The translations under genes and the position numbers were made by a program. The notes under the pieces were generated by a model. The model searched no databases and had not been told where the DNA came from. It saw nothing but the letters and a program-made list of their open reading frames with translations. DNA of 64,000 nt, taken from NCBI RefSeq assembly GCF_964275005.1, contig NC_092698.1:24353037-24417036 (forward strand). The letters run 5' to 3'. Source of the stretch: Diadema setosum. Lineage: Eukaryota. Shown here piece after piece: positions 1 through 64,000 of this stretch (position 1 is its first letter; every line of letters begins with the position of its first letter).

Positions 1-839
1 TTGCCACTTTCCCAATTAGATTTCAGTAGGGCAAAGATTTCGATTGATTAGAAAAAAAAGTGAAAACAAGAATCAAAATTCAAGATGATCTATATACCAG
101 TGGCTCAATGTAGTTTCTAGCGGCACACTAATCGACTTAATGTAATGTCGGCGGCTTTCCAATATTATCCTTATTTCTTGACAATATTTATGACTATATT
201 CAAGCCCTGAAATATATCGCCATAAATTGCAACTAACTAGATTGGTTAGAAAAGTGTTGTAGCTATACTATTGAACACAATGCATTATTATTTTGTGCAA
301 CATTATTGGGAAATCATTGGAAGAGACATCGTAATTCCTAGGGCTGAACTGCATGTAATTCTCACAGATGATGTCATCAAGAAGAAAGAGAGAGAGAGGG
401 GGGTGGTGGAGAGTGTTATAATATGAACGCTTCTGCACGAAAAGGATACTCGGAAGGGGCCTATAAGTGCTGTTCGGTACTATCCCAATCTTGATCATGT
501 TTTAATTTCTTGATTAATTACATAACTATTTCTTTTCATTGAAGGTTCTCATTCTTTTTCCATTCATTTACTGTTAACATAGCATTTTTTTCATAACCCT
601 GTAACCAAGACAATTTTGAGAAATAGAAAATAGAAAAAAAAATTGGTGGAACCGTATAAAATTGACTTTATACGGTTCGACCAATTTTGTTGGTTGATGT
701 ATTTCGAATGATTTCATTGCAAACATTACCGCTTTTATTGTTTATGTATATCATTATATTATACTGCTACTATTGTTTCATTATTTTCACTGCCAATGTA
801 TGTCATAATATTTCACCTTATATTGAAATATATATATGC

Positions 840-1065
<226 letters not shown>

Positions 1066-4000
1066 ACCCCACCAAAATTTGGGTTACTAAGATTTCTCCA
1101 GAAATGTCGTCAGACTAGATTCCTACTTCCTTGGAAAACCCATGGTCACTGTTATCACCACCCCCTCCATTCATCCCTCCTCTGACGTCCGTACCCCACC
1201 TGTTTTCCAACAACCCCTCGACCAGTGTACTAGTAACCCCAAGATTAGTCTTAAGATTCCCCCTCCAGCCTTTGACCCTAGTAGCCAATGTCCAATGGTA
1301 AGCCTGTGTGTATTGAGACTGGTCAAGCCCTGTGGAATGCCCCTGCTGGTGTTAGACTATGTAGGTGTAATAAAACTCAAGGATGGAGCAAGCTAGCCAG
1401 TCTAGGGATATTGTTTTAAGCACCCCTCCCCTTGTTGGTGTGTAGGCACATCAAGAGAAACGAAAGGACCATGTCTCAGAAGAGGAAGGTCATTCTCGCT
1501 AGGACAAAGTAGTAGTTGCTTTGGGATTTAGGGATACTGTCCTACCATGGGCAAAGCCTATACAGTGTGGACTGGTTCTAACTGTAGACCCACATCTTCT
1601 GCGACAATGACGTAGAATGCCGGTCTAGCCCAAATTCTGTCTTCTCCTATTCCTTTCTTCTCAGATGCCCCCCCCCCCCATTTCCAATGAACTGTTTAGG
1701 CTCTGCGTGTGCCTTAAAGTATAGTAACTCCATACATTAATAGATTTACTCTACCTGTGTTACATTATATATTACAGATACTGTTGTGCTATATATTATC
1801 AATGGCTGTAAGGGTATGACTGTTTGCAAGATTATTATTTGACATGTCATATGTTCAGAACAAAGTGTGATCCACGCACTTCAGCATAAGAAATGTGTAT
1901 GTGCAGTGGTTATGTTTAATACATCATTTATGCAAATGAGATATAATTATGTCTCTATATTCTAATTGAGTGCTTATATGATTCTGATATATGATTTGTC
2001 TAGTATGTTAACTAGATCAGTGTTTGCATGAGTATAAACAATGTGTTATATAGCTATGCTGGTTAGGCAGCAGCTCTAGTGACCAAGGTCACAGGAGTGC
2101 AACTTTAAAGCCCTGTAGCTAGAAGGCTTGAGAGTGACTGGAAAGCCTGTCGTTACTGCCCTTGGTCAATGTTAAGACTTTGTCTGGCCAAGTGGATGGT
2201 CAGTACGTCAGTAATGTTCCTGGAAGTCAAGGGGAATGAGTGACCTCTAGCCAATGAGGCAGACTTTGAATGATGTCATAGACACATGAACCAATGATAT
2301 TCTGCTGGTCAGTTAACTTCCTGGAAGTTTCTGATTTTCTCGAGAAAGTTTGTAATATAAACATTTTACATAAAGTTAGAAAAGTATAAAAGCCCATAGC
2401 TTTGGAGCAAATAGGCATATCTGCTTCCTGCCAGCGCTTTGAGGCCTGCATCCACTTTGCTTGTTACATCGACTGTGTGATCCAGAAAGTTTTCTCACAC
2501 GTTCATCTGCTGAGAGGTTACCACAAAATATTGATAAACCCTCATAAGCATCAGCTGTATTGTTATATACAAGTTTTATGTGCCTGTGATACAACTGGTT
2601 GTGGCACGTACATCCACTGACTGCCGTGTGGAGCAACTTGTAGTGAAAACGAGTGTTGGCTCTTTTGACTAGGTAAGTCATTGTACTTCTCATGTTAAGT
2701 ATTGCATTGGAGAGTGTTAAATATGAACCCCAATCAATAGACACGGAGGTTGCTTGTTAAGAAGAAGACTCTGATATCATGTATATAAATTCCGGAGCTA
2801 GTATATGTTATGCTAAATGTATACTGATGATCGATGATTGATGCTTGTATATTATTTGAAGATATATTGCAATGTACCTCAAGGCATTTGCGCTTTGAAT
2901 GTTTTATGAATGGACATGATTATGTATACACTAAAGTTCATTAACAGGCAGACAAAATTGGGAAGCTGACTTGGAATTAGAAGTCAGATGTTTGCATACA
3001 TGCATATTGAAATGCCTTGTAGACCCTCACACTCGGAGAAAGTGAGGTTATGCTCGTAAACATTGAGGTCTACAATGAGCACCCCCCCCCCCCTCGTCTG
3101 GATTGACAGATTTATGTCAACTGACCGTTCGCTGTGAGTGGTAGAGGTCACTGCACTATTGAAATGTGGAATGTGAAACTCTAGAGGGGAGGACTAGCCA
3201 CTAGATGTGAAGAACCTTGCAAAGAACTAAATGTGAGGAATAGCTGTGCGCTTGTGAATATATGAATGGAGATATTCATGCTCTTTTAAATGTATACATG
3301 TGAACTGTACATGCGTGGTGAAGTGTACAACTGCCCAGTGTAATTATTGTGTGCGTGGAGCGCTATTTCTACTCAAATTGTGAGATTTGAATTGGAGTCA
3401 CAAATGTTAAATGATGACCCCAGATGAAGCAACTATACTGCCAGTCGATCAGATAGATCAAAGCTTTATTTGTGGCAGCAGTGTTGCATATAATTCAGAA
3501 CGTTGAAATGTTAAACTGAAGTTTGAGAAGCTACATTGACCGTATAAGCACTTGTTATATGTCAAAGTGAATTGACAAACATTTGAATGTATGCGATTGG
3601 AATTTATATCTGTATTGTCTACTGCGCTCATATAGGTTTGTGAGGCAAGTATGTAAAGGCAATGTATCAGATCAGATATTGGAGTGGACTTCCATACTCC
3701 TGAAGAAATACTATTGATCAGAAAGACACTATATTAGGAAAGTCCTGTGTCTTGTAAACTCTTTTGACTAGATACATATTTGGATGAGAGCTTTGGCCAG
3801 CCTTCGCTTGGTTCAGCGTGACTGACAGCTACTGAGCATTGCAACAGCTACCGTGTACGACTGGTTTGCGACTACTCTGGGCTCGTCGACAGGATAGCCG
3901 GCGAGAAAGAGAGAGACAGCAACGAGTCGGATCATTGCCATACACTGTCAAATATTTAATCATGCTAATGTAACAAAGGTTACAATTGAGTCTGTGAACA

Positions 4001-4130
4001 AATTGAATTGAATGATGTACTTTGTTGAACGACAGACAAGCTAATAAAGTTTGTCATTGGATTATTTTGTCAAAACTTAATCCCAGGTGTGATATTCTTT
4101 ATTTATGAACTCGGGAGTGTAACATTCGGG

Positions 4131-4176
<46 letters not shown>

Positions 4177-4861
4177 TGGAAATGGAGAAAGATACATTGG
4201 ATACTGGGTACGAGGAGAAAAATGCAATGAGGTTAGCTTTGTGCCAGGTATTAGGCCTACTGTGAGAGAAGGAAGTATAAAATCGATAATCCTTTTGTCT
4301 GATGATTGATTCAGGGCTGCAGCTTGCACGCCTTGGAAGACGGAGATAGGTACAATGTACGAAGTTGCGCGCGCCGTCCCTCCCTCTCTGAATCTATATC
4401 TATAACTGTTTCTGTCTCTCCCCTGGAAGCTTGTTTTTATTGATTGTAGTTGAGTAGAACTGATACTACACTATATAAGATGCTTCTATACCCAGCAGGT
4501 GGATGTTATTATGCTCTAGTATGCATAAGGAATTGTTAGACAAAGGTAGGTGTGGGTGTGTGTGTGCAAAATGTTGTGATAATCCACATCATACCTTAAT
4601 GCTGAAATGATGTGATCCTAAGGCTCCAAAAGAATGAATTATGCTTTACGCATGTGCTTAAAAAAAATCATCTGACGACATTGTTTCTTATAACGGCCGT
4701 ACTACACCTTTTCCCCGTCAACTTTCTCTTCATTTTTATGCAGTACTATTTATTTCGCTTTCATTGTTACATACGTTTGAAGTAGGTTATCATTGTGCTT
4801 TGCATTTCCCATTGTGATCTACTTTATCTTCTGTCATTACAATGATGTTTGCATGGGTGCT

Positions 4862-5100
4862 GTTCGTTATTCCGAAGGTGCGATATTCCGAAGGTTCGTT
4901 ATTCCGAAGGTTCGTTAATCCGAAACACGCAAATTCCCTATACCTAGAGGTTCGTTAATCCGAACATTTGTGGCGTTATTCCGAAGGTTCGTTATTCTGA
5001 AGATTTGTTCATCCGAAAAAGAAATTCGGAAAAACGAATCTTCGGAATAAGGAATCTTCGGACTGAAGAGCCTTCGGAATAACGAACCTTCGGAATTACG
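4862..5100. repeat. Palindromic cluster of TTCCGAAGG-type motifs (tandem on the left half, inverted on the right half)
   Basis: Left half repeats cgttattccgaaggttcg; right half carries ccttcggaataacgaacc, its reverse complement; centre near 5020. Confidence 0.8.
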
Positions 5101-6378
5101 AGCTGTAACCGTTTGCACTCGCAATTACTTTAACTGCTTATAATGGGTGAATCCCATTGAAATGAAAAAAAAAATCATAAACAAATATTTTAGTTTGGTT
5201 TAATGGGGAGACCAAACCAACAACAAGTCTGCTATTTGTCGATGTTTTCCCCTTTCTCAATTTTGTCAATTTGACGTCTGCTATATTTTGCCATAACTAC
5301 AAGTATAGACTACCGCGGTCTGGCAGGTTTAAGAATCAATTCTGTAGATTTCTCTTGTGTTGCAGTCACATCTGCTATAACATCTTCAGGATTAAAGGAG
5401 ACACATTAATGAGAAGATAATGAGAATGCCCACTCTTTAATCGTGTGAAATAACGCTAAAATAGCCTTGAGTAATAATACACGACCGAAGTGGCTAAATA
5501 AGTTAACAATAGGCTTTACGTGTTGCCATCAGTTTACCAATTTTCAAAAATGTTTAATAAGGATGATAAGAATGATAGAAATTATAACAATAATAACGAT
5601 AATGATAATAATAACAACGATAATAACCGATATGCACATAACTAATATGTTATATAATTCATGAAGAGTTTAAATACCTTTTAAGGTAAGGTCCTTATCA
5701 GATAGAGAAAAATAGTCTTATAATGATACTCCACTCATTACATGACAAGAAATATTTCTGAGGACATCATTTAAATTACCACATAAATCTTAATCACGTT
5801 TTTTTTTTTGTTCACACCAGATTCGATAACAGTAAATATCTGAAATTGATAAGAATATATATTTATTTGTACATACGGTATATGTATATATACATGTGCA
5901 AATGATAATTATTAAAACTGTATGGAGTATTATGAGATGCAACTGACTTTTTTATTAGGTTAGATGTCATTCATGCGCAGATAATATTCGTCGCTTTTTT
6001 ATCCCCCCCCCCAAAAAAAAAAAAAAGAAGAAAAAAGATCAGTGAACTAATTGACTTGCACTCTGAAGATATTCAGGGTACTCAGGGAAACATTGAGTGG
6101 CAGTTTCTACAATCTTGTGCGCTGATATCATCCAGAAAGTGCAGTTTTCACAGCCGTAAAGATACAATTATACGAAGAGTTTGACTGCAAAGTGGGCTAA
6201 GTGCTGTTTTTAAACATTTTAAAGTAAGTTCATCATCAGACAGAGGAAAATAAGACATTTCCGGTGATATTTCACTTGTAACGTAACAAGGAATATTCTT
6301 GAAGTTATGAGTAAAATATATCCCATATATTTTCTAGCATTCTCTCTTTTTAGCAGCTTTAATCTGAGATATATCAAC

Positions 6379-7010
6379 TTAAAGGGGAAACCCAGCCTAA
6401 ATACTGTATAAGTTAGTCTGATAAGAAAGAGTAAAATATTACGAGTTCAACGGTAAAATTTTCATCGAAATCGGGTAAAAAATAAGGAAGTTATGACATT
6501 TTGAATTTTCGCTAATTTTTCAGGAAGCAGTTACTGAACAGTCAATATGAATATGCAAATTGCAAAGAGAGAATGTCATACCCTCACAATTCAATTTCAA
6601 TTACATATTGTTTGTACATAAAATTTTGGAATTTCCAGTTTTTCATTCAAACGGAATCATGCCAGAAGCTCAAATCCTGATAAATCTAAATGACCTCTAT
6701 TCTAAAGTTATTAAACCAGGAATAACATCATGTTTTAGACTTCAATGACAGAAACATTGAATTTTCGTCATTTTTTTTTGCACACGATCAATGGAAAATT
6801 GTGAGGGTATGACATGGCCGGCTCACTCATTTGCACATATCCACAGGCCTCTACTGTACAAGAACTGGTTTGCAGAAATAAGCAAAACTTTAAAATTCCA
6901 TCACTTCCTTATTTTTCATCCGATTTCAGTAAAGTTTTTACCGTTGAATTCGTAAGATTTTACTCCTTTGTATCAGACTAACTTATTTTGGGACTGGAAT
7001 TCCCCTTTAA
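6379..7010. mobile_element. Foldback MITE with ~170-bp terminal inverted repeats and apparent TTAA target duplication (piggyBac-like MITE candidate)
   Basis: Left end ttaaaggggaaacccagcctaaatactgtataagttagtctgat...; right end ...atcagactaacttattttgggactggaattcccctttaa is its reverse complement at about 80% identity. TTAA abuts both termini. The inner ends (caattgtgagggtatgacat) are also inverted. Confidence 0.65.
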
Positions 7011-8247
7011 CAAGAATAGACTTAAGTTGTTTTGCAATCAAACCCTTCATATGTTTTGCGAAATTGAAAGGTTTTAGTCAAAGTCATTAGTCCCGTTTGA
7101 TGAACTTCTTCTTTGACTTTATCAAGGGCGAGGAAATGTTAAATTTTAATGCACCACCGAGTAGGGGCTTCAAAGGACAACAGTGATGATTCTGTAAAAT
7201 GATGATGATTTTTGTCGAAAATAGAATCCACATTTGTTAGATTAACACCAAAGTTCGTTTGCTTAAATCTTAGTGAAAGTCACCCTGTCGGAACTGCCAG
7301 CTTAGAGTGCATTGTCCAACTCATTTCAATTTGGTGACGTTGTTGTTATGAAAATTGAGGACCAGCAATAAGACACATAATTGAAGTAATTGAAGGTTGC
7401 CTCCGCACAAGAAATGAGAAAGATTTTTTTTAATTTTTTTTTTGTACTGACATACTACTGAAGGAAATGTTATTTCGCTGCATCTGAAGAGAGTTGATCC
7501 AAGTGCTCCTTCGTAATTTGCTGGTAACGTAAAAATAATTTTCTTTATATTTTTATTATATTGATGTGATATTGTGACACCAAGATTTCTGGTCGTCTTC
7601 ATATCCAGCGATGATGGCATTTAAACTTCCAAAATTTATTGTCCGAATTTCTTCAATCTTTACTGATCTGTTCGACTAATATTTTTGCATTTACTTCATT
7701 GATTAATTTGGGTTTCATTCCCGTTGATATATATCATTTTGCCAAAAATTGTAGCAATAAGGTATTTAGGCAAGTCGTTGACATTGATGCAATTTGCTTT
7801 AGCGTTAGGCCAGGCAAGTCTTGGGCAAACCTTCAGACTATCAAGTTTAAAAATTGAGTTTGAGACTTCCCTGTTGGAAAGAACACAGTGTTAACACATT
7901 GTGAACACACTGAGAAATCTTTTCACAGTGTTAAATTCGAGCTTTTTAACAGTGTGAACACAATCATCAATTCATAGTGTGAACACAATCATCAATTCAT
8001 AGTGTGAAACGGAACATTACTATTCAATTCAATTCAATAGTTCATTTATTTCCATCATCAAAAAAGAAAAGAAAACATGATTCAAAGCCGTACAAGTTGT
8101 CGATTTGTCTTTCATTCATCTGATAAGGACAATACTATGTGAACTGGCCGTGAAAAATAACAGAACGTGTGAAATAATCTTCACACTGATAAATCGAACG
8201 TTTTCATAATTATAGTCTACTATGTGAACACATTGTAAGCATACGTA

Positions 8248-8313
8248 GTTAGAGAGAGAGAGAGAGAGAGAGATACTCAACACACACACACACACACACA
8301 CACACAATCAATC
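8248..8313. repeat. (GA)n followed by (CA)n compound microsatellite
   Basis: Direct reading. Confidence 0.9.
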
Positions 8314-8422
8314 AATCAAACTATCATGCACAGCAGATTTGCTGAAATACGCTTAATACTGATTAATACTGATTAAGCTTTGAACTATTTTCTCTATTCC
8401 CTGTTTTTTTGTGAATTCTCAC

Positions 8423-8765
8423 CTAAATGCACACCGACATTTTTAATATCGTCTTCGGTGAACGCAGACTCGCGGTACTTGTTAAAATTGCAGACAGTAA
8501 TGGCGGGAAAAGATACTTCGGTCTCGTATTCGACGTCGATCTTGGTGACGTGACTGTGAATTCTGTAACTGATGATGACCAGGGCGCACTGGTAGGTACA
8601 GTAACCTAGAGCGAGTAAGAACAGTAGCAGCCAAACGATCCGTCTGAATGCCCCGCCGTTGCCGGCAACATGCTTCAGGCCATGGAAGTCCGACACCTCC
8701 GCGGCCCAGTGCCGAATGTGAAGTTTCCCGGGTTTGCAGGACATATTTTCGACTTTTGATAGCAC
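8423..8765 (-). CDS. First coding exon of a degenerin/ENaC/ASIC-family (amiloride-sensitive / acid-sensing) cation channel: cytoplasmic N-terminus, TM1 and the start of the extracellular domain
   Basis: The minus-strand ORF translates to MLSKVENMSCKPGKLHIRHWAAEVSDFHGLKHV...RRIVWLLLFLLALGYCTYQCALVIISYRIHSHVTKIDVEYETEVSFPAITVCNFNKYRESAFTEDDIKNVGVHLG. It carries the family hallmarks: FxxxxxxHG(L/I)xH(I/V), a hydrophobic TM1 after RR(I/L)xWLL, the HVTKxD and FPAxTxCNxN motifs, and a post-TM1 region matching the ASIC/ENaC pattern. It ends at a canonical donor, TTAG|GTGAGA on the minus strand, in phase 1. Downstream exons would lie below 8423 and were not located. Confidence 0.8.
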
Positions 8766-10895
8766 TTTCGTCCCCTTTGATAAAGAGTTTTGGGATAATA
8801 TCTTTCACAGAGACATCCCAAGAGCGCTTTGCGAAACAAAATGAAAATGGAAGAAATTAAATTTTGTATACTGCTTTAGTCGTTGACCACGAAAAGATGT
8901 CTAGACTGGGGGACAAATTGCAATAGCAAGAACAAAAATTCGTTTCCTCAGTTGACCAGTCGAATAATGAAATTAGAAGTCTAATCTGTGACGTAAAGAA
9001 GGGCTATTCCAGACGAATTGTTATCGATAATACTGATGATATCTGTGATCCTCTCCTATTTTTTCCAACCTATTTTCTGATCGATGCAACTCTCCTCAAT
9101 ATCCAAAGATAAGTCATTCCAAGAACATAGATCCGATAGTATATCCATACCGCAACAAGCATTTCCCCATCAAGTAAGAGAAGTTACTTAACGGAACGGT
9201 CTATCCTGTTTGCTCATCGATTTTCCGATTGGCTAACCGATGGCAATAGAATGCTAACAAAGGAAACCTTGTGTTTACGTCGGTAACCACATACCGCTCT
9301 ACGCTCGGGGTCCACGCTATTAAATCCTCCATTAAGTTCTGAATCCCGTGGTTGCGAGGGCGCAGATATCGTAATGCAAACACCGATCACTCTAATTTCT
9401 AATTAGTGGGTGAATCTGAGGATCAGTGAGGTTACAAGGACGGGTGCAAATTCATTTTGACAGTAGGATTCTTTTGTTGGAATCTGAAGCTTCCATTTTC
9501 CATCATAACAGTTCCACGGTGGTGTTTTTCAGCTTTCACTAATAGCACAACACAGAGGTGAAATGAGATTGTCCATTCACTCACTAATGTAATATGACAA
9601 CGTGGATGGAATGCAGCGTTGCAGTTGTTTTGATGCATGTAACTTGTCTCAGGTTTTTCTTTTCTTTTTGCAATTACCTGATGATTTTTAAGTCTTTCAA
9701 ATGGTGATTTATCTGTGTTGAAAGTATGCAGATTCTTAGTCCCGTATAACGTAAACAAGCCAGGATGACTTACACCTCCGTTAAACATATCAAAATCACA
9801 CTTACCAGATTTTCAAATGTCACCTACATCTTTATCGATAATCGTTCATTAGGAGTACGATAGGATGAAATAACATCATTGCACTCTCACACCCGATTCA
9901 TCGAGACTAAAATGGAAGCGGCAATAATGAATATACAATCCCCTCGATCCGAAATTCTATCATCAGGAAATGACGTCTGAAAACGAATCAGTCTAGCCCA
10001 GAATCCGTAAAGAAAGTCTAGCTTCTACGCAAACACACTTCTTCATCGATATCATGTGTAAATTTTATCTAACTTAGCAAGTGTCTTGACATTTCAGTCA
10101 TGCTATCATTGACATAACGCAATTTATATTCCTCTTCGTTTTTTATCGTTTACGATATCCTGCTCTTGAAAATTGCCTTAAGAAACTGTCGTAATATTTC
10201 GCTTGTTTTGTTTGTTTATCTGTTATCATTTGTATTGTCTTGCAAATGCCGAATAACTGATGATGATGATAATAATGATAATGATATAATGATAATAATG
10301 ATGATAATAGAAATATAGAAATAAAAAAAGATATAAAGCAAAGTAAAAAAAAATGACAAAAGAACGGTCCTATAAAAAGGTTATTGTATTATGTCCCTGA
10401 ATTGTATACATCCGTGCATTCACTCTGTCATCTAGGCCTGTAGAATCTGATAACACCTAGCTGTATTGTGGTGTGTTGGGTACTACAATTTTGATTCATT
10501 TCTCATGCTCTAAGCGGGACGACGATTTGCAGTATCTTCACCGAATTACTGTTTAATGACTGACATGAGCCGAATATACCCACGTATAGATAGCTTAAAT
10601 CGTGCCCCATACTGATGGTGACTGTGAGACAATACTTTCACAACCTCAAGTCACTTCGTGGTGTAAATATTAGTCATTTAAACCTTTGTTCTCTAATGAA
10701 GAGCCCATGGAAGAATGTGGAAGTAGAGTGTTCTAACATTAATATCCACTTTGATAGTATTCACTGAGACTAGACTTGTCGAGACTATTCTGATGCTAAC
10801 TCATAGAGCCAGTTACGATATGATATTATATTTACATTTCGTTTATCATGGAAAGTGCACATTCCCTCGACTTGTTACCGACATAATGGGTGTGT

Positions 10896-11258
10896 ACAGT
10901 TCTGGTCGGGGTGAGGATTTAGCTTTTAACCTTTTGCGAGATATTCAGAAACCGCTCTATGAGATGTCAAAGAGCATGCAATTCTAAGGGGTATCAAAAG
11001 TTTATTTGATGAAAATCGGTTTTGAAATGGCTGAGATATCCAAAAACGAGGTGAAACAAAGAGATCCTAATAAAAGTGGGCATGTCGCCTTTTATTATTA
11101 TCACTTTTGGGGATATCTCAGCCATTTAAAAACCAATTTTCATTAAATAAACGTTAAATCCTTCTTAAAATCACATGCTCTTTCATATTTCATAAGAGGT
11201 TTCTCCTTATCTCACTTAGGAATGTTCAAAACATGAACCCCCACCTCAACCACTACTG
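10896..11258 (-). mobile_element. MITE family A copy (about 363 bp, TIR CAGTwCTGGTyGrGGTGrGGATT, TA flanks; Tc1/mariner-like)
   Basis: Near-identical to copies at 59805-60178 and 34663-35777. Termini cagttctggtcggggtgaggattt / cacctcaaccactactg are inverted. TA is present on both sides. Confidence 0.8.
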
Positions 11259-12467
11259 TACAGTCCCTTTAAGAGTAAATATCATTTCTCATGCTTTCTC
11301 AAAGAAGTAAGGCAAGTGTTCTTTCATTATGCTGTAGAAGTGAGAATAATTGTGTTGAATTTTCTTTGTATTTCCTTTATATCGTTCTTAACATGTGACG
11401 TCACAAACGGTAGTCTCCTAATCAAGTGATGGCTGCACTAAAAACTAACCTTTAAACGGACTTGAAAGATTTCCCTCAAACTTCATGAACTTTCACTGAT
11501 GTGTTCTACTGATATTGCTATCATTCACTCAACCCACATTATTTTGCGTGACTTCTGAACGGAATTTGAGCAGATTGACCTCCATTGCAAATTTCAGGAC
11601 TGGAGTGAAATAAGTTCGTCGACTTAGATAATAGTAAGACGAAATACATTTAGACTTTCGTGTATTTTTATGATTTTGTATTTTTAACATAGTGTGTTTA
11701 TTCACAAATTTTATAATTTATTCACAAATTTTTTGGATTATGAGAAGACCAAAGAGGTTCTATTATGCAACCTCTTTGGAGAATACCACTGCAAATGGAA
11801 ATTGCAATTGGAAATTGCAGTGGTCTTCTCCAAATACAAAAACAACGATCAGTATGACGGTTATCTTGCCAATAGAGGGAGGCAAATTCATAAGACGTTG
11901 AACTACGGTTGCATCGCTGCATACCAATCATGTACTAGCGCTGCACAAGCAGCTCCCTAGACCACCCTAGACCTTTCTATGCACGGTAACGTGATGCAGC
12001 GGTATGGCGGTGGCTAATGACAACAAATGGATTTGGATTGGGAAAGTCCGAACATGAACAGACGATAAAAGCCCTTTGACACCGGACGTTTTGCAGTCTT
12101 AACTTTGTACTTTGATTTTTCTTTGTCGACAATGGGGTCTCAACATCATAAAAGGTCAGCTGTGTATAGTCAGAACACTTCTAAACCAACGAAGGCAAGT
12201 ATTTTCCTTACACTTTTATGAAAAATGCAAGACGTGAGGTGCCTTAGACCCATCCGTAGTGTTCGCTGCTGGTAAAATTTAAATAAGTTTTGATGTGTGT
12301 ATTACCTACATGTGTCCTACAGCATTTGTAGGCTGGAGGTCTAGTTCTAATCCTGTACCAAAGAGCTTATAAAGGAGAAAAATCTCTTTGTCCTGTACTC
12401 GTAGGCCTGTCACAATTTTCAGTTGACTGTGTACAAGGCAAGGGCAAGACATTTAAAGAGGCTGAAC

Positions 12468-12476
12468 AGTAGTAAA
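12468..12476. repeat. Left 9-bp target-site duplication GTAGTAAAC of the foldback element
   Basis: The exact 9-mer is repeated in direct orientation at 34591-34599, immediately outside the perfectly inverted termini ggtaggcacttaag / cttaagtgcctacc. Confidence 0.8.
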
Positions 12477-12677
12477 CGGTAGGCACTTAAGAGGCGAGAA
12501 TGCTCTGCGGGAAGTAGTTTCACCAAAGGTCACAGATATTAATTATTCATGAGCTGGCGCGGAGACTGCCGAAGCCTTATTGAATATGTATGAGGTGGGA
12601 GATTCCCTTTCCCCTGCGTTGTAAACGTACACCACCGAGTGAACGTCATGTAAACACATATCGCTTTCACAGTTGCA

Positions 12678-12726
<49 letters not shown>

Positions 12727-12999
12727 GTCTGTCTGTCACTCACTCGAGGAATGTCCATCGACGACTCACCCTTGTTGACATCCCACAGACTCTGTACAAA
12801 CATGGTTTGACGATGAGTTTGATCGTCATTGTGGTAAGGGGTGTCAAGATTTCTTCAAATAAATACTTTTAGTAACGTTAGGGCCTAACGTTAGTTGTTA
12901 TTCTTTTTTTTTGGGGGGGGGGGGGGTGGGTAAAATGGGCTAGATCAGAAAACACAGAAAAGTACACTCAATGAAATCAGTCATTCTTGGAAGTTCTAA

Positions 13000-15900
13000 T
13001 TGATTCGAAGTTCATCTCAATCAACCGTTAAAAATGACAAAAAGTGCACTTCTAATGCCTATGCGAATATTACGTAAAACGAGGCGACAGTAGAGTGTGG
13101 TGAGGCGACAGTAGAGTGCGGTTTGATCATATTGGTGAATTTACCGATGAACTTGAATTTTTAGCATTAATTATTTTTGGTAGAGTGACAAACAAAACCC
13201 TGGAGCCGAAACTCATGTCTTTTGATGTGATTCGATCGTTAAAAATGACAACATCTTAGTATTACGTGCTCTTCTAATGCCTATGCGTTATACACATAAA
13301 ACGAGGCGACAGTAGAGTGTGGTGAGGCGACAGTAGAGTGCGGTCTGGTCATATTGGTCAATTTACCGATGAAATTTAATTTTTAACATTCATTATTTTT
13401 AGTAGAGAGACAAACAAGGCACCTGGAGCCGAAACTCATGTCTTTTGATGTGTTTCGACCGTTAAAAATGACAACATCTTAGTATTAAGTGCTCTCCTAA
13501 TGCCTATGCGTTATACACATAAAACGAGGCGACAGTAGAGTGTGGTGAGGCGACAGTAGAGTGCGGTTCGGTCATATTGGTGAATTTACCGATGACCTTG
13601 AATTTTTAGCATTAATCATATTTAGTAGAGTGACAAACAAGGCACCTGGAGCCGAAAATCATGTCTTTTGATGTGTTTCGACCGTTAAAAATGACATCTT
13701 AGTATTAAGTGCTCTCCTAATACCTATGCGTTATACACATAAAACGAGGCGACAGTAGAGTGTGTTGAGGCGACAGTAGAGTGCGGTTCGGTCATATTGG
13801 TCAATTTACCGATGAACTTGAATTTTTAGCATTAATCATATTTAGTAGAGTGAAAAACAAGGCACCTGGAGCCGAAAATCATGTCTTTTGATGTGTTTCG
13901 ACCGTTAAAAATGACAACATCTTAGTATTAAGTGCTCTCCTAATGCCTATGCGTTATACACATAAAACGAGGCGACAGTAGAGTGTGGTGAGGCGACAGT
14001 AGAGTGCGGTTCGGTCATATTGGTGAATTTACCGATGAAATTGAATTTTTAACATTCATTATTTTTAGTAGAGTGACAAACAAGGCACCTGGAGCCGAAA
14101 ATCATGTCTTTTGATGTGTTTCGACCGTTAAAAATGACAACATCTTAGTATTAAGTGCTCTCCTAATGCCTATGCGTTATACACACAAAACGAGGCGACA
14201 GTAGAGTGTGGTGAGGCGACAGTAGAGTGCGGTCTGGTCATATTGGTCAATTTACCGATGAAATTCAATTTTTAACATTAATTATTTCTAGTATAGTGAC
14301 AAACAAAGCCCCTGGAGCCGAAACTCATGTCTTTTGATGTGATTCGACCGTTAAAAATGACAACATCTTAGTATTAAGTGCTCTTCCAATGCCTATGCGT
14401 TATACACATAAAACGAGGCGACAGTAGAGTGTGGTGAGGCGACAGTAGAGTGCGGTTCGGTCATATTGGTGAATTTACCGATGAAATTGAATTTTTAACA
14501 TTCATTATTTTTAGTAGAGTGACAAACAAGGCACCTGGAGCCGAAAATCATGTCTTTTGATGTGTTTCCACCGTTAAAAATGACAACATCTTAGTATTAA
14601 GTGCTCTCCTAATGCCTATGCGTTATACACACAAAACGAGGCGACAGTAGAGTGTGGTGAGGCGACAGTAGAGTGCGGTTTGGTCATATTGGTGAATTTA
14701 CCAATGAAATTCAATTTTTAACATTAATTATTTCTAGTATAGTGACAAACAAAGCCCCTGGAGCCGAAACTCATGTCTTTTGATGTGATTCGATCGTTAA
14801 AAATGACAACATCTTCGTATTAAGTGCTCTTCTAATGCCTATGCGTTATACACATAAAACGAGGCGACAGTAGAGTGTGGTGAGGCGACAGTAGAGTGCG
14901 GTTTGGTCATATTGGTGAATTTACCGATGAAATTGAATTTTTAACATTCATTATTTTTAGTAGAGTGACAAACAAGGCACCTGGAGCCGAAACTCATGTC
15001 TTTTGATGTGTTTCGACCGTTAAAAATGACAACATCTTAGTATTAAGTGCTCTCCTAATGCCTATGCGTTATACACATAAAACGAGGCGACAGTAGAGTG
15101 TGGTGAGGCGACAGTAGAGTGCGGTTTGGTCATATTGGTCAATTTACCGATGAACTTGAATTTTTAGCATTAATCATATTTAGTAGAGTGACAAACAAGG
15201 CACCTGGAGCCGAAAATCATGTCTTTTGATGTGTTTCCACCGTTAAAAATGACAACATCTTAGTATTAAGTGCTCTCCTAATGCCTATGCGTTATACACA
15301 CAAAACGAGGCGACAGTAGAGTGCGGTTTGGTCATATTGGTGAATTTACCAATGAAATTCAATTTTTAACATTAATTATTTCTAGTATAGTGACAAACAA
15401 AGCCCCTGGAGCCGAAACTCATGTCTTTTGATGTGATTCGACCGTTAAAAATGACAACATCTTAGTATTAAGTGCTCTTCCAATGCCTATGCGTTATACA
15501 CAATCATAAAACGAGGCGACAGTAGAGTGTGGTGAGGCGACAGTAGAGTGCGGTTTGGTCATATTGGTGAATTTACCGATGAAATTGAATTTTTAACATT
15601 CATTATTTTTAGTAGAGTGACAAACAAGGCACCTGGAGCCGAAACTCATGTCTTTTGATATGTTTCGACCGTTAAAAATGACAACATCTTAGTATTAAGT
15701 GCTCTCCTAATGCCTATGCGTTATACACATAAAACGAGGCGACAGTAGAGTGTGGTGAGGCGACAGTAGAGTGCGGTTTGGTCATATTGGTCAATTTACC
15801 GATGAACTTGAATTTTTAGCATTAATCATATTTAGTAGAGTGACAAACAAGGCACCTGGAGCCGAAAATCATGTCTTTTGATGTGTTTCCACCGTTAAAA

Positions 15901-18900
15901 ATGACAACATCTTAGTATTAAGTGCTCTCCTAATGCCTATGCGTTATACACACAAAACGAGGCGACAGTAGAGTGTGGTGAGGCGACAGTAGAGTGCGGT
16001 TTGGTCATATTGGTGAATTTACCAATGAAATTCAATTTTTAACATTAATTATTTCTAGTATAGTGACAAACAAAGCCCCTGGAGCCGAAACTCATGTCTT
16101 TTGATGTGATTCGACCGTTAAAAATGACAACATCTTAGTATTAAGTGCTCTTCCAATGCCTGTGCGTTATACACATAAAACGAGGCGACAGTAGAGTGTG
16201 GTGAGGCGACAGTAGAGTGCGGTTCGGTCATATTGGTGAATTTACCGATGAAATTGAATTTTTAACATTCATTATTTTTAGTAGAGTGACAAACAAGGCA
16301 CCTGGAGCCGAAAATCATGTCTTTTGATGTGTTTCCACCGTTAAAAATGACAACATCTTAGTATTAAGTGCTCTCCTAATGCCTATGCGTTATACACACA
16401 AAACGAGGCGACAGTAGAGTGTGGTGAGGCGACAGTAGAGTGCGGTTTGGTCATATTGGTGAATTTACCAATGAAATTCAATTTTTAACATTAATTATTT
16501 CTAGTATAGTGACAAACAAAGCCCCTGGAGCCGAAACTCATGTCTTTTGATGTGATTCGACCGTTAAAAATGACAACATCTTAGTATTAAGTGCTCATCT
16601 AATGCCTATGCGTTATACACATAAAACGAGGCGACAGTAGAGTGTGGTGAGGCGACAGTAGAGTGCGGTTTGGTCATATTGGTGAATTTACCGATGAAAT
16701 TGAATTTTTAACATTCATTATTTTTAGTAGAGTGACAAACAAGGCACCTGGAGCCGAAACTCATGTCTTTTGATGTGTTTCGACCGTTAAAAATGACAAC
16801 ATCTTAGTATAAAGTGCTCTCCTAATGCCTATGCGTTATACACATAAAACGAGGCGACAGTAGAGTGTGGTGAGGCGACAGTAGAGTGCGGTTTGGTCAT
16901 ATTGGTCAATTTACCGATGAACTTGAATTTTTAGCATTAATCATATTTAGTAGAGTGACAAACAAGGCACCTGGAGCCGAAAATCATGTCTTTTGATGTG
17001 TTTCCACCGTTAAAAATGACAACATCTTAGTATTAAGTGCTCTCCTAATGCCTATGCGTTATACACACAAAACGAGGCGACAGTAGAGTGTGGTGAGGCG
17101 ACAGTAGAGTGCGGTTTGGTCATATTGGTGAATTTACCAATGAAATTCAATTTTTAACATTAATTATTTCTAGTATAGTGACAAACAAAGCCCCTGGAGC
17201 CGAAACTCATGTCTTTTGATGTGATTCGACCGTTAAAAATGACAACATCTTAGTATTAAGTGCTCATCTAATGCCTATGCGTTATACACATAAAACGAGG
17301 AGACAGTAGAGTGTGGTGAGGCGACAGTAGAGTGCGGTTTGGTCATATTGGTGAATTTACCGATGAAATTGAATTTTTAACATTCATTATTTTTAGTAGA
17401 GTGACAAACAAGGCACCTGGAGCCGAAAATCATGTCTTTTGAAGTGTTTCGACCGTTAAAAATGACAACATCTTAGTATTAAGTGCTCTCCTAATGCCTA
17501 TGCGTTATGCACATAAAACGAGGCGACAGTAGAGTGTGGTGAGGCGACAGTAGAGTGCGGTTCGGTCATATTGGTGAATTTACCGATGAACTTGAATTTT
17601 TAGCATTAATCATATTTAGTAGAGTGACAAACAAGGCACCTGGAGCCGAAAATCATGTCTTTTGATGTGTTTCGACCGTTAAAAATGACAACATCTTAGT
17701 ATTACGTGCTCTTCTAATGCCTATGAGTTATACACATAAAACGAGGCGACAGTAGAGTGTGGTGAGGCGACAGTAGAGTGCGGTTTGGTCATATTGGTGA
17801 ATTTACCGATGAAATTGAATTTTTAACATTCATTATTTTTAGTAGAGTGACAAACAGGGCACCTGGAGCCGAAAATCATGTCTTTTGATGTGTTTCGACC
17901 GTTAAAAATGACAACATCTTAGTATTAAGTGCTCTCCTAATGCCTATGCGTTATGCACATAAAACGAGGCGACAGTAGAGTGTGGTGAGGCGACAGTAGA
18001 GTGCGGTTTGGTCATATTGGTGAATTTACCGATGAACTTGAATTTTTAGCATTAATCATATTTAGTAGAGTGACAAACAAGGCACCTGGAGCCGAAAATC
18101 ATGTCTTTTGATGTGTTTCGACCGTTAAAAATGACAACATCTTAGTATTACGTGCTCTTCTAATGCCCATGAGTTATACACATAAAACGAGGCGACAGTA
18201 GAGTGTGGTGAGGCGACAGTAGAGTGCGGTTCGGTGATATTGGTGAATTTACCGATGAACTTGAATTTTTAGCATTAATTATTTTTAGTAGAGTGACAAA
18301 CAAAAACCCTGGAGCCGAAACTCATGTCTTTTGATGTGATTCGACCGCTAAAAATGACAACATCTTAGTATTACGTGCTCTTCTAATGCCTATGCGTTAT
18401 ACACATAAAACGAGGCGACAGTAGAGTGTGGTGAGGCGACAGTAGAGTGCGGTTTGGTCATATTGGTGAATTTACCAATGAAATTCAATTTTTAGCATTA
18501 ATTATTTTTAGTAGAATGACAAACAAAGCCCCTGGAGCCGAAACTCATGTCTTTTGATGTGATTCGACCGTTAAAAATGACAACATCTTAGTATTAAGTG
18601 CTCATCTAATGCCTATGCGTTATACACATAAAACGAGGAGACAGTAGAGTGTGGTGAGGCGACAGTAGAGTGCGGTTTGGTCATATTGGTGAATTTACCG
18701 ATGAAATTGAATTTTTAACATTCATTATTTTTAGTAGAGTGACAAACAAGGCACCTGGAGCCGAAAATCATGTCTTTTGATGTGTTTCCACCGTTAAAAA
18801 TGACAACATCTTAGTATTAAGTGCTCTCCTAATGCCTATGCGTTATGCACATAAAACGAGGCGACAGTAGAGTGTGGTGAGGCGACAGTAGAGTGCGGTT

Positions 18901-19840
18901 TGGTCATATTGGTGAATTTACCGATGAACTTGAATTTTTAGCATTAATCATATTTAGTAGAGTGACAAACAAGGCACCTGGAGCCGAAAATCATGTCTTT
19001 TGATGTGTTTCGACCGTTAAAAATGACAACATCTTAGTATTACGTGCTCTTCTAATGCCTATGAGTTATACACATAAAACGAGGCGACAGTAGAGTGTGG
19101 TGAGGCGACAGTAGAGTGCGGTTCGGTCATATTGGTGAATTTACCGATGAACTTGAATTTTTAGCATTAATTATTTTTAGTAGAGTGACAAACAAAAACC
19201 CTGGAGCCGAAACTCATGTCTTTTGATGTGATTCGACCGCTAAAAATGACAACATCTTAGTATTACGTGCTCTTCTAATGCCTATGCGTTATACACATAA
19301 AACGAGGCGACAGTAGAGTGTGGTGAGGCGACAGTAGAGTGCGGTTTGGTCATATTGGTGAATTTACCAATGAAATTCAATTTTTAGCATTAATTATTTT
19401 TAGTAGAATGACAAACAAAGCCCCTGGAGCCGAAACTCATGTCTTTTGATGTGATTCGACCGTTAAAAATGACAACATCTTATAGTATTACGTGCTCTTC
19501 TATACAATGCCAATGCGTTATACACATAAAACGAGGCGACAGTATAGAGTGCGGTGAGGCGACAGTAGAGTGTGGTTTGGTCATCAGGGGCGGATCCAGG
19601 GAGGACCACAAACGGCGCACGCCCCCCCCCCCCCTTTATTTTTTGTTGAAACAAAAGAAATAAAAAGAAAATATGGGGGAGGGGTGCGTGCGCCCCCCTT
19701 CATTTTTGTAAACACGCCCCCTCTTTACGAAATTCCTGGATCCGCCTCTGGTCATATTGGTCAATTTACCAATGAACTTGAATTTTTAGCCTTAACTATT
19801 TTTTTGGTAGAGTGACAAACAAGGCACCTGGAGCTGTACC
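13000..19840 (+). repeat. Left-arm satellite array, ~222-bp monomer, about 30 copies, with 3-4-monomer higher-order repeats; interrupted by a MITE at 19563-19757
   Basis: The anchor aaaacgaggcgacag recurs at 13077, 13297, 13521, 13741, 13964..., a spacing of 220-224 bp. Each monomer has an internal 20-bp duplication gaggcgacagtagagtgyggt. Monomer variants alternate in a B-A-C or B-A-D-C pattern of about 670-890 bp. Confidence 0.95.
19563..19757. mobile_element. 195-bp hairpin MITE inserted into the innermost left-arm monomer
   Basis: It splits the monomer sequence gtttggtcat|...|ctggtcatattggtc. Termini caggggcggatccagg / cctggatccgcctctg are inverted. It has G/C homopolymer arms (ggcgcacgcccccccc ... 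gggggaggggtgcgtgcgcc). A related half copy sits at about 63437-63545. Confidence 0.7.
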
Positions 19841-21454
19841 GCCATAGGCCCTCCCGTAAAATTCATTGTTTCTCCGTGTCGTTTGTTACACCAGATTTGG
19901 TAGTAAAATATTAATATCTGAATGGTGCAAGTGATAAATGCTTCTTTGATGTTACTTTCGTGACATGGTATTTTGTAACCAAAAATTAAAAAGATAATAT
20001 TTCGTATTAGTAATGACAAGTTTATATCTAATTTAGATGTTAACAGAGATACTCAGATTGTTTTAGTTGTAGGTATATAGACATACAGGTAAAATGTTCG
20101 TCATAAATATCATCCTTTGTTGTTGTTGTTGCTGCTGTTTTTAACACCTAGTCTATAGTAAACTAGTAGTCCTCGACTAGGGGCTATTGATAATGGAAGC
20201 AGCTCAGCTCCACTTCCATCAAGCTTCCCGATTCCGATTTAGTGCTGTGCCGCCATGACCATTACGGTCGGCTCGGACCACAAAACATTTTTTGTTGGCC
20301 GGACGTGCGTTTTTGGTATATAGCCCCGTGCCACCGTTACTGTCAAGCCCTGGTTTATTAACCCATAGAAATGGGAAAAAAAATACAAAGAAAGAAAAGA
20401 ACGAAGAAAAGCAAGAATACAAAATATGTACAGCATGAGTGATTGCGTCAGAAGAGTATGCATGGAACTACCAGATAATATGCGACGACATTGATTGTGT
20501 TTGCGTGATGCAGAAAAGCACCTTATGATACGAAGATGAAAGGAGTTTTTGCTGAATAGCTCATATTATGTCTGTTCAATCATTACTCATGCCGGTTACA
20601 CTTTACAAACTCAACTGAGGAACGTCCTTAAAACACATGCAGTGTAATGAGAAGTCACAAACATAATCATTTCTTAAAGTCTGTTTTCTCTTTTATTTAC
20701 CCATTAGTTTTTCACCAAGGGATTAGCATCTGACATTCACTTCGTCTATCATCGTATAGCAATAAGGGTATTGCTTGTCTGAGAAGGAAAGACAGAAATA
20801 AAATAGCTATTGTTCGATTGTTCTCGTCCATTTTTTCGTGTGCATGTGATATCAATATGACCAGACTGTACATTTTGTTTATTATCACAGTCACACGAAT
20901 GGTCTGTCGAGATATGTTAACAAAATTAGGAGTTTGTATCATAATGTGAAAACAGACATGTCAATTTTTATCGAGATATCTCAGACAAAAGCTCATAAAA
21001 ATTACAATATAGATCTATATACAACATATAAATTATATATAATTATATTTATACAAATGTGGCAACATTGACAATATCTTTGAAAATATTTCGTGTTATG
21101 AAACGAGTGCATACTGTTGAATATCATTGAAAAGATCTTATTTTCTTTATTTCATAAAAATGGCCATACTTTACAAACTTTAGACTGATCAGATGCCGTA
21201 CTATCTTCTTTCAGCTGCATTCAAACTCTTGACGATATGGATCAGATATGACTGACAGGACAAGAAGGGATGAAAGGCTGAGAAAATAACAGCGTTGAAT
21301 GCTTCCCGCTCTTTTTTTCTTTTATAAAGAGTTTACAAATAAAAGTCATTTTCAAAGTTTTCTTCTTTAAGTAAGGTGGCTACATATAACATATAACATG
21401 TGTAGATCTTCGCAAACAGCCATCTGCCGACGAAGACTACATCTGTCCAGCATA

Positions 21455-21600
21455 CACACATAAAACGAGGCGACAGTAGAGTGCGGTTTGGTCATATTAA
21501 TCACTACCGATGAACTTGAATGTTTAGCATTAATTATTTGAGTAGAGTGACAAACAAAGCCCCTTGAGCCGAAACTTATGTCTTTTGACATGATTAAGCT
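21455..21600 (+). repeat. Solo, diverged partial satellite monomer inside the core region
   Basis: cacataaaacgaggcgacagtagagtgcggtttggtcatatt...gtgacaaacaaagccccttgagccgaaacttatgtcttttgac matches the arm monomer at about 85% identity and has only one copy of the 20-mer. Confidence 0.8.
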
Positions 21601-22182
21601 TATGTTAGTATAGAGCTCTGCAATAACATCTATGTTAACTTGTACATCTCCATCCAATCATGCAACTTTTTTTAAACTAAACAATATTTTAAGACCTCTG
21701 CAGTAATTTCTGTATGTAAACTTCTGAGAGGGAAAGGACAAGATGCGCTCACAAGAAATTTCACCGACAGTGTAAATTTGTTGGTTCACAGCTCTGCTGG
21801 GTATATAGGCAAGGTTTATTTTTATTCCCAACAGAAGAGGGCAGATCAAGACCTGTTATAGTGTCAAAGACAAATGAAAATTATACATTGTTGTATAATG
21901 GTTTTAAATACACCACCATTATAAGAAAGATATTTTCTACTTAACCTAGTATACCATTTTGCATTACACAGTATGTACTAATTTAATCATGTAAAGCACA
22001 TATAGATTCCAGGAATAGTATGCGCTATATAAGCAGCTATCATTATTATTATTAGTAGTAGCAGCATGGCTTGTTTCTTACTTTCATAGTATTACTATAT
22101 ACAGGTTTCTTTTCTTCATCTTTATATTACATTCTAAAAGTACAGTGTGCAGAGACACGCAGAGGAAAAGTTAGAAAGAGAA

Positions 22183-22232
22183 GAAGAAGAAGAAGAAGAA
22201 GAAGAAGAAGAAGAAGAAGAAGGGGGGGGGGG
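22183..22232. repeat. (GAA)16 microsatellite; a (GA)n tract follows at about 22400-22472
   Basis: Direct reading. Confidence 0.9.
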
Positions 22233-22429
22233 GATAGAATGTACATTAGCATCCTACTAACAAGTCAGCTCCCACGTACTATAGATAAACGATTAGACTA
22301 CTATCCAGAACCTTGTTGCTTATTGTGTATCATAGTAGCTCAATTCCTTGGTCACTCACTATCCTATACCGATGCAAGGAAACAGAGGGAGAGAGATGGG
22401 AGATAGGAAGAGGAAGACAGAGAGAGAGA

Positions 22430-22467
<38 letters not shown>

Positions 22468-23824
22468 GAGCAGCAAATCAAGGGCTATTAAAGTCTGAAT
22501 ACATTAAGACTACTACTTTAAACTGCTGCTGCTGCTGAAGCCGGATAGTACAAGCAGAGGAGTGCCTTATCTGAGGATCTGTTCCCCCTTTCCCTCTTTC
22601 TGGAGTGGGGGACACAGTGATTTCCTGCAATATCGACTCCAGACGCAGGTCGGCAACACGGGAGATATTGTGTGTTATACTATAGAATCAACGAATGGTG
22701 AGTAGAAGGATATATTATTCTCTACTCTCTATTAACTATCATCCTGCTCCGAAATCCCTTCAAGTTAGTGATTTGGATAGTTGCTAAAATTGCTCAGACA
22801 CAACATCTCAGCATTACTGCTCTCAATGAAGTTGTAAAGGCAAATTGCAGAGGGGCATTCTTGCCCTCTTGACACACAACTTACTGAAGTGGTAGAGAAG
22901 TTAAGACGAGAGACAAAAGCAGACAAAAGAGGGGGGACAAGGGTGGGGGTAGAGAGAAGGAAAGAAAAGGAGAGACAGTGAGAGAGAAGCAGGAAACCGA
23001 GGATGCCTTGTAAATGAGGCAACACATATAATATTAAGTCAAACAGTAACTTCCCATGTGTAAATACTCTTAACTTTGATGTTCCCACCAGTCTACATAC
23101 ACAGCCCAATCTTGTCGATTGTATAATGCATGCACTCAATAAGCCCATACTTGACAATGTTACAGCATGCACCATACCCTCACGCTTTCACCAACTCCAT
23201 CCAGCCCAAGGAGGTACTAGGCGAGCCTAGTACCTCCTTGTCCAGCCTAGCACCTCTGCATCTAGCCTTGCAACCTTTTTTTCCCTTTCCTAAACCCATA
23301 CCAGCATTAGAGCTCTGCAGTCACATCTCTGCATCAACTCCATCCAGTCTTGCACTTTTAGTATTTGCGCTCCACAGAAATGTCTCTTTGTTAGCTTGCT
23401 CCAACTTCGAGGTTTGTACCTCTTTTTTATATTAATCGAAATATATATCAACACATACATTCATACAAACATATACACACACACACATACACATATTTGC
23501 GTGTATTTCGTGCTAACCTGGGACTTACACACTGAAATGAAATTTGTGTGTGTGTGTGTGAACGAGTTTGATAATCAACCGTGGACGTTACAAGGAGGGG
23601 TGTATGCTAAATTTTGTGATATCTGAATGTGCTTTGTATGCAAAGATATTGCAATTTGAAACCATTTGTGCATGTCCAAGAATTGGGGAGTGTCCCCGGT
23701 TGTGGTGCGCATCTGTAATGTGAATGTAGGATGTCAAGTTTACATTCCCTCTGAAGGGGAAATGTATGCCCACACACATATACACACACACATTATATTT
23801 ACATATAAAAAAGTTGCATGGAAA

Positions 23825-23864
<40 letters not shown>

Positions 23865-25077
23865 GATTAAAGATTATACAGTGTCCCAGAAGAAACAAAA
23901 CCAGGTTTCGATGCAACTTTTTATTACTGAAATCATACATTTTCTTTATGAGATATATATCAATGGAAAGATAAACTTTTTCTTCTTTCATTTGATGTAC
24001 AACTTAATGTTCATTGTTTATGCATGACTGAGTTAGAACGATGAGAAGTGGTGCTACCAAATTATCATTTGCACATGCAAATGGTGACTTAAAGTTAATT
24101 TTTCAGACTTTTAACGTTACGTTTGCAAAAAACAAGGTTCATAACCCAAATATTCATATTTTCTTCTTTCATATGAGACCTTACACATCAAATATGAATG
24201 ATGCATGCTTGAGAAAAATTTGTATGCAAGCATGCTTCATTTCTACCAATTCTACAGATAGTCGAAGAAAAGCATTCAGCTCTCCCGACTTAGCATTAGA
24301 CAATGGGCTCATCTGTACCATTGAATTCACACAAAACAACTGTAGTGAGCACTACAGTGAATGTTGGTGGGGGGGGGGGGTATTTACAGAGAATGCTGTA
24401 TGAGACGGACAGGCCTTTGTTGTCATTTATTTAGAATAAGCTATGAGACATAACCAAAATCATTGAAGACTAATATCGTGAGTATACTCGGGCTGCACGC
24501 AGTCCATTGGCTATCGGAAATCAACTTTACAACAATGATACACATTTTGATGATTTTGTATCCCAAATCTATGTCACTGTTTTCATTCCTTTCTATATTT
24601 CCCTCACGTGTGGTTAGTCCTTCATTCTTGACAGGGTTTAGACGTTTAGTCGGGCAGGCATCGGGAATGTTAACTGCTCCTTTATCTATTATCTATCTAT
24701 CTGGGTAAAATGTACAGATATTTTCAAATTGAGTTTTATCGAGCAGGTGTTGATAATTTTTTTACGCATGGGATATCATATGAAAGGAAAAAGAATGGAT
24801 ATTAAAGCTATTATTTTACTTTTTTGCAAAAGATTGCTTAAAAAGTCTGAAGAAATCATTCAAAGTCGCCATTTGCTCATGCAAATGAAAATTTTATAGT
24901 ATCAATGTCTACTGTTCTTAGTCATGCATGAATTATGAACGTGTTGTGTATCAAATGAAAGAAGAGAAGTGTAGCTTTCAACCCATGTACATCTCATAGA
25001 GCAAATAATATATGATTAAAATCAGCAGAGAATTGCAATGAAACTCGGTTTCGTTTTTTCTTGGACACGCTGTACAT

Positions 25078-25078
25078 A

Positions 25079-25127
<49 letters not shown>
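25078..25127. repeat. (CA)25 microsatellite
   Basis: Direct reading. Confidence 0.95.
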
Positions 25128-25130
<3 letters not shown>

Positions 25131-27461
25131 TAATACATAAAATGGCTCATTTCAATTTGTAACCTTTGAGGAAAACATGGTATTAGATTGTACTCTAATT
25201 TCATATACATACATAGTGACCCAGAAAAGCGGTCTAAAACCGGTGTAGTTGTCAAGGACTGTTTTTGCAATGAATTGTGTCAGTCGATGAGTTAACATCT
25301 TCTGAGGAAAATGATACCGAGTGCAAATTGGGTTGAGTAGCTTTCGCACACACACATACCTACCAACATCAAAATCTAGACAATCTGAAAAAAGTTGTAT
25401 ACATGTACATGTATATTGAAAACATTTTCAACAATATGAACATTCATTGATTTACATACTTTCTAATGCAAGATACATCTGCATGTGCAACTTAAAAGAA
25501 GGCTCCTTCGTTCCATTCCAAATCTGTTCTGATTAACACATTAATATCAACCTTTACAAAATATCAACACAGAAGAGGGAAAATACAATTTTTGTCGTAG
25601 GTTCAGATGAGTTCTTTCATATGTAAAAAAAAAAAAAATGCAGAAAAAGATCAATAAGATAGCTGGCCTGATAAATTGCCACAGATCTAATGAAATAATT
25701 TGTAATATCTTTTTTCATTCCATCTCTGAATAGTGACTTGCATTTGTAATACATGTATGTCCCAAGATCCATAGATATGGAATATTAAAACAATTACACA
25801 GTTTGCCAGCATGGAAGTGAAAGCATGTATATCTTTTTGCAAGTTACAATCTGTATGATGCACATCTGTTTCATTTACATATGTATACCTATGTTTATTT
25901 TCCGTAACTTTGGCAGGTATATGCAAAGTGATCAAACACACACATTAAAATAAAGAATGCATGCCCAAAATGCATACACCCAATTCTACCAATCAGAGGT
26001 GGATTTCAAGTAGGATGATTCATTCTGTCTATAAAAAAAAAAAAAAAAAAAAAATCTAACAGTAGGCTAGCCAGTGCATTATGAATTAGGTCTTGGTCAT
26101 AATGGACTTGAGCATAATGAAAGAAACAAATATCGAAGTCATCCATATTGCTTTATGAACTGATACTGACTCCCTCAAATCTAAAAAGGAAATTAAATAT
26201 ATGTATGCATGTACATGCCAAAATTAGGATTTAGCGGTACTTCCTGATGATGGAAAAAAAAAATTACGTAAGCCAAGATCAATAAGATATGTAATGACAT
26301 CTGGGCATTGTTCCATCAAACCCATATATTAAAGAAAAACAAATAGATATCAGTTTCATTTACTTTATTTCAGTTTTGAATCTCACTTTTATGATTGGTT
26401 GGATTTAATCAAATAGGTTTAATAAGTGGCACTAATTACCAACTGCCATGAACATCATCATTTTCTTTAAAGGCCGCCTGCAAACATGAAGATAAGTAAA
26501 GAAACTATGCATGAATGAATATCACCTGTTAAATGTAATGTGTGGGAAATCTTATGCTCACACCATCAGATTATTCGTTGCAAAACGGATTAATCAGCAG
26601 TCAAGAGTGTGTGTTACACTACTCACACTAATAATGATTTTGAAAAAAAAAAATAATTACTGTATTAGAACAACATTGCATTTCACCTAAATAGATTCAC
26701 ATATTTGAACCAATGGTTAAACAAACGAGATTATAAGGAAAAAAACGGGGGTTCAATCTTGTCAGTATTAAAACTGAGAATTCTTTGCAATTTGTACAAT
26801 TATACAGGTGTTGAAAATGTTAACTCATTCATTTACATAACCTGCATAAATGATACACTTGTACTTTAGAAATTCTCCAAAGTTTCAATTTTGTTAGCAT
26901 TCTCTGAAATTGAATCAAATGTTCTGTGATTTCCAGATTTCCCAGATATGATGTACCTTTGTGGTTGTTCAATAAAACAAGTGTACAATGATCAGCCAAC
27001 ATCTTGAAACTATTAACATTTTGATCAACAACAAAACTTAATTGATATTTCTGTTTTTCTTGCTGTTATACCTTGAGGTGCATTACTAACATTTGACTAG
27101 AATGGTGTGTAAGAGTTCAGATACAATAAGTTAGTTCATTCCTTTAAGAAGTCAGGATGCTGAGATTTGGATAAAGAATCCATTCCAAGTTCCAAATCTG
27201 CACCATTTCTTTGAAGTAAGAATGGGCAATTTGTCTAACACATTAGCAAAGCACCAGTATATAGTATAAAGGTCCATTTGAACTTTGTTGACACGAGTTC
27301 ACTTACAGCAAACCCATTGGCGTCACCCGGAATTTTCAAGGGGAGGGGGTTCATTCATAAGGAAAACTGACCTTTCCCTGCAGCCAGCACCGAGAAACGC
27401 AAAAAAAGGGGGTGCTTACCAGCCACCAGCGGAAGCTGACAAGCAAAAAATAAGAAATAGA

Positions 27462-28466
27462 TAAAACTAGAAATGTCGCTATGGCGACTGGTATGCCTCC
27501 GCCATAATGCATGATTCTCCTAATAGGTCGAGATAGTACATGTGGACAATGTGTGATTACATTTTCACAAAATTGGCAAAATATTAAACTGACAAGTTTG
27601 TCACAAATGTGTTGAATGTTCACCTTCCTTGACCTAGGTTTAATTGGATGAATAGGAGAGCATGTATTTGGAATTTAAGGACTTTAACTTGACTTTAGCC
27701 CATTCATACGTTCATGCATTGAGTAATTTTCAAGGTATGGAGAAAATGTGAAATTTCTGTATTGAATAGTAAATTGTTACCATTTTCATCTGGCCTTTGA
27801 CCGTAAAATTCTAAGTTTTAAGATAACTCGAGCCACTTCCGAGATATGGAGGAAATAGTTAGTTCAGCACTTTGACTTGATCTTTGACCTTTTGACCTTT
27901 GAGGCAAAAAAAAAAAAGGGAAAAAAAAAACTTTCCAGAGAGTCTCTATTAGGTTATACATGCATACACCAAGTGTAAAAAAAAATAAAATAATCCTGCT
28001 GGCATGGCATAACCATGATAGAAATAGTAAAATTTTGAAGTGTTGCCCTTGATCTTTGACCCCTGACCAGTGAGTACATGTATGTTCCATGAAGATACCT
28101 CAAACAATTTCCAGGGCACGGAGAAAAAAGTGGAGTTTTAATATCTTTACTTGACCTTTTGACCTTTGACCTCATGACCCCAAACTTTCACCAGAGACTC
28201 TTAATAGGGTAATACATGTATACACTAACTTTCAAGATAATATCATCATGCATTGTTGACCTTGAGCATTTGCACCCAAAAATTGGTAGGCACAACTTCA
28301 CCCCCTAATACACATACATGCCAAGTTTCATAAGGGTACCTCAAAAGGTTTCTTAGTTACGCTGTCCACAAAATTCAAAACGGTCGGACGGAAGGACAGA
28401 CGGACGGACGGACAACCTGAAAACATAATGCCTCCGGCACAACTTTGTAGCGGAGGCATAAAAAGT
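27462..28466 (-). mobile_element. Modular TIR element 'GGAGGCAT family' (about 1.0 kb), minus-strand copy
   Basis: Its reverse complement begins tttttatgcctccgctacaaagttgtgccggaggcattatgttttc, followed by gtccgtccg repeats, and ends gcattatggcggaggcataccagtcgccatagcgacatttctagtttta. This matches the copy at 41600-42979. Internal units are rich in tgacctttgacc motifs. Confidence 0.75.
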
Positions 28467-28823
28467 TTACGGGGAGCATGAAAGACAACGGACAACAAAT
28501 GGCAATAGCTTACTGTCTTGAGCCTTTGGATCATGTGAGTTAAAAGTACCTCAATGGCAAGAATTGATAATGTAGAATAAAATTCCTTCCCATTCCTTGT
28601 GGCACATTGGACAAGCCTATTTCGTTTTCTTGGTCACACTGCCGCAAATTGCAGTGAAAGCCAAAAAGTCAAGATTGTAATTGCCTCCCCCCGCCCTAAA
28701 AAAAAAAAAAAAAAACATGTTTTGCAAGTCCGAAATGGCCATATGACATTACTAGGCAATGACCTGAAATAGATCAACACTCTTTGCACTGTTCCCCTCA
28801 ATGGCACTGTGCATGGCATATAC

Positions 28824-31800
28824 TGTCGCCTCACCACACTCTACTGTCGCCTCGTTTTGTGTGTAACGCATAGGCATTAGAAGAGCACTCAATACTAAGA
28901 TGTTGTCATTTTTAACGATCGAATCACATCAAAAGACATGAGTTTTGGCTCCAGGGGCTTTGTTTGTCACTCTACTAGAAATAATTAATGTTAAAAATTG
29001 AATTTCATTGGTAAATTGACCTATATGACCAAACCGCACTCTACTGTCGCCTCACCACACTCTACTGTCGCCTCGTTTTATGTGTATAACGCATAGGCAT
29101 TAGAAGAGCTCGTAATACTAAGATGTTGTCATTTTTAACGATCGAATCACATCAAAAGACATGAGTTTCGGCTCCAGGGGCTTTGATTGTCACTCTCTTT
29201 ACATAATTAATGTTAAAAATTCAAGTTCATCGGTAAATTCACCAATATGATCAAACCGCACTCTACTGTCGCCTCACCACACTCTACTGTCGCCTCGTTT
29301 TATGTGTATAACGCATAGGCATTAGATGAGCACTTAATACTAAGATGTTGTCATTTTTAACGATCGAATCACATCAAAAGACATGAGTTTTGGCTCCAGG
29401 GGCTTTGTTTGTCACTCTACTAGAAATAATTAATGTTAAAAATTGAATTTCATTGGTAAATTGACCAATATGACCAAACCGCACTCTACTGTCGCCTCAC
29501 CACACTCTACTGTCGCCTCGTTTTATGTGTATATAACGCATAGGCATTAGAAGAGCACTTAATACTAAGATGTTGTCATTTTTAACGATCGAATTACATC
29601 AAAAGACATGAGTTTCGGCTCCAGGGGCTTTGCTTGTCACTCTACTAAAAATAATTAATGTTAAAAATTCAAATTCATCGGTAAATTCACCAATATGATC
29701 AAACCGCACTCTACTGTCGCCTCACCACACTCTACTGTCGCCTCGTTTTATGTGTATAACGCATAGGCATTAGAAGAGCACTCAATACTAAGATGTTGTC
29801 ATTTTTAACGGTCGAATCACATCAAAAGGCATGAGTTTCGGCTCCAGGGGCTTTGCTTGTCACTCTACTAGAAATAATTAATGCTAAACATTCAAGTTCA
29901 TCGGTAAATTCACCAATATGACCAAACCGCACTCTACTGTCGCCTCACCACACTCTACTGTCTCCTCGTTTTATGTGTATAACGCATAGGCATTAGATGA
30001 GCACTTAATACTAAGATGTTGTCATTTTTAACGATCGAATCACATCAAAAGACATGAGTTTCGGCTCCAGGGGCTTTGTTTGTCACTCTACTAGAAATAA
30101 TTAATGTTAAAAATTGAATTTCATTGGTAAATTGACCAATATGACCAAACCGCACTCTACTGTCGCCTCACCACACTCTACTGTCGCCTCGTTTTATGTG
30201 TATAACGCATAGGCATTAGAAGAGCACTTAATACTAAGATGTTGTCATTTTTAACGATCGAATTACATCAAAAGACATGAGTTTCGGCTCCAGGGGCTTT
30301 GCTTGTCACTCTACTAGAAATAATTAATGTTAAAAATTGAATTTCATTGGTAAATTCACCAATATGACCAAACCGCACTCTACTGTCGCCTCACCACACT
30401 CTACTGTCGCCTCGTTTTATGTGTATAACGCATAGGCATTAGAAGAGCACTCAATACTAAGATGTTGTCATTTTTAACGGTCGAATCACATCAAAAGACA
30501 TGAGTTTCGGCTCCAGGTGCTTTGCTTGTCACTCTACTAGAAATAATTAATGTTAAAAATTGAATTTCATTGGTAAATTGACCAATATGACCAAACCGCA
30601 CTCTACTGTCGCCTCACCACACTCTACTGTCGCCTCGTTTTATGTGTATAACGCATAGGCATTAGATGAGCACTTAATACTAAGATGTTGTCATTTTTAA
30701 CGATCGAATCACATCAAAAGACATGAGTTTCGGCTCCAGGGGCTTTGTTTGTCACTCTCTTTACATAATTAATGTTAAAAATTCAAGTTCATCGGTTATT
30801 CACCAATAATGATCAAACCGCACTCTACTGTCGCCTCACCACACTCTACTGTCTCCTCGTTTTATGTGTATAACGCATAGGCATTAGATGAGCACTTAAT
30901 ACTAAGATGTTGTCATTTTTAACGATCGAATCACATCAAAAGACATGAGTTTCGGCTCCAGGGGCTTTGTTTGTCACTCTACTAGAAATAATTAATGTTA
31001 AAAATTGAATTTCATTGGTAAATTGACCAATATGACCAAACCGCACTCTACTGTCGCCTCACCACACTCTACTGTCGCCTCGTTTTATGTGTATAACGCA
31101 TAGGCATTAGAAGAGCACTTAATACTAAGATGTTGTCATTTTTAACGATCGAATTACATCAAAAGACATGAGTTTCGGCTCCAGGGGCTTTGCTTGTCAC
31201 TCTACTAAAAATAATTAATGTTAAAAATTCAAATTCATCGGTAAATTCACCAATATGATCAAACCGCACTCTACTGTCGCCTCACCACACTCTACTATCG
31301 CCTCGTTTTATGTGTATAACGCATAGGCATTAGAAGAGCACTCAATACTAAGATGTTGTCATTTTTAACGGTCGAATCACATCAAAAGGCATGAGTTTCG
31401 GTTCCAGGGGCTTTGCTTGTCACTCTACTAGAAATAATTAATGTTAAAAATTGAATTTCATTGGTAAATTCACCAATATGACCAAACCGCACTCTACTGT
31501 CGCCTCACCACACTCTACTGTCGCCTCGTTTTATGTGTATAACGCATAGGCATTAGAAGAGCACGTAATACTAAGATGTTGTCATTTTTAACGATCGAAT
31601 CACATCAAAAGACATGAGTTTCGGCTCCAGGTGCTTTGCTTGTCACTCTACTAAAAATAATTAATGTTAAAAATTCAAGTTCATCGGTAAATTCACCAAT
31701 ATGATCAAACCGCACTCTACTGTCGCCTCACCACACTCTACTGTCGCCTCGTTTTATGGGTATAACGCATAGGCATTAGAAGAGCACTCAATACTAAGAT

Positions 31801-34050
31801 GTTGTCATTTTTAACGGTCGAATCACATCAAAAGGCATGAGTTTCGGCTCCAGGGGCTTTGCTTGTCACTCTACTAGAAATAATTAATGCTAAACATTCA
31901 AGTTCATCGGTAAATTCACCAATATGACCAAACCGCACTCTACTGTCGCCTCACCACACTCTACTGTCTCCTCGTTTTATGTGTATAACGCATAGGCATT
32001 AGATGAGCACTTAATACTAAGATGTTGTCATTTTTAACTATCGAATCACATCAAAAGACATGAGTTTCGGCTCCAGGGGCTTTGTTTGTCACTCTACTAG
32101 AAATAATTAATGTTAAAAATTGAATTTCATTGGTAAATTGACCAATATGACCAAACCGCACTCTACTGTCGCCTCACCACACTCTACTGTCGCCTCGTTT
32201 TATGTGTATAACGCATAGGCATTAGAAGAGCACTTAATACTAAGATGTTGTCATTTTTAACGATCGAATTACATCAAAAGACATGAGTTTCGGCTCCAGG
32301 GGCTTTGCTTGTCACTCTACTAAAAATAATTAATGTTAAAAATTCAAGTTCATCGGTAAATTCACCAATATGATCAAACCGCACTCTACTGTCGCCTCAC
32401 CACACTCTACTGTCGCCTCGTTTTATGTGTATAACGCATAGGCATTAGAAGAGCACTCAATACTAAGATGTTGTCATTTTTAACGGTCGAATCACATCAA
32501 AAGGCATGAGTTTCGGCTCCAGGGGCTTTGCTTGTCACTCTACTAGAAATAATTAATGTTAAAAATTGAATTTCATTGGTAAATTCACCAATATGATCAA
32601 ACCGCACTCTACTGTCGCCTCACCACACTCTACTGTCGCCTCGTTTTATGGGTATAACGCATAGGCATTAGAAGAGCACTCAATACTAAGATGTTGTCAT
32701 TTTTAACGGTCGAATCACATCAAAAGGCATGAGTTTCGGCTCCAGGGGCTTTGCTTGTCACTCTACTAGAAATAATTAATGCTAAACATTCAAGTTCATC
32801 GGTAAATTCACCAATATGACCAAACCGCACTCTACTGTCGCCTCACCACACTCTACTGTCTCCTCGTTTTATGTGTATAACGCATAGGCATTAGATGAGC
32901 ACTTAATACTAAGATGTTGTCATTTTTAACTATCGAATCACATCAAAAGACATGAGTTTCGGCTCCAGGGGCTTTGTTTGTCACTCTACTAGAAATAATT
33001 AATGTTAAAAATTGAATTTCATTGGTAAATTGACCAATATGACCAAACCGCACTCTACTGTCGCCTCACCACACTCTACTGTCGCCTCGTTTTATGTGTA
33101 TAACGCATAGGCATTAGAAGAGCACTTAATACTAAGATGTTGTCATTTTTAACGATCGAATTACATCAAAAGACATGAGTTTCGGCTCCAGGGGCTTTGC
33201 TTGTCACTCTACTAAAAATAATTAATGTTAAAAATTCAAGTTCATCGGTAAATTCACCAATATGATCAAACCGCACTCTACTGTCGCCTCACCACACTCT
33301 ACTGTCGCCTCGTTTTATGTGTATAACGCATAGGCATTAGAAGAGCACTCAATACTAAGATGTTGTCATTTTTAACGGTCGAATCACATCAAAAGGCATG
33401 AGTTTCGGCTCCAGGGGCTTTGCTTGTCACTCTACTAGAAATAATTAATGTTAAAAATTGAATTTCATTGGTAAATTCACCAATATGACCAAACCGCACT
33501 CTACTGTCGCCTCACCACACTCTACTGTCGCCTCGTTTTGTGTGTAACGCATAGTCATTAGAAGAGCACTCAATACTAAGATGTTGTCATTTTTAACAAT
33601 CGAATCACATCAAAAGACATGAATTTTGGCTCCAGGGGCTTTGTTTGTCACTCTACTAAAAATAATTAATGCTAAACATTCAAGTTCATCGGTAAATTCA
33701 CCAATATGACCAAACCGCACTCTACTGTCGCCTCACCACACTCTACTGTCGCCTCGTTTTATGTGTATAACGCATAGGCATTAGAAGAGCACTTAATACT
33801 AAGATGTTGTCATTTTTAACGATCGAATCACATCAAAAGACATGAGTTTCGGTTCCAGGGGCTTTGCTTGTCACTCTACTAAAAATAATTAATGTTAAAA
33901 ATTGAATTTCATCGGTGAATTCACCAATATGACCAAACCGCACTCTACTGTCGCCTCACCACACTCTACTGTCGCCTCGTTTTACGTAATATTCGCATAG
34001 GCATTAGAAGTGCACTTTTTGTCATTTTTAACGGTTGATTGACATGAACT
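28824..34050 (-). repeat. Right-arm satellite array, the same ~222-bp monomer in reverse orientation, about 23 copies
   Basis: The reverse complement of the left-arm monomer (ctgtcgcctcaccacactctactgtcgcctcgttttatgtgtataacgcataggcattag...) is repeated at a period of about 222 bp. The copy number is lower than in the left arm, and the inner breakpoint falls at a different monomer phase. Confidence 0.95.
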
Positions 34051-34327
34051 TCGAATCAATTAGAACTTCCAAGAATGACTGATTACATTGAGTGTACTCT
34101 TCTGTGTTTTCTGATCTAGCCCATTTTACCCACCCCCCCCCCAAAAAAAGGAATAACAACTAACGTTAGGCCCTAACGTTACTAAAAGTATTTATTTGAA
34201 GAAATCTTGACACCCCTTACCACAATGACGATCAAACTCATCGTCAAACCATGTTTGTACAGAGTCTGTGGGATGTCAACAAGGGTGAGTCGTCGATGGA
34301 CATTTCTCGAGTGAGTGACAGACAGAC

Positions 34328-34390
<63 letters not shown>

Positions 34391-34590
34391 TGCAACTGTG
34401 AAAGCGATATGTGTTTACATGACGTTCACTCGGTGGTGTACGTTTACAACGCAGGGGAAAGGGAATCTCCCACCTCATACATATTCAATAAGGCTTCGGC
34501 AGTCTCCGCGCCAGCTCATGAATAATTAATATCTGTGACCTTTGGTGAAACTACTTCCCGCAGAGCATTCTCGCCTCTTAAGTGCCTACC

Positions 34591-34599
34591 GTAGTAAAC
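34591..34599. repeat. Right 9-bp target-site duplication GTAGTAAAC
   Basis: Identical to 12468-12476. Flanking sequence beyond it does not continue the inverted repeat. Confidence 0.8.
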
Positions 34600-34662
34600 A
34601 CCGAGTAGGCCTACAGTTGAGTAGGCCCTAATTTAACTTAGACACAGTGACGGACAGTTCTA

Positions 34663-35777
34663 CAGTACTGGTTGAGGTGGGCATTCTGTTTTGAACATTC
34701 CAAAGTGAGATAATGAGAAACCTCTTATGAAATATGAAAGAGCATGTAATTTTAAGAAGGATTCAAGGTTTATTTGATGAAAATTGGTTTTCAAATTGCT
34801 GGGATATCCAAAAAAGTGATAATAGACCTTATGCATTGACGTCATCACTCACTTGACAACCTCTCGCGACGCCATCTTAGAGGGCAAGCGAAGTCCTTGA
34901 CATCGCAGAGGCGTGCAGCTAGTTATGTGCTTTTCCTATGCGCGCTAGCGGCGATCGCCTCACTCGCCGCCAGTCCCCAGGCTAGTGGCAGGTTTTTTTT
35001 TACCATCAAACAAGTTTGACATGACATGACACATTATGCAGCAATATTTGGGTAATTTTCTCACATTGTGCAATCGAAATACTCACAGTAACTACAGAAT
35101 TCCTAGGTTATATCGCAGAAATTTGTATCCATAGCGCAACATCGCCGTTCGCTGAATGTATGTCGCCATTTTGAATTTCATCAGCCAATCACATGCGAGG
35201 TACGTGTTTTAGTAAAAAACACGTAGAAATCTACCTCACATGTGATTGGCTAACGGATTCGTAGGTTGATGAGCTGTTACGACCGCTGGTAGTTGCATCT
35301 TTTTTCATGAAAATTGTGCCAAAATGTTGGATATATCATTAACCTGGTGAGTGCAATGCATACATCAAATGTTGATTTTGCTATACAAGCTTGAATTTCC
35401 CGATCTAGGGCTGTAGATTACATGCAATAGAAAAGACAGTAAAAGAAACACCGATGTTGTGTGTAAATGCCCATTGCCTCGCGTGTAAAAGCATGCTCTA
35501 GCAACGCATCGCTTGCCCTCTGAGGGAGGGCGCCCTTCAGTTAGTAAGACCGTGTGACATCATATGCATTTAAGGTCTATAATAAAAGGCGACAGGCCAC
35601 GCCTTTTAATATTAGGATCTCTTTGTTTCACCTTGTTTTTGGATATCTTGGCCATTTCAAAACCGATTTTCATCAAATAAACTTTTTGATACCCCTTAGA
35701 ATTGCATGCTCTTTAACATCTCATAGAGTGGTTTCTGAATATTAAGCTAAATCCTCACCTCGACCAGAACTTAACTG
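34663..35777 (+). mobile_element. MITE family A copy interrupted by a nested insertion
   Basis: 5' half 34663-34824 and 3' half 35578-35777 are collinear with the intact copy at 59805-60178. The break falls at gtgataata|ataaaaggcgacagg. Confidence 0.8.
34825..35577. mobile_element. Nested 753-bp TIR element with apparent TA duplication, carrying an inverted CCAAT-box palindrome and GCCATCTT (YY1-like) motifs
   Basis: Termini gaccttatgcattgacgtcatcac / gtgacatcatatgcatttaaggtc are inverted. Subterminal ccatcttagagggcaagcgaag / gcatcgcttgccctctgag are inverted. There is an internal perfect palindrome cagccaatcacatgcgaggta...tacctcacatgtgattggcta at 35182-35250, and a GC-rich segment gcgcgctagcggcgatcgcc. 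Confidence 0.6.
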
Positions 35778-36542
35778 TACATGTGTACATGTACACACAC
35801 TTTAACACTTGTACTAGAGATCTACTCTAGCTTCTTGCACAGTGTCACAGTCTCTTTGAGTTCATTAGTTCCTGGCCCTGCTACCCAATGAATTGATTTA
35901 ACCCCGTTGCGGGGCGCCATAACCAGTAACTTGGGGGCGCTGTTTTGGTTACCAATAAATATGTATATAGATCTATAATTTCCAGGAGTATGAAAATGAC
36001 TGGGATAACTAATCCAAAAAGTAAATTGTTCAAGTTTAGGCATTGATGAAAACAAATCAACATCAAGTATGGTTGATTCAACCAGTCGGGTCAACCTTCT
36101 CTCCCAATGCTATGTTGTACATTGTAGTACAGGGTCATAAAAAACATACATCAAAAAAAGAAAAAATGATTTCATTTGAAAACAATATATGACTATGAGA
36201 AAAGCAACATGAGTTGCAGTTAATAGAGCTAAAAAAAAGTCTGTGCTTTCAGTGTTGTAGGTGTACATAATGTACGTACATCCCCCAACAGGTAGCCCGA
36301 CCAGACGCTGTGTGCCAGCACAGTGACAAGGCTGTGTATAGTTACCTAACAAGATGAAATCTCAAATTCGCTTACAGACTGTTGATTTTAATACTCCCTA
36401 GGGCTTGTGAAAATATGACATGTGGGGATATTTCTCCAGTGAACATGAGCCAGAACCACTGGTCAGTTAGTTACGTATGAACTATTGTTTGTGTCAGTAG
36501 GGCAGCAGCACTGCCCTTACAGCTGTTGCGATCCAAGACCAC

Positions 36543-36735
36543 ATGATGAGGAACCTGTCACTTGTCGATCCATTCAAGAAGGCCAAACACAAACCACCAC
36601 CAGCCAAGAAGCCGCCAAGGAACATCAAGCCCGTTGTTGACACTAGACGCAATGCCAATCTCTCCAAGGGTTCGAAAAAATCAGAGACAGAAAAGGAATA
36701 TGTACTTGACCCAAAGCCCAAGCCACTCTCACTCG
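36543..36735 (+). CDS. RNF32: RNF32-like exon 1 (start codon; basic, Lys/Pro-rich N-terminus)
   Basis: ATG at 36543; MMRNLSLVDPFKKAKHKPPPAKKPPRNIKPVVDTRRNANLSKGSKKSETEKEYVLDPKPKPLSL; donor G|GTAAGT, phase 1. Confidence 0.7.
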
Positions 36736-38082
36736 GTAAGTATCTGACTTAGTAGAAAAATAATTTGTGATGCAATTTGGAAGTACCCAGTACCTGGTAG
36801 GCGCTGATTCAATGTACTGAAGTAATGAGATGAGATGAGTACAGGAAGTGTTAAACACACTGTAGTTGTCATGCTTTGTTAAGATTTTCCACAAATTACA
36901 CATGTAGATGATTTTTACACCAAAATGCATGATTTTGAAGTATCAAATCTCCACAGATGTGCAAAACAGCAAGTAATACATATCTGTGAGATCTGTGATG
37001 TCAGTTATTACAATGTAATTGATATATATCATCTTCATGTATTACAATTTTGATGCAAAATTGGATTGGGCAGTGTACCACTAATTAAACAAGAGATCCA
37101 GGATTTTATATTCTCGAACAAAATGTTTCACCTGATTTGTCTCACATGACCCAGGTATACAATGAACATGTATCCACACGTGCCTCCACACATGGTGTGC
37201 ATAGTATGTATGTTTGTATAGTATGTGTGTGTATGTATTTGTGTATGTACCTGGCAATGTTGAGGTACACGATTGTAATGTTACTGACAGTACCCAGTAG
37301 AATGAAACTCATATAGGAAGAGAGCCCCAAGGTAAAATAAGACAATGATATTACTGTTATTTTGTTATGATTGTATGTACGGCCATTATGAGTTTGACAT
37401 AATGTGGATATGAGTTACAAATGTATACCTTCTTTTCTGGAGGATATTGAAAAAAATATGGCTGAGGTACCAACATGCCAACTCTAGTCACAGAATCTCT
37501 GGAGAACAAAAAATTGAGTAAAGTTACTGAAGAAACCGTGATATTATGATCTTGACAGTCAGTTTCAAGTGCCCATACATTGTATGTGACCCGCTACAAC
37601 AAAAGGATCCTAAAGTCGCTGACGGGCGAGCCAAGCATGGCCCAGATAAATGCTATTTTCAGGCCTTTCCTTTGATCATTTAGCTTCGAAATTTCGGCAG
37701 ATGATAGAAGATACATTAGACTACAAAATTATGTTAAAAACAGAAATCCAAACGTTTTGACAGATTTTGGTGATCTGACTTCAAACTCGATTTTCTTGGC
37801 TCACCCGTCAGCGACTTTAGGATCTTTTTGTTGTAGTGGGTCACATATGATATCATTTATCATATTTTACTGAAAGTGAAATAATTGCAACTTTCTGATT
37901 ATCTCTTATGCTCATTCAACTTTGTAGTTTTGCTCTCTTTTTTTGACTGGTTTGTAAAAAAAAAAAAAACTCTTTATAGGGATGTGCTGCTCCCCACCTA
38001 TACAGAAGACCTTAATTCTCAGAATTTTACGTGTCCTTCCATCAATTTTCCTTCCATCTATTCTTCATTTCCTCTTCTTTAG

Positions 38083-38225
38083 CTCAAAAAATGGGCCTGG
38101 TTGAAGCCCCAGAGCAGCCCCTCTCCGAGAATGAGTGGGCCCGGGTCAAGGACAGGTCTAACAAGAGGGATGACTCGGTGCAGCCGTGCGTCATCTGCAA
38201 GGAGGACTTTGGAACTGAACAGCAA
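38083..38225 (+). CDS. RNF32: RNF32-like exon 2 (start of first RING-H2: CxxC)
   Basis: Acceptor tcttctttag|; reading frame joins exon 1: (g)ct caa aaa atg gives AQKMGLVEAPEQPLSENEWARVKDRSNKRDDSVQPCVICKEDFGTEQQ; donor CAA|GTGAGT. Confidence 0.85.
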
Positions 38226-38649
38226 GTGAGTGTCTCAGTTTGACAGCAAGGGCTAAGAAAGCAATTGACAGTTACTCATGTTAAAAAAGCAACAACCATA
38301 AATTAACAACAGACAAACAAATAGAAAGCAAAACATATATTAATCTTTAGAGACTGCATGTAAACATATGTCTCTGTGGCTGAATTAACACATTTTCTTT
38401 ATGCTTATCATTCTCTCTCTTTTTTTTCTTATTATTTTCATTAATGTTACTATCATTATTATGCTTATTATTTTGTGATCATTATAATGATAGTATTGCA
38501 TCATTGTTATTGTTATCTCTATAATCATTGATGTTGTCATTCATAGAACAGTTTTGAATGCCATATACCCTTTTCTAATCATAAAAGTTAGCACCATCAA
38601 TTATAAAGTGGATTATGCAGCCACAATTTTCTTTTTATTGCATCTTCAG

Positions 38650-38682
38650 GTCCTGCTGTCCTGTTCGCACGTCTTCCATCGG
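38650..38682 (+). CDS. RNF32: RNF32-like exon 3 (33-nt micro-exon: C-x-H-x2-H of RING-H2)
   Basis: Acceptor catcttcag|; VLLSCSHVFHR; donor CGG|GTGAGT. Confidence 0.8.
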
Positions 38683-40246
38683 GTGAGTCCAGTGTTCAGC
38701 CCGCTGGTCAGTTGGCTGGTCAGTCTGTGAGCTCGTCTGATCATGTCTTTGCACAGGTTTAGTATGTGATTCTCAGATATGCTGTTAAGTTTTGACCAAT
38801 GCATGTTCACCCTCATTGTTGATTTTGAGCAACATGATCTTACCATGATGTTTGTCTTCCATTAAGACCACCATCTCACATTGCCATGTAGATAGTTTGC
38901 TGACAGTACCTATAGAGTTATAGCAGGCCTTAGGACCCTTTCACACTTGGGCAGTTTAGATGGCAGTTTCTGGCAGTTTAGCAATCTGCCGAGCTTCACT
39001 GAGAAATATGTCGACACTGCATGCAATCACTGGCCATCCATCCCTCATATTCAATGATTTGTGAACTGCGGAAGAACCACCAAATTTCATGCATGTTTCA
39101 TTTTTTGTGGCTGTATTAATGGCTTGAAATGGGTCGTGTTGATTCGCATTGGCATCAGTGTTCATCACGTAATGAACGTCAGCCTCTGTGTTTGCAGTGG
39201 GAGATCTTTGATAACGCCCTGTTACACTGCCATTATGCAATCAGTCCTAGCAACATCTTCAGACCCTATTCACTGTTTGATCAAGGTCATTCACCATGGA
39301 TTGGATGTGCTTCACAGCGGTGTGAGAGCTGCTGTTAACCACCATCTGAACAGCTGATGTGTGAAAGGGGCTATCTTTATTTTCCTTTCAATTTACAGAT
39401 GTATAAAGTACAATGTAGCAGTGACTAAAAAGTCATTGGCCAGACTGTGCAGGTGATTTTTCTCTCAAGAGAAGGGACAGAAATACATTGTCTGTCCAAA
39501 GATAGCTACAGTGCACATATAATGGAGTCAAAATGAAAAACAAAATAAATCAGAAAGCCCTGTCTAATTCATTCTGTGAATTTGACATTTAGTAATAGTG
39601 CTCAAAGCAATCAATGCATATTATCACATTTTAACTCGAGCATTAAATGATAATCATTGCATCACTTGTGTTAAAGGTAATAGACACTGCCAACTGAACA
39701 CTCAATGAGGTGACAACATTTCCCCACTATGAAATTATTTGCTGCTCCATTACAGCAGTGAATAAATTCAATGTCTTTTCATTTACCAGGAGCCCATGAA
39801 CATGATGGTAAAAATGTTTAAACTCATAAAGTTCCCTCATTACCTTATTTCACATCTAACTTAACCACGTTGAGGACAAGTCCTGAGTATCCTCAGGCAG
39901 GTGTCTATGGGAAATGCGAGTTGTAGCAAAATCAAACCGTTGTCAACGGGTTAACATGATATGGAATTTCTCTGGTAGTGATCTGATTCCAACAGCTGCA
40001 TGTTGTTGTATGTTGCTGCATGTTGCTGTATTTTGCTGTATGTTGCTACATTTTGTTATATGGTGCTGTATATTGTAACATTTTCTGACCATTATTTCCT
40101 TGAAGCAGTTTTCAGCACAGTATCTTTCTCATCACGTACATGTACGTAGGTGAGGTGTTACAGTCGCTACCTGCCATATCAACACACAAAATCAATAACT
40201 TGAAGGGACATCTTTTGTTCCCCTTTTTCCTTTCCATCTTGTTTAG

Positions 40247-40417
<171 letters not shown>

Positions 40418-41115
40418 TAAAAACATTGGATGAAATGGCAGTAGCCCCATTTTATAGGTTTACTATAGCTCTGCAGTTTACAAGAAGAGTGAGGTTGGTG
40501 CTTGCAAATGTGCATGACTCCATTCTGTTGAGTATTCCAAAGTCTTTGGAATATTGTTGAGTTGAGTATTCCAAAGACTCAAATTTGTAATTTTATTCCT
40601 CTGTCCATTCGTCTTTGTGTTGTTTAAGCATCATGCCATTTACTAAAGAAATTTCTATCAGCTTTCCCTGAAATTTGTAAAGATGAGAAGCATGCCAGAA
40701 GAATTAATGAAGTCTAGGAAAAATCAAGTCAAGACCAAGAGTCAAAGGTTGGTGCCAAATTTTGTGATTTCAGTGTTTTGTCCTGTAGAGCAAATGTTCA
40801 GTGTCATATTTTCAGTCTGCTCAAGGAGGTACTTTGCCTAGTACTTCCTTGGTCTGCTTTATGATGAAACATAACCAGGAACTCAATTTCAATTGAAATT
40901 TGTAGAGCTCAGGGGTCACAGGTCAAAATAAAATCCGGATTGTGCCTTCTTCCCAAATACCCTCAGAACTGTGAGATTTGATTGTCATGGTTCAGAAGTT
41001 ATTAATTGCAGTTGGTTGAGTTTGGTGGGCTTTTGGATCCTTCTTTTTTATTATTTCTAAGTTGACCTGGAACAGGTTCTGATTGGTTCTGATTCTCAAG
41101 ATCACCTTTGCATGA

Positions 41116-41268
<153 letters not shown>

Positions 41269-41599
41269 TAAGGTAGTAGTTGCACACACACACACACACA
41301 CACACTCAAAAAGAAACCAAAACTTTTTGTAATGTTTTCTAATGATATGTCAGCTGTCTCTTTGTATTTTGAAATCCTACCACAGAAATGGAAAGGGCAC
41401 TGTTCACCTCACCAGGAGAGTTTTGAGAAAAAATGGTTTGACATCTAAATGCATGCAAGCTTGTAGAGCAAGATTTTAAATACTGCAAGTCAATGTAACA
41501 CATTTGAAGAACATGTTTCAGTAAAAACTGTCTCAGACTTTGAATTGCGTACAGGAAGAATTTAAGATATTGAACTTTGATAAAAGTTTTGTTTTGGTT

Positions 41600-42979
41600 T
41601 TTTTATGCCTCCGCCACGAAGTGGTGCCGGAGGCATTATGTTTTCGGGTTGTCCGTCCGTCCGTACGTACGTCCGTACGTACCTCCGTACGTACCTCCGT
41701 ACGTACCTCCGTACGTCCGTACGTCCGTCCGCTTTCGTTTACGCGATAACTTGAGTAATACTTACTGGAATTTTACCAAACTTGGTCCAAGTATGAAGTA
41801 TGATGGGGCAACGATTTGATAAGATTTTGGGTGAAATCGGCTAAAGGTCAAAGGTCAAAGGTCAAGGTCAAATCATGAAATTGTATCCGTTTACGCGATA
41901 ACTCAAGACTGTATGGAGCAAATTTCACCAAACTTTGTTGGAGGATGATGTATGATGGGACAATTACTTGATTAGTTTTTCAGTGAAATCGGACAGAGGT
42001 CAAAGGTCAAAGATCAAGGTCAAATCCTAAAATTTATCTGTTTATGTGATAACTCAAAACTGGATGAAGCAGCTTTCACCAAACTTGGTCCAAGGATGAT
42101 GTATGATGGGACAATTAGTTGAGTAGATTCTAGTGACATTGACAAGAGGTCAAAGGTCAAAAGGTCAAGGTCAAATGCTAAAAATGTTGCTATTTCCCCC
42201 ATATCTATGCAATGCCCGCAGTTATTTTCTTGAAACTTAGTGTAGACATGTACTACTGCATAAGGATTCTCCAGAGAGAGTTTCATGTCATAAGGTCAAA
42301 GGTCAAAAGGTCAAGGGTTAGGTGAAAATGTTGCAATATCACTTTTCTCGCAAATGGTTCAATGTATATTCATGGAACATGGTACATATGCATGTACTGA
42401 CTGGCAGGGATTATCTAGGGAATTTAGGGGTCATGGGTCAATAGTCAGGGGTTCAAAGGTCAAGGTCAACTCCTCAAAATGTTACTACTGTATTTCCCTC
42501 ATACATGTATACTAGTATATGCAACGATTGCATTATTAGTTTTAAAAGTGTTTGTACATGTATTACTTGATGGAGATTCTCTTGGAAATTTCCAGCCAGA
42601 AGGTCAAAGGTCAAAGGTTAAGGGTCAAAGGTCAGGTTTAAATGAAAAAGAAATATTTTGTACTGTAATTACACTCTTTCTTCATACCTTGAAAATTATG
42701 CTCAATGCATAAACTTATAATAAGGTCGGTCAGAAGTCAAGTAAAAATTTTCAATTCCCCAAATATGTGTACCTGCACTCTTTAATAGACAATTATAGCA
42801 AACCCAGTTCGTGGAAAGTGAACATTCAAGATATTTCTGACAAACCTGTTATTTCGATATTTTGCCAGTTATGTGAAACTGTCATCACACATTGTCAAGA
42901 CATTGTACTATACACCTATTGGGAGAATCATGCATTATGGCGGAGGCATCAGTCGCCGTAGCGACATTTCTAGTTTTAT
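41600..42979 (+). mobile_element. Modular TIR element 'GGAGGCAT family' (about 1.4 kb), plus-strand copy in RNF32 intron 5, with internal tandem units of (A)GGTCAAAGGTCA motifs
   Basis: Starts tttttatgcctccgccacgaagtggtgccggaggcattatg, followed by gtccgtacg repeats. There are about five ~100-200-bp units, each containing ggtcaaaggtcaaaggtcaaggtcaaatc. It ends gcattatggcggaggcatcagtcgccgtagcgacatttctagtttta. Termini tatgcctccgcc / ggcggaggcat are inverted. Confidence 0.75.
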
Positions 42980-44682
42980 TCAAATTGTATATTACACTGT
43001 ATGTTGAAATTCTTTGATAGGTCACAGAAATAGATCCATGTAAAGGTAGATACGGTGTAGGTGTGTGATGTAGGAGTTAATTATATAAATCTTTATTTTA
43101 GAACATGTGGCTTTATCTTGTAGGACATTGCATAAAATGACCAAAGCCCTTGGTATTTTGTGTGATAGCAAGATAGAGTGAATCTAAAGGACATCTAGCA
43201 CTGCCAGATGATTTTTTCCTCGTAAGCACTTGTCTAATGAAGTGAAAGATTGCATTCTTATTCTCATGAATTTTGCGAGCAGAATGGTACCAGGTATTTG
43301 CAAATTGAACAACCAGCAAAACTATAAACACTGATCACAACTTGAACACAATGTGCACAGGTACAATTCTCTGTTCATTCTTGTCCTCCATGATTGCAAA
43401 TTTAACCACTTCTGAAATTGTCAGGAAGTCTTGATTAGAAAAAAAAATAGTTTTGCTAACTGTATGTCATATACAGTTTTTCCCTTGTTTGCAAAGATGT
43501 CAAATGAGGGTGTGTTTTTATATTGTTTTTTTTTTTTTTTGGGGGGGGGGTTTGTCTTTTTTTTTCAATCGTGAAAGCAAAGTTTTTCGAGTGTGGATAC
43601 TGTTTAAGCCCAATCATATCATTATCTCTTCATTTACTAAGTAATCAAGGCAGCGAAGTAGGCCGTGATCTAATATTATACAACACCTAAAATGAATGTA
43701 GCTATCTGATTGGTCGATAGCCCATGATGTAACATTCAGTTGAGAGTACCATCGCACGCTGTGGCTGTCAGCCGTGCAATTTTGTTTGAGCAAAAGTGAA
43801 TAACGCTTGTTTACCATCACACGGCTCTGATGTCACAATAAACAAACATTTGCCACGTGCACTCATCAATTACGAGCGTCCTTGCAAGTGCATACTTTTA
43901 TCACTTATATTTTTGTAAACAACTTCAACCAATCAGTTTTGCAAGCGTTACGTAGAGATGTATGTACGTAAATACGACGGCTAACTGTGACATGCGACCT
44001 GTGTTGAACCTGTGTTGACTACATCTGTTAATGTTCGAGGTGTTGTATAAAACAAATAGTGCATGGTCTTTACTCGTGCGGTGGAATAAGATTTTGCACT
44101 CGGTGAAAGATAAGGTGCACTATTCAACTCGGCTTTGCCTCGTTGAGTAAAGCATCTCAATCCTTCACAAAATCTTGTACCATCCCTCTCGCGACCATTC
44201 ACTATTTAAAGGCAAATGGAATAAAGCTAAGACATTCTGGAGCATATATGCAAGAGAAGGCTCAAATGGTCAAAAAAAAAGAAAGAAAAAAAGAAAGTTG
44301 ATAATAATAGGGAAGATCAATGTCAAGTCGAAAGTGATTTTGGGTCATTTTTCGTGATTTGGCCCTCCTCAGATCTCAGCCATGTATCAACCAATTGTGA
44401 CCAAACTAGGCATGTTGGTGTCTCATGTATTTTACAAGAATGCATAGTCAAATTATGATTATGATATGTATTGTTATTTTTAATTTCTCCAATTAGTTTT
44501 GCAATTATGATTTTTTTTCAAGAAATTCTAATTCTAATAGTATTCCCTCCATTCATGTAGAAAGAGCAATAAAATTTGGCATGTTCAAAGCATGTCATGT
44601 AATCTGAAGGAAAGCTTAGTCAAATGTATTAAAATCTAACATTTGGTTCTAGGACAATTAACCCCTGGACAATTACCCCAGA

Positions 44683-44760
44683 CCCTTCCCCTTACCCTAA
44701 CCCTAATCCTGTACCTAATCCTAACCCTAACCCAAATTCTAACCCTAAACCTAACCCAAA
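44683..44760. repeat. Degenerate interstitial telomere-like (CCCTAA)n tract
   Basis: ccttaccctaaccctaatcctgtacctaatcctaaccctaacccaaattctaaccctaaacctaaccc. Confidence 0.7.
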
Positions 44761-46062
44761 TCTGATCTTTACTCTAACTGGTATTTAGCTGCAGGATGGT
44801 TGTTCTGATATGCTAATATTCATAATTGTAATTGATTATGCCTTTATAAAATTTTTTTAAAATTATGCATTTTTGCATTTTGATCACCACATTAGGGCAG
44901 AAATCTAGTGTATTTCTTTCTTTTACTATTGATTACGTGTATATATTTGTTGTTTTTTATCTTCTAATATCATTCTGTCCTCTAGAATTATTTGTGAAAG
45001 CCAAAGAGGATATTATCTGAGGAAATCCTGAAAAGAAAAGAACATTCTTCTGATGATACTTGTAAAATCCATGCATTCTACACACAAAAAGCATAGGAAA
45101 CCACCATATCTCCGCAACATAAGGGTCTTGGGATACGTGCGAAGTGTGAAAAAAAAGTCATTAAATTTTAGACAGATCTTTTTATGTTGAAAAATGATCA
45201 TGAAAAACGTTTAACATGGGGGAAGGAGCATTTCATTTCAATCAGATAGAAATTAAGGGGGGAAAAAAGTACTTGATAACATTTTAAGGTTTCATATGTT
45301 TTCCCAGAAAAAAAAAAAAATTATTTGATCTACATTTATACGCAAATTAGATGTCATAGCCTTTCAAACCTCCCATTGGCTTACACAAATACCTGACAAA
45401 ACTGTGTGCAAGCAAGTCATCATATCACAGGATTTCTGTACTTGATATAGATTTAAGAAGAGGTAGTGTACAAGTTTATGTTCCTCACATGACATTTTTA
45501 TAGAATTCCAGTAGAAGAAGAAGTTGTAAATTGGAGAGGGATATTGTTGCTGAAGTATCGATGAAAAATTGTACCTTCAGTGAACAGTATGTCAAATGCA
45601 GTGACAGAACTGTGATTCAGTTGCATCATTGCTCTTTCTGATATACATTCCATATCATTGTTAGCAATATTACCCTCCTCCAATAGATTAAAAAAAAAAA
45701 ATTGTGTTCCCAAATTCCGTAAAGTGCTATTTATTCATGTTTGTGTATATACAGTATATATATATTCCAATTTATTAGAACTTGTACTGTTCAGTTTGTT
45801 TACTTTCTTCTTTTCATCAAAGTCAAATGATATTAGAACACCGAAGGGTGTTTCCCTTTAACATTGTCAGGTGTTGGAAGCGGGGTCTGATGTATGATTT
45901 GTGTCTGACGCAGCCATTAAAATTCAATACCAGTGTTTATGGATTATTTGCCTGAGGTAGTTTTGAGGCTTTTTACTATCCTGGCCATGAACGTAAATCT
46001 TCCAGAAGGATGTTTGTATGCCTGATAAATTATTTCACTTCAGGTGCTTGCAATCACAATGA

Positions 46063-46136
46063 AGTCTTCCTCTCTCCTCCTCCTCCCCCTCCTCCTCCTC
46101 CTCCCCCTCCTCCTCCTCTTCCTCCTCCTCCTCCTC

Positions 46137-46168
<32 letters not shown>

Positions 46169-46172
46169 AACA
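46063..46172. repeat. (CCT)n microsatellite, about 110 bp
   Basis: Direct reading. Confidence 0.9.
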
Positions 46173-49100
46173 CTCCCTTCTCTAACTAATCTGCCTTAGA
46201 AGCTTGTTTAGATTTCGAAAGTTTACCAGAACCAAACATCCTTGTGCTTTAGGGATCTCTTTCCAATGCACTGTATTCCAGGCCAGTACTCCCTCCCCTA
46301 ATCCTAGTCCTGATTGTGTAATGTGCCTAAATATATGGTGATGAATATTCTTTTTTCCCAGGGAATATGAATGCTCAGCCCCTAGTAGTTCAGCAACTAA
46401 GAACAACTAGAACAACGAAGAAAATATATTATGTAGCTTGTGCACGTCTTTTCTGTCTGATTTGGCATATTCTCATAGAAGCTTACTTTTTCATCAGCAG
46501 AAATGGTAATTGTTATAATGGTTGTCAAGCAGGATATTACTGTTTACAAGTTAGCTTTCATTGATGTATTTGATGTGGTGAACATTTCGACTCATTCAAT
46601 TTTATAGGTGAATCAACTACTTCAAATCTTGGGTATGCCTTTCGTACTAGTGGTGTCATTGAGGAAAATGACATTGTATTTCAAGATTTCAGTCTAATAA
46701 TTATGGAATGGCCCATGAAGAAGATTTATGGTTTTGCAAGCCACAAGTTGAAGAGGGTGTCAAATTATACCTGAACATTGTCTCTAAAATTATTTTTACA
46801 TCACTCTACATCATGTTCTCCTACTTTGTGGGGTTGGATGTTTCATTTCCTGTTCATTATTAATTGACCGACTGCCTGTTATGTGATAGGTGAGACTAGA
46901 TATTAATATCCTCTGCGAGTATCTCTTTTTTGAGTCTCACAAGTTTAATCCCCCTTGTCACGAATTAGACACTGGGGAGTTTGTATTCTTTTAGAAACTA
47001 AAGACTTTCCTCTCATCTTGCTATTAGTTGAGCACAATGTATGTTCAGTATACTGTAAAAGTGGAAATTTTTGCCGTGATAAAATTTTTGCACATTTCGT
47101 GCAACCAGAAACTAGCGTGAAAATAAAAGCACGTGAATATTTTTGCGTGCCATATGTTCCAGTACTTACTGTCTTGATTCCATGGAATTAAATACATGCA
47201 AACTCTTCTTGCCGGGCCGAGCGCGAAAAAATTAGTCTCATGAAAATATCCACTTTTACAGCATTGTACAAATGCGCTTTCTGACTGGTCTGAAAGCTAA
47301 TTTGTCCAATGCGTCATGTTCAAAACAAGGGATTTCTTTCTAACATTTCTGAGAAGGCCATACGATGTGTCACATGTCCCAGCTGATGAACATTTGGGAG
47401 AAAATTGCAGTTTCTTATGACTCAAACTTTTTGTTGATATTGGCTACCATTCAACTTAAATCAGCTGTGATGTAACTGCTAGTCAAAGGCATTATGCTAC
47501 TATTCCTGCACAAAGCACTAGAGTGTTCTTTACACCAACAAATACAGCAATAAACTTTCATGTAGTGCTTAAAGTGTTCTTGGTTTTTTTTTTTTTTTTG
47601 TTTCAACTTTGATTACATTTTGCACTCCCTGTCAAAATATCGTCCTTTGCAGGCGTAAATAAAATTTGACTGCCTTTATTGAGCACTCAAGGATGGTAAA
47701 CGTGTTATCTTGTGAGCCTGGACAGACAATATTTTCCTTTAAAAATGTTCACAACATGTGCACATGTCTACATCTTTGTCAGGAACACCTTGAAGAGTAC
47801 ACTGTAGGTCTACACACATCTAATTCTATCATCAATCTCAAACTATACACTGCAGCTGTAAATGCTATCAACATGTTACCTGCTGGAGACTGTGTAAATT
47901 TTCCATAGGGTTGATATTTAGCACGTTGGGCCTTGTTGCATAAAACTTTCGTTGAAATCGAACATAAGTCCAATGTCAAATGCAAGAATCAAACCTAACT
48001 GACGATCAAACATAGATTATGTTGCATAAAGGTCAATATTAAAGATCAAACTTAAGTTAGGTTTGATTTTGAGCTGATGAATGTGCGTAGACAAACCTAC
48101 ATGTGATAGTCACCTTTAATATCCCCTTGATTCTGATAGGCTGAAGGCAAGTTATGAATGTTTGATTTTGTGTTGATGACTGTTTATGCGTCTTGATTCT
48201 ATGGATTGATGAACTCTATTGTACTGTACCATTGCTATTCATGCATTGCACCAGTAGCCAAGAAGTAAAGTGCTATCACTACCCGCAAAGTATGGGGTAA
48301 TGCTTGATTGCATTCTGCTTTTTTTGCAGAATATCACCTGCAGTCAAGTCAATAATTTGCAGGATGACATCATATGAAAAAAGATTGATATACAGCTGTA
48401 TTTCATTTTGATTTCAAATCTCATCTGTGTATGAATCAAAATGAGCAGTTCTCTCACATGAAATGTTCTCTGTCCTATAAAGATGCCTCATATTCTCTTC
48501 CTCCACAACTTAATCAGCCATGAATAGTTGTCGAGGAGTTGATTAAAACTACTTTAACTTTATGCTTGATTTCATGCCCTTATGTTTGATTTAAAGCACT
48601 TATGACTGACCTATCCATACATAAACTTTCAACTTATATATTATTTTGATATGGAGTACTTTTGTTTGATTTTCATGTTTGAAATCAAACATAGCTCTTT
48701 GTTCAAGAAATCAAACATAACTTTACAAATGTATATTGTTGTTTTTTCCAGATTTATGTTTTAGTATGCTTAATCTTTGAGTTTTATGCAAAAGGGCCCC
48801 AATTTCCATAAGCAACTAGATAATTTATGTAGGGGCTTTATATTTGTGACATCAAGCATTTCGTATCAAGGCACTGCGCTGCTAGGCCATATTTTGCTGA
48901 TTCCAGCGGCTATGTTTATGGCAACAATGTTGACTGATGCATTGCATATGTCTGTATTCCTTTTTTTTTTTATTATGATTATTATTTATGGTGAGTGTGT
49001 GTATATCATTGAAAGTTGTCAAAGGAAAAGATCAATCGCTGGTGCACATGTTGGTATGCAGGTCTGCTCTGAAGAATTCCAATTGAGCAAGGCTCCTCTT

Positions 49101-49275
49101 CTTACCTGTCTATTTGAAATAGGCGTTGCCTAGCAACATGGGCTTTCACCTTCTTGTCAATTGACGGGACAGTATTTGGGTTGAAGGGTGCCAGGAAAGC
49201 AATAAATAAAGCAACTCAGGACTGCAACTTTTCCATTGTAGGAGCCAAGTGAGATAGAGAACATACAGAGAGATT

Positions 49276-49311
<36 letters not shown>

Positions 49312-50755
49312 AAAAGACAGCAAAATAAAAACAGAAGAGCAAGCATGTCATATAAAAATATCTTGTTGACATTCTAACTAGTTGAAAAAGCAGTTTAGGG
49401 CCTATGCTTTTTAACCCTTTATTTCTAACTTGATGTCCTTTCACGCTAAAAAAACAACAACAACAACAAAAACATATTCGTGATTATAATGCCAATACAT
49501 AACAGAAATAAGATTTACATTGTAGCTTATTTCCTGGTATTTGCATGGACTACAGTTATCAAGATGTCAAGAATGTAATGAAAGCAATGCCATAAGTGTT
49601 CATCTGTTTTTTCTCAATTTCTTCAAGTCCATATATCAGTTGGGGAAGAGTCCTTTTGAAATATGGCAGCACTAATTCACACCAGGGCTAAGAAAGATGG
49701 AGGCCAAGAGACAATATCTTCCTTACCTTCACATAGTTTTGATGGTAATTTATTACATGTGTACCAAATTCCATACATACCTTTAAGTTTCTCATACATT
49801 GTTTCTAAGCAGTGAAACAAAGCAGTGAAATGAAAGAGACACATGCAGAAGAAGACTACTAGAAAACACACACAAATGACCAAACACTGCATAAGACTGC
49901 ATATCACACAACTAATAATAATGAAGAAGAACTCATATTTGATTGCACAAGGTAGGACCCCAAGCTTCCATTTCAAGAGGCATGTGTAATTGCCTAGTTG
50001 ACCACTAAATCCTGCAGAAGCTTTCAATATTATCTTTCAGTATCTTTCAATATTAATTTTTTTTTTTTAACAAACTAGCTATAATCATATCACCTCCTTT
50101 TCTATTTGAAATTCCGTTCTTTCCTCTGCACCCAGATTCTTGCAAACAATTCTAAATAAAATCAGAGCCACCATGTGTGATGATTTTAAACATTCCATTA
50201 CATTCAAATATGTGTGAGTCCTTACAATGTAACTAAAGTGGGAATTGATGATGATATGACCTTGTACCATCCAAGTTTATTTAATGCACTTGAATCTATA
50301 TTTTGCATAATATTAAACATTGTGGTGTGTGCACACATCCTCTCATTTCGAGTACCTGACCCCTCTCAGTTTTCTTCTTGTCCACCCTGGAGCTATTGTT
50401 TGCTTCCGTCCAGCAATATTTGAATATCTGGCCATCGATCCCCCTTCTTGGGTGTCGGCTGCATCCGATTTGCAATTCTCTGACCGGTAGTGAGGATAGT
50501 AATTGGAGAGAATGAGATAGAAAGAGAGGAAGGGGGGGGGGGGTGAGGGAGGGAGCGAGTAAGTGAGGAAGGTAGCCGCTGGCCCCTCTGTGAGTGCTAT
50601 GGATGTATCGAGAGTATGATGGGTGTAATTATTTGCCGGCAGTCTTCTTCCTTTTTACTAGCTGTTGTCGTTCATTGTTGCTGTATATGGGCCAGACAGA
50701 CCAAAGATTTGAAATAAGATAGGAATTATTGTACACAGATTAAGCTTGAATTTTT

Positions 50756-51770
50756 TAGCTCACCTGAGCCAAAGGCTCAAGTGACCTATTGCGATCGCCC
50801 TTCGTCCGGCGTCCGTCGTGCGTCGTGCGTCGTCCGTCGTGCGTAAACTTTTTACATTTTCATCTTCTTCTTGAAAACCCCAAGACCGATTTCCATCAAA
50901 CTTGGTAGGTAGCATCCCTAGGGGGTTAGGAACTCAATTTGTTAAAATGGGCACCATGCCCCACCTAGGGGGCCCCCCAAAATTAAGGAATCTGTAAAAA
51001 TCTTCTTCTCTAGAACCAGAAGTGATAGAGCTAAGTTAATACTATGAGTTAGTACATTGATGACTGTAGTTTCAAGTTTGTTCATGGCAGAATCAGGGGT
51101 GCCCCCCTTGGGACCCAGGGGAGGGGGGTGGGGAGCGGTCCTAATGGGCCTAAATTGTACATTTTCATCTTCTTCTTGAGAACCCCATGACCCATTTTCA
51201 CCAAACTTGGCAGGTAGCATCCCTAGGGGGTTAGGATCTCAATCTGTTAAAATGGGCACCATGCCCCACCCAGGGGGCCCCAAGGGGGCCCCAAACCCCC
51301 CAAAATGAAGAAATCTTTAAAAATCTTCTCTAGAATCAGAAGTGATAGAGCTAAGATAATACTATGAGTGAGTACATTAATGACTGTAGTTTCAAATTTG
51401 TTCATAGCAGATCCAGGGGTGCCCCTCTTGGGGGTGGGGGGGGGGTGGGGAAGGTCCGAATGGGGGCCTGAATTGTACATTTTCATCTTCTTCCTGAAAA
51501 CCTCATGATGGAATTTTGTCAAACTTGGCAGGTAGCATCCCTAGGGGGTCAGGATCTCAATTTATCAAAATGGGCACCATGCCCCACCCGGTTCCCCAAA
51601 TTAAGGAATCTTAACAAAATTTGGGCCCTTTTTTTTTTTATTGTACATTTTCATCTTCTACTTGAGAATGCCTGGTCAAATTTTAGTAGAGCTGTGAATA
51701 ATTTAGATTAGTGACTGCGTGAAAGGTGAACTTGCGATACTCAGGTGAGCGCTAGACCCGCGGGTCTCTT
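50756..51770 (+). mobile_element. TIR element 'TAGCTCACCTGAG family', copy 1, with three ~250-bp internal tandem units
   Basis: Starts tagctcacctgagccaaaggctcaagtgacctattgcgatcgcc and ends gaacttgcgatactcaggtgagcgcta, the inverse of its start. A gacccgcgggtc palindrome follows. The internal unit attgtacattttcatcttcttcttgaraaccc...atgggcaccatgccccacc occurs three times. Confidence 0.75.
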
Positions 51771-52799
51771 GTTTTGTGAGGGTTTATAATTTTCACAAAT
51801 TTTGCGAAGCAAATCACAGTTGGATTGTGAATTTAACAACATGCAAAAATGACACTATGCGCTATAAAGGTAAAAATGCATTGAAGATTGCATCGGTGTT
51901 GTTTTGCTGAAACAACATCTCGCAAAAAGGTCTGTGACTTCCTTATTTGCAAAAATAACAGCTTATACAGCAATTATATTTTACTCTGCTATTACTTAAG
52001 AATTCCTGTATCGGCCTACTCAGCAAACACACACAATACATACAAAAACATGCTGTTGTAGGAGTAGTATATGCTTGACTATGTAGATGTGAGATAAACT
52101 TGATTTAAGAAAGAAAAAACAAACAAAATGAAAAACATATATTTCATTAGTTTCACAGTTTTTTGCTGTCATTGATGAGGCTTAGTAGGAAATTTTAAGG
52201 TTTTGTTTCGTTTTTCTTTGCCCATGACTATTAGGTATAGGTAATTAGTACCACCAGAGTTTTCAGGGGTTTCCTGACCCATTATTATTTTATTTAAGAT
52301 TCACACATTCCAGTACTAGTAATACTGTAAAACGAGAAATTTTTCACATGCATGAAACTTTTGTGAATTTTGCGAGGAGCCACAATTTTTGAAAGCTAAA
52401 TGCACATGAAATTTTTTACTCAATCCAGTACGTATGTAGTATACTCTGAATTTTTCAGTGGGCAGCAATTTGTGGAAAAGGCTGTTGACATCAAGTCACG
52501 AATGTTCCATGCCGCGAATGTTTTGGGTTTTACAGTAGTAATTCTGCATGATATTAATAGCTATCCCATACGAGATCATTTGAAATACTCCTCAAGTATG
52601 CTTTATATCGCATCAGTTTTTGTTAGCGTAAGAAAAAAAAAAGAGAAAAGAATTCATCTCATTTGAGTGGCGTCCCTCTTTTGTTGAGCAGAACCAACAG
52701 GTCGCTCAATTGTTGGTATCAAGTTTCCTGCCGTGTTATCAAGGCTCTTCTTAAACTTTGCCATTCTATCTCATGCCCTTTCTACGCACACCCTCACAG

Positions 52800-52970
52800 C
52801 TCCAGGCAATCACCGACCGCCTAGTGAGATCGTACGACATCGGCGTGGACGCGTTCCTCTCGCAGATTGACCGCTCAGTGGCGGAGAGCCGCAGCGTCTT
52901 TCGTCGCCTGGAGGCGTCGCCTGCTCTGGCGGCCATCACGGAGGACGAGTGGGAGAGGATACAGCTGAAG
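52800..52970 (+). CDS. RNF32: RNF32-like exon 6 (linker region)
   Basis: Acceptor ccctcacag| (alternative NAGNAG acceptor 6 nt downstream); LQAITDRLVRSYDIGVDAFLSQIDRSVAESRSVFRRLEASPALAAITEDEWERIQLK; donor AAG|GTGAGA; phase 0 at both ends, in frame with exon 5. Confidence 0.75.
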
Positions 52971-54025
52971 GTGAGATGGGGATAGGTTATCAAAATTGGG
53001 AGGGTGACCCTGGGAGGTTGGGGAGAGGAGGGAGGTGGGGCAAAGGAAAAAGGGGGTGGGATGAGATGGGGACGATTGAGAGGTGGGGGTAGGGGAAAGG
53101 TGGTAGCCGGTGAGAGGTGAGGGGCATTGGAGAAGCTGGGGTAGGGGAGAAATGGGGTGATTATAACATGTGTTAAGGTAAGGAGGGGGAACAAGAATTT
53201 ACATGGATGTTATTATAAATGAGCTGTGAGAAATGATATTTAACACAGTTCAGTTGAACAGATCCTGTGACATCATCGTTTATTATTTGTTTGTGAAAAG
53301 TGATGTGATAGTCAATTCATTCAAGCTGAGAAAGGCTTTTAAGGCTTGTGATTGGTTAATGTTTTAAAGGCTGAGATGGACTTTTGCAAGGTGGAATGCC
53401 ATTTCTGTTATCATGCTTTAGGGTAATGTTTACATCATCTGCTGCTGATGAATATGTTCATTTGATGACATAAATGGTATCCCGGGGTACCAAATAAAAA
53501 TCAGCCATATTGTTGAATCATTATTATCATTTTTTTTAAAAGGTTGTACCCTGGGTTGCCAAAAAGTGGAAATTATTTTGGTGCTGGAGCTAGCGCACGC
53601 TAGCCACTGCACTGCACTGCACTGCACTGCACTGAAGCACATGCTATTGCTTGCACAGAGTGCCGTGCATGCATAGTATAACATGCAGTGGCATGGGAAT
53701 GACTATGTACACGCACACACAGTGCATGCATTTCTCTGCGGCTGTCCTCGAGTGGACGTGAGGTGGCGCTACACAACGTGGTACCCCGGGGTACTACGGT
53801 ACCCCGGGTAATGCATGATGCATCATTTAACACTTGATGAGAGATGCCAATGAGAACATTGACTCAAACAATGAATGTTCACATGCATTGTGATTTGGCA
53901 AATTTCGTAAGAGCCAAGATTTGCGAAATTGAAATGCATTGAATGCCAGTGGCAATTCGCGAAAAATGTTATGCTGCGAAGAAAGGCCGTCGACTCCAAT
54001 TTGCAAAAATTTCATGCTGCGAATA

Positions 54026-56095
54026 CAGTGAAACCCCGTTATAACGAGTTCGGTTATAACGAGGAACCGCTTATAACGAGGTGATCGCGTCGGTCCCGTT
54101 TTCCTTTGTGTGTAAACCTATGGCAGAACGAATCGGTTATAACGAGTTCGGTTATAACGAGATTCCGGTTATAACGAGGACAATTTCGGTGCATCATGAT
54201 AAAGAAAAACATAAGTAATTTGATCGGATATAACGAGGTTCCATTTCTTGACTAAATTGCCGCTTTCAAACACGCGACAAACGAAACCCTGAAAACCGAA
54301 ATCACGCTATCCACGTCTTTTTCCGTTTTGCAGAGAACCGTTCCTTCCATGTTTTCTTCTAAATCACGCGATAAGACACAGGAATGTCTTCCGATGTTCC
54401 TACTAAATCATTAAACATAATCATTCGATTTTCTTTGCCGCGAGATACGCGTGCGTGATATTAGGGCAGACCACACCGCAACGAGAAATAAAAAAGATAA
54501 CGCATTCAAAAACGTTTCATGTAGCGACACTTGTGGCCAAAAATGGACAATTGGAATGCGTGTGCAACTCATTATTATATCCTTTCCATTTTTAGTTCCG
54601 ACTTCCAGTTCTTTTGCTGCTTAGCAAATATGAGTGTGGATGATTAAAGCCGAAATAATTAATGAAATCATCGCGATCCCGTCGGGTGACAGTAGCGTAA
54701 AAATAGTTGAATAACGCATGTTAACCTCCTTAATCGATGTTCAGAAAAAGAAACGAACGCATTTATTAATTTGAATAGATCTGGATTTGTTCATTATCAT
54801 TTAACAAATGATAATTTGAATATGAGTGTGTATGATTAAAGCCGAAATGATTAATGAAATCATCGCGATCTCGTCGGGTGACAGTAGCGTAAAAATAGTT
54901 GAATAACGCATGTTAACCTCCTTAATCGGTGTTCAGAAAAAGAAACGAACGCATTTATCAATTTGAATAGATCTGGATTTGTTCATTATCATTTAACAAA
55001 TGATAATTCAAATATGAGTGTGTATGATTAAAGCCGAAATAATTAATGCAATCATCGCGATCTCGCCGGGTGACAGTAGCGTAAAAATAGTTGAATAACG
55101 CATATTAACCTACTTAATCGGTGTTCGGAAAAAGAAACAAACGCATTTAACAGTTCAAGGATGTACAAAACGCGAAGAGATTTTCGAAAGAAAATAAAGA
55201 ACGCATTTTTAATCCCGTCAGACGCAACGATCATACATTGTATAAAATTACAGCCGAAATGATTCATGAAATTATCGAATTCCCGCTGGGCTCCAACAGC
55301 GTAAAATACCTCTCAAGTCAACGGTAGATAACGCATGTATGTTACTCTGAAATTATCGCGATCTCGCCAGGTGACAGTAGCGTAAAAAATAGTTGAGTAA
55401 GCATGTTAACCTAAATCAGAAAAAGAAACAAACGTATTTATCAGTTTGAATAGATCTGGGTTTGTTCATGATCACAATTTTAACACTGCATTTCACAATG
55501 AAGATTTTTCTTTCTTGTCTGGTCTGGTCTTTCTGTCTTGTCTTTCTGGTCTATGAGGTACAGATTTGCGTAAAAAGGTCACAACGTAACCTTCCACATT
55601 CAATCCTGTCGCATATTTTTCAAGAACGGATGTACAAGACGCGAAGAGATTTTCGGAAGAAAATAAAGAACGCATTTTTAATCCCTTTGAGCGCAACGAT
55701 CATATATTGTACAAGATTACAGCCGAAATGATTCATGAAATCATCGCATTCCCGCTGGGCACCAACAGCGTAAAAATACCTCACAAGTTATGGTAAACAA
55801 CGCCTGTATTTTACTCTATTTGTGCTGGTGTTAGGAAAAATTAACAAACAAGAATTACAATAAAGAATTATCTCATTTCAACCCCTACTTTTTCGTCTAA
55901 TTCACAAATAATTTCCCTTTATTATCTCAATAATAATGATCCATAATTGTGTAATAACAACGCAAAGGATGGGTATATTCCGATGTCGTACTTATGTTTT
56001 TCTTTGTTTTTGATGCGTACGGTTATAACGAGGTACCGGTTATAACGAGGTAATATCGCCGGTCCCACGGACCTCGTTATAACGGGGTTTCACTG
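54026..56095. mobile_element. Non-autonomous Tc1/mariner-like element (about 2.07 kb), CAGTG termini, TA target duplication, internal ~220-bp tandem repeats
   Basis: Termini cagtgaaaccccgttataacgag / ctcgttataacggggtttcactg are inverted, with repeated ggttataacgag sub-motifs. TA abuts both ends (54024-25, 56096-97). Inside, 54590-55460 holds 4-5 tandem units (aatatgagtgtgtatgattaaagccgaaat...). No long ORF. Confidence 0.75.
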
Positions 56096-59000
56096 TATAT
56101 GGTGTTTTACAGTAATGAAGGCACTTGCCTTTCCCACCCTTAGGGATGTGTTAGTAACATTGTATCTTGTAGCCTTATCCATGGCTAGTGGTTCAGTGTA
56201 GTTTAATTTAGCCAAAGGTAAGATTTCTTTTTTTTTTCTGTTCCATGACTGGGCTTCTCATGAGGGTAAAAGAAAATGATTAATGATTGGAGTAGGGTCA
56301 AAACATTTATTTCTGGCGTCATGCTATGCCTGACAATGCAATTCATCTAGAGTTGACGACAAAATTTGTCTTACATCTACTGGAAACTCCCAAGACTGTT
56401 CTGGAAGCTAGGTAGTTCTCAATGCCATAACTCAGTCAGAGGTAGCGGGGGTCCTATAATCCAAGCAAGCAGATTCCTGCCAGATATACGGTGAAAGATG
56501 ACATTCAACATCACTGAGATGGCATGTGTCCAATTCTGGAGGCTTTTATCGCCAGCAAACGTGTTCTTTTTGGCAGTACATGCACTGTAGAAGAAATGCC
56601 CCCCCCCCCCCCAAAAAAAAAAAAAAAAAAAAAAATGACACTATCCCTGAAAGAAGCAGAATAAGGACACAGCTTCTGAATGATGCTGAAACCATTAAAG
56701 TGGGACTGTGATACAAGTATTAAAGGGGTATTCGAGACGATTTTCATAATTTCACATCATGTAAGTATATAAATCAGCAGCTCCATGTATAGACTTGTGG
56801 AATTTATTGTGGCCCTTGAGCAGAGAAACCAATAATCTGAAAATCTTAAACAAATTACACCGAACAGTGTTGATGCCAAAGGAGCCTCACATATTTCAGA
56901 AATGTAGCAGTTGTAATTCCATTACAATAGTGCTTACATAACGAGTTCACCTGTGCAGAATCTACGCATGCCTTCTTCTTTTGTTCTGCTTTCTTGAGCC
57001 CCAACTCCTGCATTCTTATGGTGAGGCTGCCATGTCATCCTTGTTCATTGCAATTTGTTATAAATTTTGAAAACATTATCATTATTCCTCATCTCAGTCA
57101 CTATAAATTCTGAAACTCTGTACTCAGTATAACTTAACTTATAGTTGTTCAAATGTCAAAGTCTGAAAATTTTCAGAGGCCCCCTTTAAGATTTAATGAG
57201 CTAAAATCTAAACCATCATTCAGTTATCTCGGGGACAAAAACTCACTTTATATTCAATGTTGTAAGATCATTACATTGTACATGTATATCACATTTCTAA
57301 TACAGGTTACTATATTGCTAGTCATTTACAATGACAGTGGACCCGTTTCTATGTGAGATTCCCCTTGTATTCTCCCAGTATTTTGGAAGTGACGGTTTCT
57401 ACATATCATTCACATTGTCATTGGAAGTGCCTTTAGAAAACATTCTTTACCATTTCCATAAAGACTAGAAATTTGTATAAAAATGTTGAAATAATGTGGG
57501 GTGATAGTAGTTTTTTTTCAATTAAAAGTACATGTGTGCAGAATATGGGCTAATACAAATTGCATGTAAGATTTTAAGAATTGTCAAGGACATGCTTTCA
57601 TGTGTTAAATTGTGGCGCTGGGAGAAAAAAACAACAAAACAACAAAAACAACTCAAAGCGTGGAATCATAATAATCAAATCACCTGTTTTCGGAATGAGT
57701 TGTATTCTTTGCTGAGAATATGCAGAATGTGTATGCATCGTCAAGGTCCTGGAAAAGATTGCACCCCACTTCCCCCCCCCCCATCTCCCCACCCCCTCGC
57801 TTCCCATTTTGCATTCATTTTCACACAAGCGATGTATTCCTTCCCCCATGCCCCTCCCCCAAAGGCAAAATGAGAATAAGAAGGTTGCTGGATGATTTGC
57901 AGCCAGGTAGAGCTCAAGGATATTTGTGCTCTACCTCCTTCCTCTCATTTATCTTCCCCCATCGCAGTGACTTATAAGGATGCCTCCAAAATCTAGGTAT
58001 GATAAAAAACAACAACAACAACAAGAGAGAGCGGTTACATGCGAAGAGGTACATCAAGAGATAAATGTTGTGGAAGAGATTCCTCAGGGCTGTTGACACA
58101 CATACTCATTTGCCATTTTCTCCCCATTGCCAAGGACGCCTTTGCCCAGTCAGAAGCAGGCCATGCCAGCCGGCGTCTGCTGTCAATTCCTGAAGCAGCA
58201 AACTTTAGGATATTTTGTGCAGGGATTGCGGCCAACTCGTCCAACATGATTGTTTGATGTTTTCACAATTATGTCAAGATGTATGCCTCCTGCGGCATGG
58301 TGTGTTATCTGCTTCTACTTGACCTTTTTTTTTTTTTTTATCATACCTTCACTCTGTATGATACATTTGCTGATTTGTTTTGTTTTGTGTTTGTTGCTGT
58401 CATATTTGTTTTTACTTTCCTTCTTTCTGTCTGTCTGTTATTTCATTTACCTCTCTGCATTGTTACTGTTTGCATGATTGTTAAGTATGTATGTATGTAC
58501 AATGTTGATATATGTATGAATGCATGTATGTTTATGTATGTACCTGCAGTCAACCTTGCTTAAGTCGACCTCGCTAGTCCTCTTTATATGCTATTGATTT
58601 TAATCCCTCATAAGTCAAATTTTCTCTATAAAGTCAAAGCTGTTAATTTTCTTAAACCCAAATAGATTTGACTTAGGCAAGGTTGACTGTATGTACCTAT
58701 GTATGTATGTTTGTATGTATGTATGTATGTATGTATGAAAGCAGGACTCAACAGCCACCGTGGTCCAGTGGCCTGGGACCACTAAAAGTTGATGTTGGGC
58801 CACCAAATGTTTAAAAAGGTGATCTGTTGGCAGCCTGACTGAAAGGATTGTTATACAACTGTTTCCTTTCATTTCAGGCCAATCCCTTGCTATTGTATAT
58901 CATGTGTATGTATATTATGTATGTATGTGTACATGATATGCACATATACTTATATACTTGTACAAGAATTTTGTGGCAAAACTGGAAATATCTTCTTAAG

Positions 59001-59804
59001 ATTAGGGAACATCTTTGTGCTGGCTGTCATGATAGATGACGAAACTTGTAGCAAAATGAATGTGAGTGAGTGCACTGTGAGGCCGTCGATGGGCAGGAAT
59101 TCATACCTTCATCCAGAGCTATGTGGGCTCTGCATGTATATTTAGAGATGAGATATCATCCTCTGATGTACATGCATTTTGGTTTGAGTGTAGCAAATGG
59201 AAATGTTGCATCCATCCTACCATGTGTGTCACTTCAGCTGTCGTATTCAATAAGCATTTGCACGTGCAATCATTTTAGACCTGTCAAGAAAACAAACAAA
59301 CAAACAAACACAGAAGCCTAGCATTTGCTTTTTAGGCAAGGACAAACCAGGCCGTGCATGTGCAAGTTATTTCCCCTTCCTGTCGACTCCAATCGCCTCT
59401 TATCAAAGATGACATCCCACTTACCCCCCCCCCCCTTCAAGCTGATGCGGCTTCTTGGAAGGAGGATGACCTCCCGCGACCTTGTCGTTCACCCTCCTCC
59501 ATCACTTCCTCTGTCCGTCCCCCCTCCTCCTCCTCCCAGCGGAACTCTGCCAGGCAGGAGCATCTGCTTGCAAACCATTTTTTTTTTTCATCTGTCTTTT
59601 TCCTTTTTCACTTTTTCATTAAATTACAGGGAGAGGAGGGGAAGTAAACATAGGAAAAATGTAAATTGTGCCATTTTGGGAAGGCAGGAAAAAAAAACCC
59701 AAGAACATGCTCAAGGTGAATTGGTCATAATCTGATGTTGATAGTGTAACACACTTTGAGAGGCATTGACACTCAAATTGCATATTTTGAGTGTTAAATG
59801 GACT

Positions 59805-60178
59805 GTACAGTACTGGTTGAGGTAAGGGATTCATGTTTTGAACATTTCTAAGTGAGATAATGAGAAACCTCTTATGAAATTTGAAAGAGCATGTAATTTT
59901 AAGAAGGATTCAACGTTTATTTGATGAAAATTGGGTTTTGAAATGGCTGAGATATCCCAAAAAAGTGATAATAATAAAAGGCGACAGGCCACAACTTTAT
60001 TAGGATCTCTTTGTTTCACCTTGTTTTTGGATATCTCAGCCATTTCAAAACCGATTTTCATCGAATAAACTTTTGATACCCCTTAGAACTGCATGCTCTT
60101 TGACATCTCATAGAGTGGTTTCTGAATATCTCGCAAAACGTTAAAAGCTAAATCCTCACCTCGACCAGAACTGTACAC
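59805..60178 (+). mobile_element. MITE family A, intact reference copy (374 bp)
   Basis: gtacagtactggttgaggtaagggatt ... aatcctcacctcgaccagaactgtacac is inverted; it matches the copies at 10896-11258 and 34663-35777. Confidence 0.8.
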
Positions 60179-60454
60179 ACCCTTTAAAGCCAAGATCTTG
60201 TCTCCCTTTTCTTTCAATTATGGGTTACGATGCAAATTCAATGGTTATCTGGTATGTTGCTGTGATGTACAAATTTCTTGGACATTGAAGTCTACCTTCA
60301 TAGACATGTACACTCTATATTGAGTGAATGCAGCAATATTAGTAGAACACAGTGAATGTTTGGGAAAAAATCGGACAATCCATTCAAAAGTTGTGAATTT
60401 TTGAAGTTTCTTCTCAGTCACTGCTGGATGAGGAGATTACAGTAGCTTGTCATG

Positions 60455-60830
60455 TCAAAATTGAGAAATTGAAACATTTCACTAATTTTTATGAAACAGT
60501 TCTTGAACAGTTGATATGAATATGCAAATAGTGAGTGGATGATGTCATCCTCTCACAATTTGCCATGCAGTATGGACATAAACTCATGAGATTTCACAGG
60601 CTTTTCATCAAACACAGTTATGCCCATATATGTGACTGATCTTTTCTTTGAAGTTATTCAATCAGGAGTAATGTATTCTATACTTAAAGACCAGAAAAAT
60701 TCAATTTTTTGCCATTTTTTGTTACACAATCAATAGGATATTGTGAGATGATAACATCATAAGCTCACTCATTACATATTCATATCAACTGTTTGAGAAG
60801 TGTTGTACAAAAATGAGTGAATCTTTGGAA
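60455..60830. mobile_element. Foldback MITE related to 6379-7010 (shared inner-arm palindrome)
   Basis: aacagttgatatgaatatgcaaatagtgagtggatgatgtcatcctctcacaat pairs with attgtgagatgataacatcataagctcactcattacatattcatatcaactgtt. It is similar to gtcaatatgaatatgcaaattgcaaagagagaatgtcataccctcacaatt at 6541. Confidence 0.6.
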
Positions 60831-61039
60831 TTTCTTAACTCCCTGGCTTCTGATCCATTTTTTGTCAAATTTTCGTTTTTGCGCTTGCCACATTTTACTC
60901 ATTCTTTTCAGACACACCTTGAAGTGGTCTGGGATTTCCCTTTAAGCATCACCAGTCACCTTCCCAATATGAAAGGAGCTGTACTCATTCTCAGTTGATT
61001 TCGATTTTATTTTATTTTTTATTTTTTGTCCTCATGCAG

Positions 61040-61279
61040 GCGGTAGAGAGGGGAGAGAAGGATTGTCCCATCTGCATCATGTCACTAGGAAACATCGCCG
61101 AGGGCAACGAGGAGGTAGATTCTCCCAGACGCGGGCAGCGCAAGACGGTCCTCCTCTCCTGCACACACGTCTTCCATCTGTGCTGCCTGCAGGCCTTCGA
61201 GGAGCTGTCCCTGGGCGAGCACAAGATCTGCCCTGTCTGCCGGTCTGGCTACCAAAAAAGGGTCCTCCAGGAGTCGTGA
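61040..61279 (+). CDS. RNF32: RNF32-like exon 7 (second RING-H2 and stop codon)
   Basis: Acceptor cctcatgcag|; AVERGEKDCPICIMSLGNIAEGNEEVDSPRRGQRKTVLLSCTHVFHLCCLQAFEELSLGEHKICPVCRSGYQKRVLQES*; pattern C-x2-C...C-x-H-x2-H-x2-C...C-x2-C; TGA at 61277-61279. Confidence 0.85.
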   Translation, partial: AVERGEKDCPICIMSLGNIAEGNEEVDSPRRGQRKTVLLSCTHVFHLCCLQAFEELSLGEHKICPVCRSGYQKRVLQES

Positions 61280-61889
61280 TGGTGGTGGCTAGAGAGGACA
61301 TGGTGGAAGGGTGGAGGTGGGGCGAACGTTGAATGAACTCACCCAGTGCCCCAACTGACTGAATATCGAGACATCCGAGTCATGTGCCGAAGATGTGAAA
61401 GTATGCTAATGAGAAATGCCACTTTCTCTCAGTAAGGAGAGCCCACCTTCTCACACCAGGAAAGGCAGTCATGAATTTCTCGCTGCGTACAGGAAATGTG
61501 AAGTCTCACTGCGCAGGCCTCTGGGGTTAGACAGGTTTCTCAATGTCTTTCATGTTAGTCTGGTTACTGTTGCAAATGCTGGAAGATGTTAGACATGAAG
61601 AGTGTAGGAAAGGAGGGGGAGGTGAGGAAATGATAGTTATCACCTGTAGAGACAAGAATCCCCTCCCCTTCTGCCTCCTTTGTCCTTCCTTCCTCCCCTC
61701 CCTCATCCTGTCTCCCCCCCCCCCCCCCCCGCCCCCTCGCATCTACCCTTCTTTTGTCCTACCTCTTGCCTTCCTCCTCCTATTCTCTACTTGTTCCTTT
61801 CTCTTCACTTCCTCTCCCCTCCCTTTTCCCTTCTCTCCTTCTCTCCTCCCATCTTCCCTCCTTCTTTCTTTCCTCTCTCCTCCCTTTTT

Positions 61890-62626
61890 TAGCTCACCTG
61901 AGCCAAAGGCTCAAGTGAGCTATTGCGATCGCCTTCGTCCGGCGTCCGGCGTGCGTTGTGCGTCGTGCGTCGTCTGTCGTCCGTCGTGCGTAAACTTTTT
62001 ACATTTTCATCTTCTTCTTGAAAACCCCAAGACCGATTTTCATCAAACTTGGCAGGTAGCATCCCAAGGGGGTTAGGATCTCAATTTGTTAAAATGGGCA
62101 CCATGCCCCACCCAGGGGCCCCCAGGGGGACCCAAACCCCCCAAAATGAAGGAATCTTTAAAAATCTTCTCTAGAATCAGAAGTTATAGAGCTAAGATAA
62201 TACTATGAGTGAGTACATTAATGACTGTAGTTTCAAGTTTGTTTATAGCAGATCCAGGGGTGCCCCTTTTGGGGGCAGGGGGGGTTGGGAAGGTCCAAAT
62301 GGGGGCCTGAATTGTACATTTTCATCTTCTTCCTGAAAACCTCATGATGGATTTTCGTCAAACTTGGCAGGTAGCATCCCTAGGGGGTCAGGATCTCAAT
62401 TTATCAAAATGGGCACCATGCCCCACCTAGAGGGCCCCAGGGGGCCCCAATCCCCCCAAATTAAGGAATCTTTAAAAAAAATTGGGCCCTTATTGTACAT
62501 TTTCATCTTCTACTTGAGAATGCCTGGTCAAATTTTAGCAGAGCTGTGAATACTTTAGATTTATAGTGACTGTGTGAAAGGTGAACTTGCGATACTCAGG
62601 TGAGCGCTAGACCCGCGGGTCTCTTG
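61890..62626 (+). mobile_element. TIR element 'TAGCTCACCTGAG family', copy 2 (two internal units), inserted into a CT-rich tract 0.6 kb downstream of the RNF32 stop
   Basis: Same termini and same trailing gacccgcgggtctcttgt as copy 1. Flanked on both sides by polypyrimidine low-complexity sequence (61640-61889 and 62627-62990). Confidence 0.75.
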
Positions 62627-64000
62627 TCTTTCTCCTTTCTCCTTTCTTCCTCCTCCCTTTTCCATTCTCTCCTACCTCCTTCCTTCTCTTCCCCCTTTCC
62701 TTTTGCCTCCTTTCCTTCCTCCTCCTTACCTCCTTCCATTCTCTGCTTTTTCCTCGTTCTCCTCACTTCCTCTCCCCTACCCTTTCCCTTTTCTCCTACC
62801 TCTTCCCTTGCCTCTTCCCTTCTCTCCTTCCATCTTCCCTCTTCCATTCTTTTGTCCTTCTTTCCTCCTCTTCCTTTCTTCCTCCTCCTATTCTCTACTT
62901 TTTGCTTCTTCCTCACTTCTGCTCTCTCTCTCTCTCCCTCCACTCTGCCTACTCCTTCGTCAAATGGTAGTGATCATAGAGTCACTTGATATCCAGATGT
63001 AAAATGAGGGAGATCATTACATGTGAGTTCTAAAGGTATGACTGATGAAGCACCTTGCATTCCAGATGCAGAAGGAGTGTTATTCATCCCTTCGTATCAA
63101 CCAATCATCTGATTAGCCTAGATACACCATGTTTCAGGTAGTACTCTACAGAATGAATGCTTCACTTGGTACACAAGACCCACCACTCTGTGAGGGATGT
63201 CACATTTGGTTGAATAAAATAAATTGAAGGAAAAGTTAGATGTGTTTTCATACCTTGGCTGGTAAAATGTGCTGTGTGATTTCTGTTTGTTTGCCTTGTA
63301 ACTTTGTTTTTCTGTGTGTGATAAACACTACATTGTACAAGATATGTATTTCCATCCTGCCTGTGCAACACCTTGATAATTTTATTACTATTGTTATTCT
63401 TTTCTTGTCATTAAGGTCTCTGTGGAAGACAAAACTCACAGTGGTGTATTGGGGGGGGGGGGGGGCACACCAGGGGCATGCGCCCCCCTTTAATTTTGTA
63501 AAGGTGCCGCCCCTTTATGGAATTCGTGGAAAATTCGTAGAAATTTTGTATCTTTTAGGACATCTACATCACGAGGGAGCTTTAGGTTTGCGACGTGGAC
63601 GTTTGAGACGACGATTGTGTCGGCCATTCTCCTCTCTCCCTGTATAGCTTTAGATTACGCAAGGACGCTATCTATCAAAAAAAAAAAAAAAAAGGATAAA
63701 ATGGCGCCCCATATGATCAGTGCATCAAGTAGCTCTCTTTGTCGTTAATTGAGCAGACGTAAAAATAGCCCAGAACGCGTAGTGAAAACTCAGACGATGC
63801 GGGCTATAAATGGATCGATTCTGATAAGTGATTCTGCGCATGCTCAGAGTTTTTATTTTTTTTTCTCTCTCTCTCTCTGAAAGTCTGGATTGCAAAAATG
63901 TAAAGCTCCCTGTTTCTATCATTCTCTGAAGAATGTCTGTTTCACTGTCATTTTCATTATCATTGTCATTACAGTGCACTCCCATTATAACAAACACAGC

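Follow-up and report, generated by a model that had tools for sequence, protein, structure and literature searches.

The term foldback denotes a structural class of transposon and not a lineage (PMC3169594, PMC4079207). Tetris, described from Drosophila virilis and D. americana, consists of a flanking domain, ~220-bp repeats and a non-coding middle within 8–10 bp target-site duplications, and its arrays, whose repeats are ~94% similar to one another, expand inside the element toward satellite-like arrays (PMC4079207). In Tribolium, Rehavkus-like elements contain as many as 50 monomers in succession, with repeats that evolve in concert and inverted termini exceeding 11 kb (bioRxiv 10.1101/2024.12.02.626372). 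Tm1 of root-knot nematodes combines foldback-like inverted repeats and 9-bp duplications with a Phantom-type transposase (PMC3169594). Duplications of Mutator-like elements (MULEs) are typically 8–11 bp long, and those of Rehavkus and Phantom ~9 bp (PMC6446971). In Galileo, the tandem repeats of the arms have been shown experimentally to hold secondary transposase-binding sites (PMC3688188). Among sea urchins, the TU elements of Strongylocentrotus purpuratus are described as having modular long inverted repeats with outer domains and tandemly repeated inner domains (Liebermann et al., 1983, cited in PMC4079207).

Here we analyze a window of 64,000 nucleotides from Diadema setosum (contig NC_092698.1), in which a non-coding element of 22,113 bp occupies positions 12478–34590 (Table 1). 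We consider it very probable that it is a single inserted class II (cut-and-paste) DNA transposon, non-autonomous and of foldback type. Its 30-nt terminus GGTAGGCACTTAAGAGGCGAGAATGCTCTG was found, with 3 mismatches allowed, at the two ends and nowhere else, one copy being inverted relative to the other (0 occurrences expected from shuffled sequences), and the outermost 203 nt of the arms match at 100% identity, in agreement with the exactly complementary termini reported in the first-pass annotation. Directly abutting both termini is the 9-mer GTAGTAAAC, which occurs twice in the 64 kb, both times at an element end, while its reverse complement is absent from the window; the repeat is direct and not inverted, as had been claimed. 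The right copy stands where it was originally placed, and the left copy required a shift of 1 nt (from 12468–12476 to 12469–12477), so that the element starts at 12478. The earlier statement that a 9/9 chance match would be very unlikely was borne out by a computed probability of 6.2e-6 for a match at two abutting positions, given the base composition of the window. No larger local duplication was found around the 9-mers: the bases just outside them differ, and the two 1-kb flanks have no mutual similarity. The inverted repeat can be extended by 2 nt (AC/GT) into the 9-mer by chance, which leaves the 9-nt direct repeat unaffected. The nearest repeat to the insertion site is a hairpin MITE starting ~52 nt beyond the right duplication, and relative to an ASC/ENaC-type channel gene the element lies upstream, ~3.7 kb from the first exon.

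Table 1. Features of the foldback-type element and its flanks (positions in the 64,000-nt window).
Feature	Position	Strand	Description
Left target-site duplication	12469..12477	none	GTAGTAAAC; adjoins left terminus; 1 of only 2 copies in the window
Left outer (unique) domain	12478..13020	+	Starts GGTAGGCACTTAAGAGGCGAGAATGCTCTG; (GT)n tract from 12681; T/G homopolymer run
Left array	13021..19584	+	29 copies of 223-bp unit; arm-specific higher-order blocks
Nested MITE	19585..19750	none	166 bp, inside last left monomer; TIR CAGGGGCGGATCCAGG (15/16)
Remainder of MITE-interrupted monomer	19751..19834	+	Left array stops at unit position 166
Non-repeat sequence	19835..21452	none	1.6 kb between left array and relic monomer; no Pfam matches
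Relic monomer fragment	21453..21595	+ (left-arm orientation)	~87% identical to unit; one core-motif copy intact
Asymmetric non-coding middle domain	21596..28820	none	Microsatellites and dispersed-repeat piece
Right array	28821..34017	-	23 copies of 223-bp unit; inner end at unit position 72
Right outer domain	34018..34590	-	Ends ...CAGAGCATTCTCGCCTCTTAAGTGCCTACC; (AC)29 tract at 34330-34387
Right target-site duplication	34591..34599	none	GTAGTAAAC; adjoins right terminus

The first-pass annotation had described two multi-kb arms in opposite orientation, each with an outer unique domain and inner tandem repeats of unequal copy number, and this architecture was verified. The arms, about 7.4 kb and 5.8 kb long, make up most of the 22.1-kb element and contain 29 and 23 copies of the repeat unit, respectively. 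Tandem Repeats Finder (TRF) called the left array at 13042–19584 (29.4 copies, 93% matches) and the right array at 28821–34017 (23.3 copies, 94% matches). The outer domains measure about 543–573 nt and, over ~565 nt, are ~99% identical to each other in inverted orientation, differing by 5 substitutions and by length changes in the (GT)n tract and the T/G homopolymer run. No significant similarity between outer domain and 223-bp unit was detected except in the last ~20 nt of the left domain. For Tetris, the repeat unit has been proposed to derive from the outer domain; such an origin is not supported here, with local alignments other than this ~20-nt boundary overlap falling within the range of shuffled sequences. 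Rfam and tRNA scans, which could have revealed a SINE or RNA-gene ancestry of the unit, returned nothing.

Comparison of the individual monomers showed that the nearest relative of each lies in the same arm, the sole exception being the outermost pair (L0/R0). A twin in the same arm at an identity of at least 99.5% was found for 11 of the 29 left monomers and 11 of the 23 right monomers, and the highest identity between arms was 97.8%. Because the closest relative of each monomer sits in its own arm, the arrays have expanded separately within each arm, and this growth is recorded by arm-specific higher-order blocks and by neighboring monomers that are 100% identical. The same comparison rejected mirror symmetry of the arrays, the pattern that a recent inverted duplication or a palindromic artefact should leave.

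Variation within the unit is unevenly distributed. A 47-nt core containing two GAGGCGACAGTAGAGTG motifs is ~10-fold less variable than the remaining unit, with variable sites at 3/47 positions in the core vs 62/176 elsewhere (Fisher p = 5e-5) and nucleotide diversity (pi) of 0.006 vs 0.069. The motifs recur ~100 times in the arms, and the core motif is intact in the relic monomer as well. Nearly invariant and present twice per unit, GAGGCGACAGTAGAGTG is, by analogy with Galileo, a candidate transposase-binding motif. The low variability of the core could instead stem from the mode of array homogenization and not from selection, because the monomers are not independent samples. A 7-mer, GAGGCGA, is common to the terminus and the core motif, possibly by chance (roughly p = 0.06, an estimate).

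Between the arms, the middle of the element was found to be non-coding: no ORF exceeds 140 aa, and a six-frame Pfam search of the element center, with stops masked as X, recovered zero families at E ≤ 1. Pfam searches of all stop-free segments of at least 70 aa outside the element likewise found no transposase domain in the window; FLYWCH and MULE domains were absent from the scans of element and window, and THAP domains from that of the element center. The middle contains a ~1-kb dispersed-repeat piece (27461–28464) that is also present outside the element at 41600–42979. The MITE nested in the left arm is flanked by its own 5-bp target-site duplication, GTCAT, at 19580–19584 and 19751–19755, and the other monomers serve as paralogous uninterrupted sites for this insertion.

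Further copies and empty sites were searched for at several levels. Within the window, 30-nt and 17-nt terminal queries with 3 mismatches allowed recovered the two element ends only, and when the outer domain and the monomer were compared by BLAST with the remaining window sequence, all matches were to microsatellites. The terminal 24-mer and a 38-nt conserved core were absent from a metagenome contig collection and a viral contig collection, the 38-nt core was absent from a prokaryotic-genome contig collection, and no paper containing the terminal or core sequences was found in the published literature. The reconstructed pre-insertion site, ...GGCTGAACAGTAGTAAACACCGAGTAGG..., had no other match within the 64-kb window. 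Neighboring exons were used to look for an orthologous empty site; the best database matches were 66% and 56% identical for the ASC exon, on environmental or Logan contigs, and 60% identical for a RING exon, so that the protein database does not represent the host species. The structural evidence comes from a single copy, with neither a second insertion bearing a different duplication nor an empty allele among the searches made; since the evidence is one copy, mobility of the element is inferred from its structure.

Of the described systems, Tetris shares with the D. setosum element a unique terminal domain of several hundred bp followed in each arm by variable ~220-bp repeats, a variable non-coding middle, and the lack of a transposase. 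However, Tetris repeats are ~70% AT vs 62% here, and its arrays are much shorter, with a few repeats and TIRs of up to 1.7 kb in the three copies that are structurally complete. Identity with Tetris was rejected: none of the four published Tetris primers matches the window, even with 3 mismatches allowed, and the two elements are alike in architecture but not in sequence. The likeness to Rehavkus is also architectural: the defining feature of Rehavkus is a PHD-finger transposase, whereas the element here has none. These systems do temper two earlier claims, that the tandem unit (~222 bp) is unusually long and that the element is very large. Both were overstated, given the ~220-bp repeats in Tetris arms (PMC4079207) and the inverted termini of more than 11 kb in Tribolium Rehavkus-like elements (bioRxiv 10.1101/2024.12.02.626372).

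FB-NOF, Phantom MULEs and Tm1 resemble the element in having inverted arms of composite build that contain tandem repeats, and duplications of 9 bp. Most of their copies are likewise non-autonomous. The arm repeats are much shorter in these systems, 13–15 bp in Tm1 and 10–31 bp in FB vs 223 bp here, and no FLYWCH or MULE domain accompanies the D. setosum element. The Tm1 terminal motif CCTACCC resembles the element end CCTACC out of register only, probably by chance. TU elements are alike by description in their modular inverted repeats with outer and inner tandem domains; they have short repeat units and 8-bp duplications. Galileo, of the P superfamily in Drosophila, also has long, internally repetitive inverted arms, but it encodes a THAP-domain P-like transposase, and duplications are 7 bp for Galileo and 8 bp for P. 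With a 9-bp duplication and no THAP or transposase domain found, the element does not fit Galileo or the P superfamily. The hAT superfamily, characterized by 8-bp duplications and short inverted repeats, does not match a 9-bp duplication and arms of several kb.

As no transposase was found, the superfamily is suggested by duplication length and architecture, which point to a Mutator-like enzyme (MULE, Phantom/FB-NOF or Rehavkus type) acting in trans. The 9-bp duplication falls within the 8–11 bp (typically 9) of Mutator elements. Autonomous members encode a DDE transposase of MULE type, some with a FLYWCH, SWIM or PHD finger and some with none; no such enzyme was found here, as expected for a non-autonomous copy, and this result neither supports nor excludes the superfamily. 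Merlin elements have duplications of 8–9 bp, and the enzyme may be of Merlin type in place of Mutator. The foldback identity proposed in the first-pass annotation holds for the structural class, all cited structural hallmarks of which were verified; membership of the Drosophila FB or sea-urchin TU lineage is left unsupported because the element has no transposase.

In the mechanism that we propose, a transposase supplied by another genomic locus would have recognized the two identical termini, and may also have bound the GAGGCGACAGTAGAGTG motifs in the arms. The element would then have been excised and inserted at a 9-bp staggered cut, repair of which would have produced the flanking GTAGTAAAC duplication. 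It was probably smaller at that time. The 223-bp arrays have since been enlarged and reshuffled separately in each arm, by unequal exchange or segmental duplication, and at least one MITE has landed inside the element. Arm-specific array expansion and nested insertions probably made much of the 22 kb; therefore, the element may not have transposed at that size.

A different history, in which two inverted one-armed or foldback-type elements captured ~7–9 kb of host DNA and mobilized it as cargo, has a parallel in the FB-flanked giant transposons of Drosophila. The middle is indeed asymmetric, non-coding and like ordinary intergenic DNA, and part of it is a dispersed repeat with a further occurrence outside the element. 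However, each flank is a single arm with one unit orientation and not a complete two-armed foldback element, and a variable non-coding middle is normal for foldback elements (PMC4079207), which makes a composite origin unlikely. The composite and single-element models predict identical junctions, and the difference between them is largely one of wording.

Explanations that do not involve transposition fare worse. An inverted duplication of a satellite array and its unique edge by replication or repair error, next to a coincidental 9-mer, would be compatible with the single known copy and the asymmetric inner ends of the arms. Yet the arms stop at exactly the same nucleotide with a 9/9 direct repeat adjoining (chance about 6e-6), a fold-back duplication makes no flanking direct repeats, and the flanks share no wider duplication; we regard this origin as very improbable. 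Long inverted tandem arrays are difficult to assemble, and a chimeric palindromic long read or mis-joined satellite contigs could have created a false inverted repeat. This is hardly credible for arms that are not mirror copies but differ in monomer number, order and variants, with a unique and asymmetric 9-kb center, a nested MITE in one arm, and unique flanks bearing a precise duplication; a palindrome from a missed adapter would be symmetric about one point.

A single foldback-type insertion thus remains our preferred reading. A bolder version of it, to which we give a small chance, places the element at the start of a foldback lineage that has not been described before, or among its very few members, in an animal group with sparse sampling. 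On this view it would have been caught partway from transposon to satellite, its arm repeats multiplying independently in each arm and its 47-nt double motif staying invariant as a transposase-binding array. The transposase might then be non-Mutator, and free satellite arrays of the 223-bp unit might exist elsewhere in the genome.

The element cleanly exemplifies a known kind and does not constitute a new one, and it leaves transposon biology as known unchanged; neither its 223-bp unit nor its size is unprecedented, because Tetris and the Tribolium Rehavkus-like elements are close architectural precedents. Its limits as a foldback-type insertion are clear: the termini are intact, the duplication is perfect, and the arrays in the two arms reach satellite size. 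For annotation, it supplies the termini and a consensus unit for a family that automated pipelines would probably break up into “satellite” and “unknown.” Inverted repeats of 6–7 kb such as these could act as hotspots at which hairpins, deletions and inversions arise, and the element as a whole is an example of transposon-arm tandem repeats growing in place into satellite-like arrays.

The 9-mer GTAGTAAAC abuts both ends of the element as a direct repeat, at 12469-12477 and 34591-34599 (both junctions were read and script-checked), and has no further copies on either strand of the window. The first-pass annotation had proposed a 22-kb foldback-type transposon flanked by this 9-bp target-site duplication; its right-hand copy was correctly placed, but the left-hand copy, given as 12468-12476, was off by 1 nt, and the element extends from 12478 to 34590 (22,113 bp). 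Under the base composition of the window, a 9/9 match at two abutting positions has a probability of p = 6.2e-6. Because the bases adjoining the two 9-mers differ and no similarity was found between the left and right 1-kb flanks, the 9-mer is not the edge of a larger local duplication, a possibility that the first-pass annotation had itself raised against its reading. The termini are also exactly complementary, as had been claimed: global alignment of the left end with the reverse complement of the right end gave 203 identical terminal nucleotides, and a window search for the terminal 30-mer GGTAGGCACTTAAGAGGCGAGAATGCTCTG allowing up to 3 mismatches recovered only the two element ends, in inverted orientation (none expected from shuffles). 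Across the entire outer domains, the distal ~565 nt of each arm, identity between arms is 99%, with 5 substitutions in all; a (GT)n tract and a T/G homopolymer run also vary in length between the arms.

Internal to the outer domains, Tandem Repeats Finder identified two arrays with a 223-bp period, and an inverted-repeat scan recovered the same two arms. The outer domain is unique sequence, sharing just its final ~20 nt with the 3′ end of the 223-bp unit; other local alignments between the two scored no better than shuffles. The arms are thus modular and differ in copy number, in line with the original description. Their inner ends are asymmetric: the right array ends at unit position 72 (at 28821), and the last left monomer is broken by a nested MITE, resumes, and ends at unit position 166 (at 19834). 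The other ~50 monomers represent uninterrupted "empty" sites for this MITE, which has a weak relative at 63473-63530 (80% identity over 59 nt). Beyond the left array lie 1.6 kb of unrelated sequence and then a relic monomer fragment (21453-21595, ~87% identical to the unit). The longest open reading frames in the centre, the region between the arrays, are ≤140 aa. An inverted pair in the centre (23881-24132 and 24820-25068, ~250 nt, ~73% identical), adjoining an (AC)n tract at 25080-25125, may mark where an old nested element begins and ends. The dispersed repeat in the centre (27461-28464) is 78-88% identical to its copy outside the element, which has the opposite orientation and lies next to a (TCCGTACGTACC)n minisatellite and a tandem repeat of 151 bp (41654-42187).

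Features of the element and its surroundings (window coordinates)
Feature	Position	Strand	Details
ASC/DEG-ENaC channel N-terminal exon	8397-8804	-	Pfam PF00858, E 1e-20; ~3.7 kb from the element's left end
Left array, 223-bp period	13042-19584	opposite to right array	Tandem Repeats Finder, 29.4 copies, 93% matches
Nested MITE	19585-19750		166 bp; TIR CAGGGGCGGATCCAGG (15/16 complementary); TSD GTCAT, 5 bp, 19580-19584 and 19751-19755
Rest of centre	21596-28820		microsatellites and ~1 kb of a dispersed repeat also at 41600-42979
Right array, 223-bp period	28821-34017	opposite to left array	Tandem Repeats Finder, 23.3 copies, 94% matches
RING-like stretch	38016-38240	+	judged by eye; without Pfam match
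RING-H2 finger exon	60923-61276	+	weak Pfam match, under curated cut-off

Both arrays were cut into monomers in register and all pairs were compared. No diagonal stood out in the left-versus-right identity matrix, and the arrays are not mirror images. The nearest relative of each monomer lies in the same arm, with the sole exception of the outermost left and right monomers, which are mutual best matches at 95.5%. Of the 29 left and 23 right monomers, 11 on each side have a twin at ≥99.5% identity within the same arm, forming arm-specific blocks of 3-4 units, and the top identity between arms (97.8%) is below the 99% of the outer domains. Each arm's array was therefore enlarged and rearranged on its own, once the two arms had ceased to have a sequence in common. 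This counts against a palindrome introduced during assembly, an explanation that the centre, being unique and asymmetric, and the nested MITE also contradict. The growth may have preceded or followed insertion at this site; together with the nested MITE, it suggests that the inserting element was likely smaller than 22 kb.

An inverted duplication of non-transpositional origin could place two arms in opposite orientation, but leaves their identical end points and the abutting 9/9 direct repeat unaccounted for. A composite, in which two elements carry host DNA between them, is hard to distinguish from a foldback element whose middle varies, and is disfavoured because each flank consists of a single arm in one orientation. 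Exact terminal inverted repeats, an abutting 9-bp direct repeat and unduplicated wider flanks are together the signature of cut-and-paste integration, in which a DDE-type transposase would make a 9-bp staggered cut, and the structure of this single copy argues strongly for mobility.

No transposase was detected in the window. The centre (19585-28823; six-frame translations, stop codons masked) matched no Pfam family at E≤1, and among stop-free segments of ≥70 aa outside the element only two families were matched, an ASC/ENaC channel exon and a RING finger exon. The element is therefore regarded as non-autonomous. Our preferred candidate for moving the element in trans is an enzyme of the Mutator superfamily, with chances roughly balanced, on the basis of the 9-bp duplication and foldback-like arms. 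Duplications of 8-11 bp are characteristic of MULEs, with ~9 bp in Rehavkus and Phantom (PMC6446971); Tm1 combines foldback-like arms and 9-bp duplications with a Phantom-type transposase (PMC3169594), and Tetris was placed provisionally in Mutator by its authors on the same reasoning (PMC4079207).

Several superfamilies have given rise to the structure called "foldback" (PMC3169594, PMC4079207), and every structural foldback feature that could be tested was found here. With termini, duplication and modular arms verified, the evidence supports the initial reading of a foldback-type transposon with satellite-like arms, here a non-autonomous DNA element of a known kind, the class being structural and not an assignment to the FB, TU or Rehavkus lineage. 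The closest architectural match is Tetris, with a flanking domain of ≤866 bp, ~220-bp repeats, a non-coding middle, 8-10 bp duplications and arrays expanding inside the element (PMC4079207). Sequence kinship with Tetris was rejected; its primers are absent from the window. Tribolium elements of the Rehavkus and Rehavkus-like type pair 9-bp duplications with inverted termini of >11 kb, and their variable subterminal satellite repeats comprise ≤50 monomers (PMC6446971; bioRxiv 10.1101/2024.12.02.626372). Given these comparable elements, neither the unit length, first judged unusually long, nor the size, first judged very large, is unprecedented. Separate array growth in each arm has likewise been reported in Tetris and in Rehavkus-associated satellites.

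No other terminus and no paralogue of the reconstructed pre-insertion site ...AAAGAGGCTGAACAGTAGTAAACACCGAGTAGGCCTACAG... (with a single GTAGTAAAC) were found in the window. Exact-match scans of metagenome, prokaryotic-genome and viral collections gave no hits, the terminal and core sequences had no match in the literature, and Rfam and tRNA scans were empty. The element probably sits between two divergently oriented genes; best database matches of the flanking exons reach only 56-66% identity. A hairpin (self-complementary) MITE-like family of ~385 bp occurs at 10890-11272, 59794-60180 and, split by a ~755-bp interruption (34825-35578), at 34651-34824 and 35579-35771 (copies 92-94% identical); the split copy starts ~52 nt past the right duplication. 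Sequences at 50945-51540, 61892-62080 and 62337-62546, whose translations have in common such strings as DPNPLGMLPAKF..ENGSWG..EEDENV and GPPWGPLGGAWCPF, are probably several copies of another dispersed repeat family in the window's right third. A 192-bp tandem repeat at 54625-55149 (2.7 copies, 95% matches) is unrelated to the 223-bp unit.

The consensus 223-bp unit (38% GC) contains an internal tandem duplication, ACGAGGCGACAGTAGAGTGTGG then TGAGGCGACAGTAGAGTGCGG. Among 34 distinct 223-nt monomers, this 47-nt core has 3 variable sites versus 62 in the other 176 positions, with pairwise diversity of 0.006 versus 0.069 (Fisher's exact p = 5e-5, for monomers that are non-independent, being related by recent duplication). 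Copies of the 17-mer core motif GAGGCGACAGTAGAGTG number 57 in the left arm (plus strand) and 42 in the right arm (minus strand), with no further ones; one survives intact even in the relic monomer. Each terminus also carries the core 7-mer GAGGCGA, identically oriented, at nt 14-20, which is only a lead (some shared 7-mer by chance, p ~0.06, a rough estimate). Galileo arm repeats were shown to hold secondary THAP-binding sites (PMC3688188), and by analogy the core may be a reiterated candidate transposase-binding site. The element is chiefly of value because it cleanly illustrates repeat arrays growing inside transposon arms and supplies a testable candidate binding motif.
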